DNA of 64,000 nt. Source: a virus. A model generated the notes under the pieces. It searched no databases. It saw nothing but the letters and a program-made list of their open reading frames with translations, and was not told the origin of the DNA. The position numbers and the translations under genes were made by a program. The stretch lies in IMG/VR virus record IMGVR_UViG_3300030061_003170; one strand, given 5' to 3'. Shown piece after piece: positions 1-64,000 of this stretch. Numbering within the stretch: position 1 is the stretch's first letter; every line of letters starts with the position of its first letter.

Positions 1-795
1 ATCATCGACCTTCAGTTTTTTTGAGTAATGATGATCAAGCATTTTTCTAAAATATTCTATTTGAGGACCTTGCTGGTGGATGTCAATTCTAAGATCAGAC
101 TTAGATGGCATCTTATTAGAGGTGCTTGTGAAATTATTATTTTTGGCCGCCTCATCATGATACGTATCATTATATATTTTACCAAAATTGTTCATATTAA
201 AAAACGACATTCCTGTGACATATAAACTTTCAATATCATAATTTAGCAATGTTATGATTCCTGTCAAGCCTGTGTTACACGTTGTCCCGACTTGCTCAAA
301 TATCTTGAAGAGATAACCATCACAAACATTGTGGGTTGGTATTTCTAGTTTACTTAAGAATTGATTAACTGCTGGTAGCGTTTGTACGTTAACCATGGAG
401 CATATTAGGTATTTTAGAGAATTTGCAAATTCCATGTTTGCACCTAAAGCACGTCTTTTGTGAATGTTTAAACAGTTTATTAAAATATCTGTTCTTTTGC
501 CATAATCTTGCCAGTCATTTTCACGCATATGATACGCCTGGTTGACTCTAATTACCAAGTCATGGGAATCTATATACTCACCCATGTTTAAGCCCCTCAG
601 GTGAGGAGAAGGGCACACGTAGGCAATTCTTTTGCCTTTCAATAAGTGTGCTAAATTCTCGTCCCTGTTGTACTCTTTAAAATCACCAACGAATCTTCCG
701 GACCGTCCTAGTCTCTCTAGTTGTTGTGAAGGTGTTAAGGTAGAGGATTGCCATCTTGGAGGATCTACAAATGGTATATTGATTATTTTACCCAT
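1..795 (-). CDS. GT29 (sialyltransferase)-like glycosyltransferase, 3' end runs off window
   Basis: Manual translation from ATG 795, open to base 1 (absent from ORF track): KRIAYVCPSPHLRGLNMGEYIDSHDLVIRVN..DYGKRTD resembles sialylmotif L; CNTGLTGIITLLNYDIESLYVTGMSF resembles sialylmotif S; overlaps stop of upstream GT10 gene. Confidence 0.7.
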   Translation of the reverse strand, partial: MGKIINIPFVDPPRWQSSTLTPSQQLERLGRSGRFVGDFKEYNRDENLAHLLKGKRIAYVCPSPHLRGLNMGEYIDSHDLVIRVNQAYHMRENDWQDYGKRTDILINCLNIHKRRALGANMEFANSLKYLICSMVNVQTLPAVNQFLSKLEIPTHNVCDGYLFKIFEQVGTTCNTGLTGIITLLNYDIESLYVTGMSFFNMNNFGKIYNDTYHDEAAKNNNFTSTSNKMPSKSDLRIDIHQQGPQIEYFRKMLDHHYSKKLKVDD

Positions 796-1633
796 CAAGG
801 GCCTCCTTTAGTATATTTTCATACATCCAGTTCTCAACAACATCATATTTTTTGCATTCTTCTAGATTGTGCAATATTGCTTCTTGTTCTAGTCTCGTGT
901 CTTCGATTCCATTGATAATATTGTATAACTCATCAGCAGTCTCAAAGGTTATAATTCCTCGTGGATCAAAAAACTCTTCTATGTTTGGACAGCCCCAATA
1001 AATTGGAATCGTACCAACGGCAAAACAATCCAATAATTTTTCTGTAAAATAGTTGTCTTTCCTGACGTTTTCTATGACAATCGAATATTTGTAATCTGTT
1101 AAGGCCTCTTCTTTTTTCTCAATAAACTTATCCGCCCCAGTTCCAAACAAATCAACTTTGCCCTTTAGCACAGAAGCCACTTGGTGCCTTAGATTCCAAC
1201 CTTGTAAGCCACCAATTTTATTTGAATAAACCATTGAAATACCCTTTGTCTTGTCAAATATTTTATAGTTGCTTTCCTCAACCCATGTACCGCCAAATGG
1301 AACAAATTTGCATTTTTCTGGGTATTTCTGCAATAGTGATGTATCATTTGTGAGTAAAACATCAAGTAAATCAATGTATTTGTCCACTAACACGTATGCA
1401 TGCTGGTGAACTTCACGCCGCTCTATCATCCAACCAATCTTTATATTGCTCTTAACTGACTTAATGTACACTGGGTTTAAGAAATTATCAGTGAAAATAG
1501 TTACACCATCAAAATTAGTTTTTCTATATAAATACCTGAAATGGTTATTGGACTTGTCTTTAATCATAGAAAAATTGCCAGATTTAGTCCTAAGATGCTC
1601 AAAGGTGCTGTCCCAAAGGTTAACTTCATACAT
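788..1633 (-). CDS. GT10 alpha-1,3-fucosyltransferase-like
   Basis: YKYSIVIENVRKDNYFTEKLLDCFAVGTIPIYWG = GT10 signature. Confidence 0.85.
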   Translation of the reverse strand: MYEVNLWDSTFEHLRTKSGNFSMIKDKSNNHFRYLYRKTNFDGVTIFTDNFLNPVYIKSVKSNIKIGWMIERREVHQHAYVLVDKYIDLLDVLLTNDTSLLQKYPEKCKFVPFGGTWVEESNYKIFDKTKGISMVYSNKIGGLQGWNLRHQVASVLKGKVDLFGTGADKFIEKKEEALTDYKYSIVIENVRKDNYFTEKLLDCFAVGTIPIYWGCPNIEEFFDPRGIITFETADELYNIINGIEDTRLEQEAILHNLEECKKYDVVENWMYENILKEALDG

Positions 1634-2411
1634 TAATGATCTCCCATTCGTTTGGTATTATATCCTCAGTTTTAAAATTGCTATTTTTTGGACCAAACCA
1701 AGTTCCAGGAGCAATTACTCTTTTGTTTTCATTTTCATTTAACCATGCCGCCCACCAGGAAAAAGAAGAGTTAGCAATGATGTTGTTTTTCATTTTACTC
1801 ATAAGAAAAAAATCAATTACATCAAAACCTGTGTTGACAAATGTCGCATCCAAATAACTAAACCTTTCCTTGCACCACTCTATATCATCACTAAAGAAGA
1901 CATAATGTGTGTTTTCAAAAGCAGAGAAGCACTTACTGTAGTAGTCCTCTCCAAGGTTGGTGTGGTATTCTTTGTATTTAAGGTAGTCTCCTCTCCTAAT
2001 GTGGACTGCGCAAGTATTCTTCTCCAGAAGGCTGGAGAAATTTCTAGAAATAAAGTTGTTAATTTTATCAGGGATCGCAAACATATCTTTAATTTCTGCT
2101 TTTCGGTGAACAAAGTACTTTTCACTTTGATAATATCCGTCTAAACAAATGTTTGAAGTGTAGTTTATTTTTTCATAAGAAAAGTCTGGTGATCCGTGAT
2201 GTACAGTAAGTCCTGTCTTTGGAAAAGATTCAAATTTTATATCTTCAAATATTGTCATTCGGTACTTTGTAGTTTCTGAATTGGTTGGTGAAATACCAGA
2301 AGTGTAACTACTACAAACAAAATCAGCATTATTGTCTAAAGATAATGCTTTTGCTGCTGCCATTTGGAACATCTGGTTGCACATTCTTCCTTTTAAAGAC
2401 ACATAAATCAT
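1626..2411 (-). CDS. GT11 alpha-1,2-fucosyltransferase
   Basis: GRMCNQMFQ, VHIRRGDY, FFSDD, IIANSSFSWWAAWL motifs. Confidence 0.9.
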   Translation of the reverse strand: MIYVSLKGRMCNQMFQMAAAKALSLDNNADFVCSSYTSGISPTNSETTKYRMTIFEDIKFESFPKTGLTVHHGSPDFSYEKINYTSNICLDGYYQSEKYFVHRKAEIKDMFAIPDKINNFISRNFSSLLEKNTCAVHIRRGDYLKYKEYHTNLGEDYYSKCFSAFENTHYVFFSDDIEWCKERFSYLDATFVNTGFDVIDFFLMSKMKNNIIANSSFSWWAAWLNENENKRVIAPGTWFGPKNSNFKTEDIIPNEWEIINV

Positions 2412-3157
2412 AATGAATCAACTTTACTGTATTTCTTTCTATTCCTAATCATTCTTTCTTCGCCTAATTGGACAGAGTGGTTAATTTTATCTTCATTTAG
2501 GGGATTAGTTCTGTTATAAACATACATAATGTCTTTCACATATACGGCTTTTTCACCGGACATCTCTAACATTGGAAACATAAATGCCAAGTCCCAAGCA
2601 GCCTTCACAAACCTTCCAGTCTCGTCATTGATTAAGTCTTTTTTGTTTATTTTTCTCCATAAACCACACTTAAATGTTCTCAAGTGCGATGAACACCATG
2701 GACTTTCTCGATAAGCGTTTGAATAAATTATTGACTTCGGAATCTGTCTGCTAAACTGTCCTTTTACATTACTAGGGTGTTCAACATAGGAACCATAAGT
2801 CATCCAGCAACCACTCTCATTATAGACTTCATTAATCTTTGAAAGCACATGTCTGCTGGCTAACCAATCATCGCCATCCAAAGTCAATATTATATCTTGA
2901 TCGTCAGGGTTTAATTCCTGTATCGTGTCATGTATATTTTTTAAGGCATATGATTTTTCTGTATTTGTAACCAATTTAAATCTATCGTCACCAGCAATTG
3001 CTGCCTTAATAACTTCTGATGTTTTATCGGTTGATATGTCATCCACCAAAATACACTCATAGTTGTCATAATTTTGTAACTGTACAGACTTGATTGTTTT
3101 TGCGATCCAATCTTCTACATTATACAGAGGTATAATTACTTTAAAATGATTATCCAT
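2408..3157 (-). CDS. GT2 family glycosyltransferase
   Basis: VIIPLYN, ILVDDISTDKT, LDGDD DxD motif. Confidence 0.9.
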   Translation of the reverse strand: MDNHFKVIIPLYNVEDWIAKTIKSVQLQNYDNYECILVDDISTDKTSEVIKAAIAGDDRFKLVTNTEKSYALKNIHDTIQELNPDDQDIILTLDGDDWLASRHVLSKINEVYNESGCWMTYGSYVEHPSNVKGQFSRQIPKSIIYSNAYRESPWCSSHLRTFKCGLWRKINKKDLINDETGRFVKAAWDLAFMFPMLEMSGEKAVYVKDIMYVYNRTNPLNEDKINHSVQLGEERMIRNRKKYSKVDSL

Positions 3158-3986
3158 TCAATATCTCCAAAACTCTATTAGGTATCTCTACCCTTTTGCC
3201 TCTCATGTGCTCTATCAGTTCACAACCACTTAACTTAAACCATGGCTCATAGGAAGCACCAACGTTCTTGTTTGTGATCGTTTTTATACCCATCATTCTT
3301 GCTTCAACAACAACCCTAGATAAAGTCTCAGGAGATTTTGGTAAAAATATGAATTTATTATTATTACTCATCAATGACAAGAACTCATTATAGTTTTTTG
3401 ACGAGATTAATTCGTACTCATACCCTTTCTTTTCGCAATAAAAACATGTTTCTGATGTGTTTTTGTGCCAAGTACCAGAATTTAGAATAGAATATCTATT
3501 GTTTTTTTCTTTTTTTGACAATATTTCCAGAATTGATAGTGAGTCTTCTGACCATAAGTTTCCTGAGAGGTTATGGACATTATTTATTGATAAATTCTTC
3601 TCTATTATGCTCTTATGAAAAGAAGATTGGCAAAAGACTGCCATGGCGTTTTGATAAAATTTAGCATTTACTATTTGACTTTTTGGTGCTATAAAATCTT
3701 TAAATTTAGCAGGGTTTCTGTTTCTTAAGTATTTGTGATCATGCTCGTAAATCACATAATCAAAATTATCTGCTAGCAGATCTCTTGTCCCAACGGGTAA
3801 GTTAACAAAGTTTGAGACTATTATTTTATGCCCCATATATTTTTTCAATACCTCTGTTGTTACCTCGTGAGATTTAAGTTTATTAACGAGCAATAGCGAA
3901 CATAACTCATAATCGTTAAGTTCGCCACCGCCAATTAAATCAGATAAAAAGAAGTCTGATATGTATAAAATATTATTCTTGCTCAA
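3150..3986 (-). CDS. GT-B (GT4-like) glycosyltransferase
   Basis: GGGE near N-terminus; PETLSRVVVEARMMG EX7E motif; cluster context. Confidence 0.65.
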   Translation of the reverse strand: MSKNNILYISDFFLSDLIGGGELNDYELCSLLLVNKLKSHEVTTEVLKKYMGHKIIVSNFVNLPVGTRDLLADNFDYVIYEHDHKYLRNRNPAKFKDFIAPKSQIVNAKFYQNAMAVFCQSSFHKSIIEKNLSINNVHNLSGNLWSEDSLSILEILSKKEKNNRYSILNSGTWHKNTSETCFYCEKKGYEYELISSKNYNEFLSLMSNNNKFIFLPKSPETLSRVVVEARMMGIKTITNKNVGASYEPWFKLSGCELIEHMRGKRVEIPNRVLEILNG

Positions 3987-5217
3987 CTAAATCACCTTCT
4001 AATTCGGATAACCAACCATCTAAGTCTATTTGTTCTCCATAAATTGAATCAACAAATCCTTTAAACAAGTTTTCATCACTGAATTTTTCGTTAACTAGTT
4101 CTTTTAGTTCAAGCGCTCTTTGTTTTGCACCCTCAGAGTCCCGTAAAACGTTTCTAAGCGCGTTTTTGTAAGAATCCTTGTCAGCATAGGCCCACATGGA
4201 ATCGGCTTGAATTACGCCATCCCAGACGGCTTGTTGAGATACTGGTTCAAGAGTAAAATCAACCTCTTCAAAATAATTTTTTCCATCATGATGTAAGAAG
4301 TCCATTTGTCCAGACCAACCAACAGTAACAATTGGCATGCCTTCACGAGCAGCCTCAAACATTGGAAGACCAAAGCCTTCGCCATGAGCAATATTGACCA
4401 GTGCGCCAATTTTGTTATGATTGTATAACCATGTCATTTGACCGGCAGAAAGGTCTCCGTGAAGAAGATGAACTTTACACTTCCTATCTGGGTGGGTGCT
4501 CAATATCTGTTTTAACATATTTTCTGTTGCTTCTAGATCCATTCTAGAATTTCCAGCAGTGTTAGTCTTAACAACTAGACCAACCTCTTCGTCTTTAAAC
4601 TCTTCGACCCACCATCGCAATGAATTAACAAAGTTTTTTCGCGGAGAAAATTGAGACACCATTAACATATTATTTGTATATGGCAATTCAAAGCCCGGTA
4701 TGGCTTCTGGTTCTTTTCTTGGCGTGTTTTCCCATACTACTTCAAGCGGAGTTTCCAACCTGTAAGGAAACACATCCCCTGTTTGTTGATTTTTTGCTTG
4801 AAAAACTGTGTTTTCATACGTCTCTTTGGCATGTGTAGAAACAACCAGGATTTTATCCATTATGTTGCCTTGCTGAAGCCATTGGGGTGCCACGCTCGTT
4901 GTTTCAATTCCAGCAGTAAACCCAATATTCTCAGGTGCAATTTTCTGAAATTCATTTGGTATTGTTATCTGTAATGAAAGATCAGGGTTCATTTGCTGCT
5001 GTTGGATTAACAACTGAGTTTCTACAATTCTAGAATCCATCCACTGACGAAATTCATTGTCTTCCCAAACCCAGCCGGTTTTGCCCCATGGGATTGGAGA
5101 AACATAAATTTCAAACAAATCCTCTCTAGAACGCAAAGCGCGAAGAGCAAATCTGGACTGTTCTCCATAACCACTCTGGGACAGAACTGGTGCTCTTACA
5201 AAAATTTTCTTTTTCAC
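3973..5217 (-). CDS. GT4-like glycosyltransferase
   Basis: SGYG, PRKN, GEGFGLPMFEAA (EX7E). Confidence 0.85.
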   Translation of the reverse strand: MKKKIFVRAPVLSQSGYGEQSRFALRALRSREDLFEIYVSPIPWGKTGWVWEDNEFRQWMDSRIVETQLLIQQQQMNPDLSLQITIPNEFQKIAPENIGFTAGIETTSVAPQWLQQGNIMDKILVVSTHAKETYENTVFQAKNQQTGDVFPYRLETPLEVVWENTPRKEPEAIPGFELPYTNNMLMVSQFSPRKNFVNSLRWWVEEFKDEEVGLVVKTNTAGNSRMDLEATENMLKQILSTHPDRKCKVHLLHGDLSAGQMTWLYNHNKIGALVNIAHGEGFGLPMFEAAREGMPIVTVGWSGQMDFLHHDGKNYFEEVDFTLEPVSQQAVWDGVIQADSMWAYADKDSYKNALRNVLRDSEGAKQRALELKELVNEKFSDENLFKGFVDSIYGEQIDLDGWLSELEGDLVEQE

Positions 5218-6476
5218 GCTACCTCCTTAAAAGTGATGCTAGAATATCCGACTCTTGTATCCCAAGAACCCTCTTCTTCATGAATTTGCAACATATAGTT
5301 TACCCAATTATCCTGAAAGGTTTGAAAGTTGTAATTGTTACTTACATGCTGATACCCTTTCATTCCAATTTCATGCCTCTTAGAAGCCGGCATGTTATAC
5401 ATCTTACTCAAGGCCCTATCAAAATCTTTTTGAGCAATACGATCTTCATAAATATATGGTACCTGCTGTGACCCTATTACACACTTTGATGCTGGTTCAA
5501 TTCCAACTCCATAAATGTGCTTTTTACCCTTGACTTGCTCTTGAAGACCTCCGGTTTTATTAACAATAATTGGAGTACCGCATGCAAGAGATTCTAGAGT
5601 GGAGAGACCAAACCCTTCAGCATCTGAAATATTGATTGTAACATCGGCCAAGTTATAAAACGTGCTCATTTGTTCCAAGGATACTTTGTTAACTGATAGC
5701 AAGACCTCTCGGTTATCTAAACACAAGTGTTCAATAAGATGATTCAAGTCCTGCCCGTGAACGTCTTTAGGGTCCGTATGCATGATCAACTGGGCTTTAT
5801 CATGTAAATTATTCTTATCAAGCCATTCTTTGAACCACCAAATTAGTGTTCCAGACTGTTTTCTTCTAGCGTTTCTATTGTTCCAGAAAACAACAAATTT
5901 ATCGACATCATCTGGTACGAAGTTGGCTTTCCTTAACTCTCGACGTTCGGCTCTGTTCAAAGGTTGGAAATATTGTGCATTTACAGCGTGAGGAATATAC
6001 TTTGACGGCACATTTGGCGCAACAGTCTTCACAATATCATGAGAAACCTTTGAAATACAAGCAATACGATCATTTGACTCGTAAAACTTTTTATTAAAGT
6101 GAGGATAGGGGTAATTATCCCAAACGTGATAATAAACAATAGGGCAAAGAGGACGAATCTCGTTCTCAATAGCCCACAGCCAATCCCAAAATCGGGGGTC
6201 GGTCATAATCCAAACAAAATCTGGTCGTTCATTACGAACAATCGAACGAACCATTTCTTGAGTACCGTATCCGTCAACAGGAATGATGCGCCAATCATTT
6301 CCATACGGATCAACACTTATTGGGTCATAATTATGGTGTTTCATGGCGCCGCCCAAAGAAATGACTTCAAATTTGCCACTGTTAAGTAAGGCCTCACAAA
6401 TATAGCGGGTTTGGGTGCCGACCCCCGAAGGAGATAGTGGATGATCACTTAACGTTAATACTTTTAGTTTTTTCAT
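5214..6476 (-). CDS. GT4-like glycosyltransferase
   Basis: SGVG, NARRK, AEGFGLSTLESLACGTPII..TGG. Confidence 0.9.
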   Translation of the reverse strand: MKKLKVLTLSDHPLSPSGVGTQTRYICEALLNSGKFEVISLGGAMKHHNYDPISVDPYGNDWRIIPVDGYGTQEMVRSIVRNERPDFVWIMTDPRFWDWLWAIENEIRPLCPIVYYHVWDNYPYPHFNKKFYESNDRIACISKVSHDIVKTVAPNVPSKYIPHAVNAQYFQPLNRAERRELRKANFVPDDVDKFVVFWNNRNARRKQSGTLIWWFKEWLDKNNLHDKAQLIMHTDPKDVHGQDLNHLIEHLCLDNREVLLSVNKVSLEQMSTFYNLADVTINISDAEGFGLSTLESLACGTPIIVNKTGGLQEQVKGKKHIYGVGIEPASKCVIGSQQVPYIYEDRIAQKDFDRALSKMYNMPASKRHEIGMKGYQHVSNNYNFQTFQDNWVNYMLQIHEEEGSWDTRVGYSSITFKEVA

Positions 6477-6499
6477 AAAAAATCCTTGATGATGTCTTT

Positions 6500-6528
6500 A
6501 ATATAACACCATCAAGGAGAGTTGTCAA
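6500..6528 (-). promoter_or_regulatory. sigma70-type promoter for glycosyltransferase operon
   Basis: TTGACA-N17-TATATT with extended TG. Confidence 0.75.
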
Positions 6529-6554
6529 GAAAAAAAATGATTTTTTTTTATTTT

Positions 6555-7337
6555 TTAAGGACAATGTTCTGTATTTTTAAATTCACAGTATCTACAGTTT
6601 TTTCTGTTTTTTATCTTAAGGCCGGCCTTAACGGACCTACAGCCATCAGTAAGAAGTTTGGTTGCACTCTTGGTCTTGCGAGGACCAGATGTCACACGAA
6701 AGATCTCAACATTATCTTTTTTCGCAGTTCTCTTAAGAAGGCCAAAGTAGGTCTCAACCATTTTTGGGTCTATTTTGTGCTTCTCACAGAAAAACTTTTT
6801 GTAAAGAGTTAACTGGTATGTCACCAGTGTGCTTTGTTTCTTCTCCATGTTCCAGCCCCAAGAGCAGGTCTTCCAGTCAATGATGTGGTATTTATCATCT
6901 GGTGTCTTGATTACAAGGTCAATAAATCCCTTGAGGTTCCAATCATAATCAAGTTCTTCAATCTGTTGATACAACATCTCCTCTGTCGAGTAGACCTCAT
7001 AGCCTGGGAAGTGTTCTTCTAATTGAGGAAAAACAAGTGGCATTATAAGTCTTGCATTTCTTCTAAACTCTTTGAGTGCCACTTCTTGAACTTCCTCATC
7101 CAATTCAAGTTTCTCAAGTTCTTGATCAAAAGTTTCATCAAAAAAGTCTTCGCGGTCTGCATCTTCTGTCAAAAGCCCTTTTGCTATGTTCTCGCACACA
7201 CTATGTATTGCTGTCCCAAACGCAGTGTAAAGGTTGCCTGTAAAGCCCTTGATGCCCTGTAAGTACATCAGATTATGTTTCCATGGGCACTCGGCCCAGG
7301 TCTTCAATTCTGAGTATGAAATGTGTTTTTTAGTCAT
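6555..7337 (-). CDS. PD-(D/E)xK exonuclease (RecB/Cas4-like, 4-Cys)
   Basis: SYSELKTWAECP, GFIDLV..IIDWKT, QLTLY, CRYCEF..C; start moved to MTKK after GGAGG. Confidence 0.85.
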   Translation of the reverse strand: MTKKHISYSELKTWAECPWKHNLMYLQGIKGFTGNLYTAFGTAIHSVCENIAKGLLTEDADREDFFDETFDQELEKLELDEEVQEVALKEFRRNARLIMPLVFPQLEEHFPGYEVYSTEEMLYQQIEELDYDWNLKGFIDLVIKTPDDKYHIIDWKTCSWGWNMEKKQSTLVTYQLTLYKKFFCEKHKIDPKMVETYFGLLKRTAKKDNVEIFRVTSGPRKTKSATKLLTDGCRSVKAGLKIKNRKNCRYCEFKNTEHCP

Positions 7338-8011
7338 TAGTCCTCCGTGGATATTAATGAATGTAACACGTAATAAAGGATTGGGCAAGTATTTTTTAAA
7401 TTTTCTCTGTCTCCGATGAAATATTCTTCGAATCCACGGGCAAAGTATTCACGAATAGAAGTTGCAGCATAAGCAGAAGGAAAGATACCAACACACAATT
7501 GATTTACAATATCATAACCAACCTCTTTATGAAGATAATTATCAATATCCTTGCTGTACTCTATTCTTGTTAAGAAATCATCAGGTACGTCAGATATGTC
7601 TTCAAGTCGCATTGCGAGGTTTTTTCTTTTTGCCTTAAACTCACGTATGAATGACTTAATATAAATTTCATCCATATGCAGTTCTTCACTAGCATGTGCA
7701 ATTTCGTGAATAATGTCATCAATCATATCACGATCATCGTCTTGCTCGTTTGATACATAAATTGCACCGTCTTCAAAGTAAGCATTTATTCCATCTTTCT
7801 TAAACCTTGGGAATTCTCCAATGTAAATTATGTCCACCCCATCAATGACATGGGAAGGCAAAAGACTTGAAATATATTTAAACACAAACTCTGGGTCAAT
7901 ATGTTCTGGAAGTTTATCTTTAATGAAAACGTCAACACCACTTAAAGAATACATATCTTTTAACTTGCTCCCTCTTCTGGCAGATTCTTTTATCCACATA
8001 ATTATCTCCAA
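7337..8011 (-). CDS. putative zinc metallopeptidase (HEXXH)
   Basis: IIHEIAH plus distal YA..REYFA; promoter TTGACT-N17-TATATT at 8021-8049. Confidence 0.6.
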   Translation of the reverse strand: MEIIMWIKESARRGSKLKDMYSLSGVDVFIKDKLPEHIDPEFVFKYISSLLPSHVIDGVDIIYIGEFPRFKKDGINAYFEDGAIYVSNEQDDDRDMIDDIIHEIAHASEELHMDEIYIKSFIREFKAKRKNLAMRLEDISDVPDDFLTRIEYSKDIDNYLHKEVGYDIVNQLCVGIFPSAYAATSIREYFARGFEEYFIGDRENLKNTCPILYYVLHSLISTED

Positions 8012-8053
8012 CTTATAACTAATATAACATAAAAAGGCAAGTTAGTCAAATTT

Positions 8054-9397
8054 TTAGAGCAATTTAGAAGCGGCAGTCGCCAATTTACTACGTTCACCCT
8101 TGCGAAACGTTACATGGCCCGATAGTTCAGAATTTTTAAATTTTTCTACTGCGTATGCTAAACCATTGCTTGTCTCATTTGTATAAACGTTATCTATCTG
8201 TTCTATATCTCCGGTTAAAACAATTTTCGTGTTCTCGCCAATTCTTGTAATAATTGTTTTTACTTCGTGTGCAGTTAAGTTCTGTGCTTCGTCAATAATA
8301 ACAAAGGAGTTTGAGATTGATCTACCACGGATGTAAGTTAAAGCCTCCACTTCAAGTTTACCAATATCCATGTATTCTTTAAGTTTAACATTGTTGTCGC
8401 CAATTGCATAACGAATGTTATCTTCAATCGGCTTAAGCCAAGGAAGCATCTTTTCTTCCATTGTCCCTGGGAGGAAACCGATGTCCTTACCCATAGGCTG
8501 AACTGGTCGAGAGATAATCAAACGATCATAAACTCTCTCGCCGTGACCTAAAACCTGTTCCATGCCTGCTGCAATGGCCATGAGTGTCTTACCGGAACCA
8601 GCACGACCTATTAGGGAGACAAGGGGTATCTCTGGGTCAAACAGAAGATCAAAAGAAAATGATTGCTCCTTGTTCCTTGGATGAACATTAAAGGATAATT
8701 CTTCCTTGTTATCGTAAATGTGCAACAGTGGATTGATTGGGTCCTCGTATCTTGCTAGTGCAGTCTTCTTTTCGTTTGCCAGAGACACAAGCATCACAAA
8801 CTCATGAGGGTGCAAAGTTATTTTTTGTTCCTGCAGAACCTCAGGTTCAATAACAATGTCTTCGCCTCTGTAAAACTGGTCAATTGTTTCATCGTCAACC
8901 AAAACGCTGGTGAAGCCATTGTAAATTTTGTCAGCATCATCGACAACCTGTGTTATGCTGTAGTCCTCTGTTAGTAGACCAAGAGCATCAGCGATGACCC
9001 TCATGTTAATGTCTCTTGACATAACCACACATTTGCGCTTTGGAGCATCGGCTTGTATTGTTAAAGCAGTGGCAAGGATAAGGTGGTCTGCTACCTTATG
9101 AGAAAGATCGCGTGGGAGTTCCTCTAGACAGATCTCGGAGGCTTTAATCACTCGGATGATACCTTTGCCCTTGTCAAGCCTAACGCCCTTTGAGAGCGAT
9201 CCTCGTGCCCTTAAGATGTCAAAGTTTTTGATTGCATTTCTAGCATTAAAACCAACAGAGTCTTGGCGCTTTTTGTGCTTATCAATTTCCTCGAGAACTT
9301 TCAGAGGAACAAAAATGTCGTTGTTGTCGAATTTAAAGATGCATTGAGCATCCGTTAAGAAAACGGAGGTGTCAATGACGATGTTTTTTTTAGCCAT
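8054..9397 (-). CDS. phoH: PIN domain + PhoH-family ATPase
   Basis: N-terminal VIDTSV PIN; GRAGSGKT, IGFLPG, YIRGRS, IIDEAQN, GDIEQID. Confidence 0.92.
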   Translation of the reverse strand: MAKKNIVIDTSVFLTDAQCIFKFDNNDIFVPLKVLEEIDKHKKRQDSVGFNARNAIKNFDILRARGSLSKGVRLDKGKGIIRVIKASEICLEELPRDLSHKVADHLILATALTIQADAPKRKCVVMSRDINMRVIADALGLLTEDYSITQVVDDADKIYNGFTSVLVDDETIDQFYRGEDIVIEPEVLQEQKITLHPHEFVMLVSLANEKKTALARYEDPINPLLHIYDNKEELSFNVHPRNKEQSFSFDLLFDPEIPLVSLIGRAGSGKTLMAIAAGMEQVLGHGERVYDRLIISRPVQPMGKDIGFLPGTMEEKMLPWLKPIEDNIRYAIGDNNVKLKEYMDIGKLEVEALTYIRGRSISNSFVIIDEAQNLTAHEVKTIITRIGENTKIVLTGDIEQIDNVYTNETSNGLAYAVEKFKNSELSGHVTFRKGERSKLATAASKLL

Positions 9398-9398
9398 G

Positions 9399-12300
9399 TC
9401 AGTCCTTTAGGATAGATTCCACAATGGGAATAAGTTTTTTGATTAGTTGTTCTTGTAATTTCCGAGAGAAGAAATCCTCAGCCTCCTTTGAGTCGATAAA
9501 ATCGCGAGATGGTCTTTTAGGTTTCTTTCCTCCTAGGGGCCGAGAGCCTCTAAGGCGGCGAGGAGGTGTTTTTTCAAATGCTGAGCCAGTATAGCCTGTT
9601 GGGCCACTAAATGTTTTTCTTTCTCCGGGGGTTGCTCTTTTGGATGGATCAGGGCTGAAGTCTGTCGGTTTACCGGTGCCCATTTGTCCTGTTGAATAAG
9701 TACCCTCTCCCGTTTCAAAATCTAAATCCTGGCTTTGTGCTGAACTGCCATCTTGTGGTTTTTTGGTACCAGTATTGCTTCTGGTTTTACTTTTTGCCAA
9801 GCGTTTGATAGAATTTGTAATTTCATTTTTTAATTTAAAAATAATTTTTTTGTCTGAAAATGCAAGTGCGGCAAAATCCTTTAAATTTTGTAAAACTTTT
9901 TTATATAACGTAGGGTTGTCGAGTGCTTGTTTTAAATTTGCCATGGCTTGATAAACTAACTCGCCACTTGCAACATCTTGATTATTCCCTTGAATTTTGT
10001 TAAAAAGTCGCGTGTATTTTGTGGCGACTGATCGTGGCAATGTTGCCCCCTCATCACTCAAAGTATCATCTCCAACAGCGGGACTAGTGTCTTCTGCATC
10101 CTCTTTAACTAAACGACCTTTTTCTTGTGCCATAAAAATCATAAGAGCAATAAACGCAGCATAATATTCGTCACTTTTTTCACTCAAAAGTTCATTTGTG
10201 GATATGATCTCTTGAAATTTCTCTGGGGTGAAACTTCTAATTATTTTTTTAATCCCAGATCTTTCTAATCCTGTTTCAGGTCTTGCTAAGCGTTTTATCA
10301 CTTGGCTCGTGTTGAGGGTAAAATCAGCACCAGGTACTGGTAATCCAAAGTCTTGATCTGGATCTGTTGAATATGGACCCATTATTTGTCGTTGAGTATC
10401 TGGAATTCCATCTCCATCAGTGTCAATCAACTCCACCTCAACTTCTGGATATTCAGGGTTAATACTTGGTTCCGCCTCCGGATCTATCATCTGTATGTCT
10501 TGTCCACGAACCATGGACTTCACTCCATAATGAGTCTCAATCGCGTTTGAAATTTCAACTAATTTATCAATTGTATCTTGCATGTTTGGAACTTCAATCT
10601 CTCCATCTCTAACGTTGAGGAAAATATTCGCAACAGTTCTAGAAAGATCATTGATCAACTCATTTATTCTTTTGTATGCATCCTCAAGTGTTATTACCCG
10701 GCCTGTTGCTGCATCAAATCTTGAAATTCTAGGGAAAAAGGAAACAATACCACTATCATTAATAATATCAATCATGTTTGTGGCTGTCTGTTGTGCTTTT
10801 GGAAAATTGAAGTCATCCCCTAAATGAACTTTCAGAGAATTATTATATAATTTGTACAGTTCATTATAGGTCCTTTTTACTAATTCCACCTTTTCTTTTC
10901 TAGCGCGAGCATCTTGTTCTTGTAACTGCTCACCTGACTCTGGAACTTCTTCTTGGGCTGCTAGTTTTTCAAATTCAGCCTCTATAACCTTTGCAATAAT
11001 TGCAACTATTCTAGCAATATGCTTTTGAACACTCTGAAGTCTTTCGTTAAATAATTCCTTTAATTTTGTTCCATCAAAACTAGAGTTAATATGCGTTCTT
11101 GTTGCATACTTTTCATATTGCTTGGCCAACTTACTCAGTTCGACTAAAAGATCTCTAATTGATTGAATCTCACCTTTTGTAATTCGGATTCCTTTTGGGC
11201 CGATTGGTATATCTTTTGCTTCAATGTTTCCACGTAATTTACGCATCAACCTTTGTAACCTTGGCGCTCTACTAAAATTTTGTTCTTGGAGGGGTGCCTC
11301 TGGATCTGCTGGTGCTTCTTCCTCTGGTAGTTGAGTAGGCTGCTCTTCGGCGGGAACCTCAACAAAATCAGTCAACGCCTGTCGTTCACCATCATTAAAG
11401 TCTCCGGTCATAATTTGACCAAGAGCAACAATAAGATTGCGCAATAAATCTCCTTGATCCCTTAGCAAGTTTACTCTCATGAAACTCTTGTCGCCCTCAA
11501 AAAAGTTCTTTGCGGGTTCAAGTCTCGCTTTGATAGTTGCTTGATCTCTCTCTGCTGGTTTAAGGTCTTGGAACTCATCATCAATCACTTCAACATCATC
11601 CGCTGGTCGTTGGAGTGGAAGGCTTCTAACAGCACGATCTAATTCTGTGCCAGTTGTAATTGGGTTTCCAAAAATTACTGCGTTAAAATAATTGTATGCA
11701 ATTTTGGGTTTTTCACTGATAGCATTAATAAAAGGTTCTCTATTCTGATCAAATGATTTATCAGATACAATTTCCCATGCTAATTTTGATTGCTTTTTAT
11801 TGAAAAAACTCTCTCCCCTTTCAAAGTCCGTGAGTTCATCAGATACCTGGCCGGTGGCGAACTGCTGGACTCCTCTAAAGAATCCGTACGCTGCCTCTTT
11901 TGTTGGTATGTCCACCTCTTCTTCTAATAATTCTTTACCACCTTTTTCAATGAATTCTCTTGCAAAATCGCTTAAGGCCTTTTCCTCTGGTGGTGTCAGT
12001 TCAGCAATCACAGCCTCAACTTCTTGTTCGCTTGGTGCTTGTACTGGTGCTAGTGCTGCACTAGCGGCATCCTCAAAATCTAATTTTAATTGTGTAACTA
12101 TCCCTGTTTCCTCATCTGTGACATCTTCGTCGGGTATGTCAAAGTTTTCACCCTCTTGTTTGATAAAATTTTTAAGTGCCGTCGTTGTTCTTTGAAGGTT
12201 ATCTACCTTTAAGTTTTGTGCTGCCTCAAGATATGCTGCTTTCCAATCCTCATAGGATACCTCTTTATTATTTATTGTTCTTTTTTTATTTGCATTACCC

Positions 12301-12602
12301 CAGTCGGTAATGTATTTTGCTAAACCTTCCTCAGTTTTTATCTCTTCTAAAAAAGTGTTAATGATATCCTCTACTTGTTTTTCAACCTCTTGTTTAGGAC
12401 CTGGTGTTATGTTTTGTAAAAGTTGTCCAAGTTTATTTGATAAAGAACCTTTTGGTTCTTCTTTTAAAACACTAGCGTTAACCTCTTCAGCAATTATTCT
12501 ATTTAAGACGGAACTGTCAACAGTTTTTGACTCTCTAAGAATCTTCATCATCGGATGATTAAATATCTCTTTTGCTATTTCTCTCTTGTTCATTGGCATC
12601 AC
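9399..12602 (-). CDS. large acidic hypothetical protein, probable virion/internal head protein
   Basis: 1067 aa ORF, LNRIIAEEV motif, many LxE sites, CTATTTA motif upstream. Confidence 0.6.
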   Translation of the reverse strand: MMPMNKREIAKEIFNHPMMKILRESKTVDSSVLNRIIAEEVNASVLKEEPKGSLSNKLGQLLQNITPGPKQEVEKQVEDIINTFLEEIKTEEGLAKYITDWGNANKKRTINNKEVSYEDWKAAYLEAAQNLKVDNLQRTTTALKNFIKQEGENFDIPDEDVTDEETGIVTQLKLDFEDAASAALAPVQAPSEQEVEAVIAELTPPEEKALSDFAREFIEKGGKELLEEEVDIPTKEAAYGFFRGVQQFATGQVSDELTDFERGESFFNKKQSKLAWEIVSDKSFDQNREPFINAISEKPKIAYNYFNAVIFGNPITTGTELDRAVRSLPLQRPADDVEVIDDEFQDLKPAERDQATIKARLEPAKNFFEGDKSFMRVNLLRDQGDLLRNLIVALGQIMTGDFNDGERQALTDFVEVPAEEQPTQLPEEEAPADPEAPLQEQNFSRAPRLQRLMRKLRGNIEAKDIPIGPKGIRITKGEIQSIRDLLVELSKLAKQYEKYATRTHINSSFDGTKLKELFNERLQSVQKHIARIVAIIAKVIEAEFEKLAAQEEVPESGEQLQEQDARARKEKVELVKRTYNELYKLYNNSLKVHLGDDFNFPKAQQTATNMIDIINDSGIVSFFPRISRFDAATGRVITLEDAYKRINELINDLSRTVANIFLNVRDGEIEVPNMQDTIDKLVEISNAIETHYGVKSMVRGQDIQMIDPEAEPSINPEYPEVEVELIDTDGDGIPDTQRQIMGPYSTDPDQDFGLPVPGADFTLNTSQVIKRLARPETGLERSGIKKIIRSFTPEKFQEIISTNELLSEKSDEYYAAFIALMIFMAQEKGRLVKEDAEDTSPAVGDDTLSDEGATLPRSVATKYTRLFNKIQGNNQDVASGELVYQAMANLKQALDNPTLYKKVLQNLKDFAALAFSDKKIIFKLKNEITNSIKRLAKSKTRSNTGTKKPQDGSSAQSQDLDFETGEGTYSTGQMGTGKPTDFSPDPSKRATPGERKTFSGPTGYTGSAFEKTPPRRLRGSRPLGGKKPKRPSRDFIDSKEAEDFFSRKLQEQLIKKLIPIVESILKD

Positions 12603-12619
12603 CTCAACCTTAAATAGAC

Positions 12620-12645
12620 AAAAAGCAGGGTTTTCGCCCTGCTTT
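12620..12645 (-). terminator. intrinsic terminator
   Basis: AAAGCAGGG-CGAAAA-CCCTGCTTT stem-loop running into T tract just after stop at 12655. Confidence 0.8.
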
Positions 12646-12654
12646 GTTTTAAGA

Positions 12655-12900
12655 TTAATGTTCTGTTTCGGAGTTCATTCCCCGTTGTATTAGATAACTT
12701 ACAATATCTAAGAACTCTGGGTTTTGCCCAAGCATAAACCCAGTCTTACAAACTTGTTCCAGTTCTTCAGGTGTTATTCCAGCCTCCGCTGCATCACAAC
12801 AAGTTAAAATTAAGTTCTGAATGACCTTCATCAACTTACCGGTCTCATCCTGCTCTGCTCTCACTAACAGTTCTTCGAGTATTGGATCTTCAAGTTTCAT
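12655..12900 (-). CDS. hypothetical protein
   Basis: ORF from MKLED with AGGAG RBS. Confidence 0.6.
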   Translation of the reverse strand: MKLEDPILEELLVRAEQDETGKLMKVIQNLILTCCDAAEAGITPEELEQVCKTGFMLGQNPEFLDIVSYLIQRGMNSETEH

Positions 12901-12901
12901 T

Positions 12902-13405
12902 TTATCTCCTAATAAATTTTTTCCAAGCATCTGGCATCTCAAGATGATGATAAAAATCAAGAATTGAGAACCTTGGCTCTGATGGTTCCTTTAATAACGT
13001 CATAGAAGCCTCATATGGCGTTTTACAGCCCTTCTTTTGATTACAGCATACACAAGCCGTCACAAGGTTTTCCCAGCCTCCTAGGCCCCCTCTTGACTTC
13101 GGAATGACATGATCCAAAGTTAACTGCGAATGTTTAAATTTGTCACCACAATATTGACAAACGTATTTATCTCTCCAATAAATGTTTCTTCTTGTGGCTG
13201 AGGCTCTAACTGTCTTCTTTCTGATATATGATTTGAGTACTATAACCGATGGAAAGTTATAATCAACACAAGGTCCTTGCTGATGTTCTTCTATCGCTTG
13301 CGCACGACCACCATAAACCATCGAAAACCCTCTTTCAGCAGTAATGACCTCTAGTGGCTGCCATGCAGCATCCAGTTTTAAGGTCATAAGTTTAGCCAAA
13401 ATCAA
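12902..13405 (-). CDS. HNH endonuclease (McrA-like)
   Basis: RDKYVCQYCG..TLDHVIPKSRGG..WENLVTACVCCNQKKG. Confidence 0.92.
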   Translation of the reverse strand: MILAKLMTLKLDAAWQPLEVITAERGFSMVYGGRAQAIEEHQQGPCVDYNFPSVIVLKSYIRKKTVRASATRRNIYWRDKYVCQYCGDKFKHSQLTLDHVIPKSRGGLGGWENLVTACVCCNQKKGCKTPYEASMTLLKEPSEPRFSILDFYHHLEMPDAWKKFIRR

Positions 13406-13421
13406 ACCCTCTCCTAAGTAA

Positions 13422-13745
13422 CTAGTTCTTTTTAATTAGTTTAGAAGCCGAGCCTTCCGGGGTTAACTTAGAACTAACAATCTCCTTGAGATCAAAGTTA
13501 TCAATCACCGACTTCAGTTCTCCACATGCTTTTTTGTAATCAGGTTCCATCTCAAGAGTCGTTTTACCACCATGACCATGGATAGCATGAACTTCTCCAA
13601 TACTATCATACACAGTTACACTGGGGTGTTCACTTAGCCATGTCACTGCAACTTTTCCGTTGTCAAAGACAAATCCTTGGGCGACACGTCCCGTTCCTGA
13701 GATTCCACTCTCATCTTCTTCTCTCTTTAAATAAAATATTTTCAT
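13422..13745 (-). CDS. hypothetical phage protein
   Basis: DESGISGTGRVAQG..HGHGG motif; coupled to upstream gene. Confidence 0.65.
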   Translation of the reverse strand: MKIFYLKREEDESGISGTGRVAQGFVFDNGKVAVTWLSEHPSVTVYDSIGEVHAIHGHGGKTTLEMEPDYKKACGELKSVIDNFDLKEIVSSKLTPEGSASKLIKKN

Positions 13746-14158
13746 AACCATTCATCTTCCGATGATTCTTCTTCCCTATGTAGCGGTTGGTTTTTAACTT
13801 CTGAGGGGGAAGAAATCATCGATTGGGCCTCCCTTCCCCTAAAACTATTGATAAAATTCTCATGTTCCCGTGCGACAAATCTCAAAATGTCAGTTATCAC
13901 CTCAAAAAGGTCCTCGTTGTGAGGAATGATGTTTAAACTAGAATGTTCAATTGACACTTCAGCCATGGGAATTCCTTGTCTTGTTTCAATCATACAACTG
14001 TTGTTATCAAGAGTTGCACAATAATAAATAGTATTATCAGAATACCAATCCACAAACAGTTCAAAATAGGCTTCTTCCTCTTCTGGTGATTCTAGTTCTA
14101 GATTAATACCATTTGTCAATATATCCTTAATTCCTTTTAAGATAAAATCTCTTGACAT
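13742..14158 (-). CDS. hypothetical protein
   Basis: ORF with AGGAG RBS, downstream of tRNA. Confidence 0.6.
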   Translation of the reverse strand: MSRDFILKGIKDILTNGINLELESPEEEEAYFELFVDWYSDNTIYYCATLDNNSCMIETRQGIPMAEVSIEHSSLNIIPHNEDLFEVITDILRFVAREHENFINSFRGREAQSMISSPSEVKNQPLHREEESSEDEWL

Positions 14159-14176
14159 TCTCTCTCCTTTAAAAAA

Positions 14177-14250
14177 TACACCTGACAGGATTCGAACCTG
14201 TAACCTACGGCTTAGAAGGCCGTTGCACTATCCAGTTGTGCTACAGGTGC
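14177..14250 (-). tRNA. tRNA-Arg (anticodon UCU), CCA not encoded
   Basis: GCACCTG/CAGGTGT acceptor stem, ACGGC-CTTCTAA-GCCGT anticodon arm, GGTTCGAATCC T-loop. Confidence 0.93.
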
Positions 14251-15071
14251 TAATCAGAATTTTTTTCATGTAATTCCTTAATAATTTCATAAATAATATC
14301 TTTTGTTGCCGCAGGACCCGTGGTTTTAAATGATTGACTTTTACAAGCATCATATATCTCCCTGTCATTACCAGCACCTTCGCACTTATCACCAACAAAC
14401 CAATAATTCCAATTAGGGAAGTGCTTAAAAGCAAAAGTCTTGTCCCAACCAACAGGAAAAATATCAAAAGATGTTTGTCCACCAATTTTAATACAGATTT
14501 TTTCAGACAAGCCATATTTTTTCAAATGTAACTTTAATCTTTCTATATACCTCAGTCTAAAAAACTCTCTCTTGTCATATTCAATGAATCTTTTCCTATC
14601 TTCTTCATTAGAACATCTTCCAATTGGGCACCAATTGATTGTAGAACCCCTAAAATCTATAAAGTTGCCTTTTAACTGTAGTAGTCCAAGATTAGATATT
14701 TCATTCTGCATTTTTATAAGAACTTTCATCAATTCCTGGAATGAATTAGAGCCTAAAAAATGTTCCATCGAAATATTATAATTTAGAGTATGATTCTTTT
14801 CGTGAAAAACAGGAGGCTTGAACCACTTGGTGCCATTGCACGGCAAAAGATGAATGTGGTAAGAGGCTGCTGAATTTTTAAGAAACTTGCCCATTTGTTG
14901 AATTATATAATTATAATCTGACCCTGTAACAATCCCCACTTCACACCATTGAGTTAAGTCTCGTAGTGGAGCATCTAAATCCCAATGGAATTTCCTACGA
15001 GGTGGCGTTAATGTTCCATCCATGTCAAAAAATACTATATCTTTTTTCAAAATTTTCTCCACTAAAAACAA
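14250..15071 (-). CDS. HAD-IIB phosphomannomutase (eukaryotic PMM/Sec53-like)
   Basis: FDMDGTLTPPR, VTGSD, INWCPIGR, GGQTSFDIFPVGWDK, FVGDK..GNDREIY; true start probably a few codons downstream. Confidence 0.85.
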   Translation of the reverse strand: MFLVEKILKKDIVFFDMDGTLTPPRRKFHWDLDAPLRDLTQWCEVGIVTGSDYNYIIQQMGKFLKNSAASYHIHLLPCNGTKWFKPPVFHEKNHTLNYNISMEHFLGSNSFQELMKVLIKMQNEISNLGLLQLKGNFIDFRGSTINWCPIGRCSNEEDRKRFIEYDKREFFRLRYIERLKLHLKKYGLSEKICIKIGGQTSFDIFPVGWDKTFAFKHFPNWNYWFVGDKCEGAGNDREIYDACKSQSFKTTGPAATKDIIYEIIKELHEKNSD

Positions 15072-15099
15072 TTATAACATGTTGCTACTTAATTGTCAA
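15071..15099 (-). promoter_or_regulatory. consensus sigma70 promoter (PMM, tRNA)
   Basis: TTGACA-N17-TATAAT. Confidence 0.8.
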
Positions 15100-15258
15100 G
15101 TTTTTTTCTAATTTTTGTTTAGCAAGCCTCACCTCTTCCAAGGCAGTCTTGATATTCCTATCATAATCATCAGCCATGGTACTCCACAACTTGGCACGCA
15201 TAAGTTTTTTTTCAATTGTGTCGAGAATCAACCACAATTTGTCATAAGTTTGGCTCAT
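15085..15258 (-). CDS. small hypothetical protein (57 aa, not in track)
   Basis: Manual translation MSQTYDKLWLILDTIEKKLMRAKLW..; fills gap between neighbours. Confidence 0.5.
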   Translation of the reverse strand: MSQTYDKLWLILDTIEKKLMRAKLWSTMADDYDRNIKTALEEVRLAKQKLEKNLTIK

Positions 15259-15484
15259 TTACTTTCTCCAAATAAATTTCATTTATTTCACTAATTGCAC
15301 CATCGTTCCACAATACCTTAATGACGTTTCTAGTTCCAATGTGAGAACGATAATAGTTAAATTTTATTTCTGAGATGATTCCTATACATCTTTTGTTTTT
15401 CAGTTCTTTTTGTATTGGACCAAGTTTTATAATAGTCTTTGAATTAGTAATTCTAACCAAGTCTCCAACTTCAAACTTTTCCAT
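15242..15484 (-). CDS. SH3/KOW-like small protein
   Basis: FEVGDLVRI..IGIISEI..VLWNDG..YLEKV. Confidence 0.6.
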   Translation of the reverse strand: MEKFEVGDLVRITNSKTIIKLGPIQKELKNKRCIGIISEIKFNYYRSHIGTRNVIKVLWNDGAISEINEIYLEKVNEPNL

Positions 15485-15753
15485 TAATACTTCCAAACTT
15501 TTATAACAAGATCACCATCTCCGCATATTAATCGATGATAAGTCATTTTTGGAATCCAATAACTTTCTCCAATAATCAGAGTTTTTGGCAACTCATTGTC
15601 AAGTTGTAATTTCCAATTCCTACCTTCAACCAACTCAACCTTTCTGTCTTCTTTGTCTAGATGCCAGATAAGTTCATCTTGAGAAGTTTCTTTTTTAAAC
15701 TCTCTCAAAAAAAGTTTTTTTCCAATTCGCATTTCGCTGAATGGGAAATCCAT
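15484..15753 (-). CDS. small cupin-like phage protein
   Basis: WHLDKEDR..WKLQLDNELP..IPKMTYHRL. Confidence 0.55.
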   Translation of the reverse strand: MDFPFSEMRIGKKLFLREFKKETSQDELIWHLDKEDRKVELVEGRNWKLQLDNELPKTLIIGESYWIPKMTYHRLICGDGDLVIKVWKY

Positions 15754-16352
15754 TACCAGAACCTACCAGGTACATTCTTGCCAAAATCTTTGTGTGCTCT
15801 ACAAGCCCAATATCCAGCCTTGGTTCTATCTTTCTTTTTCTCGCACTGATGACGGGAAGCAAATGATTTGCGTGCTTCTGGGTTGTTCCAGTTTCCTTTA
15901 AGGCCACCTTTAGAGTCCCCATAGGTGATAGTCTTGACGTTTCCTGTCTTTGGATCACGAACATACACTTTGTATTTCTTGCCACCACCAGAATTCTTCA
16001 TGGGTTTACCAATGGGCTTCTTCTCTTTGTCTTCTTCGATTTCTGACTTTGATTCCTCGATATACATTGGGAAATCCAAAGGAACCTCTTCTCCCTCAAA
16101 CATTACCCACTCACCAAGTTCTGTGTTTTCAAGCATATCTCGTTCTTCATCGTTGACAACTTCGTAAAGACCCATCTTGTAGAACTTACGGCCTTGACTA
16201 ATTGTGTTAAAATAACAAGAAGAACCAACACGAAAAATGTTTTCATGCAAAGGGGTCTTAGTCTTTACGTGTTCCAGCAATCCAGGCTTAAACAAAACCT
16301 CTTGGGTTTCTTCGAGAATAATTCTTTCTATTTGTTCGTTTGTAAATTTCAT
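15753..16352 (-). CDS. hypothetical protein with MKFT..IILEE leader and basic Cys/His C-terminal domain
   Basis: KKYKVYVRDPKTGNVK..ARKSFASRHQC..AGYWAC, a motif type familiar from T4-like marine myophages. Confidence 0.65.
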   Translation of the reverse strand: MKFTNEQIERIILEETQEVLFKPGLLEHVKTKTPLHENIFRVGSSCYFNTISQGRKFYKMGLYEVVNDEERDMLENTELGEWVMFEGEEVPLDFPMYIEESKSEIEEDKEKKPIGKPMKNSGGGKKYKVYVRDPKTGNVKTITYGDSKGGLKGNWNNPEARKSFASRHQCEKKKDRTKAGYWACRAHKDFGKNVPGRFW

Positions 16353-17092
16353 CCTTTTTTACCTCTTTTAGCCTTCTTGCCCCATGACTTTCCTTTGCCT
16401 CGTTCTTTACAAGCACCAGGGGTTGGTCTGCATGCTGGATACTTCTTACGCTTTTCACCAGAACCACGACCGCATGATTTGTAGCCACCCTTGCCGTCAG
16501 GAGCATTACAATCAACCCAACCTTTCTTCTTGCCCTTGGCTCCTTTACGACCGAACCAATCTCTTAATGAAGATTCTTTGCTTGATTCTGTTCCGGCCTT
16601 CTTACGCTTTTTTCTTTTTTTTTTCTTTTCATCAAGGACTGCATCTAATTCTTCCTCGATAATTTTGTTCAACTGTTCTTTAGTGATCTTAATTTCATCA
16701 CCATCACCACGGACATAATCTCCATGATCATGCTCGCCAACATCTTCCATACTGTCTAGAATTTTCTGAATCTCTTCATCTTTGGCTTTTGTAAAAACCT
16801 TCTTGAGAGCCTTCATTCCAAGAGCACCACCTTCTTTCTTAAAGACTGCCTTAACTGCATCGGCAGTTAATTCTTTTTCTTCACTGAGGGATTCATTTTT
16901 CTTTTTAGATTTGTTACCCCAGTTCTTGGCACCGACTTTTCTACATTTAACAAGCGCACCTGAAGCGTATGCTGAAGGCCAAACCTTATACCTTCGCTTA
17001 ACTTTATGATAGCAGGCATCACGTTTTACTTTGGCTTTAGCCTTTTTCTTTTTCTTACGTTTCTTTTTTTCTTCCAAATTATCTTCGAGCAT
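16349..17092 (-). CDS. Lys-rich modular hypothetical protein
   Basis: DACYHKVKRRYKVWPSAYASGALVKCRK and LRDWF..GWVDCN..CGR..YPACRP modules. Confidence 0.65.
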   Translation of the reverse strand: MLEDNLEEKKKRKKKKKAKAKVKRDACYHKVKRRYKVWPSAYASGALVKCRKVGAKNWGNKSKKKNESLSEEKELTADAVKAVFKKEGGALGMKALKKVFTKAKDEEIQKILDSMEDVGEHDHGDYVRGDGDEIKITKEQLNKIIEEELDAVLDEKKKKRKKRKKAGTESSKESSLRDWFGRKGAKGKKKGWVDCNAPDGKGGYKSCGRGSGEKRKKYPACRPTPGACKERGKGKSWGKKAKRGKKG

Positions 17093-17136
17093 TGAAAAGC
17101 ACCCCTTATATATATTATATATTATATTAATAAATA

Positions 17137-17460
17137 TTAATTAAAATAACTTTCAGTCTTATGCTTCTTTAAAAACTTATATAAATCACTTCTATCTATT
17201 CCTAATAATCTAGCCATATCTTTTTTAGTTTCACATGCAGTATAAGAATATTTTAATAAAGCATCTCTACATATCTCAGGCATTGCTTTCCATAAAGGAA
17301 AATTATATAACTTACCTCCAAGTAATCTAGATGATTGTTCTAACTTAATTGCTATCAGTTCTTCTAAAGAAATAGAGGAGAGAACATTAAGAAAGTTTTC
17401 ATTCAATCTTTGTTCCCTCCTCAGTTTATTAATAATGGAGTGGTTCTTTTTATTTGACAT
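17137..17460 (-). CDS. Fis-type helix-turn-helix protein
   Basis: C-terminal KKDMARLLGIDRSDLYKFLKKH. Confidence 0.65.
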   Translation of the reverse strand: MSNKKNHSIINKLRREQRLNENFLNVLSSISLEELIAIKLEQSSRLLGGKLYNFPLWKAMPEICRDALLKYSYTACETKKDMARLLGIDRSDLYKFLKKHKTESYFN

Positions 17461-17480
17461 CAGTACCTCAACGTGTTACA

Positions 17481-18350
17481 TTAAATTGAAGTCTTTGCTT
17501 GTTCGTATTCTGGGGTAGTTGGTTCTGATAGTTCAGTTGCCAGTTCTCCTTCGAACTTATCAAAATACAACTTCATGTTTGTGATGAGGTAATCAACAAA
17601 AATCTTTTTGTCTTGAGGATCTGTTAATAAATCATAAGCATCAAGTATGTACTGACTAACTTTCTTGTGAGTAGTATAAGCCATGTTTTTACCAGTTTCA
17701 TCCATTTCTTCCAAACCAGAGCCAAAATCATCTTTTTCTTGTTCGGCAGGAGATTTTTCTTTCTCCCCTTCAATGTCCAAATCTTTTGTAGGATCAGGAT
17801 CAACATCAATGTCGATATCCTCTTCCAATTCGATGTCGTCTAAGTTAAGATCATCAATGTCAGCCAACATTTCATCTGATGGACTGGTTGCTTCTTCGCT
17901 ACCACCAGCAAGACCTGTAGGTTCGGCCATTAATGCACCAGAGTCTTGTAGGTACATGTCATTGACAAGTGCCGGCATGAGTGATTGTTTAACAGCATGG
18001 AGCATGTGTGCCCTGAACGAGTCACGTTGTGCTTTTGATGTCGTGAGGCGTTTGTAATCTGTGCGAAGAGTGGTAATCATTTTTTTCAATACATCTTCGA
18101 GAACATTAATACCGGTAGATCGATGAGGATGCATATCAGAGAGGTCACCTTCCTTGAGAAGTGTTTGACGAATAATTTTTCTTAAACGTTCTTCTTGGAC
18201 TAGTATTTCATCTTTTTGAGCCATTCTTCTAGAGATTTTTTCTCTAATAATTTTTCTTAATCGCTGCTCTTGGATAATTTCATCTCTCATTGATTCTTCC
18301 TTTAGTGTATTAAACAATTGCTTAAATGAAGTAACTTCAACTATGCTCAT
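17481..18350 (-). CDS. acidic hypothetical protein, probable virion protein
   Basis: Two RLRKIIR repeats, LxE sites. Confidence 0.6.
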   Translation of the reverse strand: MSIVEVTSFKQLFNTLKEESMRDEIIQEQRLRKIIREKISRRMAQKDEILVQEERLRKIIRQTLLKEGDLSDMHPHRSTGINVLEDVLKKMITTLRTDYKRLTTSKAQRDSFRAHMLHAVKQSLMPALVNDMYLQDSGALMAEPTGLAGGSEEATSPSDEMLADIDDLNLDDIELEEDIDIDVDPDPTKDLDIEGEKEKSPAEQEKDDFGSGLEEMDETGKNMAYTTHKKVSQYILDAYDLLTDPQDKKIFVDYLITNMKLYFDKFEGELATELSEPTTPEYEQAKTSI

Positions 18351-19741
18351 TTGAGTAACCTTTTGATAAGTTTTTTATTTTCTTTAAGAATACTGTTGAT
18401 TGACTCTTTAAGATCTTCCCTTGATATAGCACCACTAACAGCACCGCCACTAGAGGTTTCTTCAAGGCCTCTCGACAAACGGTCTGATGCTCGACTAAAT
18501 GCAGCATTCATATATTTTTTAGATAATGTTTCATCGTCTTTAAAGGCAATAAAACCTTCATCTTCCCTTAGTCTGTTCACTATGTCAATAATTTTCTTAA
18601 CAAACGGTTTTTGTCGCTCAGGTGCGCCTCTATTTGCTTTGAATCTCTTCTGCGCTGCTTCAAGGGCCTCTTCGGGTTCACTATTTCCCTGATCGGCTAA
18701 GTACCTAACATAGCCCATAATAGGTGAACTTTTATACTGATGCCCACCTGGTCCCGGGAAGCCAATCTTTTTCAAGTCAGTAGTCCCCCAATAATCTTTA
18801 TTAAAATCTTGTTCAAGTGCGCCTTTAAATCCCTGAGCAATATTGGAAACATCTCTCTTGATCGTTCCTCCAATACCTCTGAGTGTGTCCATAATGCCTT
18901 CTTCAATCTCTTCTTTCTTTGGACACTTGCATTCCTCACCTTTACCTTCACATTCAGGACACTTTATGCCCATCTTTTCCAAGTCAGCATCAGTTGGTGT
19001 ATCACGTCCACTCGAGGTGAGACTTTGGGTGTATAGATCTTCTATTTTTTCGGCAGTTCTTTCTTTCTCTCCGTATTTTAAATTTACATATTTCTTCATA
19101 AAATCGGGATCTACACTATAGGTTACATTGGCTTCCTCGAGTTCTTCACCTCCAGAGGCACTAATAACATCAGCGCGTGTCACTTTGTCCTTTGGCGGCT
19201 CTAGTGCTGCAAGTTCATCCTGTGACAACTTCTTTTCATTAAGGATGTTTGTCTTGATTCCCCACTTCTCCATAAGGTTTTCAAACAATTCTTTGTTTTT
19301 CCATTCTCTAAGTGACATTTGATTCTCCTGTGTCTTTAAAGTATCCTCGTATTCACGAAGATAGTGATTACCTTCAAGCATTGCTTCTTGCTCTAATTCT
19401 TTTAAGGCTTCATTGTGTAAATAGTATCCTTCTCCATGATAGCCTCCAACGTCCAATCTGCCCTCTAAATTCTGTTGATGATGAATTAATTCATGGGCAA
19501 TTGAACGAAGCATGTCTTTTGGATGTCTACCATCAGTGTAAACATGTATCTCAAACGTCTGAGGATCGTAATACGCTGTCTTTCCAAGAGTATTGGGGGC
19601 ATTACTAGGGTCGGAGTCTAAGAAGAGCGTAGGAGGCCTAGAGAAGCCAATCTGATCATCGAAATGTTTGTACATTCCTTGAATATGCTGTTCAAGATCT
19701 CCGAGATCCATACCAGAATTGTTTATAACCTTACAATGCAT
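18347..19741 (-). CDS. HEXXH metallopeptidase-like domain with acidic modular C-terminus
   Basis: LRSIAHELIHHQQ..LEQEA. Confidence 0.65.
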   Translation of the reverse strand: MHCKVINNSGMDLGDLEQHIQGMYKHFDDQIGFSRPPTLFLDSDPSNAPNTLGKTAYYDPQTFEIHVYTDGRHPKDMLRSIAHELIHHQQNLEGRLDVGGYHGEGYYLHNEALKELEQEAMLEGNHYLREYEDTLKTQENQMSLREWKNKELFENLMEKWGIKTNILNEKKLSQDELAALEPPKDKVTRADVISASGGEELEEANVTYSVDPDFMKKYVNLKYGEKERTAEKIEDLYTQSLTSSGRDTPTDADLEKMGIKCPECEGKGEECKCPKKEEIEEGIMDTLRGIGGTIKRDVSNIAQGFKGALEQDFNKDYWGTTDLKKIGFPGPGGHQYKSSPIMGYVRYLADQGNSEPEEALEAAQKRFKANRGAPERQKPFVKKIIDIVNRLREDEGFIAFKDDETLSKKYMNAAFSRASDRLSRGLEETSSGGAVSGAISREDLKESINSILKENKKLIKRLLK

Positions 19742-19748
19742 ACACTAA

Positions 19749-20009
19749 TTAGTCCTTTGAATCCATTTTACGTAACATATGAATTAAGACATTTGTCGAT
19801 ATGTTTTGTCCAAACGGTACTATTTTTGCCATCACAACATACCGGGACCCTTCAGGTATACTAATGATATCTGTTATAGTGCCATAATTGATCACATTTT
19901 CGTAACCATTAGGTCCATAAACAAATTCAGTCCAATAAACTAAGTCACCTATGTCAAATTTTGACACAAATGACTCTCCAAATGAGTTATTTTTAACTGA
20001 ATTGATCAT
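19749..20009 (-). CDS. SH3/KOW-like small protein
   Basis: FDIGDLVYW..YGTITDI. Confidence 0.55.
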   Translation of the reverse strand: MINSVKNNSFGESFVSKFDIGDLVYWTEFVYGPNGYENVINYGTITDIISIPEGSRYVVMAKIVPFGQNISTNVLIHMLRKMDSKD

Positions 20010-20147
20010 AAATAAGTTATTTTATAAAGCACAGATAGAATAAAAGACAAATTGAAACAAACTCTGCTCCAAAAACTACGTAGAATAACATTGTTACGAG
20101 AAGCAAAACGGTTAAGGTAAAATAATTTTTTATTTTTTCATCCAACA

Positions 20148-20477
20148 TCAATTAAATCCTAGCAAAATCACTTCTTCTTTAGGTACTCTGATGATTAAAC
20201 CACTTGCGGCAACATAATGAGAGTATAAATAGTAGTATTTGTCTTCATCTGGGTCTTTCCAAGGCATAACGAAGTATTCAGACCGTCTTGGGACCCTAAC
20301 TGGCTTCTTATCAGTAAAAGAATAGTAGTGACCGTAGCCTTCCCCTTTTATAATTGCCAAAGGAAGCAACTGACCAGTGTCAGAGATGGTAAATGATTGC
20401 ATTTTCGTGGCTAAAGCACGCGGTTTTTTGTAAAGACTCTCTTTGCTTATCTTGTTTAAGAGTTTTTTCTTACTCAC
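20148..20477 (-). CDS. hypothetical protein
   Basis: ORF; GTG start overlapping upstream stop is assumed. Confidence 0.5.
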   Translation of the reverse strand: MSKKKLLNKISKESLYKKPRALATKMQSFTISDTGQLLPLAIIKGEGYGHYYSFTDKKPVRVPRRSEYFVMPWKDPDEDKYYYLYSHYVAASGLIIRVPKEEVILLGFN

Positions 20478-21699
20478 CGCCGCCACCGTCTCCTCCGCCG
20501 CCGTCTCCGAACGAACCATCAGAAGATGAGGTGTCATAATAGCCTCCATAAGGCCAGTATGCTACTTTACGTCTTCTTTTTTTAGATTTTTTCTTCTTTT
20601 TCTTGCGTTTTTTCTTTTTTTCATCCAAATCATTGGTGATTTTAATTTTTATTTTTCTTTTTTGCTCTTTTTCTTCCTCAAAAACACCAAAACCAACAGG
20701 AGCATTCTCTCCTCGGTTATAATCCTTGACTCTTTTGAGTCCTTGCGCCCCAGTTGACTTAGCGCCCCCCTGTCCGATCAGCGCTTTCTTTTTTTTGGCA
20801 TACCCTTTCTTCATTCTTTTCTGAAAAGTGTACGATTCTTCAAGGGTTGCATCACTTTCATACAGGTCAATGCATCTTTTAAGCAACTCAGTGGCGCCTT
20901 CTTTGGCTTTTATCATGATATGTTCAATATCATGGACATAATATTCAGTATTTTCCTGATCCAGTTGTATCACACCGTCCAATTCATCGCTTGAATAGTT
21001 TGTTCTGCCGAGAAAATAGTGTATTGTTTCATCTTTTCCTCTAAAACTGAACTCTTGTGACTCAATATACTGCAGGTGGACCATTTGAAAACCAATTTCT
21101 TCCCTTACTTCTCTAAAAAACCCATAGTTTGGAGTCTCACCAGAGCGACAGTGGCCACCTGGAACATCCCATTCGCCTGTATCTGCTCTTTTAAGGATGA
21201 TTAAGCGATCATCTGAAGTCTTAACAAAGCCTTTTGACACATTATCGGTGTCTTCAAGCCCTTCATCAGGATACTTGACCACAATATCAAAGTCATCATG
21301 CAGTTTTCTAAAGGCAACTATGCCTTCGTGTTCTTTAGGACAGTCATCAAAGTGTAGAGACGACCCTAATTCGTATAGTTTTTGTGCTTTTAACTGACCT
21401 TCAGTGTAATAAACAGGCACATCGATTTCTAGTTTCTCTAAATATGTGCTAACTGCGAAGCGTGGCTTCTCTAAAGCCTTTCTTCTAGCGGTCACAATCA
21501 AGACAGAGTAACCTTTTTTCTGAAATTGTTTTAAAGTGGCAACCATTTGTTGGTTAATCCCACCAAAACGCCAGTCATCTTCACCTTCTTCGTCAAACAT
21601 TTCGTGATGAAAGACTAAAGTGTTGTCAAAATCAAAGGTGACAACCTTTCCGTTTTTATTTTCGTTAAGATTTTCCATAATTTTTAAATATTTTTTCAT
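20470..21699 (-). CDS. HAD phosphatase + NUDIX hydrolase fusion with Lys-rich tail
   Basis: FDFDNTL..VTAR..K..HFDD; PGGHCRSGETPNYGFFREVREEIG Nudix box; promoter TTGACA-N17-TATATT at 21719-21747. Confidence 0.85.
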   Translation of the reverse strand: MKKYLKIMENLNENKNGKVVTFDFDNTLVFHHEMFDEEGEDDWRFGGINQQMVATLKQFQKKGYSVLIVTARRKALEKPRFAVSTYLEKLEIDVPVYYTEGQLKAQKLYELGSSLHFDDCPKEHEGIVAFRKLHDDFDIVVKYPDEGLEDTDNVSKGFVKTSDDRLIILKRADTGEWDVPGGHCRSGETPNYGFFREVREEIGFQMVHLQYIESQEFSFRGKDETIHYFLGRTNYSSDELDGVIQLDQENTEYYVHDIEHIMIKAKEGATELLKRCIDLYESDATLEESYTFQKRMKKGYAKKKKALIGQGGAKSTGAQGLKRVKDYNRGENAPVGFGVFEEEKEQKRKIKIKITNDLDEKKKKRKKKKKKSKKRRRKVAYWPYGGYYDTSSSDGSFGDGGGGDGGGGE

Positions 21700-21756
21700 T
21701 TATAAGTCACCTATTATTAATATAACACATTTGTGTTAAGTTGTCAAGTTGTTATT

Positions 21757-23247
21757 TTAACTAACTTGGCTAAAATTACCAAAATCAATTATAACTATTT
21801 CTCCGGTATCGTCCTTTACCATCACATTAAGGCTGTGAAGGTCTCTTGGTACCAATCCAACCTCATCTCTAAGGGCAACAAATGATCTTTCAAGCGATTT
21901 TGCTGCTTCTGGCATGTCCTCACGTCTCCCACCGGCAGTGTTATCCAGTGTAGATGAGTAATACCCAGTAGGGATCACTGTAAACTGTCTCGGATACTGA
22001 ACGGCATCCTCAATCATCATGATAATTTCGCTAACCATGTCCTCTCTGTAGGGTAATCTGGCAATTACTTCAACAATTGAAGCAATAACAGCCATAATTC
22101 CAAGTTTTGACACCATTCTGTCGCCATAATCTGAGTTTATGACCCTTTCTGTGTTGTCAATTGCTCTTGCGGTCCTAGGAAACGCCTCTAAAACGTTATT
22201 TTTGGCAATATTGTACCTTGTAAGCATCGCATCGTCAGAAATTCTATCAATATTTACAAAATAATTGTAAAAAACGCCCATTGCGGCATCACGAAAGCCT
22301 TGAGCAATCTTAACTTCCTCTGGACCCATCGCAGACCAGTCTAATTCTGACATTAAGCCTTGATATAGATCAGCAACCATGTCTTCGACCTGTCCTATGC
22401 TGTGTAAAAAGACATTTTCTACTCTTCTATCAACACTAACCTCTCTATCTTGCAGTTGAGGTTCGTCTGAGAGCGGCAATGGTTCATTAAAACCCAAATT
22501 ATCTCTCTGCAAGTAATATTCAAGGCCAGCAAACAGACTATTTACAATTTCTTGAGAGTAAGGACTAGGCTTAACCAGTTCCATGATGACATAACCAAGT
22601 ATTCCATCGTCAATTATCTTCATTCCGCCTTCATAAACCTTTGGAAAGTGCTTTGCAACCTTTTCATTGGCATCTACAGCAATACCTACGTTCTCATAAT
22701 TACTGATTTCCTGCTGTATCTTGAAAGTATCGGCAGATCCTGGTTGGTTTCCAGTCTCACTGCTAAGAATCTTTACCGCAACCACTCCAAACTCAGGGTG
22801 ATTTCCCTTGTAAACGTTACCAAACTTACCAGATGCGATGTATTCGAGGCCAGAAACTCCAATTAAGTTCTCTATCTCCATCGCATTCAACTCTTCTTTG
22901 ATAACTTCCTTTAATTCACCCATGTCTCTTAGCACGGAGGCAACATAAGCAGAAGCCTTTTTTTTAGATAGACCCTTGGTTCGCTTAATGCAACGCACTT
23001 TGCCATCAAAAGTTTTGTTATCAAAACAATCTTTTTTCTTTTCCTCTAGGGTTCCATCTCCATAACCACCACCGTATTCCCAATCGGGTTCATCCCAGTG
23101 AAATGCTTTGGCTTCTAGTTCCAACTCATCTTCCATTACATTTTGAAGACCTTGGTGTTGAGATCTTTCAACATGCCCCGCATGCTCTGCCTCTCCAGAA
23201 TGAATTTTTATCCTGAAATATCCCTTTGTCCCGCTGGTTGAAAACAT
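21757..23247 (-). CDS. Ser/Thr protein kinase-like protein with large internal insertion
   Basis: ASGKFGNVY, VAVK, alphaC E, VIMELV, RDLHSLNVM, IIDFG. Confidence 0.8.
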   Translation of the reverse strand: MFSTSGTKGYFRIKIHSGEAEHAGHVERSQHQGLQNVMEDELELEAKAFHWDEPDWEYGGGYGDGTLEEKKKDCFDNKTFDGKVRCIKRTKGLSKKKASAYVASVLRDMGELKEVIKEELNAMEIENLIGVSGLEYIASGKFGNVYKGNHPEFGVVAVKILSSETGNQPGSADTFKIQQEISNYENVGIAVDANEKVAKHFPKVYEGGMKIIDDGILGYVIMELVKPSPYSQEIVNSLFAGLEYYLQRDNLGFNEPLPLSDEPQLQDREVSVDRRVENVFLHSIGQVEDMVADLYQGLMSELDWSAMGPEEVKIAQGFRDAAMGVFYNYFVNIDRISDDAMLTRYNIAKNNVLEAFPRTARAIDNTERVINSDYGDRMVSKLGIMAVIASIVEVIARLPYREDMVSEIIMMIEDAVQYPRQFTVIPTGYYSSTLDNTAGGRREDMPEAAKSLERSFVALRDEVGLVPRDLHSLNVMVKDDTGEIVIIDFGNFSQVS

Positions 23248-23275
23248 AAATTACCCTTTAAACACTATAAATAGT

Positions 23276-24826
23276 TTAACAACCCCAAACTGCATACTCT
23301 ATTTCGATTGTTTGACCCTCTGCTGGAACGTGGCCTTCATTGAAAGTAACTGAATTAGTGACAGAATCATAAGTCCATTCAGATGAGACTTGACCATTGA
23401 CAGTCACGATTATCGTATCTAGTATTGGATCTTCTTCATCTAGTCCGTATGTAACACGGTCAGTTAAGGTAGAACCTAGTGCCTGCAGTTGAGTGCCCCA
23501 ATCAACAGCGCACAATGAATACCAGTCTCCACCATAGTGATTAACAAGATCCCAATAGCCAGCACCAAACTCAATGTTTCTAGGGAACGCATGTACGGTT
23601 GATTGACACCCTGTTGGAGGGTCTCCAATAACAGCATAAGGAACAAACATGCCGGTATCCTTGAGGCCATCGAAGAATTGAAGATAAGTAACCCATGGAG
23701 CAGACCAGTCCTTCTCATCAGAAACAAAAATCACAATGAGCGAAGCCTCGTCCCTAAAAAATTGTGATCCAGGACCGGCAATTGCAGGGTTCGATAGCGC
23801 TTGAAATGCCATCTCTATGCCTTGTTCCATCCCGGCACCCATGATACCTACGTTAACCATATTGGCGAGTGCCATCTCCGGCATAGGCGTTCCATTGTTG
23901 ATAATTCCATGGAGGTAAGGACTAGTAGTTGTTATTACAGACATATTGTAGTCAGGCGCACTAGCAAGAAATGCTTGGAAAAAAGAAAATATTTGATTTG
24001 CCAATAGAGATTGGTAAGGATTCATAGAACCAGAATCATCGATAACCCATAGAATGTCAAGAATCTCAATGGGAGTTTGCTCGTGTCTTTGATAATGCCA
24101 TTGCTCAACGTCACCACTTCCTTCTTGTTCAGCAGTAACCTCAGGACGAATAGGATCATTTGATTCAATAACGACTTCGCTTCGATCCCACCCAACATCA
24201 CTCGGAACATAGGTGACAAGAAAATCAATTTCGGTATCAGGTTCAATCGTCCAAGGAGGCGGAGGCATCGACCCAAAATTTATTTTTATATCAACGGGAT
24301 TGTTTACCATTTGAGATACATTCTCGATAACCAAAGGCATATTGCCATCATTTCGAAGTGTAACTCGCTCCTCATTGTCACAACCTATCGATACATCGCC
24401 ATAATCAAACAGAGACGGCGTTACAGACAAGACGGGGGCATTACCATAGCCTTCCAAGTGAACGCGCACTACAGGCTCATCAGGGTCATTAGATGCAATC
24501 TCAATAAACCCACCATTGGATTCAAATGTCTGGGGAATGTATGATACATCAAATACAAGATGTTCTCCTGGTGCAATCACCCATGACTGTTCCGGAATAC
24601 CACCCAGAGAGAAGCGATCATTTCCCGATACCAATTGAGGAGTCTGGATTGTAAGATCGCGTTGCCCACTGTTAATAACGGCAAACTCTTCCAGTGCGGT
24701 TTCTTCACCGGAGGTGAGATGCCCAAAATTTATATGCTCCGGAAATGCCATGATGTTTTGCACATCAGGTTTTGCGGTTAACGCAATGTCCGAGCACCCC
24801 AGTAAAGCAAGTAAAATCCATAACAT
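23276..24826 (-). CDS. lipoprotein with two Ig-like (ASH/choice-of-anchor-D-like) domains and a vWA domain
   Basis: LLALLGC lipobox; two FG..N.G..L.I..V.Y.P..I.SNDP repeats; DILWVIDDSGSM MIDAS, FVSDE. Confidence 0.75.
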   Translation of the reverse strand: MLWILLALLGCSDIALTAKPDVQNIMAFPEHINFGHLTSGEETALEEFAVINSGQRDLTIQTPQLVSGNDRFSLGGIPEQSWVIAPGEHLVFDVSYIPQTFESNGGFIEIASNDPDEPVVRVHLEGYGNAPVLSVTPSLFDYGDVSIGCDNEERVTLRNDGNMPLVIENVSQMVNNPVDIKINFGSMPPPPWTIEPDTEIDFLVTYVPSDVGWDRSEVVIESNDPIRPEVTAEQEGSGDVEQWHYQRHEQTPIEILDILWVIDDSGSMNPYQSLLANQIFSFFQAFLASAPDYNMSVITTTSPYLHGIINNGTPMPEMALANMVNVGIMGAGMEQGIEMAFQALSNPAIAGPGSQFFRDEASLIVIFVSDEKDWSAPWVTYLQFFDGLKDTGMFVPYAVIGDPPTGCQSTVHAFPRNIEFGAGYWDLVNHYGGDWYSLCAVDWGTQLQALGSTLTDRVTYGLDEEDPILDTIIVTVNGQVSSEWTYDSVTNSVTFNEGHVPAEGQTIEIEYAVWGC

Positions 24827-24833
24827 AAAAAAC

Positions 24834-24855
24834 CCTCCTATAGTTAAATAGGAGG
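24834..24855 (-). promoter_or_regulatory. RBS-sequestering hairpin/terminator containing the CTATTTA motif
   Basis: CCTCCTAT-TTAACT-ATAGGAGG then GTTTTTT ATG. Confidence 0.6.
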
Positions 24856-24890
24856 ACTTTCACACAATTGTCAATTAAGAGGCAATTTTA

Positions 24891-25556
24891 TCATACATAC
24901 TGGCCCGGAGACGTACTGCGTTGATTTTGTTCGATTTGCGCATTTTCGAATCCAACGTAGTATCTATCCTGCTCTTCATCGGTTAAGTCATCAGGGTTAA
25001 TTTCATTTTGACCTTCCATTTTACCACCAGCGGCACCATCAGCCCTACCGGCCATTTCAATATTCAACAAGTGCTCGGCTTCCAACTCTTGCAGTGCTGG
25101 AAGAAGAGGCGAATTAAGAACGCTTTGGATAAATTCGAGTCGTTCCTTTAAATCTTCAATGTCTTCGGGACGATCAAAGGCTAGGTCATAGGACATATCC
25201 ACCATTTGATTATAGTGTCGCTCATCCGTTTCATCCATCAAGGGAGAAAGAAGCGGCTCAACTTGGCTAATGTAACCACCATACGGTTGCAGCAGTTTTG
25301 GTAGCCCACCATTGTCTTCACCTGGGGCACCGTCTAACACATGCTCAAGAGCACTCTCAATAAATTCTTCTTCTTCGGTTATATAGTCATCGAGGTTATT
25401 GATTTGCACCAGTACAGCACTGATTTCACCGATTGCTTGCACGGCACCGTCTGCCATTTGTTTAATAAGATAATATATATTATCTTCTCCTTCATTCATC
25501 ACGGCATCAATCTCTTCCTTGATGATTTGCAATATTTGTTTTTGTGTAAATTTCAT
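24891..25556 (-). CDS. acidic protein with MKFT..IIKEEI leader
   Basis: MKFTQKQILQIIKEEIDAVMNE. Confidence 0.7.
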   Translation of the reverse strand: MKFTQKQILQIIKEEIDAVMNEGEDNIYYLIKQMADGAVQAIGEISAVLVQINNLDDYITEEEEFIESALEHVLDGAPGEDNGGLPKLLQPYGGYISQVEPLLSPLMDETDERHYNQMVDMSYDLAFDRPEDIEDLKERLEFIQSVLNSPLLPALQELEAEHLLNIEMAGRADGAAGGKMEGQNEINPDDLTDEEQDRYYVGFENAQIEQNQRSTSPGQYV

Positions 25557-25566
25557 TGTTTATTCC

Positions 25567-25872
25567 TTATATTAATGCGAATGCATCATCGCCGTCGTCA
25601 TCTTTTACCATTTTAATCGCTTCGTTTTCAAGCATTTCTTTAAGTGCTTCTTCAAGTTGTTGTGTGAGTTTTGGTATAGCGGTTGGACTTGGTGCTGGAT
25701 TTCCTGGTGAGTCATCACCATATATTTCATCAAACAATTCTTTGAAAGTAAAATTTCCAAATTGTAATTCATCTTTTATTTCTTGTTCTAGATCCATGTG
25801 ATCATCTTCACTAAGCACGGCGGCGATTTCTTCCTTGATTATTTGCGTTATTTGTTCTAATGTAAACTTCAT
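25567..25872 (-). CDS. acidic protein with MKFT..IIKEEI leader
   Basis: MKFTLEQITQIIKEEIAAVLSE. Confidence 0.7.
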   Translation of the reverse strand: MKFTLEQITQIIKEEIAAVLSEDDHMDLEQEIKDELQFGNFTFKELFDEIYGDDSPGNPAPSPTAIPKLTQQLEEALKEMLENEAIKMVKDDDGDDAFALI

Positions 25873-26459
25873 GATAATTCTTTCTCAATTTTGTCGGCAA
25901 GTTTTGGATTAATTTCTCTAAGATCCTGCATGGTAAAATCTAAATCTTGGGGGTTTGGAATTTGTATACTGTTTAGTGATTCTAAAAGCACTTGTGCTAA
26001 TTTTATAATCTCTGGCATTCTAAAATATCTTGGATTGAGATCGCCCGCTGTACCAGGAATCATCGCATCCGAATTCATAAAGAGACCTTTCATATAGGAT
26101 TGCGTTTTTTCATCTACACCAGATTCTTCAATCGCGTATTTCATAGTGTAATCAACCGCATTCGGGAGAAATCGTTGGTCAAAAATATCTAATGCTTTCT
26201 CATTTGCGGGTGGCCTCATTCGTGGGAGGTCTTGTAGAGCGGCTACATCTTTTGTAGGTTCACCCGTGTAACCGGTTTGATCATCAGGCTCAAAATAAGT
26301 TAAAGCGTTAGGGCTTGCTGCATCTGCGAGAAAAAACTTCACCATCATAATAGGAATTATCGGCAACGACGGACCCCTTTGATCGTTCACTTCTTCTCCC
26401 AATACAGCAGCAATTTCTTCTTTGATAATATTCATCACTTGTTCTTGTGTAAACTTCAT
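25869..26459 (-). CDS. protein with MKFT..IIKEEI leader
   Basis: MKFTQEQVMNIIKEEIAAVLGE; GGAG RBS. Confidence 0.7.
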   Translation of the reverse strand: MKFTQEQVMNIIKEEIAAVLGEEVNDQRGPSLPIIPIMMVKFFLADAASPNALTYFEPDDQTGYTGEPTKDVAALQDLPRMRPPANEKALDIFDQRFLPNAVDYTMKYAIEESGVDEKTQSYMKGLFMNSDAMIPGTAGDLNPRYFRMPEIIKLAQVLLESLNSIQIPNPQDLDFTMQDLREINPKLADKIEKELS

Positions 26460-26730
26460 TTAAATCTCCAAAATTTTTTCCCGGAATTTTTCGGGGTTCA
26501 ACATTTATAAGTAGTGGCTTTAAACACAAAAAAACGGCTCTTAACCCAAATGAGTTAAAAACCGAAATCTGGCAAAATTTCTTAGCGATGTTGAATGTAC
26601 CTCCGCTGCGCTACGGCCCGCGACCCTATTGTAAGTACTTATTTCGGACGGCCCTGGGTGGCAGGGGGGAGGGGGGAGGACCCCCCACCGTCGAAACGTG
26701 TTTCGGTCTGTTTCGGTGTTCGTTGTTTCG

Positions 26731-27375
26731 TTATGCTTCGGGCTGCATCTCGGTGAACTGCTCACCCAACTCGGCAAGCATCCACTCGGGAACGTCGGCA
26801 TCCTCGGCATCGTCGTACCCCCCGTCTACGGTAGCGGTGCGCTGGGCTTCGTCGGCAATCTCTTGCAACTTGCGAGCCTTGACTTCTGCGATAGGCTCAG
26901 GCTTGACACAGCCACGCCCAGTGAACTCTGCCTCAAAGGTATCGTAGCGGTCGTCACCAACGAGGATCACGCTGTCGATAGAACGGTCAAGCAGCCACAA
27001 CTCCTTTTCTGACTTGGAGCCGAAAGAGATACAGTCAGCAATCTGGCGTAGTGTCTCAGTGACGAAACCACCAAGGCCAAACTTAGCGACACGCTCAACG
27101 TCGAAACGCAAGGTATCGATTTGCTCACACTGAAGCAGGGTAATACCGGCACCTCCCATAACGCCATTGAAAAGAACGTAGCAGTCACCGTGGAACATAG
27201 AGTAAGCAGCATTGCCATTATCGCGCACGCTCTGAGCAGGGTAACGTCGGTGTTCAAGAACCTCGTCAATGGTATTGGTGATAAGGGTACGTGCTTCCAC
27301 ACGGTCCTCGATGCTGATAGCAGCACGTCGGTTAGCAAGTTCGTTAGCGATGAAAGTTTCTACTGAGTTAGGCAT
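26731..27375 (-). CDS. hypothetical early protein
   Basis: 214 aa, AAGGAG RBS, own promoter at 27416-27444. Confidence 0.7.
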   Translation of the reverse strand: MPNSVETFIANELANRRAAISIEDRVEARTLITNTIDEVLEHRRYPAQSVRDNGNAAYSMFHGDCYVLFNGVMGGAGITLLQCEQIDTLRFDVERVAKFGLGGFVTETLRQIADCISFGSKSEKELWLLDRSIDSVILVGDDRYDTFEAEFTGRGCVKPEPIAEVKARKLQEIADEAQRTATVDGGYDDAEDADVPEWMLAELGEQFTEMQPEA

Positions 27376-27899
27376 GGATTTCTCCTTGAGTGTTGTTGTT
27401 GTTTTCTATACTAATAATGTAACAGGTTCTAAAATGGTTGTCAAGTGAAAAGATAAACTTTTTTCAATCTTTTTCGATGGTCATCATAATGCTATCGTAA
27501 GCGTACCAAAAGCCAAGGGCACAAAACACCATAATGAAACAATCTACTGCAGCCATTTGAACCTCCTTTGTTGTTCATACTAGTAATGTAACAAACCCGA
27601 TAATCCTTGTCAAGTGTTTTTTGTTACTTTTCTCACTTTTTTTGTCCTCCACGATAATCCACGTTCTAACTGTATTCTCACAATCGCGCTATCATACCCT
27701 CCCCTAAGAGACGGAAGAAAATAGTAGGTGCTGGGAACCATAGGCCTTGACCACAGGGGCAAAAGCACGGGGAGTCATTAGGGGCCTTGCACGATCCCCA
27801 ACACCGCTCCGTTGCATCCGCACGGAACCACACGGTTCATTAGATAGGAGAATAATGAAAAAAAATGTTGACAAAATCTGCCGATAATGTTAGCCTGAA

Positions 27900-28095
27900 C
27901 TATTTACTTATGTAATAAGCGATTGGCATCATTCTTGCGCCTGTTACACAGGCCATCGGGCGGTACTCACACAATACACACAGTCCCCCACTGCATCCAC
28001 CGCTCCCTCTCAGACCCACAAAGCCTACACGGGTTCACACACGGGTCTTTTTTGTTCTCTCCTGTCAGCATTTGCTCTTGACAGGGTTTTTTTTT
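27900..28095 (+). ncRNA. candidate non-coding RNA
   Basis: ORF-free; plus-strand TTGACA (27868) and CTATTTA (27900); internal hairpins; plus-strand terminator at end. Confidence 0.35.
28061..28095 (+). terminator. intrinsic terminator on plus strand
   Basis: CCTGTCA..TGACAGG stem followed by G and T9. Confidence 0.6.
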
Positions 28096-28146
28096 CTTTG
28101 CTTGTCCGTCACACAGGCGGTTGCAGGCGGGTGGGGTATCCGGGTA

Positions 28147-28362
28147 TCAGTCCGGTAGGCCATACTCCGTTGCGGGGTCGTTTGGTCTGATGAAATACAG
28201 CATAGAGTAAGGTAGGTCAATCTGTTCTCCTGAGGTTACTACGTTTAGGGTCACCATACCCGCCTGTTCATCTACTCTAACTATCCTACCAGCGATTATC
28301 GTTCCTGTAGTGATAATGTGCTCTAACTTGAGTATGGCTTGTTGTCCATAAAATATTTTTAT
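28147..28362 (-). CDS. 71-aa beta-rich ORF with ATA start
   Basis: GGAGG-ACAC-ATA; open frame IKIFYGQQAILK..IAGRIVRVDEQAGMVTL. Confidence 0.35.
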   Translation of the reverse strand: MKIFYGQQAILKLEHIITTGTIIAGRIVRVDEQAGMVTLNVVTSGEQIDLPYSMLYFIRPNDPATEYGLPD

Positions 28363-28448
28363 GTGTCCTCCAATGTTTCAGTCGTTGATGGTTCTAATGT
28401 CATATGCCAGCAGGGCAATGCAAGCGGTCAGGCATAGGGCGATGGTCA

Positions 28449-28637
28449 TCACAGCACCCTAAGGATTTGGTAGTCGTATCCCCAGACACCGAAGTGATCC
28501 GATGGGGCATCCACCAAGTTACCAGTGAACCCAGCGCAACCGTTCTTTATGTCAACTTCTTTGTTATCGACAAGCACTCGTCTAACGCTTCCGTCAAATG
28601 TGGTGTACTCGATTATGTCTCCGACTTGATAGTTCAT
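28449..28637 (-). CDS. SH3/KOW-like small protein
   Basis: MNYQVGDIIEY; AAGGAG RBS. Confidence 0.65.
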   Translation of the reverse strand: MNYQVGDIIEYTTFDGSVRRVLVDNKEVDIKNGCAGFTGNLVDAPSDHFGVWGYDYQILRVL

Positions 28638-28867
28638 TATTGCTCCTTGGTTGGAAGTAGGTGGAATGAGATTTGAGTGTAGATGTGATAGAACAACTCA
28701 GCAAACTCGGTGTAATCGTCATAGTCCCAGTCGGTGGTGTCCATGTGTGAAACATTGGCATAATGACCGAGATACTCAACGGCTGCTGCCTTGGCTTCCT
28801 CTTCGCTTGACCATACTGTCACGTCGTTGTTGTCCATTGAACTGATAAGCAAAACTACTGCGTTCAT
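28637..28867 (-). CDS. hypothetical early protein
   Basis: Promoter repeat + AAGGAG + MNAVV. Confidence 0.65.
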   Translation of the reverse strand: MNAVVLLISSMDNNDVTVWSSEEEAKAAAVEYLGHYANVSHMDTTDWDYDDYTEFAELFYHIYTQISFHLLPTKEQ

Positions 28868-28942
28868 TTGTCTCTCCTTGTTTAGGTTACACTGTAATGT
28901 AACAAGGTTTGTTTTAGTTGTCAAGTGAAAAGGCAAAGTTTT

Positions 28943-29209
28943 TTAGAAACTAAATGAGTGTCTCGTGGTCACCGCCATTACAGCAGTCGGGTCTTGACTT
29001 CTCTTTGCATCCTGAGAGAGTTTCTTATGTGTTACCCACTTCTCTTTGGCCTCAGTTGTCTCGTAGGACACAAGGAACCTACCATAGAGCCAATCCATTT
29101 GCTCCGCGTGGGTTTGGTCATCCTTGAGCAAGAGTTGTGTCTCCATCACCACACCGTCGATAAAGGTCAAGGTCACGTCGTGCAGTGTCATTCCGTCATA
29201 GTGAAGCAT
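28943..29209 (-). CDS. hypothetical early protein
   Basis: Promoter repeat upstream; stop lies in next repeat. Confidence 0.6.
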   Translation of the reverse strand: MLHYDGMTLHDVTLTFIDGVVMETQLLLKDDQTHAEQMDWLYGRFLVSYETTEAKEKWVTHKKLSQDAKRSQDPTAVMAVTTRHSFSF

Positions 29210-29519
29210 TGTGTCTCTCTTTGTTTGGGTTACACTGTAATGTAACACGGTGGTTTTGAACTGTCAAGGAAAAAGGTAAAAATAATCGTAGTGAGATTTT
29301 GAAATGGGCAGGCTCTCACTCGGCATCACATACGCCCTTAGTTGGGGATTTTCATTTGTCCTCGGTGTTGGGGTTGTCTCGTTGTGGGGTTACAGGTTTG
29401 TCGGTTACAGTCAACTATTCCGACCTCAGTTGTTACTCGCTTGCAATGTGAACCTCCTCGGCTATGTTAGTAATGTATCACGTTCATTTTAGTTTGTCAA
29501 GGAAAAAGATAAACTTTTT

Positions 29520-29726
29520 TCAACCCCAGACAGGTGCGTTATGCTTCACGTCGTGGATTGCGACAATGAGATCCTGCTCTTCAACTTTCCAAGTATCACA
29601 GATAATGTTGATTAGGTCTTGAGCACCATCGGCCCATGTTTCGTTGGATTGGTTTGCTAGGAATGATTGAGCACCATTGGTCAATCGCTCTCGGTAAGTG
29701 AAAAGATTTTCAATCAGTACGGTCAT
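29520..29726 (-). CDS. hypothetical early protein
   Basis: Promoter repeat + AAGGAG. Confidence 0.65.
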   Translation of the reverse strand: MTVLIENLFTYRERLTNGAQSFLANQSNETWADGAQDLINIICDTWKVEEQDLIVAIHDVKHNAPVWG

Positions 29727-29801
29727 TGTCTCTCCTTTGTTGGTTACACTAGTAATGTATCACGTTCAGATTATTTGTCAAGGAAAAAGGCAAACTTTTT
29801 T

Positions 29802-30023
29802 TCACTTTTCTCTCTCGGCAAGTTGTGCCCTTGCGAGTTTCACGAACAGGGGAGCATATTCTTTCTGCTCTACGAAAAGGTCAACCGCATCAATGTGATC
29901 CTGAATGTCGAAAGCATCGACCGTAATCCTGTCTGACAGCCAGTTAGCATCGCGTTGAAGTTGGATGGCAAAGTCAGGGTTCGCTCGGCAAAGTGCAACG
30001 AGCATATCGTAGAATGAAAGCAT
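29802..30023 (-). CDS. hypothetical early protein
   Basis: Promoter repeat + GGAG. Confidence 0.65.
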   Translation of the reverse strand: MLSFYDMLVALCRANPDFAIQLQRDANWLSDRITVDAFDIQDHIDAVDLFVEQKEYAPLFVKLARAQLAEREK

Positions 30024-30224
30024 TGTGTCTCCGTTGTTGTGTTGTTCTCTCTAATAATGTAACAAGGTCATCCAAACTTGTCAAGCGAAAAGGCAAACTT
30101 TTTTGATTATTTTTTGTTTGGCTTGATGCAGTGCTGGTAGACGGTATCGGCAATGATGAAACCGGGCAGGATCACGAGCAGCAAAAAGGAAATAGCGAAA
30201 AGCATGGTTGCTCCTGTTTGGGGT

Positions 30225-30428
30225 TTAGAGATTGTCCATCGCTTGGATATGTCGATACTTGATGGCACGAACACGATACCTGTGACTATACCCTTGGTAG
30301 GTCTGACCAACTTTCCGACGGTCATGGAGATTAGAGACGTATCGGTCCTCGACTACCGCTCCCTTGAGTGCCCCAGACAAGATTTCTTTTTCGATAATGA
30401 CAGTTTGCATTTTAGGTCTAAGTTGCAT
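30225..30428 (-). CDS. hypothetical early protein
   Basis: Promoter repeat + GGAGG + MQLRP. Confidence 0.6.
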   Translation of the reverse strand: MQLRPKMQTVIIEKEILSGALKGAVVEDRYVSNLHDRRKVGQTYQGYSHRYRVRAIKYRHIQAMDNL

Positions 30429-30694
30429 TGTTCCTCCGTTGTTGGTTATGTTCATAATGTAACAGGTTCAAAAGATTTGTCAAGGAGAAAGTTCAAAAAA
30501 GTTTCCAAACCATTCGCCAAGTTCCATTCCTAGGACGATGCAACCAAAAGCACTTCCAATCATAATCAGCCAAAAAACAAGTGCTTTCTCGTAACTGTCA
30601 ATGTATCTGAAAAGGTTCATTATGTCTCCTTGTTTGGGTTACACTGTAATGTAACAAGGTAGGAATAATCTGTCAAGGAAAAAGGCAAACTTTT

Positions 30695-31054
30695 TTAGTT
30701 TTTTTCTACGCTTCCCGACAGACCGCCATCAATGACCCTTAGCCCCGGTTTAGGTTCCTCCACCGGTGGGGATAACTCTTCAATAAGATTATCAACAATG
30801 TCGCGAACGCGGGAGGTTACCAAGTCATCCAAGGCTTTGAGTGTCTCCTCGAAAATCTCAAGGTCTTGCTCGACTAACTTCGTTTGCAACTGGCCCTCTC
30901 GCTCTCTCCGGCTTTCATAGATTTCTTCGCATCCATCGAAGATTTCATCATTATGTTGTGCTCGTAGGGTGCTGATGTATTTCCAAGTCAGCAGAAACAA
31001 TCCATAGTCGCTGATTGCAGCGAGATTGTCGGCTAGGTCTCTGGGGTTACGCAT
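30695..31054 (-). CDS. hypothetical protein
   Basis: GGAG RBS, MRNPR; C-terminal LRVIDGG. Confidence 0.6.
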   Translation of the reverse strand: MRNPRDLADNLAAISDYGLFLLTWKYISTLRAQHNDEIFDGCEEIYESRREREGQLQTKLVEQDLEIFEETLKALDDLVTSRVRDIVDNLIEELSPPVEEPKPGLRVIDGGLSGSVEKN

Positions 31055-31220
31055 AACTACTCTCCGAGATGTAACCGTCAAACCAGTCAAGGCCTGAAGT
31101 GCTGGGGTCGTTACAGTGTTCTTGTGCTTCCTCTAAGGTCACTCCTGCTTTGATAACTTGACTAGGGCCGTCTCTGTGGTAGCGGATGATAAGATACATG
31201 GATGCTCCTGTGTGGGGGTG

Positions 31221-31858
31221 TGGTAGTAATGTAACAGGTTGATTTTAGTTTGTCAAGGAAAATGGTAAACTTTTTTAGATTGTGCTCCTACTGTAAAACT
31301 TTTCTCTTTGTTCTTCCTCTCGTTTCTTTCGAGCAGTATGAACGGTTTTTGGTGCCCTAAGGGGTAGTTTTTTTATCTCTCTGAGAGGGACACAAAAGTG
31401 TCTAGCGCATCTATCTACCAACTTATGATAAGAGCCTGATTTTTTCGAGTTAGACCAGTCAAAAAGTCTCTTGGTTTCAATACCGATTTTTTTTCCAACC
31501 CGAATAACACCGTCGCTTTCCCTGATAAAATCGTATTCATGGCCAACTTGATAAAGGTCGTCAGCGTTTGATTGACATTTCTTGATGATCTCACGTCTTA
31601 GCATTTCACCGCAATCCTCTCTCGTTACTGCCGTATCATTGCATTTCAAAAACATCATTAGAAAATCTTCACGCGAAAATGCAGGAGTGCCCACCGTTGT
31701 TATGTTGCCTGTTGAGAATGAAGTTGCTATTTTGTCGGGTGCGCCAATCTGCGAGGACCAAGTGATAAAAAGTTTTCCCATTGTTTCTCCGTTATGTGGG
31801 TATGGTAGTAATGTAACAGGTTGATTTTAGTTTGTCAAGGAAAATGGTAAACTTTTTT
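31221..31858. repeat. perfect 56-bp direct repeat pair (31221-31276, 31803-31858) flanking one ORF
   Basis: TGGTAGTAATGTAACAGGTTGATTTTAGTTTGTCAAGGAAAATGGTAAACTTTTTT identical in both copies. Confidence 0.9.
31275..31781 (-). CDS. hypothetical early protein
   Basis: 168 aa between identical promoter repeats. Confidence 0.65.
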   Translation of the reverse strand: MGKLFITWSSQIGAPDKIATSFSTGNITTVGTPAFSREDFLMMFLKCNDTAVTREDCGEMLRREIIKKCQSNADDLYQVGHEYDFIRESDGVIRVGKKIGIETKRLFDWSNSKKSGSYHKLVDRCARHFCVPLREIKKLPLRAPKTVHTARKKREEEQREKFYSRSTI

Positions 31859-32160
31859 TATGTTTCGATTACTTCCTCGAACAATGCGGTGACAGCAGCA
31901 AATAACTCGTCCGTGCTTTCGTAGTCATTATCTTTCCATCCGTCATAGTGATGTTCGCCCATATATTTCACGCAATCCACAACTTTAGGGCCGAATAGAG
32001 CGTGTAGTTGCTGTATTTTTGGTATGTCGCGTGTTTGCATAACATAGTTGAATGCTTTCACAAAAGCCTCTCTACCCTCGAACGATAGGGTGTCTGTATC
32101 AACAGACCGTAGGTAACTAATCAAAACGTCCAGTTGACCTTGGGTTATTGCTTGGCTCAT
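31858..32160 (-). CDS. hypothetical protein
   Basis: MSQAI start coupled to upstream stop. Confidence 0.6.
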   Translation of the reverse strand: MSQAITQGQLDVLISYLRSVDTDTLSFEGREAFVKAFNYVMQTRDIPKIQQLHALFGPKVVDCVKYMGEHHYDGWKDNDYESTDELFAAVTALFEEVIET

Positions 32161-32471
32161 TGGCCCCCCAACAGTTGACCAACGCGGGCCTGTGCTGGGT
32201 GCATAACACACTTGCTTGGAAGTTTTCGCTTTATCATCCCAACGTGCTTGGACGTGGTGCTTGAGATATATTCGCCCGAAGCGGTGAAGTCGAACACCAA
32301 GAAGCCGCAACCCTCATCATATCGAGCGATGAGTTGGTTGTAAGACCGCAAGAACCCTCGCGGGGGGAGTGTGCCCATCTGTGGGTAGTGGGTAGAAGTC
32401 AGGCTCAAACCATAGGCATCACGGCCATCAAGGAATGCTTTGATTACTTCTGCGTTTGTTGCTCTAGCCAT
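32157..32471 (-). CDS. hypothetical phage protein
   Basis: LRSYNQLIARY..SSTTSKH; AGGAGG RBS. Confidence 0.65.
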   Translation of the reverse strand: MARATNAEVIKAFLDGRDAYGLSLTSTHYPQMGTLPPRGFLRSYNQLIARYDEGCGFLVFDFTASGEYISSTTSKHVGMIKRKLPSKCVMHPAQARVGQLLGGQ

Positions 32472-32577
32472 TGTGTCCTCCTAGGACTGTTGTGTTGTTG
32501 TTGTTGTTGATTATGTTCATAATGTAACAAGGTGGTTCTAACTTGTCAAGGAAAATGGTAAACTTTTTTTTTGTTTT

Positions 32578-32775
32578 TTAGTTGGCTCCGGGTATCTCGC
32601 GATAGTCAAGAAAGGTATCAGATGCTGGTATTGAGAAAGGCCCGTCTGGTCCGACAAACTTTGCAAGTCTCCAATCCACCCCTCTCCGTCGAGTGTTCTG
32701 GTATCCCCTAAACATCGCAACTATCCATTTCTTGTCTTTCTTTACGGCATACAGATTTCCCTCTACTAACCCCAT
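32578..32775 (-). CDS. small hypothetical protein
   Basis: ORF overlapping upstream gene end. Confidence 0.5.
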   Translation of the reverse strand: MGLVEGNLYAVKKDKKWIVAMFRGYQNTRRRGVDWRLAKFVGPDGPFSIPASDTFLDYREIPGAN

Positions 32776-33143
32776 CCTTTCGTCTCTCTAATCATTTTTG
32801 CTATCTCCTGTCTGTTTGGACCATTTGTCACTTGTTGAGTATCAGCAAGCAAGAAGTCCGGAAACTCCGAAAGTCTCTCGACTAAACCGATCAGTCTACT
32901 CTTGCAATCAATCATACGTCCCCCAGCCCATCGGGGCATTATGGTTGCTATGCTCTTACCAGTAAGTAGATGGGTTGCCACATATCCCCTAGTGTTCGGG
33001 GCATTGTCAATAATCCATTTCTCCCCTCTCTGTTTCATTCTGCGGTGAATGGCGAACGGATAGACAATCTTGCACCGTAAAGGCACTGTAACAGTCTTGT
33101 CGCCTGTCACTAGCATCGTAATGTTGTGGATGGGTGCTGGCAT
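32766..33143 (-). CDS. hypothetical protein
   Basis: GGAG RBS. Confidence 0.6.
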   Translation of the reverse strand: MPAPIHNITMLVTGDKTVTVPLRCKIVYPFAIHRRMKQRGEKWIIDNAPNTRGYVATHLLTGKSIATIMPRWAGGRMIDCKSRLIGLVERLSEFPDFLLADTQQVTNGPNRQEIAKMIRETKGWG

Positions 33144-33200
33144 AATCGCTCCATATATGCGTTCTAACGTATGGGTAGGTGGGTACTAGGGTGTTACCCC

Positions 33201-34418
33201 CTAGTCGATTGCAATCACGCGTTCACGGGTCTGGAAGTATTGTCGCTGGATGCATTCTGGTGTGGTCATCCACATACGCTGGCACTTTGACGGAACAGGC
33301 TTTGGGGCCTCCATGTCTGTAAGTACGATGTGACCGTCAAACTGTCGCTCATTGACCCAACGAGTAGGAGCATTGAAGTCGGTCCCACCGAAAGATACAC
33401 GCTCCCAAGACCTGCGCTTGCCCTTTTTCCAAACAAAAACCTCTGCTTCCTGTACCTCGGTATCAAAGGGAATAACGGTAAACTCGGCATACTTGGCTAG
33501 ACCCTCCAGTTCAGAGAAGAATGAAGCCAACATAGTATCCGAGACAGAGCCGGACTGGTCGATGCTGATAGCAATCTTAGCGGTCCGGGTAACTCTCTTG
33601 CCGGCATGGATGTACGGAAAACGCTTGTTGATGCGACGAACGGTTGACCGCTTACTAGCACGCTGCGATGTTTTGATGAAGTAACGAAGCACAGACCGCC
33701 AGTTTACGCGAGGGGTAATCATTTCTTGTATCTGCTTTCGACAGGCTGCCGACACAGTACCCCAACCGCGACCACCAGCATTGACTTCCTCGCTGGCCTT
33801 ACGGACGGCATCCTTGAGACGTTCCTCAGCCAGAGCACGAGTCTCTTGGTCAACCTCGCCCCAGCCTGAGTGATCATCAAGGCTATCAGGCAGGCCACCA
33901 CCGCCTTGGCCATCGCCCGGTTCACCGTCGCCATCACCTTGACCTTGGCCGTCGCCATCACCATCATCGGGCTTGAACTGATCGTCATTCTGAAGTTTTG
34001 AGAAATACCATTCTGCCGACTGTTCTGCCGGGTATTCTTCGAACGGTGCAACACCGGGGATACACCCGCCCTCTGGTAGTTCCTCGGCAATGAAACTGTT
34101 GATAGCAAGGTCAGTCGCTACGTTCCACATTTTAGACATACCCTCGGTAGGTAGGCGACCAGTGACGTGCTGAAAAATCAAGTGATAAAACTCGTGCTTG
34201 AGAACACCGCGTTGTTGCACTGGAGTGAGATCCTCGAAGAACGCGGGATTGTACACCATTTCAAACTGACCAGTGTTCTTGTTGATCTTGACACCAGCAG
34301 TTGGAATAGCAGTAGTTGATGACTTGTGGATGCGACGAGAGAGTGCAGCGAAGAATGGTTCATTCTGTAGCAGTTGCCACGTCACTTTGTTCAAGTCAAA
34401 TGGTTGGTTGGTAGTCAT
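33201..34418 (-). CDS. metallopeptidase (HEXXH) + vWA protein (DUF2201-like), MoxR partner
   Basis: VLKHEFYH, NVATDLAIN, LDDHSGW, IDQSGS, GGTDF, LTD. Confidence 0.88.
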   Translation of the reverse strand: MTTNQPFDLNKVTWQLLQNEPFFAALSRRIHKSSTTAIPTAGVKINKNTGQFEMVYNPAFFEDLTPVQQRGVLKHEFYHLIFQHVTGRLPTEGMSKMWNVATDLAINSFIAEELPEGGCIPGVAPFEEYPAEQSAEWYFSKLQNDDQFKPDDGDGDGQGQGDGDGEPGDGQGGGGLPDSLDDHSGWGEVDQETRALAEERLKDAVRKASEEVNAGGRGWGTVSAACRKQIQEMITPRVNWRSVLRYFIKTSQRASKRSTVRRINKRFPYIHAGKRVTRTAKIAISIDQSGSVSDTMLASFFSELEGLAKYAEFTVIPFDTEVQEAEVFVWKKGKRRSWERVSFGGTDFNAPTRWVNERQFDGHIVLTDMEAPKPVPSKCQRMWMTTPECIQRQYFQTRERVIAID

Positions 34419-34510
34419 TCAGACCTCCAATGTTTGATGGTTACACAAGTAATGTATCACGCTGCTGTGATTTGTCAAGTAAAATGGCAAAGAAAAATGA
34501 ATAAAAGTGA

Positions 34511-34535
34511 ATGACCCCGGACTAGCCGGGGTCAT
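34511..34535 (-). terminator. 10-bp perfect hairpin after AAA gene
   Basis: ATGACCCCGG-N5-CCGGGGTCAT followed by T-rich tract on minus strand. Confidence 0.7.
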
Positions 34536-34542
34536 CAGCCAC

Positions 34543-35604
34543 TTACTTCTTGGTGGCTAACACTTCCATCATGAACTCCTTGACAGTCGGCAGGTCAGGA
34601 CCGAGATCAACTTTGTGGATACCACCGGCATTCTCGATAGCCTTTTCGCCACTGGTGATGTGCTTCCACAGGTTCATCGCTAACTCAGATGGCAACTGGA
34701 CCATGTACGTGGCAATGTTGACACGTTGGTTCTCGTCTAGTTCGGCATCGAAGCACTTTTGCTGTACCATACTCTCGATAAGAGCGTTGTGGTCGTTGAT
34801 CTTGAAGTCAACAACAAGGTCGTGCTTGCCGTCATCAATGATGTCCTCTGGGGTAACGATGGCCTTGTAGTTATCAACAAAGTCACGGAGAGCAACGGCA
34901 GCCTCGAAGCCGACAAAAGAACTGGCAACGTGGTACAGAGTTGGGGTCGCTTCGATTTTGCCGAGACCAGCGAGGGCCTTGTCCAATCGCTCCCAAGAAC
35001 GACGAGACGGATAGACCTTGTTAGGCTCGTAATCATCGGTGTGCTCAAGGTGCTGGTGATTGTTGTTGATGAAGTCCCAAACAACTTGCGATACACGACC
35101 ATCAGCCCAAGAGAGCCAGTCCTCGATAGTAGGGGACACGTCGAACACGGTGTAACGGTCTAGTTCAGCAGGGTCCATTTCACCAACCTGATACTGAGCA
35201 CCGTGTTCACCACCATTGACGGCAGCGAAGATAAGGGTGTCGGGGTGCAGTCTCTGACCAGCAATCTTGCGACTGTCGCACAACTCGAAGATACCTTGAC
35301 GTACCTCCATCGTAGCACGGTCAACCTCATCCAAGAACAGGATGACCGCTTCGTTGCAAGCGGTGGCAAGCCATTCTGGTGGTAGCCAAGTAGTGACATT
35401 GCCCTCGACCTTGGGCAGACCAAGCAAGTCACCCTCAGTCATCTGAGAAGCACGTCGTTCTACGACAGGGAGATCACGCTCTTCAGCATACTGATAGACG
35501 ATGGTAGACTTACCGATACCGTGACGGCCACGGATAAGTACAGGGTAGCGTGCATCAGTGATGACAGGCAGGACATTGAGCATAGTTTTGAAGTCGATTG
35601 ACAT
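34543..35604 (-). CDS. MoxR-like AAA+ ATPase
   Basis: GRHGIGKS Walker A, LFLDEVDRA Walker B, AAVN, DPAELDR, PSRRSW. Confidence 0.9.
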   Translation of the reverse strand: MSIDFKTMLNVLPVITDARYPVLIRGRHGIGKSTIVYQYAEERDLPVVERRASQMTEGDLLGLPKVEGNVTTWLPPEWLATACNEAVILFLDEVDRATMEVRQGIFELCDSRKIAGQRLHPDTLIFAAVNGGEHGAQYQVGEMDPAELDRYTVFDVSPTIEDWLSWADGRVSQVVWDFINNNHQHLEHTDDYEPNKVYPSRRSWERLDKALAGLGKIEATPTLYHVASSFVGFEAAVALRDFVDNYKAIVTPEDIIDDGKHDLVVDFKINDHNALIESMVQQKCFDAELDENQRVNIATYMVQLPSELAMNLWKHITSGEKAIENAGGIHKVDLGPDLPTVKEFMMEVLATKK

Positions 35605-35912
35605 AAGTAACCTCGCGGTTTTGGGTTGTTGTTTAGATTGTGTCTATATTATAACTAGTTTGAAAAGGTTTGTCAAGGAAAAAGATAAACTTTTTTTCAA
35701 GGTCTAACTTTCTTTCGGCAGGCTCGACGACTGCTTTCCTTGCGCTTGTCCTTGTGCCTACCAGCACCGGATCGTTGAAAGGCAGCAACAGCAACAAGGT
35801 TCCTGTTCTTCAGTGTTTTTGTCTTTTTCTTTTTCATTGTTCCCTCCGTTGATGTTAGTAATGTATCACGGTATTTAGATTTGTCAAGGAAAAAGATAAA
35901 GTTTTTTTGAGA

Positions 35913-36110
35913 TTATGCTATGACTTCGAGCGAACGGATGTTTACCCAAGTGCAAAGTGCTCCAGTTGGGCGGTTGAGCCATCTTACCTTTGCTTGCACA
36001 CAGGTTGTATCGACAACTAGGGCTAAGTATTGTCTATCAGTAAATCCATTCCTATCCACCCAACCGTATCTTACAAGATCCCCGACCCTTATCAAGTCGC
36101 CTATTTGCAT
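35913..36110 (-). CDS. SH3/KOW-like mini-protein
   Basis: MQIGDLIRVGDLV..LEVIA. Confidence 0.7.
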   Translation of the reverse strand: MQIGDLIRVGDLVRYGWVDRNGFTDRQYLALVVDTTCVQAKVRWLNRPTGALCTWVNIRSLEVIA

Positions 36111-36277
36111 ACTACCTCCAAGTCACGATTATCAGCCCCCCATCGCTGGCCAGTATCAATATAAGAGATCAGCCAATCGAATGAAGTTCCAATGGTTGTA
36201 ACATAATCCTTAGCAAGGATAATCGCTATTCTTCTTTTGCTGATTGAGCGATCAATAACTAAATCACCTACTTGCAT
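36101..36277 (-). CDS. SH3/KOW-like mini-protein (58 aa, not in track)
   Basis: MQVGDLVIDRSISKRRIAII..DLEVVCK*. Confidence 0.7.
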   Translation of the reverse strand: MQVGDLVIDRSISKRRIAIILAKDYVTTIGTSFDWLISYIDTGQRWGADNRDLEVVCK

Positions 36278-36447
36278 ATCTTCTCCAGTTGTTCAGGGTA
36301 TTTCCAGTTTGAACAATCTCCAACTAACCAACGAACTTTCAAGACAAGCGCGAGGTGGTCATTGAAACTTGTCTCTGTAATAATCCCGATGACAAGGGGT
36401 GTATTGTCACGATAGGTTATGTTTCTTACTAAATCGCCTACTTGCAT
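36268..36447 (-). CDS. SH3/KOW-like mini-protein (59 aa, not in track)
   Basis: MQVGDLVRNI..IGIITE..KVRWL..QLEKICK*. Confidence 0.7.
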   Translation of the reverse strand: MQVGDLVRNITYRDNTPLVIGIITETSFNDHLALVLKVRWLVGDCSNWKYPEQLEKICK

Positions 36448-36529
36448 TGTGTCTCCTTGTTTGTGTTACATAGGTAGTGTATCACGGTAGTAGGATTTGT
36501 CAAGAAAAAAGATAAAGTTTTTTTTGAGA

Positions 36530-36700
36530 TTATGCTACGACTTCGATTGCTTCGAAGTATACCCAACTTGAAAAAGTATCACCAGACGGAGAAGTGAACC
36601 AGTGAACATTAGCCTGAACACAGGTCGTATCAAGTACAAGGCCCAAGCGAGCAACAAAGTTAGGGTCAGGTCTGAGTGTTACTAAATCGCCTACTTGCAT
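36530..36700 (-). CDS. SH3/KOW-like mini-protein
   Basis: MQVGDLVTL..LGLVLD..VHWF..IEVVA*. Confidence 0.7.
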   Translation of the reverse strand: MQVGDLVTLRPDPNFVARLGLVLDTTCVQANVHWFTSPSGDTFSSWVYFEAIEVVA

Positions 36701-36906
36701 ACTAACTCCAACTCGTGCCATACGAACCATTCAAGGTTCTCTCCATCTATGTGTATCTTGAACAGTGTGCAGGGGGTCGGCTCTATGTGGTCATCCTTGG
36801 CCTCAATGATAATACCTATCTTGCCCTTGTAATGCTTTGCGTTGCTGGGGCCGAGAACGTAGGGCAAACGCTCTTCGTTGAACTTTACTAATGAACCTAC
36901 ATTCAT
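36691..36906 (-). CDS. SH3/KOW-like mini-protein
   Basis: MNVGSLVKF..IGIIIE..ELELVCK*. Confidence 0.7.
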   Translation of the reverse strand: MNVGSLVKFNEERLPYVLGPSNAKHYKGKIGIIIEAKDDHIEPTPCTLFKIHIDGENLEWFVWHELELVCK

Positions 36907-37079
36907 ACTACCTCCAAATAACGGCTATCTACGCCCAGTATGTCTCCGGTCACGAAGTAGAAAACACCCCAGTCAAACGGGGTTCCAATGTCTGTATAGA
37001 ACCCATTAGTGACAATCATCCCGATTGCTTGATTGTTATTACCTAATGAACGGTCAATAACTAAATCTCCTACTTGCAT
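36903..37079 (-). CDS. SH3/KOW-like mini-protein (58 aa, not in track)
   Basis: MQVGDLVIDRSLG..IGMIV..YLEVV*. Confidence 0.7.
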   Translation of the reverse strand: MQVGDLVIDRSLGNNNQAIGMIVTNGFYTDIGTPFDWGVFYFVTGDILGVDSRYLEVV

Positions 37080-37255
37080 ATTACCTCCAGATCACCTGTG
37101 TGTTCCCATGCCCTCAGTGATGCCACACCCAGTCCGTTAGGACAGAACCAATGGACCAAAACGCATCCGTTGTCTCTTTGTCCTTGTTCTAGGATAATAC
37201 CAATGCTGTACCCTCTCCCGCTAGGGCTTATCTGTACTAAATCACCTACTTGCAT
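37070..37255 (-). CDS. SH3/KOW-like mini-protein
   Basis: MQVGDLVQI..IGIILE..VHWF..DLEVICK*. Confidence 0.7.
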   Translation of the reverse strand: MQVGDLVQISPSGRGYSIGIILEQGQRDNGCVLVHWFCPNGLGVASLRAWEHTGDLEVICK

Positions 37256-37422
37256 ATTACCTCCAAGTCATTGGGTTGTTTCCAGTGTTTCATTCCGTTG
37301 CTGTACTGGACAAGGATGGGTGCGCCACCGACACGAGTGTTATCAATCACTATTCCAACCCAGTCTATCTTCATACCATCTGGGTATTCCTTCCTGTATC
37401 TTACCAGACTTCCTACTTCCAT
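37246..37422 (-). CDS. SH3/KOW-like mini-protein (58 aa, not in track)
   Basis: MEVGSLVRY..VGIVID..VQYSNG..DLEVICK*. Confidence 0.7.
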   Translation of the reverse strand: MEVGSLVRYRKEYPDGMKIDWVGIVIDNTRVGGAPILVQYSNGMKHWKQPNDLEVICK

Positions 37423-37482
37423 TATTGTCTCCGTTCTTGTTGGTTACATAGGTAATGTATCACGGTAGGAGTATTTGTCAAG

Positions 37483-37719
37483 TCAAAAGGCAAAGTTTTT
37501 TTCTTTTTTTTCAATGACCTCGAAGTCTTCGGCTTCCTCTTCCCATTGTTCTCCGTTGCACCACTGAATGAGATACTGACGGATGCCGATGAGAGAACAA
37601 TCACTTCCGTCATCCTCGGCAGGGTCGCGATAGTCCATCACAATGCCGATAAGTTTAGTGTTAGGGGTCCAGACCTCTCTTAGTTTTACTAGGTCGCCAA
37701 TCTCAATGTTATCCATCAA
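37483..37719 (-). CDS. SH3/KOW-like mini-protein
   Basis: IEIGDLVKL..IGIVMD..IQWCNG..DFEVI. Confidence 0.7.
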   Translation of the reverse strand: MMDNIEIGDLVKLREVWTPNTKLIGIVMDYRDPAEDDGSDCSLIGIRQYLIQWCNGEQWEEEAEDFEVIEKKEKNFAF

Positions 37720-37897
37720 TCACCTCCACATTCTTTTGTCGAACAAAACCCATTGAATGGTCGTTCCAGTAGATTTTGCACATTTGATACCTCTTTTCTG
37801 CCCAGTTCTGACCGAGCGTTTCAGTCCACATTTTTACTACGACACCTATCATTTCGGGACGGCCAGCCCTGTATTTTACTAAATCTCCTACTTGCAT
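37709..37897 (-). CDS. SH3/KOW-like mini-protein
   Basis: MQVGDLVKY..IGVVVK..IYWND..NVEVIDG*. Confidence 0.7.
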   Translation of the reverse strand: MQVGDLVKYRAGRPEMIGVVVKMWTETLGQNWAEKRYQMCKIYWNDHSMGFVRQKNVEVIDG

Positions 37898-38106
37898 AAT
37901 AACTCCAGCCATTCAGGTTCGTAGTGACATTCATTGCCGTTAGCCCATTGCACATTGACATACTCGTGGTCGCGGACACCATTGGGATGGTTCACTTGTC
38001 GCCCCCATTTCTTGGTCACGATACCGATGAGTTTTAGACCATCCTTGCCCTTGATGTACCCAGCCGATGAGGGCAGCATCACTAAATCTCCGACTTCTAT
38101 CTTCAT
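37888..38106 (-). CDS. SH3/KOW-like mini-protein
   Basis: IEVGDLVML..IGIVTK..VQWANG..WLELLCK*. Confidence 0.7.
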   Translation of the reverse strand: MKIEVGDLVMLPSSAGYIKGKDGLKLIGIVTKKWGRQVNHPNGVRDHEYVNVQWANGNECHYEPEWLELLCK

Positions 38107-38111
38107 TGTGT

Positions 38112-38378
38112 CTATCTCCATGTTTCACCTGTGCTAATGTTGGTTAGTGGAAAACCACCAGAGTTATGTTGTCTCCAACCACCGACGTGCTTAGGGCTGA
38201 GATAGATGTGTCTCGTATGGAAGTCGCTCACGTCTGGGTGTGGGGTAGGTATGTACAAGACCACGATAGCAAAGTCGGGCATCTGTGCCGTCAGTATCTC
38301 TTGCACAATACCAAACTCTTCCTCTGGTCCAAATGTGCATAGGTCAGAGACAGTAAATGGGATTGAATAATCAGTCAT
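38112..38378 (-). CDS. hypothetical early protein, possibly divergent SH3-like
   Basis: Promoter repeat + GGAG; FTVSDLCTF..FGIVQEI. Confidence 0.55.
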   Translation of the reverse strand: MTDYSIPFTVSDLCTFGPEEEFGIVQEILTAQMPDFAIVVLYIPTPHPDVSDFHTRHIYLSPKHVGGWRQHNSGGFPLTNISTGETWR

Positions 38379-38441
38379 TGTTTCTCCGTTGTTGGTTACA
38401 TTCATAATGTATCACGGTTGAAAGATTTGTCAAGGATTTTC

Positions 38442-38651
38442 TCAAACTTTTTTTATCTCGTACCTCTTCATCCTGAGTGTATCACCACTGGAGTACAATC
38501 CGACAATATTGAACCAGCGAATGTTTATTGGGTATTTCACCTCTGGTCGTTCACTGATTTCAACGATAACCCCCATCTTCCCACGAACTAAGTCGTTGCC
38601 TTTGTTCTTGTTGCCGGCTGCCGATAGTGTTACTAAATCGCCTACTTGCAT
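38442..38651 (-). CDS. SH3/KOW-like mini-protein
   Basis: MQVGDLVTL..MGVIVEI..IRWF..EIKKV*. Confidence 0.7.
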   Translation of the reverse strand: MQVGDLVTLSAAGNKNKGNDLVRGKMGVIVEISERPEVKYPINIRWFNIVGLYSSGDTLRMKRYEIKKV

Positions 38652-38794
38652 ATTACCTCCACGTTTCGCACCAGTACCCAAAATACAACACCATCACTCC
38701 AGCGCACCCCAACTCTATTGCCCAGCAGGCCAGTCTCTGTGATGATACCTATTCTGTTCATAATCTTATCCCTGACCAGTGATCCTATTTCCAT
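38642..38794 (-). CDS. SH3/KOW-like mini-protein (50 aa, not in track)
   Basis: MEIGSLVRD..IGIITE..VRWSDG..NVEVICK*. Confidence 0.7.
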   Translation of the reverse strand: MEIGSLVRDKIMNRIGIITETGLLGNRVGVRWSDGVVFWVLVRNVEVICK

Positions 38795-38803
38795 GCAGAC
38801 CTC

Positions 38804-39562
38804 CTACTTTACGAGTTTTATGTCACTTTCACAGACCCAAGTCTCATCAGATTGACCTGCACTAAATGCCACAATCTTGTACAGACGGGTGCTGCCTTTA
38901 GATTTGTGCATCTGGCGGCAGGCAAACGTAGCGTTTAGAACCTCGGCAACTAGGGCTGTCTTGTAAGGCTTTGCAACTTTACGGTCTTGATAGCCGTGCA
39001 GACCGTTACGAAACTCATCGTGACTGTAACTGATAATGCGCCAAGACGAGAATGTGGGAGCAGTTCCTCGTATGGACACTAGGTCACCTACCCCATACAG
39101 GGGGGTAGAGTTGAAGCAGGCCCACAGTTTATCACGCAGTTTGCTACCCTCCAATCTCTCAAGGCGCGGCATGTGGAGATCAATGTCATGACCTTTACGA
39201 TACATCCCTAACTGCCGTCGTAACTCCACCGCGCAGTTTCTGTACCATTGAATGTGGCCCTCGTTTGGGACACTACGTCGCGACACATAGAACAAGGTCA
39301 AAAAGTCAATCCATTTGAGAAACTGCTCGTCTTTAGCATCCCACAATGCTTGCCATTCGTTACGCTTTCTTACCTGCTCCTCGTACATTTCAACAGGGAA
39401 TGCTTCGATTTGCTCCTGACACCATTCAATCTGCCGAGAACTGATTTGTCCTTTCTCAAGGTACTGGTCAGCGATGCTTCGTAAAACGTGCGCCTTACTT
39501 GCTTTGCCAAGGCCCTCGCAAATGTCAGCAGTTTTTCTGATTTGTCCGATTGTGATAGTCAT
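38804..39562 (-). CDS. hypothetical protein with C-terminal SH3/KOW-like domain
   Basis: YGVGDLVSIR..ALVAEV..ESDIKLVK. Confidence 0.65.
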   Translation of the reverse strand: MTITIGQIRKTADICEGLGKASKAHVLRSIADQYLEKGQISSRQIEWCQEQIEAFPVEMYEEQVRKRNEWQALWDAKDEQFLKWIDFLTLFYVSRRSVPNEGHIQWYRNCAVELRRQLGMYRKGHDIDLHMPRLERLEGSKLRDKLWACFNSTPLYGVGDLVSIRGTAPTFSSWRIISYSHDEFRNGLHGYQDRKVAKPYKTALVAEVLNATFACRQMHKSKGSTRLYKIVAFSAGQSDETWVCESDIKLVK

Positions 39563-39636
39563 TTGACCTCCATCTTTCTTGGTTGTGTTTGTAATGTATC
39601 ACGCTGCTGACATTTGTCAAGGAAAAAGATAAAGTT

Positions 39637-39858
39637 TTAGAGAAAATCTTTGTGGAATGCGAGCAGAACGCTGTCAGGATCACGGAATGACCACATCCCT
39701 AACACGATTGTGTCGCCTGTGCGGTTGCACTTTATCTCAAAGTTATCGCCAATGACGACATTGTAGGTGAAGTTATCAGGACAATGATCGTAGATGTGAT
39801 TGAGTATGTCTATGGCTTCCTCAGTGGTTGCTCGGTATGGTTTTAGTTTACTAGTCAT
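39637..39858 (-). CDS. hypothetical protein
   Basis: GAGGAG RBS, MTSKL. Confidence 0.55.
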   Translation of the reverse strand: MTSKLKPYRATTEEAIDILNHIYDHCPDNFTYNVVIGDNFEIKCNRTGDTIVLGMWSFRDPDSVLLAFHKDFL

Positions 39859-40084
39859 TTGTACTCTCCTCGTTGTTAGTGGTTTCAGGGCGACCAAACC
39901 CTATTGGTGTTCTATCTTCTTTGTTTGGTTTTTTTGATGGTGGTGGACCAGCCAAGGCTCCAAGCATCGCTGCTGGTATTCCCATCGGTGCTGGTTGATT
40001 GAGGGTAACCATCATACCCATTACTTTCTTTAGCAGGTCATCACTTAGATTGATGCTAATGTTGATTTCGTTATTTGCTTCCAT
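39851..40084 (-). CDS. hypothetical protein
   Basis: GGAGG RBS, MEANN; C-terminal RTPIGF. Confidence 0.55.
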   Translation of the reverse strand: MEANNEINISINLSDDLLKKVMGMMVTLNQPAPMGIPAAMLGALAGPPPSKKPNKEDRTPIGFGRPETTNNEESTND

Positions 40085-40316
40085 TGTTTCCTCCGTCCTC
40101 TGGTTGTTTGGGCATAGTACAGAGACCATTCTGTACCATACTTGCTGCTGCTCGGCCATAGAAACCCTGTAGTTTCCAAGCATGCTCAGTGTCGATTAGC
40201 CACTGCCACGTTGCAATGTACTTGTCCTCCTCTACTTCCACCTCACCCTCAGCAATCTGCACTGCTTCAGTTAGTGTGAGGTTGTAAGGGTTTTTGATTT
40301 TCTTTTTCTTACCCAT
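40071..40316 (-). CDS. hypothetical phage protein
   Basis: WQWLIDTEHAWKLQGFYGRAA. Confidence 0.65.
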   Translation of the reverse strand: MGKKKKIKNPYNLTLTEAVQIAEGEVEVEEDKYIATWQWLIDTEHAWKLQGFYGRAAASMVQNGLCTMPKQPEDGGNNGSK

Positions 40317-40379
40317 CGTATCTCCTGTGTTCGGGGGGGTACTAGTAATGTATCACGTCTCAAAGATTTGTCAAGTATT

Positions 40380-40619
40380 TTAGGAAACTTTTCTTAGCCA
40401 ACTGTAATGTATGTCGCGTGTCTCACCATTGAGCAGAATGACCACATCATTATCGCGACAGTTATCAGGTGCTTCCACAACATACCCGACCACAAACATC
40501 GGCATATCAGAGCCAAAAAACAAAGTAGTCTTTACGATTACAAGATCGCCTGTTTGGGGCACTATCCCGTAGTCAAATCTGTAAGGTGTTGCGTTTTCGT
40601 AGTGAGCGAATGAAGCCAT
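40380..40619 (-). CDS. SH3/KOW-like mini-protein
   Basis: PQTGDLVIV..VGYVVE..WLRKVS*. Confidence 0.65.
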   Translation of the reverse strand: MASFAHYENATPYRFDYGIVPQTGDLVIVKTTLFFGSDMPMFVVGYVVEAPDNCRDNDVVILLNGETRDIHYSWLRKVS

Positions 40620-40673
40620 GTTTTCCTCCTTGGTGTTAGTAATGTAACACGCTGCTTATGTTTGTCAAGTATT

Positions 40674-40826
40674 TTAGGAAACTTTTATCAAAGACCTCGG
40701 AGAACACAGACACACACCACCATCAACAAACTCTACCACGTAAAATGGATAGTTGTCTTTTGCTAACCTTGTTATGACACCAAATCTCCTATCCTCGGAG
40801 TGCATCACTAAATCACCTATTTTCAT
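40674..40826 (-). CDS. SH3/KOW-like mini-protein (50 aa, not in track)
   Basis: MKIGDLVMH..FGVITR..VEFVDG..SLIKVS*. Confidence 0.7.
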   Translation of the reverse strand: MKIGDLVMHSEDRRFGVITRLAKDNYPFYVVEFVDGGVCLCSPRSLIKVS

Positions 40827-40984
40827 AATACATCCAGTTCTCTCTCATCAAAAACTCTCTTTTCCCCATTTATCATAAGGGTTACCAACCTAGGGTACAT
40901 AGGATAATCCCAACCCAACACTGTACCGACATGAACTTTAGATCCAGAGAGACCCTTTACTATAACTAAATCACCTATTTTCAT
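40823..40984 (-). CDS. SH3/KOW-like mini-protein
   Basis: MKIGDLVIV..VGTVLG..ELDVL*. Confidence 0.7.
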   Translation of the reverse strand: MKIGDLVIVKGLSGSKVHVGTVLGWDYPMYPRLVTLMINGEKRVFDERELDVL

Positions 40985-41175
40985 AATACATCCAAAACAC
41001 GGAATGGAACCCAACCGGCTCTCATTTTTTGAAACCAGTGGACCCTAATGATTGGTGCTTTCTTGCCCCGTACCTCCAGCACCACACCAAGAGATTTTCC
41101 TTTTATCGGTTCCCCGGTGACTGTACAGAAAGTTCTGGATCGTCTATTGTATTTTACCAAATCACCTATTTTCAT
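40981..41175 (-). CDS. SH3/KOW-like mini-protein
   Basis: MKIGDLVKY..LGVVLEV..VHWF..VLDVL*. Confidence 0.7.
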   Translation of the reverse strand: MKIGDLVKYNRRSRTFCTVTGEPIKGKSLGVVLEVRGKKAPIIRVHWFQKMRAGWVPFRVLDVL

Positions 41176-41336
41176 AATACCTCCAGTAAAGCAGCAACCC
41201 ACCATTCACGCTCACCAGCAAACTGGCCACCTGTCCATTGGACATAGATCATGTCATCATCTTTTCCATTACCAATCTGCACAACTAGACCAATCTCTCG
41301 CTTACAGGGTAGGCACACTATATCTCCTATCTGCAT
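41172..41336 (-). CDS. SH3/KOW-like mini-protein (54 aa, not in track)
   Basis: MQIGDIVCL..IGLVVQI..VQWTGG..LLEVL*. Confidence 0.7.
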   Translation of the reverse strand: MQIGDIVCLPCKREIGLVVQIGNGKDDDMIYVQWTGGQFAGEREWWVAALLEVL

Positions 41337-41482
41337 AATAACTCCACTTCATCACCATAGATTAGTTCATATTCGCCATTACCAAGAAATATGGTGGCCA
41401 TATCAGAGATCAGACCAAACACTTCTGTGACAACACCGATGCGGCCATCGTATGTGTATCGTACTAAATCGCCTACTTTCAT
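41327..41482 (-). CDS. SH3/KOW-like mini-protein (51 aa, not in track)
   Basis: MKVGDLVRY..IGVVTEV..EVELLCR*. Confidence 0.7.
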   Translation of the reverse strand: MKVGDLVRYTYDGRIGVVTEVFGLISDMATIFLGNGEYELIYGDEVELLCR

Positions 41483-41649
41483 GCCAACACCTTACACTGG
41501 ATGGGGGTCAATATAATCTCTGCACCGTTTGCAAGTATTACTGTGTGTTGTGCTACAAACCCCGGTCTCTTTTCAATCTTCACGATAGTACCGAACTTCC
41601 CATTGCAACGTCCGTGGAATAGAACCCTTATCAAATCGCCTATTTGCAT
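41479..41649 (-). CDS. SH3/KOW-like mini-protein (56 aa, not in track)
   Basis: MQIGDLIRV..GKFGTIVKI..QCKVLA*. Confidence 0.7.
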   Translation of the reverse strand: MQIGDLIRVLFHGRCNGKFGTIVKIEKRPGFVAQHTVILANGAEIILTPIQCKVLA

Positions 41650-41725
41650 TGTGTCTCCGTTCTTATTGGTTACATAGGTAATGTATCACGGTGGAAGTAT
41701 TTGTCAAGGAAAAAGACAAACTTTT

Positions 41726-41911
41726 TTATATTTTTCTCAAATCCTCAGCATCATAAAAGTATTGAAACCCAAACCATCGGGGCCAATACACTTTGACTGA
41801 CTTCGTTGTTCTACTGATTTCCACGACGATACCCAAGGAACGCTCGCCTTTCGGTTCATCAATGTAAATGTGTGGGTCGCAATGCGTAACTAGATCGCCA
41901 ACTTCGAACAT
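41726..41911 (-). CDS. SH3/KOW-like mini-protein
   Basis: MFEVGDLVTH..LGIVVEI..VYWP..DLRKI*. Confidence 0.7.
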   Translation of the reverse strand: MFEVGDLVTHCDPHIYIDEPKGERSLGIVVEISRTTKSVKVYWPRWFGFQYFYDAEDLRKI

Positions 41912-42072
41912 TATAGTTTCTCCAAACTGCGATAATCAACATAGAACTTTCGAGAATGGTCAGCAGACTTGACATAATAACTGTCCTCGTAAATGTCGCA
42001 CTGGCCAGTAATGATACCAATGAGCCAGCCATAATGCTTTGATTGCCATCTAACTAAATCACCTACTTGCAT
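41911..42072 (-). CDS. SH3/KOW-like mini-protein
   Basis: MQVGDLVRW..IGIITG..SLEKL*. Confidence 0.7.
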   Translation of the reverse strand: MQVGDLVRWQSKHYGWLIGIITGQCDIYEDSYYVKSADHSRKFYVDYRSLEKL

Positions 42073-42242
42073 ACTAACTCCAGATCGTAATAAGGGAACC
42101 AGTCCCATTGTTTCTCAGTGTTTGCGAAAAAAACAAGAAAGGAGTTAGGCAACTGCTTTTTGTTGCGACACTTAGTAATGATCCCAACTTGGTTTGTTCT
42201 CGTGAATAAGTTTGTGACTTTCACTAAGTCTCCTACTTGCAT
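42063..42242 (-). CDS. SH3/KOW-like mini-protein (59 aa, not in track)
   Basis: MQVGDLVKV..VGIITK..DLELVCK*. Confidence 0.7.
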   Translation of the reverse strand: MQVGDLVKVTNLFTRTNQVGIITKCRNKKQLPNSFLVFFANTEKQWDWFPYYDLELVCK

Positions 42243-42319
42243 CTTGTTCTCCTTTCTTCGTCTTGTGTAAGTAATGTATCACGAACAAAAGATTTGTCAA
42301 GGAAAAAAGATAAAGTTTT

Positions 42320-42487
42320 TTAGAGTGTCTCACACCAATCCTCAGGGACAGTGTAAATCTTCCCATCCTGTGGGCAGTAGACTTGCAAGAAGAATGGGCT
42401 AACGTGCATAACCAAAGCGATGAAAGAGAAGTCTGGTGCTTCATCCGGGGTGTCAACATGCACTTTGATAAGGTCACCTGCTGTCAT
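42320..42487 (-). CDS. SH3/KOW-like mini-protein (55 aa, not in track)
   Basis: MTAGDLIKV..IALVMHV..WCETL*. Confidence 0.6.
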   Translation of the reverse strand: MTAGDLIKVHVDTPDEAPDFSFIALVMHVSPFFLQVYCPQDGKIYTVPEDWCETL

Positions 42488-42665
42488 TGATCACTTCTAA
42501 GTCAACAGATGGCCATCGGTTCCTTGTACCATCACCCTTTGCAACCTCAACAATGTAAACTTTATCGTAGATACCGGGACATAGTCTACTTTCAGTCCGC
42601 TGAAGTGACATAATATGTCCAAACCAGTGCTGTCGTTTGTGTCTTACTAGGTCACCGACTTTCAT
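42474..42665 (-). CDS. SH3/KOW-like mini-protein
   Basis: MKVGDLVRH..FGHIMS..DLEVI. Confidence 0.7.
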   Translation of the reverse strand: MKVGDLVRHKRQHWFGHIMSLQRTESRLCPGIYDKVYIVEVAKGDGTRNRWPSVDLEVINDSR

Positions 42666-43584
42666 TGCTCTGCTCCGGATCTTCGTAACGTGCAGCCCAT
42701 CCATCAATCAGATCAGACAGACCGTTCTTTTTTATCCACTCAAGGTTTCTTTTCTTAGACAGCCAATCAAAGGCATCTTGTCTCGCCTGTTGTACCCACC
42801 CCTCATCTAGGGGAGTAGGAGACGGAGAGATGACCTGTGAAATGTATGGCTTTCGAGATGGAGTGTACCTTACATCTGCATCTACTTTAGGTAATACACC
42901 CTTATGTAGTTCAATCTGGACCTTGCCACGGAAGCCGTCTGGTGTGATGAATGATACTTCAATCGGTGTCCTAAGTTCCCAAGACAGTGCTCTATTGTTG
43001 GCCAAAGCCCAGTCCGATGTTACACTGACCTTTTCCCAGTTTACGTCAGTTACCGTGCAAATACCATAAGAGTCTTGCACATATTCTCCGCTTGAATAAT
43101 GATACTTATGTACTTTAGGTTCGATCAAAGCCCCAACATCAATACCATGCTCAGAAACAAGCAGGTCATAGACATACTTTCGGATGGCTTGGTTCGCTCT
43201 GTTTGCTTTCTCACGAAACACTAACAACTCTGCACAGGTTCTACGAGTGTGTCCGGTTTCTCCGCAAAACCCACACTTGCGTTCAGCCTTGGCCCTACGG
43301 GGAGTACTCTCTCTTTCTTGTGCTCTCTTTTGTTTGTGACTAGCAATCATAGTTGCCTGATACCACTCACCCCAAAACCTTGGGTACTTGAACGGGTGCA
43401 TCCTGTGATAGGGCGATTGGGCAGTATGAACCCAGCAATCAGGATCTTTGAGAGGAACTTCCATTCTCTGCCAAGATGCCCAGTCCGGAGCAACGTGTGG
43501 GCACTTTGTGACATTATGCCCCGGCTGTCTACAATAACTGCAAGAGTTAGGTGAGCGTTTATCCTTTTGATCGTAAATCTGCAT
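42652..43584 (-). CDS. double CCHC zinc-knuckle protein
   Basis: CSYCRQPGHNVTKC and CGFCGETGHTRRTC. Confidence 0.75.
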   Translation of the reverse strand: MQIYDQKDKRSPNSCSYCRQPGHNVTKCPHVAPDWASWQRMEVPLKDPDCWVHTAQSPYHRMHPFKYPRFWGEWYQATMIASHKQKRAQERESTPRRAKAERKCGFCGETGHTRRTCAELLVFREKANRANQAIRKYVYDLLVSEHGIDVGALIEPKVHKYHYSSGEYVQDSYGICTVTDVNWEKVSVTSDWALANNRALSWELRTPIEVSFITPDGFRGKVQIELHKGVLPKVDADVRYTPSRKPYISQVISPSPTPLDEGWVQQARQDAFDWLSKKRNLEWIKKNGLSDLIDGWAARYEDPEQSNESR

Positions 43585-43664
43585 TATGCCCTCCAAGGCT
43601 ATGCGGTTGTTGGTTACATAGATAATGTATCACGGTAGTAGGATTTGTCAAGTAAAAAGGGAAA

Positions 43665-43964
43665 CTATTTTTTCTTTTCTTTGAACATAATGTCTAGTAG
43701 TCCGTATGGAACGTTGTAGTAGATACATCGCCAGCCCATAAATCTAACTGGTAGATCAGCACCCTCTTTGTATGATGATGGTACAATCTTCCTATAGCCG
43801 GCTGGACCCTCTGGTAATGTGTCCGATCCCTCCGCATAAACACACAGTGCCCCATCTTTTTGCTTTATCTCAAACGCGCCATCGGTCTGGTCGAGTATGT
43901 GTTTTGTCATTGCACGATGCGCTTCTTCCCAAGGTTCTTTTTTACTGAATGCTAGATTGGCCAT
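43665..43964 (-). CDS. hypothetical protein
   Basis: AGGAGG RBS. Confidence 0.6.
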   Translation of the reverse strand: MANLAFSKKEPWEEAHRAMTKHILDQTDGAFEIKQKDGALCVYAEGSDTLPEGPAGYRKIVPSSYKEGADLPVRFMGWRCIYYNVPYGLLDIMFKEKKK

Positions 43965-43977
43965 TGGCCCTCCTGTG

Positions 43978-44163
43978 TTAGTCCCTGTATCCAGGGGAGT
44001 AAGGTATTAGTTCATAAGCATATTCCAAGACATGCTCGTCTACTTTAGCGTAAAACACGAGATAGATAAGGCCATCAAAGTCATTATCATCAACCATAAC
44101 TTCGGTAACTAAACCAATGCCTAGGTCAGGATCAATAACAAGGTCTCCTATCTCAAACTCCAC
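43978..44163 (-). CDS. SH3/KOW-like mini-protein
   Basis: FEIGDLVID..IGLVTEV..YLVFY. Confidence 0.65.
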   Translation of the reverse strand: MEFEIGDLVIDPDLGIGLVTEVMVDDNDFDGLIYLVFYAKVDEHVLEYAYELIPYSPGYRD

Positions 44164-44164
44164 A

Positions 44165-44392
44165 TCAGCCCTCCGCGATTAGAACTCCGCTCTCGCGTGC
44201 GCCCTCTATCAAAAGCAGGATTGCGTGCCAAGCACTCTCTTGTTGGTCCTTTGGTAGTGTCTCAATCATCTGCATACTAGTAACTAGTAAGTGGGTGAGA
44301 GTAAATCTTTCGCCCATCTCTTTCATTTCTTTCTCAATACCTGTAAGTCTTGTCTCGTTCAACACTTTGTACTCCTTTTTTATTTGTGTCAA
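44165..44392 (-). CDS. hypothetical protein (start uncertain)
   Basis: ORF directly behind promoter repeat. Confidence 0.5.
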   Translation of the reverse strand: MTQIKKEYKVLNETRLTGIEKEMKEMGERFTLTHLLVTSMQMIETLPKDQQESAWHAILLLIEGARESGVLIAEG

Positions 44393-44420
44393 TAATATTG
44401 TAACACGTTTGAAAAACTTG

Positions 44421-44591
44421 TCAAGCGATAACTGTTGTTTTCCAATACCTCAAATCAAAATCAGCGACCTTACCACCATCATACATAAACTTACAGAAAA
44501 GATCAGAGTGATAGGTTGAACCTAAGTAAACGCCAATCATCCGTAGTTGTTCGCATCTGGAAACTATCTGTACTAAATCACCTACCTGCAT
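44421..44591 (-). CDS. SH3/KOW-like mini-protein
   Basis: MQVGDLVQI..IGVYLG. Confidence 0.65.
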   Translation of the reverse strand: MQVGDLVQIVSRCEQLRMIGVYLGSTYHSDLFCKFMYDGGKVADFDLRYWKTTVIA

Positions 44592-44752
44592 ATTACCTCG
44601 CAATACTGTTTGGACCACCAACGAGTATCATTCTCGTTTGGTATCCAAACCTCAATGTGGTGAGATACTGATGGACCATCGGGCGAAACATAAATAACTA
44701 TTCCTATCGTACCGTTCGATTTGTGAAACACTAAAGAGCCAACACTAACCAT
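44582..44752 (-). CDS. SH3/KOW-like mini-protein (56 aa, not in track)
   Basis: MVSVGSLVFH..IGIVIYV..IEVW..YCEVICR*. Confidence 0.65.
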   Translation of the reverse strand: MVSVGSLVFHKSNGTIGIVIYVSPDGPSVSHHIEVWIPNENDTRWWSKQYCEVICR

Positions 44753-44949
44753 CACAAACGCTCCAGTTCTTCTTGTAGTGCTTCTAAAAGTTGTCCGTCT
44801 GAGGCTGTAACTTCATAAAACATAGCACCGTCCTCTAAATAGATTGCGCCTGTTACATGGCCAATACCCTCTCGCCAAGACCAGAAAGAACCAGAGCCAT
44901 CATAACCCATTAGTATCCTGTACTTCACCAGATCGCCTACACTAAACAC
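44752..44949 (-). CDS. SH3/KOW-like mini-protein
   Basis: FSVGDLVKY..IGHVTG..YEV..ELERL*. Confidence 0.65.
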   Translation of the reverse strand: MFSVGDLVKYRILMGYDGSGSFWSWREGIGHVTGAIYLEDGAMFYEVTASDGQLLEALQEELERL

Positions 44950-44958
44950 TTTTGCTCC

Positions 44959-45135
44959 CTATAGCACCTCAAGCACAACGTCTATGAATACTCTACAAAA
45001 CCCTTTCTTGAACCAAAAGACATCTGCTGTCCTGAATGGGTCAGAATATGTAACTACCATGCCGACACCCCAATCCTGTACAAACTCTGGCTCGTAAGTT
45101 TCACTACATAGGATTACAAGGTCGCCTACATTCAA
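44959..45135 (-). CDS. SH3/KOW-like mini-protein (58 aa, TTG start, not in track)
   Basis: AAGGAG + MNVGDLVIL..VGMVVT..VFWF..VLEVL*. Confidence 0.65.
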   Translation of the reverse strand: MNVGDLVILCSETYEPEFVQDWGVGMVVTYSDPFRTADVFWFKKGFCRVFIDVVLEVL

Positions 45136-45443
45136 TGGCTGCTCCTTGTTGATAATGTAACACGTTCATCATCATTGTCAAGGTGTTTTCTAGTCTTTTT
45201 TTTATTATTCATATAAACATCGTATGGCACGAGTACAAACATAGCATCCCAGCCAGTAACTATATCCTTGCCGTGAGGCATCATAACAATGTAAAGCGGG
45301 TATCCACCGGGATCATAATCATCCTTTACCGCTTCTACTACAATACCAACCTCATCGTGCGTACCATCAATAACATCCATCCAAACAACTAAATCACCCG
45401 GGCTGTATGTGTATCCACGGTGGTCGACTCGAGGTTTTCTCAT
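45132..45443 (-). CDS. SH3/KOW-like protein
   Basis: YSPGDLVVW..VGIVVE..YIV. Confidence 0.6.
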   Translation of the reverse strand: MRKPRVDHRGYTYSPGDLVVWMDVIDGTHDEVGIVVEAVKDDYDPGGYPLYIVMMPHGKDIVTGWDAMFVLVPYDVYMNNKKKTRKHLDNDDERVTLSTRSSH

Positions 45444-45523
45444 ACTTTATCTAGTTTTTTGTACAAATTTTCTTGACAAATTAAAAAAATGACCTTATTG
45501 ATAATCATTCTCAAAAAGGATTT

Positions 45524-45928
45524 TCACTCATCCGAGTCGGTTCCTGAGAGATCAAAGATGGGTTTCACTTCATCCTCGTGATCGTCACAATGTTCAAAAT
45601 CTTGTGGGTTGGTCGAGGAATTTGGTATCCAACGAAAAGGGTTGATAGAATAACCCTCGGCCACACCTAGGTCTGAGTATTCTACCTTTACATTATAGCG
45701 TGTCGTGTCATCTAGCACGGTCATGACCTCATCATCATACACAAGTATGCACGAGTCTATGGTCATAGACCACGCATAATAATACGAGAAGATCGAGTCT
45801 ATCATTACACTTGAGTAATCCGTTATGACTACGCACGTATGTACAGTTTCACCCTTGCGTGCGAGTATAAGCGCACCCTCGGGGATGCTTCTGACTAGGC
45901 GCGATCTCAACTGTTGGTCACCTCCCAC
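45524..45928 (-). CDS. hypothetical protein
   Basis: ORF; start uncertain. Confidence 0.5.
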   Translation of the reverse strand: MGGDQQLRSRLVRSIPEGALILARKGETVHTCVVITDYSSVMIDSIFSYYYAWSMTIDSCILVYDDEVMTVLDDTTRYNVKVEYSDLGVAEGYSINPFRWIPNSSTNPQDFEHCDDHEDEVKPIFDLSGTDSDE

Positions 45929-45983
45929 AAGCGTATGTCGGGCAGGCAGGGGGGTAGTAGGGTAGTAGTAGGGTAGTAGGAGT

Positions 45984-46214
45984 TCATGGCTTATCCTCTA
46001 GGATCTTGAAGGATCCCAGTTCCATTAGTCTACGTACAGTCTCTTCTCCGATAATTGTGACATCTCCAGTGGAAAAAAAATAAATTTCATAATTCGTCCT
46101 CCAGTTGAAAAGCGGTGCTTCTGACCATGTTCCAGATTTTATCTCCTTTACAATGATACCTACCTTTCCATTATCACTTATCAGCATCCCCTCTTTTAAC
46201 ACTATCTCTTGCAT
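45984..46214 (-). CDS. SH3/KOW-like small protein
   Basis: LKEGMLI..VGIIVKE..YEIYF. Confidence 0.55.
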   Translation of the reverse strand: MQEIVLKEGMLISDNGKVGIIVKEIKSGTWSEAPLFNWRTNYEIYFFSTGDVTIIGEETVRRLMELGSFKILEDKP

Positions 46215-46902
46215 ACTTCAATAAGTCCTCCAAAACTTCTATGTCAAGCGTATTGATGTCAGATAACAAAGCAATGTTTGGTATCAGATCAACTCCGAAA
46301 ACATCTTGCTTCATCATAACACTTGATACAACGCCAACTATTCCATCGTCTGAGAAGACAACTGAACCGCTGGATCCTGGCCATGCGAAGATGTTTGTCA
46401 AAATGTAATTACCTCTTTTCTCTACCGCAAGACCTTGCGATGGATAGAAAGCCGTACCGGCTGGTGCTCCCACATAGCAGATTGGTTCTGCATACTCTAG
46501 TTTTTTGTCTACGTGGTAATGTATTGGCTTGGTGTACTTCAACTGTTTTTCGGTAACCAGAACCGCCAAATCGTTTACTGGGTCTGTGTAGATAACTCTG
46601 GCAAACTCAATGTTTGGACCCCTCTCTTGGATCGCAATGTATTCTCCTTTGTCAACAACGTGTGCAGCCGTAATGATAAACAAGTGTCCTTTGTGTCTAA
46701 AATAATTCCCTGATCCGTTGCTTATTGGATTAGTTTCTTTGTCTAGGATTGTAATGATAACCGATGATTTTACTGCCTTGAACATCCCTGTCGGTGCAAA
46801 ATCGTAAACGTCCGGTACATAAGTTTCATCATAGTTGCTCCACCAACCAAATGATGTTCCTAGCGTTAGAATCATAAAATAGAATAGAATTTTTCTCACC
46901 AC
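46174..46902 (-). CDS. trypsin-like serine protease with N-terminal membrane anchor
   Basis: ITAAHV, NDLAVL, PGSSGS catalytic triad motifs. Confidence 0.88.
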   Translation of the reverse strand: MVRKILFYFMILTLGTSFGWWSNYDETYVPDVYDFAPTGMFKAVKSSVIITILDKETNPISNGSGNYFRHKGHLFIITAAHVVDKGEYIAIQERGPNIEFARVIYTDPVNDLAVLVTEKQLKYTKPIHYHVDKKLEYAEPICYVGAPAGTAFYPSQGLAVEKRGNYILTNIFAWPGSSGSVVFSDDGIVGVVSSVMMKQDVFGVDLIPNIALLSDINTLDIEVLEDLLKYARDSVKRGDADK

Positions 46903-46946
46903 ATCAGTGCCCCCCGTATTTTAAATAGGGGCAGAAAAATAAAAAA

Positions 46947-46971
46947 GTCCGTAGCGCTCGGGCTTACGGAC
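46947..46971 (-). terminator. intrinsic terminator
   Basis: GTCCGTA..TACGGAC stem followed by TTTTTTATTTTT. Confidence 0.75.
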
Positions 46972-47542
46972 GTATGTTACTAAATAAAATCTTGATTGAT
47001 TGTCTCAAAGATTTTGATAGTAGGCGTGGATACACCTCTTTGCACTCCTCTGGTGGGTCATAAGGAACTGATCCTTGAGTGGGGTGTGGCACCCTTCTGC
47101 GCGGGGGAGTTCGGCACTCTGTCTTTACAACTTCAGTGGTTGAGGATGCGGCCCTGAGTTTACCGTAGTTATCATAAATCTTCATTGATACACCAAGCAT
47201 TTCCTTCGTCAAGTGTATGTTGGTCATTACATACCAGTGATCATTATTGAGAGAGCATTCATAAGTGCTGGCTTGATAGTCACAATCCTTTGCGTAAAGA
47301 TTGCTTAGGTCATCAAAGATAACTGGTTCAAGGTCTGTTGGGAAATAATGGTGAGCATACTGTGCTGCCATACCACTAATGATTGAATTAGTGTGTGTCT
47401 CATTCAGAACTCTTGTTTCGTCAACAATTATTGCACTGTCTATGTAAACTTCTGGTGGCTTATCTTCTACGACTATCGTCTCTTTTGCGACAGTCTCAGG
47501 TGGCTGACCGGCAAGGGCTGTTAGCATTAGCAATAAAATCAT
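46964..47542 (-). CDS. secreted hypothetical protein
   Basis: MILLLMLTALA signal peptide; GGAGG RBS. Confidence 0.6.
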   Translation of the reverse strand: MILLLMLTALAGQPPETVAKETIVVEDKPPEVYIDSAIIVDETRVLNETHTNSIISGMAAQYAHHYFPTDLEPVIFDDLSNLYAKDCDYQASTYECSLNNDHWYVMTNIHLTKEMLGVSMKIYDNYGKLRAASSTTEVVKTECRTPPRRRVPHPTQGSVPYDPPEECKEVYPRLLSKSLRQSIKILFSNIRP

Positions 47543-48717
47543 TCTCTCCTCCGTAAAACGAATGGTGTAACCAAAAGACCTAGCCAAACTGCCTTGTCCA
47601 CTGAATTACATCCAGTTTTGACTGGTGCTGGAGTATCTCCATCTAATTCTAGTTCCCCCTCAGAGGCTTCAGAATCGCCTGTGTCTTCTTGTTCAGGTGC
47701 AGCAGTGTCTTCTTCCTCCACTTCCTCTACCGGCTCTTCAGCAGGCTCAGAGGACGGCTCAGGCTCCTCATAGAATGGTGGCGCAATCTCTACGCCTTGA
47801 AGACTAAGGCCTAACTCATAGGCGAACGGGTTTATGTTTCCGATGTCAAAGTTAGACACAAAGTTGAACTGGTCCATGTAAAAGTTGTGACCAAACTCTA
47901 CCTGAATTGGTAGAAAGTATTCATAGTATGCAGATTGGTTAGCACGCTCTCCTAAGTTGAGGTAGGTGTCCCATGCCATCAAGTCTGCTCGACCGTTCAC
48001 AAACACATCCCACTCATACAGTGTGGTTTCGTATTGTGTCTGAACCATAAATTCAGAGTTAAGGTAACCTTTTGATTGTATCTCCGCAGATCCGGCTATA
48101 TTTCCACCAACAGGAACACCGTTGATGTTTGTTCCATCAGGTAAACTCAAAGCCGTCATGGCTGAACCCTCGGCTCCAGCAGATACATTAGCACCTATGC
48201 CATACTGGTTCGATACGCTAATCTGCCCATAAGCATCAATGCCATAGTTCTCAAAAGGAACGGCCCAGTCCCAACGGAATGCACCTTGCTCTCGTGACAC
48301 GTCAGTAATTGCTTCAACGGAGACAACAGGGTATTCTCCCCAGTCTTGCCAGTCATCAGCCCATAACTCACAGTCAGTGCCGCCAAGATACCAAGGACAA
48401 TCTCGTCCCGGTGTTGCTCTTACTTTGACCACTGCAACATAAAAGTCCGAACCTCTATCTATCGAAGACTGAAACCAGAAAAACTCTATGATACCATCAA
48501 CAGAGTTTCCGTAGTTGTCTGAGTTTCCGACATAAAGAGTGTTTCCCTCAAAGAAAGCATAAGCCTGGTCTGACTGTTCATAGTTTGCATCTGTTACTTC
48601 GTTGAACCAGACATCGGTATCGCCCTCCAAGATTGTTGCGCCAGTGTATGAAGTCTCTGGAACATTGAGGGCATCTGCCGAAGCAATGCCCAGTAGTGAA
48701 CTTAGTAACCAAATCAT
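47539..48717 (-). CDS. secreted acidic beta-rich protein with MYXO-CTERM-like sorting tail
   Basis: Signal MIWLLSSLLGIASA; acidic linker; KTGCNSVDKAVWLGLLVTPFVLRRRE tail. Confidence 0.7.
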   Translation of the reverse strand: MIWLLSSLLGIASADALNVPETSYTGATILEGDTDVWFNEVTDANYEQSDQAYAFFEGNTLYVGNSDNYGNSVDGIIEFFWFQSSIDRGSDFYVAVVKVRATPGRDCPWYLGGTDCELWADDWQDWGEYPVVSVEAITDVSREQGAFRWDWAVPFENYGIDAYGQISVSNQYGIGANVSAGAEGSAMTALSLPDGTNINGVPVGGNIAGSAEIQSKGYLNSEFMVQTQYETTLYEWDVFVNGRADLMAWDTYLNLGERANQSAYYEYFLPIQVEFGHNFYMDQFNFVSNFDIGNINPFAYELGLSLQGVEIAPPFYEEPEPSSEPAEEPVEEVEEEDTAAPEQEDTGDSEASEGELELDGDTPAPVKTGCNSVDKAVWLGLLVTPFVLRRRE

Positions 48718-48727
48718 TTTTTTATCC

Positions 48728-49000
48728 TTAATCTGCTGTGTGTTGGTATTTTTTACCATCGAAGTAATTCATAAGATCAGTGTAGCCACCAATAAACTCT
48801 TCGGTGTTCTTCTCATCATTATAAACACTTATCATTGGCACTGTTGGCCAACGATTGTTTTTTAGGCTATGAGCCTCTCGTAAAGACTGATTGCCTGAGA
48901 CATCTATTATCTCAACGCTATGCTTGCGCTTCAATAATTCCTCTACTGCTTTCTTGCAAAAGCCACAATCGCCCTTGAATACAACTTTGAACTTTGTCAT
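48728..49000 (-). CDS. glutaredoxin
   Basis: CGFC, TVP, IGGYTD. Confidence 0.88.
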   Translation of the reverse strand: MTKFKVVFKGDCGFCKKAVEELLKRKHSVEIIDVSGNQSLREAHSLKNNRWPTVPMISVYNDEKNTEEFIGGYTDLMNYFDGKKYQHTAD

Positions 49001-49266
49001 CCTTTTAATAATCCTCTATTTTTTATTCTTCTGCTTAGTGAACCCGGGTCACCAACCACAACGTGCTGTCGTGGCTCTGCATAACCAGTTGAAACAACAA
49101 CTCTTGAGTATTTTGCCTGTGGTGCGAGGCCAATGGCTTGCGACTCTCTTATTACTTCTTGGCTTGGCGGCTCTTCGGTTATTGATAAGATCCAGTCTGG
49201 GTTGACGTAGAATTCTTTGAGACGGTATCTGCCGTCCTCTTTTACAATTTCAACCAAACTAACCAT
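48997..49266 (-). CDS. hypothetical protein (FlbD-like pattern)
   Basis: FYVNPDWILSITE; GAGG RBS. Confidence 0.55.
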   Translation of the reverse strand: MVSLVEIVKEDGRYRLKEFYVNPDWILSITEEPPSQEVIRESQAIGLAPQAKYSRVVVSTGYAEPRQHVVVGDPGSLSRRIKNRGLLKG

Positions 49267-49498
49267 AGCACACCTCTTTTTTGTTCTCTGCAAAGTATCT
49301 TATCTCTCTATTCTCGATCTCCCAAATCTTTGAGTCGATCATGACCCTGCTGTAACCTCTTTTGTTTTGACCAGCATAAACACCAATCTGAGGTTTTGCA
49401 GTTACACTTATTGGAGAGAACAGGTTGTCATTCTCGGACCACTTCCGGTGCAGGACTGTCCCCTGCGGAATCCATACTAGGTCTCCCTTCTCGTACAT
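49259..49498 (-). CDS. SH3/KOW-like small protein
   Basis: YEKGDLVWI..IGVYAG. Confidence 0.55.
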   Translation of the reverse strand: MYEKGDLVWIPQGTVLHRKWSENDNLFSPISVTAKPQIGVYAGQNKRGYSRVMIDSKIWEIENREIRYFAENKKEVCYG

Positions 49499-49775
49499 CT
49501 TCATCTCCTGTATAAAAATCTATTAGCCCAGTCAAGATTGACTGTACATCATTGAGGATCGCATCGGCATCAGCAATCTCTAGTCGTGTACTGTCAATCT
49601 TAGAATTAACTAGGTTTAAAGTATTAGAATCACCATCGCTTTCAACTATTGTTTCGAGGTTTTTTTCCAAAACGTCAATGCCTTGTTTCAATTTGATGAT
49701 CGATCTAATTGTCAAGTCTCTCAATTCGCTTGGAACATCATCCAGTTCCACGCCATAAGATATTCTAACTCTCAT
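49428..49775 (-). CDS. hypothetical coiled-coil protein
   Basis: MRVRISYGVELDDVP; GGAGG RBS; promoter TTGACA-N17-TATATT at 49797-49825. Confidence 0.6.
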   Translation of the reverse strand: MRVRISYGVELDDVPSELRDLTIRSIIKLKQGIDVLEKNLETIVESDGDSNTLNLVNSKIDSTRLEIADADAILNDVQSILTGLIDFYTGDEDVREGRPSMDSAGDSPAPEVVRE

Positions 49776-49829
49776 TTTTCCTCCAGTTATAAATGTAATA
49801 TAACCGATTAGTAATTGTCTGTCAAGTAT

Positions 49830-50093
49830 TTATTGGAAGATTCCCAAATAAATAGAGTTTATGACCAAGCCAGTGACAGCAAGGCCAACGGTCCAGATAA
49901 CTCTAGATACACTGGCTTGCCATTGCTCTAAGTCTCTAAGGCGAGCATAGAGTCCTTGATCAGGGTTATAAATGGCTTCCTTGATCTTCTTAACGTCTTC
50001 GATCATTTCGTCTTGTTTGTCTGCCATTCTTTCAATTGTCATTGTCAAACGAACGATAGCATCTTTCAGTTCTTGAATCTCTTTCTCATCCAC
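49830..50093 (-). CDS. coiled-coil protein with C-terminal TM (holin/XhlA-like)
   Basis: N-terminal coiled coil, RLRDLE, C-terminal TM; CTAATTA upstream. Confidence 0.5.
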   Translation of the reverse strand: MDEKEIQELKDAIVRLTMTIERMADKQDEMIEDVKKIKEAIYNPDQGLYARLRDLEQWQASVSRVIWTVGLAVTGLVINSIYLGIFQ

Positions 50094-50119
50094 AATCTAA
50101 CCCTCCACACTAATTAGTA

Positions 50120-51688
50120 TCAGTCCGAAACAATAGCATGCGAAGTTGTCAGTAAAGTTCCTGCTGCTGATGCAGCATTCTTCAAAGCCGAGGTTGTAAC
50201 TTTACAAGGGTCGATAATACCTGACTCGTACATATTGGTTATTTTTCTTCTCAAGAAGTCATAGCCATTATCACCTGTCTCATCTTTAATCTTTGAGACA
50301 ATAATATCAGCAGACTCTCCAGCATTTGTTGCCATTTGTCTGATTGGTGCTTGGCATGCCATGAGAATAACTTGTGCCCCAATTGATTGTTCATCATTAT
50401 CTGTCTCAACGAACAAGTCGGTTGTCGCACGTAACAGGGCCACGCCCCCACCCGGGAGGGTACCTAGGTCCCTTGCGGCCCTAACGGCCTCCAGTGCATC
50501 ATCAATACGATGCTTCTTCTCAATCATTTCGATTTCTGTGGCTGCTCCGACTTTGATGACTGCGACTCCCGAAGCAAGTCGAGTGATACGTTCTTGAAGT
50601 CGTTCACACTCAGATAGGTTGTCAGTCTGTTGTATCTCGTTCTTAATCGCCTCAATGCGCGTATCGATCTCCTCACCATTACCTTTTCCTCCAATGATTG
50701 TTGTCCATCCTTTCATGATCCTAATGTTTTTACATCCACCAAATTGAGGTAACTCAATCTCTTTCAAGAGCAGACCATCCTCCCTGGTGATAAATGTTGC
50801 ACCAATTGTGGCGCAAAGGTCTCTAAGGATATTTCTTCTTTCTTCTCCGTACTTTGGAGACTTAACGGCACAGATTTTCATTGTTCCACGTACAGCGTTG
50901 GCAATCAAAGCAGCAAGTGCTTGTCCTTCAAAGTCATTACCAATAATGAGAAGCGGACGGTTGTCTCTTGCTGCAATCTCTAGAGTTGGCATGATCTGAT
51001 CTATTTGTTCAATCTTTTCATCAGTAACAAGAACCAGTGGGTTGTCGTAATCAACAGTCCCAGTCCTCTCGTTGTTGATAAACTTGCTAGAAACATACCC
51101 AGAATCAAATCTAAAGCCCTCAATCAAGTCAAGAGAGGTCTCCATGCTTCGTGCTTCTTCCACAAGAACAGAGCCATCCTTGCCTGCCTTATCAACTGCT
51201 GTTGCAATCAGTGTGCCAATCGCTTCATCATTATTTGCTGAGATTGTGGCAATGTGCTTAATATCATCAACTGTCTGAATTGGTCGCGACATGTCCGTCA
51301 GACGTTCGCAAACTGCTTCAACCGCCTTGTCCATACCTCTCTTCATTTCCACAGGGGAAACACCAGATACGAGGTATTGCTGTGCAGTCTTAAGGATGCT
51401 GCGCGCAAGTACAGTTGCGGTGGTTGTTCCGTCACCAGCAACGCTGACTGATTGCTCTGCCGCTTGCTTGATGACTTGCGCACCAAGGTTCATGAACGGA
51501 TCTTCGCAGGTAACAAACTTTGCTACGGTCACTCCGTCTTTTGTAATTACAGGAACGTCTTGCCCCTTGTGATATAATGCTACGTTACGCCCACGGGGGC
51601 CTAGGGTAGTAGCAACGTTATCTGCTAAAAGATCAACGCCCTCAATGATTTTCGCATTAAGGGGTTGACCGTTCTTAAAATGTTTCAC
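50120..51688 (-). CDS. groEL: chaperonin GroEL
   Basis: TLGPRGRNV, ITKDGVTVAK, AGDGTTTATVLA, EGFRFDSGY, GGGVAL, GIIDP. Confidence 0.97.
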   Translation of the reverse strand: MKHFKNGQPLNAKIIEGVDLLADNVATTLGPRGRNVALYHKGQDVPVITKDGVTVAKFVTCEDPFMNLGAQVIKQAAEQSVSVAGDGTTTATVLARSILKTAQQYLVSGVSPVEMKRGMDKAVEAVCERLTDMSRPIQTVDDIKHIATISANNDEAIGTLIATAVDKAGKDGSVLVEEARSMETSLDLIEGFRFDSGYVSSKFINNERTGTVDYDNPLVLVTDEKIEQIDQIMPTLEIAARDNRPLLIIGNDFEGQALAALIANAVRGTMKICAVKSPKYGEERRNILRDLCATIGATFITREDGLLLKEIELPQFGGCKNIRIMKGWTTIIGGKGNGEEIDTRIEAIKNEIQQTDNLSECERLQERITRLASGVAVIKVGAATEIEMIEKKHRIDDALEAVRAARDLGTLPGGGVALLRATTDLFVETDNDEQSIGAQVILMACQAPIRQMATNAGESADIIVSKIKDETGDNGYDFLRRKITNMYESGIIDPCKVTTSALKNAASAAGTLLTTSHAIVSD

Positions 51689-51702
51689 TTTTCCTCCAAA
51701 GG

Positions 51703-52932
51703 TTATTTCTCTTTACTTATTATAACCTCTTCTATGAGTTTGTCAAGGGAAAAGTGTAACTTTTTTTCTTTTTGTTCCATTACACCATCAGCAACTTTAT
51801 CATCACATGATCCAACACTGAATGCTTTGAAAGTAAAATCAGAGCCAGAACTTAAGTGGTCCTGTAATTGATCAAAGTTTTCTCTCTCAAGTGTTGATAT
51901 ATAACTAACAATCAGTTGCTTCATTTGTCCATACCAAGCATCGAGGACAGAGAGAGAATCGAACACCTCTTGCATTTCGCTACGAAGTGCATTGTTAAAA
52001 CTCTCTGGGGTTAACAGAGATTGCAATTCGTAAGTTGCTTTCTCTGCAACATCAGGGTCATTGCTTGACAGCACGTTATTCAGAGAGTCTATGTCATAAT
52101 ACTCAACTCCCTTAACTTCCTGTGGTATTGCCGAGCCGATGATGTCAGCCTTAGTGATCTTGTAAGCGTTGATTGAAATGTCACCACCACTACCAACAAA
52201 TGAAAGATAATAAAGTCCCCCATCGTTTATTGGATCAGTAGGTGGGTTAATAAATTTTCTATCTTCACTCTTTGCTACAGTAGAGTTACGTATGGTGCGG
52301 TGACCTTTGTCCAGCGGCATTGAGTAAGGTATTGATAGGGTCTCCAATAAGTTACCAAAAGAACCTCCGAGTTTTGACTTGGCCTTTACTTTAAGTGAGA
52401 CACCAACTCTGAGGCCTCCACGTTCGACGATGATGTCTTCAACACCACCAGTACGTGAGGGAACAGTCTGGCCACCCATAAGAGTTGCCATATAAGCCTC
52501 GTTTACATAACCACCAGCAGACCTATTGAACTGCTCAGTGATTGAAATCAAACCAGCAGATAAAGCAATCTTTGACATCAATCCGCCAAGGCTTGAACAA
52601 CGCTCGCTCAAGACCTCTTGAGACTTAAAATCAAAGAAACTAAACGAATCAACCAAAGATTGAGCAGAAGACAAGTCAATACTGACATTCGCGCTAGACA
52701 TCAGGGTGTTTAATGCTGCACTGGATGATTTGAGAATCTTATCTGATTCAGTTCCAGTAACAAGAATGTCTGCTATCTCTGCTAAGTCAAGCCCAAGATT
52801 GTCCATACTCTTTGGCGCTGCTGCTTTCTTCTCAACACCACCTTTCTCTTCCTCGTTAAGGACGGGGCTTTTGTGAAGTTCGCGCTTTTCTGCTAGCAAT
52901 TTATCAACTAATTCATCCAGAATGCTTCTCAT
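51703..52932 (-). CDS. hypothetical protein, possible PD-(D/E)xK-like domain
   Basis: GYVNEAYMA..VEDII..GVSLK. Confidence 0.5.
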   Translation of the reverse strand: MRSILDELVDKLLAEKRELHKSPVLNEEEKGGVEKKAAAPKSMDNLGLDLAEIADILVTGTESDKILKSSSAALNTLMSSANVSIDLSSAQSLVDSFSFFDFKSQEVLSERCSSLGGLMSKIALSAGLISITEQFNRSAGGYVNEAYMATLMGGQTVPSRTGGVEDIIVERGGLRVGVSLKVKAKSKLGGSFGNLLETLSIPYSMPLDKGHRTIRNSTVAKSEDRKFINPPTDPINDGGLYYLSFVGSGGDISINAYKITKADIIGSAIPQEVKGVEYYDIDSLNNVLSSNDPDVAEKATYELQSLLTPESFNNALRSEMQEVFDSLSVLDAWYGQMKQLIVSYISTLERENFDQLQDHLSSGSDFTFKAFSVGSCDDKVADGVMEQKEKKLHFSLDKLIEEVIISKEK

Positions 52933-53822
52933 TTAATGTCCTCCAATAACTTTTTAATGTCCAAACCAGCACAATCTATCTTTCGATTGGTCAAATGATA
53001 GTGGCTTACAAAGCCTTCAAATCTTCCATCAGCCACCGGTTTACTTACTTTGGTACTAGTGTTGCCTTTTCTATCCAAAGGGGCCTTCAGGGGGATTCCT
53101 GTGGCTGTATGGACGGCTTTCATTAGTGCTTGCAGTGCTTGAAGTTGAACTGGGTAGAAACCAAGGTGAGTCTCCAGTTTTTTACCATGAACCATAGCAT
53201 CTCTGACCACTGGTCTTTCTCCGAAACCTTTTCTCTTGTACCAATCTTGATACTTTGGATAGAAAGCGTTAGCAATCTCAACACCAACAGAAGCATTGTT
53301 CCATTTGCGAGAACCAGCATGGTAAGCAACATCATTCATGTCCATGAATTGATAGATGGTTCCATCGTTGTCAATGGCGAAGTGAACAGAGATGCCTCTC
53401 TTCTTCAGTACTTTAAAGCAAGTCTCGGAAGAAAGGCAAACGTCCCAATGACACACGAAAAACTTTGGGTCTCTCTTCTGTGTCATCTTTCTGAAGCCTT
53501 TGGTCAACTTGTAACCATCGCCCTCAAAGAAAAGACGGACGTTTGGCCATTCAATCGGTAGATAGTCTGAGTTATAGACAATGAAAGACTCTCTGTTCTG
53601 CTTCATTGACTTTGGCTGATAGTCTTCGAGGTTAGCCACTCTATCGTTGTAAACACGTCGATAGGTGGTAGGACCCATAAGGCCATCTGCCGTTAGATTA
53701 TGCTCTTTTTGGAACTTTATGATAGCATTGATGAGATCCTCATCAAAATCATCGCAACCAAACCACTCAGGTGTCCACCCAAGTTTTGCAGCAGAGCCTT
53801 CATTGTAAAAAACCTTATCCAT
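52929..53822 (-). CDS. endolysin: PG-binding domain + N-acetylmuramoyl-L-alanine amidase (Amidase_2)
   Basis: FQKEHNLTADGLMGPTT; VCHWD, SVHFAIDNDGTIYQ, AYHAG, SVGVEI, SH..KIDC. Confidence 0.88.
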   Translation of the reverse strand: MDKVFYNEGSAAKLGWTPEWFGCDDFDEDLINAIIKFQKEHNLTADGLMGPTTYRRVYNDRVANLEDYQPKSMKQNRESFIVYNSDYLPIEWPNVRLFFEGDGYKLTKGFRKMTQKRDPKFFVCHWDVCLSSETCFKVLKKRGISVHFAIDNDGTIYQFMDMNDVAYHAGSRKWNNASVGVEIANAFYPKYQDWYKRKGFGERPVVRDAMVHGKKLETHLGFYPVQLQALQALMKAVHTATGIPLKAPLDRKGNTSTKVSKPVADGRFEGFVSHYHLTNRKIDCAGLDIKKLLEDIK

Positions 53823-54493
53823 CAGTAAACCTCGTCAGCCAAGCCTTTCTCAATGGCTTCTTCAGCGCTTAGATACACGTTAACCTTTCTGTTAATTAGG
53901 CTTTGAATTTGCTTTTTGCTCATCTCAGTCTCATCAGACATAGCCTGAATGTAAGATTCTTGCAGTAGGTTCATTTGCTCAAGTTCATTTTTGATTGAAT
54001 GTAACTCTCCCATAGAACCGCCGGCCACAGAGTGAATCATAATTCTTGTATGTGCCCCAACTCTACGATGCCCTTTCGTTCCACAAGCCAACATCAGCGT
54101 TCCTGCCGACATTACCTTTCCAAGGCCAATAGTTTCAATAACGACACCCTGGGCTTTAATGTGGTTTATTACATCATAAATTGCAAACATCTCGTCTGCT
54201 GCTCCACCATAAGTTGAGACATAAAGTTTGATGGGGTCAATTTCACCCTCTGAGTTCTTTTGTTTTGATAGAACGAGTAGGGCTGTGATAATTTCTGCAC
54301 CTCTTTCTTCGTTCAAGTCTCCACTGAAATAGATTGATCGAGCCTCAGGATTTTCTTCAGCGGCTCCTGCTAATAATGTCAATAAGTCGGCTGCAGTTGC
54401 TTCCTCTGACTCTTCCACTTCTTCCACTTCCGGTGGTACTTCTTTTTCTTTATCTTTTTTAGTTTTCTTTGTCTTCTTAGTAACCTTTGTCAT
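53822..54493 (-). CDS. clpP: ClpP-like protease subunit
   Basis: LYVSTYGG, GKVMSAGT (Ser), IMIH (His), YLSAEEAIEKGLAD. Confidence 0.88.
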   Translation of the reverse strand: MTKVTKKTKKTKKDKEKEVPPEVEEVEESEEATAADLLTLLAGAAEENPEARSIYFSGDLNEERGAEIITALLVLSKQKNSEGEIDPIKLYVSTYGGAADEMFAIYDVINHIKAQGVVIETIGLGKVMSAGTLMLACGTKGHRRVGAHTRIMIHSVAGGSMGELHSIKNELEQMNLLQESYIQAMSDETEMSKKQIQSLINRKVNVYLSAEEAIEKGLADEVY

Positions 54494-54530
54494 TTTAACT
54501 CCCGTGTTTGACAATTTCACAAAATAAAAA

Positions 54531-54550
54531 GGAGAGGATTGCTCCTCTCC
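54531..54550 (-). terminator. GNRA-loop terminator overlapping the clpP promoter start
   Basis: GGAGAGGA-GCAA-TCCTCTCC-TTTTTATTTT; TTGACA-N16-TATAAT at 54553-54580. Confidence 0.75.
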
Positions 54551-54587
54551 CTATTATAACACATATTTAAGGGGTGTCAAGTGATAA

Positions 54588-55121
54588 TCACTTGTTTCCA
54601 AGAGCGCGGTTAAGTCTTCTTTGTGCTCTTTTGGCTTCGTTGAGACGACGTGCAACTCGACGTGCAACTTCCTCAACAACTTCTTTTCGGCTTGGCTCTA
54701 CAGAAACACCTTCGAGCATGTCTTCAGGCATCTCAGGCTCAGGCATATCCATTGCATCCTCAGCGCCAGCCAATTCAGCATCGGCCTCCATGTCATCCAT
54801 TTCAGCATCAGCGCCCATGATTCCCTCAAGTTTCTTGCCAAGTTCAATCAAAACTCGTGCTTCTTCCTCAGTGAGGTCAAGATCGCCACTAGGTGCATCC
54901 ATTTCTGGTTCCATTTCTGGTGCATCCATTGGTTCCATATCCATCTCTTCTTTTTCTTCTTCGTGCATATCTTCTTTCATTTCATGCTTTTCTTCGTCCA
55001 TGTGAGCACCTTCTTCAAGGTCCTCATCTTTCTTGGCATAAGCCATTTCGTTTACGACAGGCATGTTGGCAAGTGATTGAAAGCGACGGATTTGTGCTTC
55101 TGATAATAATTTCTTAGACAT
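54588..55121 (-). CDS. acidic low-complexity protein, probable scaffold/internal head protein
   Basis: SKKLLSEAQIRRFQSLA N-terminus, E/D/M-rich core, VVEEVARRVARRL; AAGGAG RBS; CTATTTA at 55157-55163. Confidence 0.6.
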   Translation of the reverse strand: MSKKLLSEAQIRRFQSLANMPVVNEMAYAKKDEDLEEGAHMDEEKHEMKEDMHEEEKEEMDMEPMDAPEMEPEMDAPSGDLDLTEEEARVLIELGKKLEGIMGADAEMDDMEADAELAGAEDAMDMPEPEMPEDMLEGVSVEPSRKEVVEEVARRVARRLNEAKRAQRRLNRALGNK

Positions 55122-55190
55122 AACAGTAATTCTCCTTATATTATGTGTTACTGACATAAATAGAACTTAAAAAAGAAAAAAGACTCTCTT

Positions 55191-55514
55191 TCACAGTTCT
55201 GGGTGCTCTTTTGCTATGATGTCAAAGATGTTATCAATTTCATCGTCACCTAAGCCAAGTTTATTTACCAATTCTTCGCCCTGGTTTCTTTCGGAGCGGA
55301 TTCTTGATCTTGCTTTCTTTTGCCTAGCGGTGCCTTTCTTGTCTTTGTAATCCTCGATAAAATCCTCAATGAGGTCTTCTCTTTCAATTACTGCTTCCAC
55401 ACAGGCTCGGAAGAACTCAGATTGAGACATAGAGTGATACTCCATTCTCAACTTAAACTGAGCATGGTACTCTTCCTTGCCATAGAATGTGAACTTCTTT
55501 TTGTATTCAGACAT
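55191..55514 (-). CDS. hypothetical protein, possible ribbon-helix-helix
   Basis: KFTFY..FKLRMEYHSMSQSEFFRACV. Confidence 0.5.
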   Translation of the reverse strand: MSEYKKKFTFYGKEEYHAQFKLRMEYHSMSQSEFFRACVEAVIEREDLIEDFIEDYKDKKGTARQKKARSRIRSERNQGEELVNKLGLGDDEIDNIFDIIAKEHPEL

Positions 55515-55975
55515 TATGAGCCAGTAGAGCCAAACCCGCCTTCTCCTCTGTCGGAAATGCAGACTGGTCGATTATAAATAGTACCACTTGGCTCTTCTTG
55601 ACACTGAAAATGATAAACAGGCAATAAAACTAGTTGGGCTATCTTATCGCCAGGCGCTATCATTTGAGGCCTCATACTTACATTATGGAGATTTATGAAA
55701 ACTTCTCCGCTGTAGCCGGGATCAATTACACATGCTCCAACAAGCAGTTGTTTCTTTGATGCCATTGAGGATCTGTTCTTGACTTCCAGCATAAAACCAT
55801 GTGGAACTTCAAACCTTAGTCCCGTCTCTAGAACTACAGATTCTCCTGGTCCAACGGTTAGTGGAGAAGAATCTGCTGTCGAAGGACAATAGAACACGTC
55901 AAGCCCGGCATCAGAGGGATTTGATCGAGAGGGTGCTTTCACACCCAATCTGGTTTTTTCATACCTCAGGATCAT
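55514..55975 (-). CDS. dut: trimeric dUTPase
   Basis: DAGLD, RSSMA, VIDPGYSGE, KIAQL, RGEGGFGSTG; start MILRY after GGAGG. Confidence 0.95.
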   Translation of the reverse strand: MILRYEKTRLGVKAPSRSNPSDAGLDVFYCPSTADSSPLTVGPGESVVLETGLRFEVPHGFMLEVKNRSSMASKKQLLVGACVIDPGYSGEVFINLHNVSMRPQMIAPGDKIAQLVLLPVYHFQCQEEPSGTIYNRPVCISDRGEGGFGSTGS

Positions 55976-56204
55976 TTGTTTCCTCCGATGGCATGGATTT
56001 AAGCAAAGAATCAAACTTAATAAATGCTGTTCGCAAATGATTAAGAGATGTTTCGTATTGCTCTTTAGACATTTCTCCAAACTCTTCAGCCTGGTATGCT
56101 CCAAGATAAGCATTGAATGTCTCAGACAAAGCAAATGCTGCTACGGCAAGATCTGCCTTTGTCAGGCGGAGTGTATCCTCCGCATTTTCATTAGTTACTT
56201 CCAT
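55959..56204 (-). CDS. hypothetical protein
   Basis: Coupled ORF. Confidence 0.55.
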   Translation of the reverse strand: MEVTNENAEDTLRLTKADLAVAAFALSETFNAYLGAYQAEEFGEMSKEQYETSLNHLRTAFIKFDSLLKSMPSEETNDPEV

Positions 56205-56413
56205 TATGAAACCCCCATGCTCATTGATGCTGCACGTTGAATGTAATCAACTGCTGCTTCGATTGATGTAAATTTTGTGGTGATTGCTTTGCCATTAGAG
56301 TAAATAACAGCACAACTGTGCATAGAATCTGACCAGAACTCTACGTGACCAATACTATCTGTATTAATCGCTATTATTTCATTTTTTTGATTTTTTATCG
56401 TAATAAATCTCAT
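56204..56413 (-). CDS. hypothetical protein
   Basis: GGAGG RBS; IAINTDSIGHVE. Confidence 0.55.
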   Translation of the reverse strand: MRFITIKNQKNEIIAINTDSIGHVEFWSDSMHSCAVIYSNGKAITTKFTSIEAAVDYIQRAASMSMGVS

Positions 56414-56715
56414 TTTCCCTCCTTTTTTCTAAGTGATTCGTAGATGTCAATCAGTTGGTCAAGATCTACTTCTGTCTTCAGTAGACGATAAGCCTTTACT
56501 GTGAGGCTGATGTCTTCTTTTGTTAGCCAACCATTTTCAATGTAGTTGCCTTTTAGTTCTCGCTTCTGCTCTTTGTAAGGTTCCATAGCCTCTTCAAGTG
56601 CTTTTATTGATGCAATGTAGTCAGCCATATGCTGTTCTTTGCTTTTCTCTTCTTCTACTTGCTGATGCATTGCGACTACGTTCTGTAATCCTCTCTCAAA
56701 TCTAGTCATTTTCAC
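56410..56715 (-). CDS. small coiled-coil protein, possible dsDNA-binding (DsbA/GapR-like)
   Basis: YIASIKALEEAMEPYKEQKRELK..ENG; promoter at 56741-56769. Confidence 0.45.
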   Translation of the reverse strand: MKMTRFERGLQNVVAMHQQVEEEKSKEQHMADYIASIKALEEAMEPYKEQKRELKGNYIENGWLTKEDISLTVKAYRLLKTEVDLDQLIDIYESLRKKEGK

Positions 56716-56785
56716 CTCCTGTTTTTTTGACTATAATATTAATGTAACATACCCTCGACAATTTGTCAAGGGCTTTTTGTTACTT

Positions 56786-59700
56786 TCATGCTAACCTTGC
56801 CCAGTTCTCATCAATACGACCAGAGGTTGAGAAGCCCCAGTCCTCAGAGTATCTTGGCTTCAAGAAGTATGGCACATTAACCTGTGGTTGATCCTCGTAG
56901 TCATTACCGATGTTCCAGCATCTGACCTGGGTTGTGACAGAGTTAGAGTCAATCACAGTTACAACGTGATACCACTTCTTGTTCTTGGTTTTCTTTGAAT
57001 TGACATTTATCGGTATGCACCAACAGAACTCTTCACCACTCTCAACATACTCGCTGATTGGTGGCAAACCTTTCTTTTCAAATCTCTTGAGCAGTTCGTC
57101 GGGAACCACCAAGTTCATTGGGTAAATGCCTGTAAGATTCTGGATGTGTTCGATGAACTCATTCTTGGAGAAGTCTCCCTCTGGTAAATACTTTTCAATG
57201 TTCTCATTAAGTTTCTTCTTGGTCTTCGGCTTATCAACCACAACAGCAGACCAGAAGTGCTTGGCTCCACTGAAGCGTTCATCAATCAAATCAGTCATTG
57301 CATTAGAGCGGCATAAAGCATCCAGAGACTTCTTGTTTAGTTTCCGAGCCACTACACCCTTGTCGAACAATAAGTCCTCTGGTGAATGGAAAGGTCGCTT
57401 CTCTATGATCTCATCTATGGCTGCATCACCTAGGCCTTTGATTGTCGTGAGAGGAGCAACAAGAGTTGTACCGTCAAGAACAGTCCAGTTACGTCCTGAA
57501 GTGTTGATGTTCAATGGCTTCACGTTGTAACCTTGAGCCTTTACAATGTTGATGGCTTTTTCTTTTCTTGTCTCCGGCTCTTTGTCCAAGAACGCACAGC
57601 ACCACTCTGCATTGTAATAAGTTGCAAGCCAAGCGCACTGATAAGACACGATAGAATAAGATACAGCGTGAGACTTGTTGAAACCGTAACCAGAGAAGTA
57701 TTCAAACTTCTGCCACAGTTCATCCGCCATGTCTTCGGTCATACCTTTCTCAACACAACCAAGAACAAACTTGTTGTAAATCTCTTCTTTCTTTGCTTCC
57801 TTTGCAGGATCGAGGCCTTTCTTAGTCAGAAGTTTACGAAGCAAGTTGGCATCATCAAGACCAAGGTCTTTACCAAGATGGTGAGCCAATAGAGCAATCT
57901 GCTCCTGAAAGATAAGGAAGCCATTTGTTTCTCTTGTGTATTCCTCAATAATCTCATTCTCATAGCGAACGCTTAGCGGATCTCTGATGGCAGCAACATA
58001 GTCGTTGTGAACACCGGCAGACAAAGGTCCAGGTCGAAAGATAGATGTGATGGCAGAAATGTCAACGATAGACTTTGGCTTTGCTTTCTTTGCAAACTTC
58101 TGTGCTCCTCGCTCAGCAAACTGGAAGATACCAACCCACTTGCCCTCGTGAAAGATGTTCTCGTAGACTTCTTGGTCATCCAGGTTAATAACGTCTGGGT
58201 GGAGGTTCTTGTCGTAGTACTCCTTGATGTCAGCAAACGTTGGGTTCTCAACACCGTGATGGCGTTCAAGGATCCTGCGGATGCACTCTTCCATCATTCT
58301 AAGTGTTGCGAGACCAAGGATATCAAACTTAATGAAACCCATTGGCTCAAGTTGACGAACGTTCTGCCCCTCAGACCAAGGAGTCTGTCGGACACCCTTG
58401 GAAGCAATCAATGGCATGAACTGGTCTAGTTGCTCACCAATAACCACACCACCAGCGTGACGAGAAGTTGAACGAATCTGTCCCATCAAACCCTCAACGT
58501 GAGACTTGACACGAGGATACTGTCGGAAGAAAGCCTGGAGTGACGGTGAAAACTCGCACACTTCCTCAAAGTTAGGAGTGTACATACCTGCTTTCATACC
58601 TCTGCGCTTCTTAGCAGGGCCTGTCGCTTCACGCATCATCACAGCAGTCACTTTGTTTACCTCAGTGAAAGGGATGTCGTAGAACTTAGATATGTCCTTG
58701 ATAAGAGAACGTAGTTGTAGCGTATTGAAGTTAGAGATAGGAACAACAGTGTTGGATCCCCACTCCTCAATCAGTTTCTCTTTGAGAGTCATTGGATCAG
58801 ACACATCAAAGTCGATGTCCGGATAGTCAGTTGCATCCGCTCGTAGGAAACGAGAGAACAGCAAGCCGTATTTGATAGGATCAACCTGTGTAATGCCGAG
58901 GGCATAGGCCACAAGAGAACCAGCAGCAGAACCACGGCCAGGACCAGCGAGTTGAACCTCGTCAGTCTTGTCCACGATTGCTTTCATAGTAAGAAAATAA
59001 CGGCTAAAACCACGGTCAGAAATAACAGAGAGTTCATGATTGAGACGGTTATTGTAAAGTTCAAGCACTCCCTCAGCATCTTTAGTTCCTCTTCGTTCAA
59101 GGATTCCGAGAAGACCCTCGAAAGCCAACTGTGATAGGTAATTATCAGCGGTATGGCCAGCAGGGACGACAAAGTTAGGTAAGCGGACAGTATTGTCTGG
59201 GATAAAGTCTTCAATTCTGTCAAAAGCAATTTTATGTGTCTCTTCAAGAGATTGCAATATAAGGTCATCATTGTATTTTACTCCACATTGTTTAGAATAT
59301 TTTAAGTAGTCCTCCCACATTTGATTACCGTTCTTTGGATACAGTTCGTATTCCATTTCGTCAATGTGGTCAGGAATGTTGTTATCAAGCCATTCGGGCG
59401 CACCCTTGCCGAGCCAACCGATACGCTTGTAAAGTTCGCGGTCTTGCCACGCAGTTGGATTTGGATAGTGTGAATCGCAAGTAGATACAAGAGGAATACC
59501 AAACTCCTCGTGCATTTTGATAATGTATTGGTTTAGTTCGTGCTGTTCTGAGATACCATTCCATTGCAGTTCGCCGTACCAACGGTCACCAAAGATGTCC
59601 ATCATCTTGGTGGTCATTTCACGCATGCAACTAAGGACTGCTTCTTCACCTTGTTCTCGGTTCTCCCAGTAACAACCAGCATAAACACCACCAAGACAAG

Positions 59701-60238
59701 CGGACATAGCGATGACACCCTCGCTGTTTTCACGGAGGAGGTCAAAGTCGATGCGTGGCTTACGATAGAAGTAATCGCCTGAATAAGAGGTTGATACCAT
59801 CTTGAAGATGTTGTTCAAGCCAGTCTGGTTCATTGCAACAAGAACAAGGTGTCTCTTGCGGTTGATGTCGTGCTTGGTGGCAGACTTTGACTCCGCTTCG
59901 TTCTCAACCGTGGTTCCAGAACGTGCGTTATCAATCTGCTTAGACTTAACCTTGTCGGCTTTGTACTCCTCTAGTTTTGATCTCCATCCATCGAGAGACT
60001 CGATGAAGTATGCTTCGACACCAAAGATAGGCTTGAAGTCCTTACCTTGCTTTTTCATACGCTTAGCGTGAAGAACCTGATAGGCAAAGCCATTCATATT
60101 CCCGTGGTCGGTCAAGGCCAGAGCCTCTGACCCGTTCTTGTAAGCAAAGTCCATGTGATCTGCTGGGTAGCCAAAACCATCAAATGGTGAGCCGACACCA
60201 GAGTGAGCGTGCAATCCTACAAAATTAATCTTTTTCAT
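56786..60238 (-). CDS. dnaE: DNA polymerase III alpha subunit (family C)
   Basis: PHP LHAHS..LTDHG, GPGRGSAAGS, YPDIDFD, HAGGVVI, KFDILGL, FQEQ, YGFNKSHA. Confidence 0.97.
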   Translation of the reverse strand: MKKINFVGLHAHSGVGSPFDGFGYPADHMDFAYKNGSEALALTDHGNMNGFAYQVLHAKRMKKQGKDFKPIFGVEAYFIESLDGWRSKLEEYKADKVKSKQIDNARSGTTVENEAESKSATKHDINRKRHLVLVAMNQTGLNNIFKMVSTSYSGDYFYRKPRIDFDLLRENSEGVIAMSACLGGVYAGCYWENREQGEEAVLSCMREMTTKMMDIFGDRWYGELQWNGISEQHELNQYIIKMHEEFGIPLVSTCDSHYPNPTAWQDRELYKRIGWLGKGAPEWLDNNIPDHIDEMEYELYPKNGNQMWEDYLKYSKQCGVKYNDDLILQSLEETHKIAFDRIEDFIPDNTVRLPNFVVPAGHTADNYLSQLAFEGLLGILERRGTKDAEGVLELYNNRLNHELSVISDRGFSRYFLTMKAIVDKTDEVQLAGPGRGSAAGSLVAYALGITQVDPIKYGLLFSRFLRADATDYPDIDFDVSDPMTLKEKLIEEWGSNTVVPISNFNTLQLRSLIKDISKFYDIPFTEVNKVTAVMMREATGPAKKRRGMKAGMYTPNFEEVCEFSPSLQAFFRQYPRVKSHVEGLMGQIRSTSRHAGGVVIGEQLDQFMPLIASKGVRQTPWSEGQNVRQLEPMGFIKFDILGLATLRMMEECIRRILERHHGVENPTFADIKEYYDKNLHPDVINLDDQEVYENIFHEGKWVGIFQFAERGAQKFAKKAKPKSIVDISAITSIFRPGPLSAGVHNDYVAAIRDPLSVRYENEIIEEYTRETNGFLIFQEQIALLAHHLGKDLGLDDANLLRKLLTKKGLDPAKEAKKEEIYNKFVLGCVEKGMTEDMADELWQKFEYFSGYGFNKSHAVSYSIVSYQCAWLATYYNAEWCCAFLDKEPETRKEKAINIVKAQGYNVKPLNINTSGRNWTVLDGTTLVAPLTTIKGLGDAAIDEIIEKRPFHSPEDLLFDKGVVARKLNKKSLDALCRSNAMTDLIDERFSGAKHFWSAVVVDKPKTKKKLNENIEKYLPEGDFSKNEFIEHIQNLTGIYPMNLVVPDELLKRFEKKGLPPISEYVESGEEFCWCIPINVNSKKTKNKKWYHVVTVIDSNSVTTQVRCWNIGNDYEDQPQVNVPYFLKPRYSEDWGFSTSGRIDENWARLA

Positions 60239-60316
60239 TTAGTCTCCTTGTTTTGTTGTGTGTAAATAAAGTAACACGCCACTCAACATCTGTCAAGGGG
60301 CGTGCGTAAGTTTTAT

Positions 60317-61237
60317 TTAATTTTGTTGCATAAGTTCTCGCATCTTGAACAGGCCAATCTCCTTGTGCTTGCACTCAAGCATAATATCCATACGGTGACC
60401 AAAGGTATCAATTGAATCCCAGTAAGAGTCACTGTGTGCTTGAGGCTTGATCTTTGGATCGTTGTGCTCAACAGCACGAGACTGACTGTAGTGAACGACA
60501 GGGACGACATCGCCCCATGTTTGAAGAGCCAACTCAACGGCATCCTGTTGCGACAAGCCACCGGTACACATTGTGTGGTGATGGTAGTCATGCACGATGG
60601 GGATGCCTAATTCTTTGAATATACCATCGTACAACTCTTTGGTTGAGTATAGGCTTTCTTTATCGTCATTCTCCACGGTCAGTCGAGACCGTACAGACTC
60701 TGATAATCGACCGAAGTTCCGGCAAAAATTGCCAAGGGCCATAGGTTTATCATTGTATGCTCCTCCTACATGAATGTTTAGTTTTGCTTGCGGTGTGCGC
60801 GGTTGACACAACAAGTCCATAAGACGACCATGGATCTCCAGATCGCGAATGGTATTGAGAACAACCTGCTCGTTTGGCGAGCAAAGTTTGTTGAACGGGC
60901 CAGGATGCATTGTAAGACGAATGCCGTGCTCTTCCGCATACAAGCCGCAGTCAAACAAGGTCTCCTCGATCATCTCGAAGTCCGGAAGATCCTCAAGGGC
61001 ATACTCGGATGCCCAAGGGAATATCTCGGATGACATCCGAAAGAATGTGATGTTGTTTGCAACATTCCACTCAAGGATTGTCTTTAGATCCTTTACGTTC
61101 TGGGTAATTAGTTCCGATGCATAGTTGATACCTTTCTCTTGAAAGGTTTTCTTGCGCATTGTGCGGTTGGTTGAAACCTTTGGTTTTAGACCAGATAGTT
61201 CCATATTGATGCACGCATAACCAAGTCGATAATTCAT
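60317..61237 (-). CDS. uvsE: UV-damage endonuclease
   Basis: LGYACIN, FRMSSEIFP, RLTMHPG, HVGG, LTVENDD, DYHH, HYS, AHSD, IMLECKHKE. Confidence 0.93.
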   Translation of the reverse strand: MNYRLGYACINMELSGLKPKVSTNRTMRKKTFQEKGINYASELITQNVKDLKTILEWNVANNITFFRMSSEIFPWASEYALEDLPDFEMIEETLFDCGLYAEEHGIRLTMHPGPFNKLCSPNEQVVLNTIRDLEIHGRLMDLLCQPRTPQAKLNIHVGGAYNDKPMALGNFCRNFGRLSESVRSRLTVENDDKESLYSTKELYDGIFKELGIPIVHDYHHHTMCTGGLSQQDAVELALQTWGDVVPVVHYSQSRAVEHNDPKIKPQAHSDSYWDSIDTFGHRMDIMLECKHKEIGLFKMRELMQQN

Positions 61238-61289
61238 GTTGTCCTCCATGAATGTAATGTATCACGTTGTTGGTTTTTGTCAAGTTATT

Positions 61290-61871
61290 TTAGAAAAATT
61301 GCGAAGTATATTCGTCTTGAATTCTTCTCTTCTCACCGGCATAATTTAGGATATCATCTCGAAGCGCAAGATATGAAACCTCTTCTGGTCTTACAAGGAA
61401 CTCGAGTTTATCAATTGGAATTTGGCACTTAAACCCGTCTGATAATTCTGTTGAATAGTTATCAACAACTTGTTTATAAGATATTATTGCCATTGAATGA
61501 TTCGTGCTATCAATTATAATAAGATAGTCAGCGGTTGCCCTTAGGTCTTTTTCTTCGCTATTTTGCATTGTATTTGTTAATTTAATATCACTAGTTTTCT
61601 TTGGCTTAATATTACCGCCTTTAGTATACAAAACATTTCCTTGTGATTTTATTTCAAACTTTTTTCGCGTAGCAGGGCAAATCATATCATAACCGATTTG
61701 ATCAACCCATTCCAGTTTTCCTTTTGTTGCTTTCTCTAAACCACTCTCAAAAACGTCCGCCTTATCAAATCGATTTTTTCTTTCATTCAGGGTAGGCCCG
61801 ACGTGCTTTACCATTGTAAAAAACCCATCGTAATCAAAGTCATACTTTTCATAAAATTCTTGACGGTTCAT
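61290..61871 (-). CDS. hypothetical protein, PD-(D/E)xK/restriction-endonuclease-like
   Basis: FE..GYD..FEIKS; GGAGG RBS. Confidence 0.5.
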   Translation of the reverse strand: MNRQEFYEKYDFDYDGFFTMVKHVGPTLNERKNRFDKADVFESGLEKATKGKLEWVDQIGYDMICPATRKKFEIKSQGNVLYTKGGNIKPKKTSDIKLTNTMQNSEEKDLRATADYLIIIDSTNHSMAIISYKQVVDNYSTELSDGFKCQIPIDKLEFLVRPEEVSYLALRDDILNYAGEKRRIQDEYTSQFF

Positions 61872-61944
61872 ATTACCTCCATACAATAAGATAACACGTC
61901 CCCCAACATTTGTCAAGGGACGTGTGCAAGTTTTTTTGTTTTAC

Positions 61945-62217
61945 TTACTGATTTTTCATGCGAAGCATTCTGTCCTCGGCATATTTCTCTTTCATCGCAT
62001 CAAGACCTGCATCTAACTTATCCAGTGCTTTCTCAAGCATTATCTCCTGGTCTGTTAGTTTCTCTGCGATCTTGTCCTGGTGATAGCGAAGTGCTTCGGC
62101 TGCTCTTTTCTCGTCTGCTTCCGCATCTTTGCGTTGTTGCCAGTTCATCCACAGCAGTGATGCCGTCCATAAACCAAGCGGACCGTATTGGGCCAAGCCC
62201 TCAATTATAGCCTCCAT
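61945..62217 (-). CDS. holin-like protein (BhlA-like N-terminal TM + coiled coil)
   Basis: LAQYGPLGLWTASLLW; CTAATTA upstream. Confidence 0.5.
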   Translation of the reverse strand: MEAIIEGLAQYGPLGLWTASLLWMNWQQRKDAEADEKRAAEALRYHQDKIAEKLTDQEIMLEKALDKLDAGLDAMKEKYAEDRMLRMKNQ

Positions 62218-62418
62218 TCATAAACCCTCCATGATTTACAATAATTAGTTACTTGTTACCGTAATATCTGTAGAACCACGTAGCGCTCGCTGCTGTTGCA
62301 AGGAAAAATATAAGATTAAAGTCGATCATGTAGCACCTCTTTTTTACAAAAACTCATCCGAGTCCTTTAACTAGCGCCCGGAATAGAAAAATTTTGGCGC
62401 CGTGCTGCGCTAAGGAAG

Positions 62419-62604
62419 TTAGTCACAATCAAGTCTAGAGAGAGTCTCTTGAACGTGATAATCAAAGACACCTCTGTTTGGCCAAAACACTTTGTAAAGC
62501 CCTACCCACTTATCATAGGACGTTACGATCCCTATCCCATAGGTTAATTCATGATAGAGTGCCCGATGCATAACCAAATCTCCCTTTTCATAAACTTTTA
62601 TCAT
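62419..62604 (-). CDS. SH3/KOW-like small protein
   Basis: YEKGDLVMH..IGIVTS..YKVFW. Confidence 0.6.
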   Translation of the reverse strand: MIKVYEKGDLVMHRALYHELTYGIGIVTSYDKWVGLYKVFWPNRGVFDYHVQETLSRLDCD

Positions 62605-62613
62605 TTGCTCTCC

Positions 62614-62889
62614 CTAACAACAATCTTCTTCGCACTCTTCTATTTCTTCTTTCATCCTGTCGGTCATTCCTTTAAGAAATTCCGCTTGACTCTCTAGGTC
62701 TTTGATAAGCAACTCATTGTATGCATCTGTGATTTGCGCTTCAAATCTTGCAAAATGTCTTTTCAACATTCTGTGCGTGAAATACGTAAACACCAAGTAG
62801 ATTAATGACGGGATTAGCATTCCGTAAAAGAACGCACGCCAATACAGCGCCGAATAATAAGTGTCTATAATGATTTCTAAGTTTTCCAT
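62614..62889 (-). CDS. membrane hypothetical protein
   Basis: One TM segment; GGAGG RBS. Confidence 0.55.
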   Translation of the reverse strand: MENLEIIIDTYYSALYWRAFFYGMLIPSLIYLVFTYFTHRMLKRHFARFEAQITDAYNELLIKDLESQAEFLKGMTDRMKEEIEECEEDCC

Positions 62890-63194
62890 GTTTCCTCCGT
62901 GTTTTTAAAACTTATAATTGGTGCCCCGGTAATGGGACAATACTTCTCTGTTAATGCTCCGCAGAAATATGTGCGATGCCAAATATAATCAGGGGCATCT
63001 TCAACATATACCACAAGAGTATTGTTTATCCGCTTTACTTCAAGTATTTTTGTCTCAGAAGCAGATATAATATTATCTTGGTCTACAAATTCCAAGAAAG
63101 TTTCTAAAATTGGTTCCCACCCTATTGGACAGTAGAACTCTATCAAAATAGGTGACATAAGGTGTTCGTACTTGTCATACAGTCTTTGGCTCAT
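62877..63194 (-). CDS. hypothetical protein
   Basis: CPIGWEPIL..C..TG. Confidence 0.55.
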   Translation of the reverse strand: MSQRLYDKYEHLMSPILIEFYCPIGWEPILETFLEFVDQDNIISASETKILEVKRINNTLVVYVEDAPDYIWHRTYFCGALTEKYCPITGAPIISFKNTEETWKT

Positions 63195-63424
63195 TATATT
63201 TTTTTCACCTCGGAACACCAAACGTCTATCTCGTTACCGTCGCAGTCTGAGATTCTGTAATGGAAACCATCCACCAGTTCTTCTTCAACATAATGCTCGG
63301 GCGGATAGACTTTAATAACAACACACACTTTGTCTAAATATTGATTGATCATTAGAATTTCTGGACCAACGACAACAACGACAAGATCCCCAACCTCACA
63401 ACGAAGTCGAGGACTTATATTCAC
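63194..63424 (-). CDS. SH3/KOW-like small protein
   Basis: CEVGDLVVV..VCVVIKV..EVKKI. Confidence 0.6.
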   Translation of the reverse strand: MNISPRLRCEVGDLVVVVVGPEILMINQYLDKVCVVIKVYPPEHYVEEELVDGFHYRISDCDGNEIDVWCSEVKKI

Positions 63425-63578
63425 TGATCACCCCAATGACAATCACAAGGTGTGCATTCGCAGACTGGGCAAGATTCTTTGGCTTGCTTGGCGCTTTCCT
63501 CTTGCTTTCTTCTTCGTCTCATTGAGTAAAATTCGGAAACTCTTCTTGAACTAGCGACTGCTCTTCTAATGTTCCTCA

Positions 63579-64000
63579 TCAATCTACTCCTATTATTTTC
63601 TTACCATTTGTCGTGGCTATTTTAACTAGTTCTTTCATATTGTAAAAATGGGTTGCCTCAAGCATTACCCTTAATTCAGTCGCCATGTTTCCGTCTGAAT
63701 ATGGCTTGTATATATCGTGAATGTTGTCAGAACCGATAGCAACGACCAATTCATTCTCTACCAATTCCTCGACTGGGGTGATCGCATTATGGTCAACTGA
63801 CATCTTATCGCTTCTTCTATGGTCTATCCATGCAGTTGGACAGGTAACGAATGAAAGGTCAGCATCTTTACTAAGATCATAGATATACTGTCGGTAATTT
63901 TTTGGATGGGCTGCCAAACTAATGCTATGCACTGCCGTTACTCTTCCTTCAAGTCCGTGCTCAATTGTTTTTCTGGCCAAAAGTTCTGTTTCTTTCTCCG
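63579..64000 (-). CDS. amidohydrolase, cytosine-deaminase (CodA)-like, 5' end outside window
   Basis: GRVTAVHSISL, VTCP, VAIGSDNIHDIYKPY; frame open to window edge. Confidence 0.75.
   Translation of the reverse strand, partial: EKETELLARKTIEHGLEGRVTAVHSISLAAHPKNYRQYIYDLSKDADLSFVTCPTAWIDHRRSDKMSVDHNAITPVEELVENELVVAIGSDNIHDIYKPYSDGNMATELRVMLEATHFYNMKELVKIATTNGKKIIGVD

What the first reader, a model, noticed from the sequence alone, without database searches (positions are those of the whole stretch)
36091..44601. Triple-coded ~30-bp gene junction: a frame-safe crossover point for mini-gene cassettes
Seen: about 14 junctions share TGGAGGTARTATGCAAGTAGGYGATTTAGT on the minus strand. In one frame this is the upstream gene's end (TTG GAG GTA ATA TGC AAG TAG = LEVICK*, or LEVL/LEVV ending at the TGA of ATGA). 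GGAGGT is the Shine-Dalgarno, and in another frame it is the next gene's start (MQVGDLV). The 120-180 bp between junctions is essentially unalignable. Inference: the array is built as repeat-variable-repeat, like an integron or CRISPR array but with coding repeats. Crossover between any two junctions deletes, inserts or swaps whole genes and always regenerates an intact first strand, last strand, RBS and translational coupling. An excised circle would be a complete gene. No recombinase is visible in the window. The alternative is independent selection for RBS plus fold, without shuffling.
Basis: partly seen in the sequence, partly recalled or inferred. Interest (0 to 1): 0.85.

Follow-up and report, generated by a model that had tools for sequence, protein, structure and literature searches.

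The report
Phage mini-gene cassettes swapped at coding junctions
An uncultured marine T4-like phage carries about 30 tiny related genes joined by a shared ~30-base junction, and comparison with sister strains from the same ocean samples shows that whole genes are inserted, deleted and moved by crossovers inside that junction.

Summary
The 30-nt motif occurs 8 times at ≤3 mismatches and 14 times at ≤5. All copies are on the minus strand, and shuffled sequence gives none. The motif joins about 28-31 paralogous genes of 50-77 aa (35913-45443). Their predicted fold is a five-strand SH3/Tudor-like barrel. They sit behind 14 repeated sigma70-type early promoters.

- **Order is not fixed.** Gene order and content differ between the window and its closest relatives.
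- **Cassette-sized homology.** Single cassettes are 96-98% identical between phages that are otherwise 70-80% alike. The homology starts and stops inside the junctions.
- **A sister strain.** This strain (~97-98% identical, found in four independent Tara/JGI assemblies) has one cassette about 6 kb away at another junction and lacks another cassette. The joints lie in 11-34 nt of junction identity, and reading frames are kept.
- **Second crossover site.** A ~70-nt promoter repeat also served as a crossover site.

No recombinase is in the window. All five near-complete relatives searched encode a RecA/UvsX-type recombinase and a gp23-type capsid protein.

The most likely mechanism is general homologous recombination on short repeats. 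This is a coding-sequence variant of T4 PeSL/Botstein "linker" shuffling, not an integron-like system. Selection of the junction for recombination, and circular intermediates, remain untested. Other first-stage readers of this scan noted the same stretch of this genome; none was followed up, and the scan has no note of it on other DNA.

The parts
35913..45443 (-). Array of about 28-31 paralogous mini-genes (50-103 aa, SH3/Tudor-like barrel). It is interrupted by a few unrelated early genes: 38112-38378, 38804-40316, 42652-43584 and 43665-44365.
   Evidence: AlphaFold2 pLDDT 86; fold matches to PWWP/Tudor/KOW barrels, TM 0.65-0.74
37236..37265 (-). Junction with an exact match to the motif: end of m37422 (..LEVICK*), SD GGAGGT, start of m37255 (MQVGDLV).
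38632..38661 (-). Junction, exact match (m38794 / m38651).
37060..37089 (-). Junction, 1 mismatch (m37255 / m37079).
36681..36710 (-). Junction, 1 mismatch (m36906 / m36700).
42053..42082 (-). Junction, 1 mismatch (m42242 / m42072). In the sister strain the m36277 cassette sits at this junction.
36258..36287 (-). Junction (m36447 / m36277), the left border of the mobile cassette.
36091..36120 (-). Junction (m36277 / m36110), the right border of the mobile cassette.
36101..36277 (-). Cassette m36277 (58 aa). The identical protein occurs in at least 4 different neighbour contexts in ocean metagenomes. It is 96-98% identical in nucleotides in phages whose flanks are 68-81% identical or unalignable.
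40965..40994 (-). Junction of the MKIGDLV sub-dialect (m41175 / m40984). It is 34 nt identical to the next junction and served as a crossover partner in the deletion of m40984.
40807..40836 (-). Junction of the MKIGDLV sub-dialect (m40984 / m40826), the second crossover partner.
40823..40984 (-). Cassette m40984 (53 aa), absent from the sister strain.
41156..41185 (-). Junction (m41336 / m41175), 4 mismatches.
37878..37907 (-). Junction (m38121 / m37897), 3 mismatches.
36887..36916 (-). Junction (m37079 / m36906), ATGA-overlap type, 5 mismatches.
44572..44601 (-). Junction (m44755 / m44591), 3 mismatches.
36428..36545 (-). Early-promoter repeat P36480 (A-tract, TTGACAAAT, TG-extended TACACT) with leader and the start of m36447. 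It was a crossover partner for loss of the unit m36447-m36277-m36110 in the sister strain.
35832..35929 (-). Early-promoter repeat P35880, the second crossover partner (about 70 nt shared).
41493..41727 (-). Promoter P41680 plus cassette m41649, absent from the sister strain. No clear repeat lies at the joint.
36702..37394 (-). Block m37422-m37255-m37079-m36906. In the sister strain it is replaced by a different 1.3-kb mosaic of cassettes. Both borders lie in junctions.
34451..45181 (-). Span holding 14 sigma70-type early promoters. Their -35 elements start at 45181, 44424, 43651, 42300, 41707, 40668, 40374, 39620, 38433, 37481, 36503, 35887, 35676 and 34478.
34543..35604 (-). AAA_5 (MoxR-like) ATPase. 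This conserved flank was used as the anchor to fetch 80 related loci.

Best explanation
The region is the hyperplastic early region of an uncultured marine T4-superfamily myovirus of about 190 kb.

**Anatomy.** It holds about 30 paralogous mini-genes. Each encodes one small five-strand SH3/Tudor-like barrel. The genes are packed head to tail in translationally coupled runs behind repeated strong early promoters. The first strand (MQVGDLV) and the last strand (LEV) are the conserved parts of the fold. The LEV codons contain the SD of the next gene, and stop and start overlap. Every gene boundary is therefore the same roughly 30-nt sequence.

**Mechanism.** These short direct repeats, and the ~70-nt promoter repeats, act as substrates for general homologous recombination. 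The likely enzyme is the phage's own UvsX/RecA-type system, acting during replication or coinfection. Crossovers between non-allelic junctions delete, insert, move or exchange whole cassettes. They automatically restore frame, SD and stop/start overlap.

**Shown:** the anatomy, the mosaicism, the position of the joints, and exchange between strains and lineages.

**Inferred:** the enzyme, translational coupling, early expression, and the role of the proteins. Their role is probably as variable binders for host takeover or counter-defence.

Junction conservation is primarily a by-product of fold and translation constraints. Recombination then homogenises it within lineages.
For: **Scale and relatives.**
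- The ATPase anchor fetched 80 related IMG/VR loci. With the window they hold 784 motif-bearing mini-genes.
- The window, L001 (ATPase 92% aa) and L002 (80%) share only some cassettes, and in different order.

**Cassette-sized homology with sharp borders.**
- Window 36278-36094 matches L002 8266-8450 at 96%, and the flanks are unalignable.
- L002 7615-7791 matches L003 7376-7552 at about 96%, although the ATPases of these two phages are only 73% identical (aa). Residue 2 follows the local dialect.
- One search lists further single-cassette matches between diverged loci, at least three of them with both ends at junctions.

**Breakpoint statistics.**
- 125 of 289 unique homology ends lie at family junctions, against 4.3% for random positions.
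- Family junctions are 24% of gene starts but hold 61% of the ends that lie at gene boundaries.
- Adjacency is lost more often across mini-gene junctions (56%) than across other tight gene boundaries (26%) in close pairs.

**Strain level.**
- L084, L091 and L093 are 100% identical to the window.
- A sister strain (L085, L087/L097, L088/L098, L096; four assemblies) is about 97-98% identical to it.
- It differs by 8 joints within 6 kb, with none in 7.7 kb upstream or 3.8 kb downstream.
- The joints lie in 22 nt (ATGCAAGTAGGTGATTTAGTTA), about 11 nt, 34 nt and about 70 nt of parental identity.

**Other support.**
- Junction dialects are lineage-specific while bodies stay at about 29% identity. 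This is the signature of concerted evolution.
- An internal old duplication carries a cassette in/del exactly at junctions.
- Five of five near-complete relatives encode RecA/UvsX (PF00154, 118-136 bits) and gp23.
- T4-type recombination works on patches under 50 bp, as stated in PMC2839356.
Against: - The recombinase was found in relatives, not in this phage's own genome, which is not held.
- No direct observation of recombination exists.
- Selection against broken genes would also concentrate surviving breakpoints at gene boundaries.
- Mini-genes may simply be more dispensable than other genes.
- Two events (the P41680+m41649 in/del and the deletion scar at m38121) show little or no junction homology. 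Illegitimate or microhomology events therefore occur as well.
- Within the window itself, synonymous conservation beyond amino-acid, SD and overlap constraints is weak.
- The polarity of each event, and whether third-party phages were donors, cannot be told.
Confidence: 0.78

Rival explanations
1. Illegitimate (non-homologous or microhomology) recombination generates random indels. Purifying selection keeps only events that remove or add whole genes. The junction matters only as a gene boundary, not as a recombination substrate.
For: Some events lack junction homology: the P41680+m41649 in/del and the m38121 scar with GGAGA-type microhomology. 79 of 289 homology ends lie at other gene boundaries and 60 elsewhere. 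This is the Hendrix-type moron model as summarised in PMC2839356.
Against: The joints are seamless and sit inside 11-34 nt of parental identity. Ends per boundary are about 5 times higher at family junctions than at other boundaries. Cassettes moved between non-allelic junctions keep the 10-nt overlap exactly. Lineage-specific junction dialects need homogenisation.
Confidence: 0.1
2. A dedicated site-specific system (integron-like integrase, or a nuclease that recognises the junction) excises and inserts cassettes, possibly as circles.
For: The repeat-variable-repeat layout resembles an integron. An excised circle would carry a complete ORF with its SD (logic only). A free-standing HNH endonuclease sits in the array of the sister strain.
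Against: No integrase or recombinase family was found among the window's large ORFs. The junction DNA has no hairpin (z from -1.2 to +1.1). Crossover points vary within the junction, lying before, at or after the ATG. Promoter repeats serve as crossover sites as well.
Confidence: 0.05
3. No shuffling occurs. The array grew by tandem duplication and divergence, and the junction is conserved only for RBS and fold.
For: The fold and SD constraints are real. Within the window most junction bases are explained by amino acids, the SD and the overlapping stop. An old internal duplication exists.
Against: Order and content differ among close relatives and strains. The identical cassette occurs in at least 4 contexts. 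Near-identical cassettes occur in diverged phages.
Confidence: 0.03
4. The apparent rearrangements are metagenome assembly chimeras formed at the repeats.
For: All relatives are metagenomic contigs, and repeats can mislead assemblers.
Against: The repeats (≤34 nt and about 70 nt) are shorter than the k-mer sizes written in two of the contig names (k127, k147). The sister arrangement recurs in four independent assemblies from different samples and pipelines. The window arrangement recurs in three.
Confidence: 0.02

Closest known systems
PeSL (promoter-early stem-loop) mediated modular shuffling in T4-type phages (Arbiol et al. 2010, PMC2839356; Comeau et al. 2014, PMC4122927)
   Same: Both are hyperplastic early regions of a T4-superfamily phage, rich in small ORFan genes. 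In both, short conserved repeats with a strong sigma70-like promoter are spread through the region. Indels and replacements between close relatives have their ends in the repeats. No dedicated recombinase is known, and general phage recombination on patches under 50 bp is invoked. One event here (loss of P36480-m36110) is a promoter-repeat crossover of exactly this type.
   Different: Most crossover sites here lie inside coding sequence: the last strand, SD, overlapping stop/start and first strand of a paralogous protein family. The unit is a single promoterless gene. The promoter repeats mostly lack the stem-loop terminator. Mini-circles were shown for PeSLs and are untested here.
Botstein/Campbell modular evolution with conserved 'linker' sequences (as reviewed in PMC2839356)
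   Same: Interchangeable modules are flanked by conserved sequences. These target homologous exchange and guarantee correct placement and expression.
   Different: The modules here are single genes of about 170 bp from one protein family, and the linker is itself coding. The evidence is at strain level in natural populations.
Integron gene-cassette arrays
   Same: Repeat-variable-repeat layout, mostly promoterless cassettes read from upstream promoters, and cassette gain, loss and reordering.
   Different: There is no IntI-type integrase and no attC hairpin. The repeats are coding, the crossover position is variable, and the cassettes are all paralogues of one fold.
Cassette switching at conserved coding motifs in polymorphic toxin loci (Rhs/CDI; PMC3482391), and T-even internal-protein loci (Repoila 1994, as cited in PMC2839356)
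   Same: Variable protein-coding cassettes are exchanged by recombination at conserved sequences next to or within the coding region.
   Different: Those systems swap C-terminal domains of one large gene, or genes flanked by promoter-like elements. Here whole mini-genes are bounded on both sides by the same dual-use junction.

Membership tests
PeSL-type regulatory cassette (T4-type phages) | Repeated strong sigma70-like early promoter in a hyperplastic region | tested here: met
   14 promoters with TTGACA, a 16-nt spacer and TG-extended TACATT, plus an upstream A/T tract; about 60 nt conserved
PeSL-type regulatory cassette (T4-type phages) | Adjacent G+C-rich stem-loop terminator as part of the repeat | tested here: not met
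   Terminator-like sites are not enriched (9 found, 9.4 expected). Only the promoter at 34478 has one upstream, at 34510-34536.
PeSL-type regulatory cassette (T4-type phages) | Indel or replacement end points between close relatives lie in the repeats | tested here: met
   The unit P36480-m36110 was lost by a crossover in a ~70-nt promoter repeat. An HNH gene is inserted at promoter P38410. Most other joints lie in the coding junction instead.
PeSL-type regulatory cassette (T4-type phages) | Extrachromosomal mini-circles formed by exchange between neighbouring repeats | not testable with these tools
Integron | Adjacent IntI tyrosine recombinase | tested here: not met
   No recombinase family was found among the large ORFs scanned with Pfam and PHROGs. 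Small ORFs and the rest of the genome were not scanned.
Integron | attC sites: imperfect inverted repeats that fold as single-stranded hairpins | tested here: not met
   Six junctions folded as ssDNA give z-scores from -1.2 to +1.1.
T4 superfamily (gp23-type capsid, UvsX-type recombinase) | gp23-like major capsid protein and RecA/UvsX homologue | tested here: met
   PF07068 and PF00154 score over cut-off in 5 of 5 near-complete relatives. The window's own genome is not held, so membership is by kinship of the ATPase anchor (57-92% aa).
SH3-like small beta-barrel (Tudor/PWWP/KOW/CPH) | Five-strand barrel; match to a curated family | tested here: inconclusive
   The AlphaFold2 model has five strands and pLDDT 86. 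Best PDB matches are PWWP, Tudor, Spt5-KOW and the eukaryotic ribosomal protein of the uL24 family, with TM 0.65-0.74 but E of only 0.02-0.08. No Pfam or PHROG family scores over cut-off; the Cul7/CPH match is 14.9 bits against a cut-off of 25.

The most novel reading that the evidence does not exclude
The junction is more than a by-product. Together with the promoter repeats it would form an evolved, recombinase-independent 'coding integron'. This would be a standardised linker that lets a clade of ocean phages trade single SH3-like binder genes as plug-and-play cassettes, possibly through one-gene circles. The result would be a shared, rapidly reassorting library of host-takeover or counter-defence proteins.
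Probability: 0.2. Interest if true: 0.85.

Novelty: new variant of a known kind. Interest (0 to 1): 0.7.

Why it matters
How phage accessory regions gain, lose and reorder genes without wrecking expression is a long-running question. One view is Botstein's linker model. The other is illegitimate recombination followed by selection.

This locus gives an unusually clean natural case at single-gene resolution. One ~30-nt coding junction is repeated hundreds of times across a clade of ocean phages. The recombinant joints are visible between co-occurring strains.

It shows that a conserved protein terminus plus SD can double as a recombination linker, so a whole protein family becomes modular. It also singles out a large family of early mini-proteins of unknown function (1812 clusters at 50% identity match the profile) as fast-turnover candidates for host-interaction functions.

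Tried and rejected
- **Isolate relatives.** megablast of the array and tblastn of a mini-protein against isolated phages found nothing. The ATPase and DnaE match isolates only at about 30% identity.
- **Locus search with the family alignment.** The search for related loci with the mini-protein alignment failed because no stretch was conserved enough. The flanking ATPase was used instead.
- **Own genome.** No whole genome is held for the window.
- **Reads.** Split reads and circle junctions could not be looked for, and read laying was not used.
- **First adjacency test.** Using 60% orthogroups, it did not discriminate between boundary types because divergence and rearrangement were confounded. 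It was replaced.
- **Ortholog test of dialect switching.** At ≥60% identity it had only one informative group. Looser pairs were used instead.
- **Near-identical IMG/VR pairs.** They showed no structural events apart from window/sister strain and L002/L089. Generality at strain level therefore rests on few pairs.
- **Other searches.** The atlas search and the earlier-findings search by sequence added nothing about function. Literature searches found no description of this family or of coding junction linkers.

Full report
**Observation.** It occurs 14 times at ≤5 mismatches and 18 times at ≤9. All copies are on the minus strand, none on the plus strand, and shuffles give 0-1.

ORF listing and motif-anchored translation show 28 minus-strand genes of 50-77 aa between 45135 and 35913. 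They begin M(Q/K/E/N)(V/I)G(D/S)L(V/I) and mostly end LEV or LEL. A few divergent members (45443, 42487, 40619) and one distant copy (15242-15475) also exist.

In ten junctions the downstream start ATGCAAGTAG or ATGCAAATAG also supplies the upstream ..CK* or ..CR* tail and stop, a 10-nt overlap. In six junctions the overlap is ATGA. GGAGGT, which encodes part of LEV, is the SD.

No base carries three codes, so 'triple-coded' is loose. The anatomy is otherwise as described. Bodies average 29% amino-acid identity over aligned columns, and the 32-nt junction averages 66% nucleotide identity.

**Context.** All genes in the window run on the minus strand. The window encodes:
- a DnaE-type polymerase, GroEL, a prohead protease, an endolysin, PhoH, a dUTPase-family enzyme and UvdE, and it has one tRNA;
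- no recombinase.

The array lies among 14 near-identical sigma70-type early promoters: an A/T tract, TTGACAAAT, a 16-nt spacer and TG-extended TACATT. Terminators are not enriched. No isolated phage is close.

The flanking AAA_5 ATPase retrieved 80 IMG/VR loci from ocean metagenomes, many from contigs of 183-205 kb. Five near-complete relatives all encode a gp23-type capsid protein and a RecA/UvsX homologue. The clade is therefore an uncultured marine branch of the T4 superfamily.

**The proteins.** An AlphaFold2 model built from the 21-member alignment is confident (pLDDT 86) and has five strands. Its best structural neighbours are PWWP, Tudor, Spt5-KOW and the eukaryotic ribosomal protein of the uL24 family (TM 0.65-0.74, weak E-values).

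No Pfam or PHROG family scores over cut-off. A profile search finds 1812 clusters at 50% identity with E ≤ 0.001. Most are 48-70 aa. The top multi-repeat hits are RING-CPH proteins, that is, distant cellular relatives of the fold. The conserved junction corresponds to the first and last strands of the barrel.

**Comparative test of the interpretation.** The 81 loci hold 784 motif-bearing mini-genes. Three lines of evidence follow.

*Order and content.* Against L001 (ATPase 92% aa) and L002 (80%), only some cassettes are shared, and their order differs. Modules have moved, neighbours are swapped, and one gene crosses the ATPase.

*Cassette-sized homology.*
- Window 36278-36094 is 96% identical to L002 8266-8450. 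The identity starts at one junction and stops at the next, between unalignable flanks.
- L002 7615-7791 is about 96% identical to L003 7376-7552, although the ATPases of these two phages are only 73% identical (aa). Residue 2 is Q or K according to the resident genome.
- One search lists further matches of the same kind between diverged loci, at least three of them with both ends at junctions.

*Breakpoint positions.*
- Of 289 unique homology ends, 125 lie within -30 to +20 of the junction glycine codon, against 4.3% for random positions.
- 79 lie at other gene boundaries (10.3% expected), 25 at promoters (3.8%) and 60 elsewhere (82%).
- Family junctions make up 456 of 1919 gene starts, so ends per boundary are about five-fold higher there.
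- Adjacency is lost across 56% of mini-gene junctions against 26% of other tight boundaries in close pairs.

**Strain-level evidence.** Exact-protein look-ups show that the window is 100% identical to Tara Oceans contigs (L084, L091, L093). A sister strain about 97-98% identical occurs in four independent assemblies (L085, L087/L097, L088/L098, L096).

Over 7.7 kb upstream and 3.8 kb downstream the two strains are collinear. Within about 6 kb of the array they differ by eight joints:
- **Cassette m36277.** In the sister strain it sits between m42242 and m42072. The left joint lies inside the 22-nt shared ATGCAAGTAGGTGATTTAGTTA. The right joint lies inside about 11 nt around the ATG. Its home unit is absent there, lost through a crossover within the ~70-nt promoter repeat.
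- **Cassette m40984.** It is missing through a crossover in a 34-nt identical junction.
- **A four-cassette block.** It is replaced by a 1.3-kb mosaic of other cassettes. Both borders are in junctions, and one piece is 98-99% identical to a cassette in loci of an L002-like lineage (L089, L090).
- **Promoter plus cassette (P41680+m41649).** This in/del has no clear repeat at the joint.
- **HNH endonuclease gene.** It is inserted at a promoter leader.
- **An extra cassette plus promoter in the sister strain.** It corresponds to a deletion scar that explains the odd MEIDT extension of m38121.

Reading frames, SD and overlaps are intact at all junction joints. The identical 58-aa protein is found in at least four neighbour contexts. 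Assembly chimeras are unlikely. The repeats are shorter than the k-mer sizes written in two of the contig names (k127, k147), and both arrangements recur in independent assemblies.

**Nucleotide-level conservation.** Within the window the glycine wobble is free, GAT is at background, and only TTA (16 of 27 against about 20%) and GTA are enriched. A general AT-rich bias of 5' codons explains part of this.

Across the clade the bias is strong and is not explained by AT preference. V3 is GTC in 58% against 21%, and G4 is GGT in 78% against 31%. Genomes carry lineage-specific 'dialects': ATG CAA GTA here and in L001 and L002, ATG AAA GTC in most others, and CAA GTC in a few. Their cassette bodies remain at about 29% identity. 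That pattern is concerted evolution of the junction, as expected if crossovers occur in it.

**Mechanism and rivals.** The best reading is general homologous recombination on short direct repeats. The T4-type system is known to use patches under 50 bp (PMC2839356).
- **Dedicated integron-like system.** This is unlikely. The junction forms no hairpin, no integrase is present in the window, crossover points vary, and promoter repeats serve as well.
- **Illegitimate recombination plus selection.** It contributes, as two events show. It does not explain seamless joints in shared identity, the per-boundary enrichment or the dialects.
- **The 'no shuffling' alternative.** It is contradicted.
- **Still open.** Whether the junction is maintained for recombination, rather than exploited by it, and whether circles form.

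An old internal duplication with a cassette in/del exactly at junctions adds within-genome evidence. It follows a lead from an earlier first-stage note.

**Comparison with known systems and verdict.** The closest known system is PeSL-mediated modular shuffling in T4-type phages and the Botstein linker model (PMC2839356, PMC4122927). The promoter repeats here resemble PeSLs but lack the stem-loop.

The new element is that the main linker is coding sequence shared by a paralogous protein family, which makes single promoterless genes the unit of exchange. I rate it a new variant of a known kind, real and well supported by comparative data, with interest 0.7.

Noticed in passing
L097:4872-5911 (sister strain); window 38374-38394: A free-standing HNH endonuclease gene (259 aa) and a 61-aa gene are inserted in the sister strain. 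They lie exactly between the leader of promoter P38410 and the ATG of the 88-aa gene, which looks like a homing-endonuclease insertion.
   Followed up: partly
window 37888-38121; L097:6205-6420: The odd N-terminal extension MEIDT of m38121 is a deletion scar. The sister strain has an extra 48-aa cassette plus a promoter there. The window keeps only the ATGGAGATAG of that cassette, fused to the promoter leader.
   Followed up: yes
window 56786-60238, 50120-51688, 60317-61249: A DnaE-type Pol III alpha (1150 aa), a GroEL chaperonin and a UvdE UV-endonuclease occur in a phage whose relatives carry a gp23-type capsid protein. This is an unusual replication gene set for the T4 superfamily.
   Followed up: no
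window 15242-15475: A lone 77-aa member of the mini-protein family (MEKFEVGDLV...) lies about 20 kb from the array, next to a tRNA-Arg(TCT) at 14177-14250.
   Followed up: no
window 40674-41185: Three adjacent cassettes (m41175, m40984, m40826) share a distinct sub-dialect (GGATGTATT ATG AAA ATA GGT GAT TT, ATGA overlap, ..LDVL* ends). This may be a block imported from another lineage or locally homogenised.
   Followed up: no
L002:7957-8079: In L002 a junction and the first four codons of a cassette are fused directly to a promoter repeat. The cassette body was deleted between a junction and a promoter.
   Followed up: partly
proteins P0001, P0022: The best-scoring hits to the mini-protein profile are long RING-finger proteins with 6-8 tandem Cul7/CPH domains. 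This suggests a distant link between this phage family and the CPH/DUF1918 barrels.
   Followed up: partly
window 42652-43584: A 310-aa early protein with two CCHC/C2H2-like zinc knuckles sits inside the array. It occupies a different position in L001 than in the window and L002.
   Followed up: no

What the first reader, a model, noticed from the sequence alone, without database searches (positions are those of the whole stretch)
35913..45443. About 30 hyper-divergent SH3/KOW/Tudor-like mini-proteins in early operons
Seen: about 30 ORFs of mostly 50-80 aa, at least 11 below the ORF-track cutoff. They share the pattern (Q/K/E)(V/I)GDLV - variable loop - (I/L)G(I/V)(I/V) - loop - V.W/F..G - LE(V/K)(I/V). 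About 7 more are scattered elsewhere (15242, 19749, 28449, 45984, 49259, 62419, 63194). Established: this spacing fits a five-stranded SH3-type barrel such as KOW or Tudor. Inference: a constant scaffold with variable loops behind strong early promoters suggests a diversified binder library, for example anti-defence inhibitors, decoys, or NusG-KOW/ribosomal-protein mimics for host takeover.
Basis: partly seen in the sequence, partly recalled or inferred. Interest (0 to 1): 0.8.

Follow-up and report, generated by a model that had tools for sequence, protein, structure and literature searches.

The report
Shuffled array of SH3-like mini-genes
An uncultured marine phage of about 177 kb packs 31 tiny genes for one small barrel-shaped protein into a dozen early operons. 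The genes are joined by a short sequence that serves as the end of one gene and the ribosome site and start of the next, and related phages add, lose and move whole genes there; what the proteins do is still unknown.

Summary
Observation confirmed. Window 35913-45443 (minus strand) holds 31 paralogous genes of 50-103 aa. Two more solid copies lie outside it (15242-15496, 62419-62604).

AlphaFold models of a typical member and of the most divergent one give the same five-strand SH3-like barrel (pLDDT 93 and 92). No Pfam or PHROG family is reached.

The C-terminal 'LEV(I)CK' motif is partly not a protein feature. CTG-GAG-GTA is the Shine-Dalgarno site of the next gene, and ATA-TGC-AAG-TAG overlaps its ATG-CAA-GTA-G start.

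Thirteen near-identical sigma-70 promoter cassettes lie in or border the array.

Relatives in Tara and IMG/VR data carry 13-28 copies per fetched locus with almost entirely different cassettes. Strains about 97% identical differ by whole-cassette insertion, deletion and relocation, with breakpoints in the junction or promoter repeats.

Orthologues are under purifying selection: dN/dS 0.17 in strands and 0.28 in loops.

Function is untested. The best guess is a varied set of early host-binding modules.

This scan found similar arrays before on other phage DNA (e1-5411292, e1-5335539 and others). I class it as a new variant of known kinds: SH3-like barrels and PeSL-like cassette shuffling.

The parts
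45132..45443 (-). cassette 1 (103 aa; barrel plus a C-terminal tail that reads through the next promoter cassette)
   Evidence: profile E 2.3e-11; promoter 45181-45154 lies inside its 3' end
44421..45135 (-). operon behind promoter 45181-45154: cassettes 2-5 (44959-45135, 44752-44949, 44582-44755, 44421-44591)
   Evidence: profile E 1e-9 to 5e-15; starts and overlaps
43978..44163 (-). cassette 6 (61 aa, net charge -13), in the operon behind promoter 44424-44397 between two non-family genes (44165-44392, 43665-43964)
   Evidence: profile E 6.4e-9; charge
42320..42665 (-). cassettes 7 and 8 (42474-42665, 42320-42487), coupled by a 14-nt overlap (..INDSR*/MTAGD) downstream of the zinc-knuckle gene 42652-43596 (promoter 43651-43624)
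   Evidence: AlphaFold2 model of 42320-42487 has pLDDT 92.4
41726..42242 (-). operon behind promoter 42300-42273: cassettes 9-11 (42063-42242, 41911-42072, 41726-41911)
   Evidence: in relatives L001/L002/L005 cassette 30 sits between cassettes 9 and 10
40674..41649 (-). operon behind promoter 41707-41680: cassettes 12-17 (41479-41649, 41327-41482, 41172-41336, 40981-41175, 40823-40984, 40674-40826), joined by 4-nt ATGA overlaps
   Evidence: cassette 12 with its promoter, and cassette 16, are absent from the ~97% identical relatives
40380..40619 (-). cassette 18 (79 aa, with an N-terminal extension) behind promoter 40668-40641
   Evidence: profile E 1.6e-12
38442..38794 (-). cassettes 19 and 20 (38642-38794, 38442-38651), downstream of the 252-aa gene 38804-39562 (promoter 39620-39593)
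37483..38121 (-). cassettes 21-23 (37888-38121, 37709-37897, 37483-37719), behind promoter 38433-38406 and the 97-aa gene 38112-38405
   Evidence: relatives carry an HNH endonuclease gene and an extra cassette here
36530..37422 (-). operon behind promoter 37481-37454: cassettes 24-28 (37246-37422, 37070-37255, 36903-37079, 36691-36906, 36530-36700)
   Evidence: only 82% nucleotide identity to L002 here, against ~97% in the flanks
35913..36447 (-). operon behind promoter 36503-36476: cassettes 29-31 (36268-36447, 36101-36277, 35913-36110)
   Evidence: AlphaFold2 model of 36268-36447 has pLDDT 93; the cassette order differs in L002
35648..45181 (-). 13 near-identical promoter cassettes: A/T tract, TTGACA, 16-17 nt, TG-extended TACATT, AC-rich leader, GGAG. 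Hexamer spans: 45181-45154, 44424-44397, 43651-43624, 42300-42273, 41707-41680, 40668-40641, 40374-40347, 39620-39593, 38433-38406, 37481-37454, 36503-36476, 35887-35860, 35676-35648
   Evidence: no stable hairpin upstream
36258..36287 (-). example of the ~30-nt dual-coded junction (consensus yTGGAGGTAaTATGCAAGTAGGnGATTTAGTa). It holds the upstream ..LE(V)ICK codons and stop, plus the Shine-Dalgarno site, ATG and MQVGDLV codons of the next cassette
   Evidence: junction classes of -10, -4 and -14 nt overlap in 59, 27 and 19 of 125 coupled cassettes
15242..15496 (-). isolated family member outside the array
   Evidence: profile E 7.6e-8, not in the training set; ORF
62419..62604 (-). isolated family member outside the array
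   Evidence: profile E 9.4e-8, not in the training set; ORF

Best explanation
The region is the accessory early region of an uncultured marine phage; the window's own contig appears to be 176,773 bp. It encodes 31 old, highly diverged paralogues of one unnamed 50-80 aa protein that folds as a five-strand SH3-like beta-barrel. SHOWN: (1) The genes sit in about 12 short operons, each behind a near-identical sigma-70-type promoter cassette. (2) Inside an operon the genes are linked by 4-, 10- or 14-nt overlaps. The last codons of one gene (L-E-V = CTG GAG GTA; I-C-K-stop = ATA TGC AAG TAG) also provide the Shine-Dalgarno site, the ATG and the first codons (M-Q-V-G) of the next gene. (3) The ~30-nt junction and the promoter cassettes are the places where whole genes are inserted, deleted and relocated between strains about 97% identical, and where one mosaic relative switches to an unrelated cassette set. 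(4) Each cassette, once present, is kept by purifying selection. INFERRED: (5) The operons are transcribed early by host RNA polymerase and translated by coupling. (6) The proteins are a varied set of small binding modules. Each would use its own beta1-beta2 and beta2-beta3 loops, the RT and n-Src loop positions of SH3 domains, to bind a different host component or defence component. (7) The repertoire would be re-assorted by homologous recombination at the shared junctions during co-infection. I put about 0.9 on the anatomy and cassette dynamics, and about 0.45 on the binder or host-interaction function. The overall confidence given reflects the functional part.
For: Family and strand specificity: 33 profile hits on the minus strand and none on the plus strand. 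Fold: pLDDT 93.0 and 92.4 for a typical and for the most divergent member, with the same strand order. Structural matches are all SH3-like barrels at Z 7-8.3, and BFVD and ESM-Atlas matches are unnamed viral proteins. Dual coding: upstream sequences and starts and codon tables. At the -1 position before the Gly, Val is GTA in 15 of 19 cases, against 19% genome usage, because TA+G forms the upstream TAG stop. An xExx tail occurs in 90 of 125 coupled cassettes but only 15 of 42 promoter-followed cassettes (odds ratio 4.6, p 4e-5). Promoters. Cassette dynamics: the order map shows the window as 1..31, while L001/L002/L005 have cassette 30 moved to follow 9, lack 12 and 16, carry an extra cassette 63 plus HNH, and have a different tail order. 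L004 is 97% identical up to cassette 9 and then carries ten unrelated cassettes. Adjacent HSP ends overlap by 23-33 nt inside the junction repeat. Selection: 27 independent orthologue pairs give dN/dS 0.165 in strands and 0.282 in loops; flanking non-family genes give 0.13. Diversity: 318 family ORFs from the window and 20 related loci fall into 153 clusters at 50% identity. None of the 33 window cassettes has a match of 50% or more in the L007 lineage, whose core proteins are 61-68% identical. Heterogeneous surfaces: pI 4.1-11.0 and net charge -13 to +10, with no conserved surface residue beyond the core and turn positions. This fits many different targets better than one shared ligand.
Against: No target, host or phenotype is known, and no family member has an assigned function. 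There is no sign of positive selection, which an active arms race might leave: dN/dS is below 0.3 even in the loops. 'Early' rests only on promoter consensus. Both AlphaFold models used alignments of the paralogues, so they test the family fold and not each member independently. The fetched loci of relatives cover only parts of their arrays, so the turnover figures overstate loss.
Confidence: 0.5

Rival explanations
1. The mini-proteins act on the transcription or translation machinery as KOW-type mimics of NusG, Spt5, uL24 or eS4, or as general nucleic-acid binders or chaperones, rather than as a set of diverse binders.
For: The N-terminal GD-L-V ... G-I-V pattern resembles the KOW motif. The profile against PDB sequences gives its best, though weak, hits to Spt5 KOW domains, eS4 and uL24 (E 0.002-0.1). 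The NusG KOW domains 2xhc and 1m1g have the highest sequence identity among structural matches (26-28% over about 50 residues, Z 7.3-7.6).
Against: No member reaches the Pfam KOW threshold. Only 1 of 41 gives a sub-threshold KOWx hit (E 0.0093). Structural scores do not separate KOW from Tudor, PWWP, NdhS, PsaE or R67 DHFR. Charge ranges from -13 to +10 and 17 of 31 members are acidic, which is not expected of a common nucleic-acid binder. Thirty-one different mimics of one partner would be hard to explain.
Confidence: 0.12
2. The array is mostly evolutionary baggage: an 'ORFanage' of easily duplicated, easily lost cassettes kept by the recombinogenic junctions and promoters. Individual functions would be weak or conditional, with no coherent role.
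For: Cassettes come and go between strains about 97% identical. None is shared with more distant relatives. Hyperplastic regions full of dispensable small early genes are well known in T4-type phages (PMC2839356, PMC4122927).
Against: Orthologues are under clear purifying selection (dN/dS 0.17-0.28). Array size stays at 13-28 or more copies per fetched locus across lineages whose core genes have diverged to 61-68% protein identity. The fold is preserved in the most divergent member.
Confidence: 0.18
3. Cassettes of one operon assemble with each other into hetero-oligomers, for example Sm-like or R67-like rings or sheets. Translational coupling would then serve to set their stoichiometry.
For: Tight translational coupling links 2-6 cassettes per operon. 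Several SH3-like small barrels among the structural matches are obligate oligomers, such as R67 DHFR 1vie (Z 7.9).
Against: Operon composition changes freely between close strains: cassette 30 moves to another operon, and cassettes 12 and 16 are dispensable. That is hard to reconcile with fixed hetero-complexes. No conserved interface residues were seen. This was not tested by co-folding.
Confidence: 0.07
4. The repeat is a non-coding DNA or RNA array, and the ORFs are incidental.
For: There is a conserved ~30-nt repeat at fairly regular spacing of 150-230 nt.
Against: The frames are open in one strand only. Profile hits number 33 against 0 between the strands. dN/dS is well below 1. The fold predictions are confident. 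The Gly codon inside the repeat is free at its third position (GGC 12, GGT 11, GGA 8).
Confidence: 0.01

Closest known systems
PeSL (promoter-early stem-loop) cassettes in hyperplastic regions of T4-type phages (Arbiol et al. 2010, PMC2839356; Comeau et al. 2014, PMC4122927)
   Same: Many copies of a strong sigma-70-like early promoter motif are scattered among small non-essential genes. Insertions, deletions and replacements between closely related phages map to these repeats, so homologous recombination between repeats shuffles gene modules.
   Different: Here there is no stable stem-loop or terminator next to the promoter (fold energies 0 to -5 kcal/mol). A second repeat that lies inside coding sequence, the dual-coded gene junction, also serves as a crossover point. 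The shuffled genes are all paralogues of one protein family, not unrelated ORFans. The phage showed no nucleotide match and only 27-32% (polymerase) and about 43-45% (GroEL) protein identity to phages in the GenBank collection.
SH3-like small beta-barrels: KOW domains of NusG/Spt5 (2xhc, 1m1g, 4zn3, 5ohq), Tudor (6if4), PWWP (6kco), NdhS (6hum_S, 6a7k), PsaE, PetP (7r0w_V), R67 DHFR (1vie)
   Same: A five-strand barrel of 50-60 residues with a short 3-10 turn before the last strand. A Gly-Asp precedes strand 1 and Gly residues sit in the hairpins. Matches reach Z 7-8.3 with rmsd about 2 A over 50-55 residues.
   Different: No sequence-family threshold is reached. There is no conserved aromatic cage, catalytic residue or partner domain. 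The proteins are stand-alone and present in 31 or more copies.
Lineage-specific expansions of small domains in large phages, e.g. ~35 zinc-ribbon copies in Bacillus phage G (Iyer et al. 2021, PMC7824862)
   Same: Tens of copies of one tiny domain in a single large phage genome, with function unknown.
   Different: A different fold. Here the copies form coupled tandem operons with a dual-coded junction, and cassette exchange between strains is documented.
Earlier findings of this scan on other phage genomes (e1-5411292, e1-5335539, e1-5402011, e1-1961814, e1-296376)
   Same: Tandem arrays of SH3-like mini-proteins in large phages. Two marine cases were also reported with a dual-purpose junction at which relatives swap whole genes.
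   Different: They lie on other DNA, and no shared stretches with this window were found. Whether they belong to the same sequence family was not tested here. These are unreviewed AI notes, not publications.

Membership tests
SH3-like small beta-barrel fold | Five antiparallel strands forming a closed or partly open barrel of about 50-60 residues | tested here: met
   AlphaFold2 gives pLDDT 93.0 and 92.4 with strands E6-9/20-28/34-40/46-49/54-58 and E6-11/20-29/33-38/43-48/52-54. The top 50 structural matches are all SH3-like barrels, at Z 6.6-8.3.
KOW domain (Pfam PF00467; NusG/Spt5/uL24) | Sequence match to the KOW motif model above the curated threshold | tested here: not met
   None of 41 members reaches any Pfam gathering score. 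There is one sub-threshold KOWx_SPT5 hit (E 0.0093, 16 bits against a cut-off of 20).
KOW domain (Pfam PF00467; NusG/Spt5/uL24) | Context: fused to an NGN domain or part of a ribosomal protein | tested here: not met
   All members are stand-alone proteins of 50-103 aa with no other domain.
Tudor/chromo/PWWP 'Royal' family | Conserved aromatic cage for methyl-lysine or methyl-arginine | tested here: inconclusive
   The only recurrent aromatics, W40 and W48, occur in 13 and 11 of 31 members. No cage geometry was examined.
PeSL regulatory cassette (T4-type phages) | Strong sigma-70-like early promoter repeated in the variable region | tested here: met
   13 copies in the array and 33 on the coding strand of the window, against 1 on the other strand. 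This is a consensus match only; promoter activity was not tested.
PeSL regulatory cassette (T4-type phages) | Adjacent stable stem-loop acting as a terminator | tested here: not met
   The 33 nt upstream of each -35 hexamer fold with 0 to -5.2 kcal/mol. The terminator scan found 8 sites in the region against 7.6 expected.
PeSL regulatory cassette (T4-type phages) | Indel and replacement boundaries between close relatives coincide with the repeats | tested here: met
   All structural differences seen between the window and L001-L005 lie at cassette junctions or promoter cassettes.
Diversity-generating (hypermutation) system | Ongoing targeted hypervariation of a variable region (excess non-synonymous change; template repeat plus reverse transcriptase) | tested here: not met
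   Loops have dN/dS 0.28. Cassettes shared by strains are 90-100% identical. A reverse transcriptase was not specifically searched for.

The most novel reading that the evidence does not exclude
The dual-coded ~30-nt junction is more than a translational-coupling device. It would be a frame-safe crossover site that turns the array into an integrase-free cassette exchange system. Any cassette from any co-infecting relative could be spliced in by homologous recombination and be expressed at once, because promoter, ribosome site, start and the first beta-strand come with the junction. A clade of marine phages would thus share a pan-repertoire of hundreds to thousands of SH3-like binders, from which each strain carries about 30 matched to its current hosts and their defences.
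Probability: 0.3. Interest if true: 0.8.

Novelty: new variant of a known kind. Interest (0 to 1): 0.55.

Why it matters
If the cassettes are host-directed binders, this clade of abundant marine phages carries one of the largest natural libraries built on a single 55-residue scaffold. I found 153 clusters at 50% identity in the few loci fetched, and up to about 1,900 clusters in a 1.8-billion-protein library matched the profile, though that count includes unrelated SH3-like proteins such as eukaryotic repeat proteins. Such a library could yield new inhibitors of bacterial defence or core machinery, and a ready-made scaffold for binder engineering.

The junction also shows an unusual triple use of one sequence. 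It is protein terminus, ribosome site and start, and recombination point. That explains why a 'protein motif' (LEV-ICK) is conserved for non-protein reasons. This is a caution for motif-based annotation of overlapping phage genes.

Tried and rejected
- Megablast of the array against GenBank phages gave no match.
- tblastn of one cassette against the same collection gave no match at E 0.01.
- tblastn of a fused five-repeat relative (P0002) gave only two weak hits, in Pseudomonas and Stenotrophomonas phages.
- No whole genome is held for the window, and the 195-kb relative behind L007 could not be searched whole.
With the zinc-knuckle protein as query it found one distant contig.
No expression evidence was obtained and read laying was not used.
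- Foldseek against PDB gave no match at E<=0.001. The best was PetP at E 0.016, so the cyanobacterial PetP, PsaE and NdhS matches are treated as generic fold likeness and not as mimicry.
- Pfam and PHROG scans of the non-family genes inside the array gave only DUF7417/phrog_3908 for 40071-40316; the zinc-finger match for 42652-43596 came. This offered no functional clue.
- A stem-loop next to the promoters, which would make them true PeSLs, was looked for and not found.
- Literature searches for a published description of such SH3-like mini-gene arrays found none. That is not proof that none exists.
- The host was not identified. Strong GGAG(G) ribosome sites and TTGACA/extended -10 promoters argue only for a bacterium with canonical sigma-70 and Shine-Dalgarno usage.

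Full report
**What is there**

All genes in the 64-kb window are on the minus strand. It encodes a DnaE-type polymerase, a GroEL, a PhoH, glycosyltransferases and a MoxR-type ATPase with a VWA/DUF2201 partner. There is no nucleotide match to any GenBank phage. The best protein matches are 27-32% identical for the polymerase and about 43-45% for GroEL. Near-identical contigs come from Tara Oceans and other marine metagenomes. A more distant relative lies on a 194,956-bp contig, and the window's own contig appears to be 176,773 bp. So this is an uncultured large marine phage whose host is unknown.

**Checking the observation**

Listing ORFs of 35 aa or more between 35.5 and 46 kb shows a chain of minus-strand ORFs that begin M(Q/K/E)(V/I)GDLV and mostly end LEV(I/V/L)(CK). 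I collected 31 of them and aligned them as A1.

- G4 is invariant. D5, L6, V7, G21 and G43 are near-invariant. V38 and L54-E55-V56-I57 are common. Everything else is highly variable.
- A profile of A1 searched against every six-frame ORF of the window finds 33 hits at E<1e-3, all on the minus strand and none on the plus strand.
- These are the 31 training members plus two untrained ORFs, 15242-15496 and 62419-62604, both at E about 1e-7.
28449, 45984 and 49259 are not supported.
- The nearest paralogue of each member is only 25-52% identical, usually about 30%, so 'hyper-divergent' is fair.

**Fold**

AlphaFold2 was run on 36268-36447 with A1 as the alignment. It gives pLDDT 93.0 and five strands. 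The lowest-scoring in-array member, 42320-42487, gives pLDDT 92.4 and the same strand order.

- An exhaustive structural comparison gives Z 7-8.3 (rmsd about 2 A over 50-55 residues) to many SH3-like barrels. These include the Hpy99I N-domain, Spt5/NusG KOW, Tudor, PWWP, NdhS, PsaE, PetP and R67 DHFR. Nothing separates them.
- Foldseek against PDB has no hit below E 0.016.
- BFVD and the ESM Atlas return only unnamed viral proteins. Many BFVD hits carry runs of neighbouring UniProt accessions, which suggests multi-copy sets in other uncultured phages.
- No member reaches a Pfam or PHROG threshold.
- A profile search of PDB sequences gives only weak KOW and MIB hits.

The fold assignment is therefore supported. 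Membership in KOW or Tudor is not.

**The junction**

Printing the 40 nt upstream of every start shows that the conserved C-terminus is dual-coded.

- L-E-V is (C/T)TG GAG GTA, which is the GGAGGT Shine-Dalgarno site 7-8 nt before the next ATG.
- I-C-K-stop is ATA TGC AAG TAG, which contains ATG CAA GTA G, the M-Q-V-G of the next gene. That is a 10-nt overlap.

Two other registers occur. One is a 4-nt ATGA overlap (..VL*/MK..). The other is a 14-nt overlap (..INxSR*/M(K/T)xGD). Among 125 coupled cassettes from the window and its relatives, the three registers occur 59, 27 and 19 times.

Codon tables confirm a nucleotide-level constraint. At the -1 position before the Gly, Val is GTA in 15 of 19 cases and Ile is ATA in 8 of 9, against 19% and 13% genome usage, because TA+G forms the upstream stop. 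The Gly third position inside the repeat is free.

The Glu of 'LEV' is present in 72% of cassettes followed by a coupled gene but only 36% of cassettes followed by a promoter (odds ratio 4.6, p 4e-5). The L-x-(V/K)-(I/V/L) pattern that remains at operon ends is strand 5.

**Promoters and operons**

Thirteen copies of TTGACA-N16/17-TG-TACATT lie on the minus strand between 35676 and 45181. The whole window has 33 on the minus strand and 1 on the plus strand.

Conservation extends about 20 nt upstream, as an A-tract and T-tract, and about 25 nt downstream, as an AC-rich leader ending in GGAG. The upstream part does not fold into a stable hairpin (0 to -5 kcal/mol), and no excess of terminators is seen.

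The array therefore forms about 12 short operons of 1-6 cassettes. A few unrelated small genes and two larger ones are interspersed: a 314-aa protein with a zinc-finger match and a 252-aa ORFan. That they are 'early' is inferred from the host-type promoter.

**Relatives and dynamics**

Exact-sequence look-ups of database hits, plus a scan of IMG/VR for the junction, brought in 20 loci.

- Each array-bearing locus carries 13-28 family members on one strand. L017 (112-kb contig) and L019 (192-kb contig) carry 27-28 copies within about 13 kb each (28 each; 28 and 27 after the ORF filter) and have little or no nucleotide similarity to the window.
- In all, 318 family ORFs fall into 153 clusters at 50% identity.
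- A profile search of 1.84 billion representative proteins gives 1,889 clusters at E<=1e-3. Of the best 150, 101 are proteins of 110 aa or less. Most start MQVGDLV or MKVGDLV and end CK or SR, which are the same junction registers. The larger hits are unrelated multi-domain proteins with SH3-like repeats.

Against strains about 97% identical (L001, L002, L003, L005), the cassette order differs as follows.

- Cassette 30 (36101-36277 here) sits between cassettes 9 and 10 there, at 97.8% identity.
- Cassette 12 with its promoter, and cassette 16, are missing there.
- An HNH endonuclease gene and an extra cassette are present there, after the promoter that corresponds to 38433.
- Cassettes 24-27 are only 82% identical.
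- The last operon has a different membership and order.

Adjacent alignment blocks overlap by 23-33 nt inside the junction repeat. L004 is 97% identical up to 21 nt past the start of cassette 10. It then continues with ten unrelated cassettes and a 69%-identical ATPase region, so it is a mosaic whose crossover lies in a junction.

In the L007 lineage, whose core proteins are 61-68% identical, no window cassette has a match of 50% or more, although the array is of similar size. Because the fetched loci cover only parts of the arrays, this overstates loss somewhat.

**Selection**

Between the window and its ~97% relatives, family orthologues show clearly more synonymous than non-synonymous change. 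One misaligned pair inflates the raw figure of 0.37. Flanking genes give 0.13.

With 27 independent orthologue pairs of 60-98% identity from all loci, dN/dS is 0.165 in the strand columns and 0.282 in loops and inserts. So the proteins are real and constrained, and the loops are freer but not positively selected. The diversity is old divergence plus cassette turnover, not hypermutation.

**Function**

Nothing computed here identifies a target. What the data do show is this.

- The conserved positions are core or turn positions.
- The length-variable segments are beta1-beta2 (6-22 residues) and beta2-beta3 (7-21 residues). In SH3 domains these are the RT and n-Src loops that flank the ligand groove (the SH3 loop roles are established knowledge).
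- pI ranges from 4.1 to 11.0 and net charge from -13 to +10.
- The genes are accessory, behind host-type promoters, and kept in large numbers across the clade.

This pattern fits a set of different small binders acting on host or defence components early in infection. I give that reading about 0.45. A KOW-type mimic or nucleic-acid role gets about 0.12, mostly dispensable cassettes about 0.18, and hetero-oligomers about 0.07. A non-coding repeat is effectively excluded.

**Comparison with what is known**

The closest published mechanism for the dynamics is PeSL-mediated modular shuffling in T4-type hyperplastic regions (PMC2839356, PMC4122927). The shared features are a repeated strong early promoter and indels bounded by the repeats. 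The differences are the missing stem-loop, the additional in-frame coding junction used as a crossover site, and the fact that all modules are paralogues of one fold.

Large lineage-specific expansions of a tiny domain are known in big phages, for example about 35 zinc ribbons in phage G (PMC7824862). I found no paper describing SH3-like mini-gene arrays of this kind.

This scan has reported similar arrays before in other phage genomes. Two were marine phages with a dual-purpose junction (e1-5411292, e1-5335539), and there were arrays in a soil jumbo phage, an Acinetobacter phage and an rV5-like phage. No shared sequence with this window was found.

**Verdict**

The finding is a new variant of known kinds and is moderately interesting. 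The main open question is what the proteins bind.

Noticed in passing
window 27400-35900 (minus strand): The same promoter cassette (A/T tract, TTGACA, N16-17, TG-TACATT, AC-rich leader, GGAG) occurs about 17 more times upstream of small non-family ORFs and of the MoxR-type ATPase and DUF2201 genes. Two copies (31838 and 31256) are nearly identical over more than 50 nt.
   Followed up: partly
L001:13643-14422 (also L002:4872-5651, L005:4781-5560); corresponds to window ~38374-38394: Relatives about 97% identical to the window carry a 259-aa HNH endonuclease gene plus an extra 61-aa ORF. They are inserted just after the promoter cassette that precedes 38112-38405 here; the window lacks both.
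   Followed up: partly
window 42652-43596 (-): A 314-aa protein inside the array has two Cys/His clusters (near residues 20-32 and 108-122). It has a Pfam zf-C2H2_10 hit and is conserved at 29% identity in the distant L007 lineage. Function unknown.
   Followed up: partly
window 35697-35837 (-): A 46-aa, extremely Lys/Arg-rich ORF has its own promoter cassette (35887-35860) between the array and the ATPase gene.
   Followed up: no
window 45132-45443 (-) and promoter 45181-45154: The 103-aa first cassette has a C-terminal tail that is translated straight through the next promoter cassette, so promoter DNA doubles as coding sequence.
   Followed up: no
window 1-26000 versus 26000-64000: G+C content steps from 0.33-0.41 in the left part (sugar pathway, PhoH, large ORFans) to 0.41-0.50 in the right part (early region, replication genes).
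   Followed up: no
P0002 (370 aa, metagenomic protein): Five copies of the same barrel are fused in one polypeptide by acidic EEE(K)VMKFKVGD linkers, followed by a helical tail. This is a fused form of the array, of unknown origin.
   Followed up: partly
window 14177-14250 (-): A single tRNA-Arg (anticodon TCT) gene.
   Followed up: no
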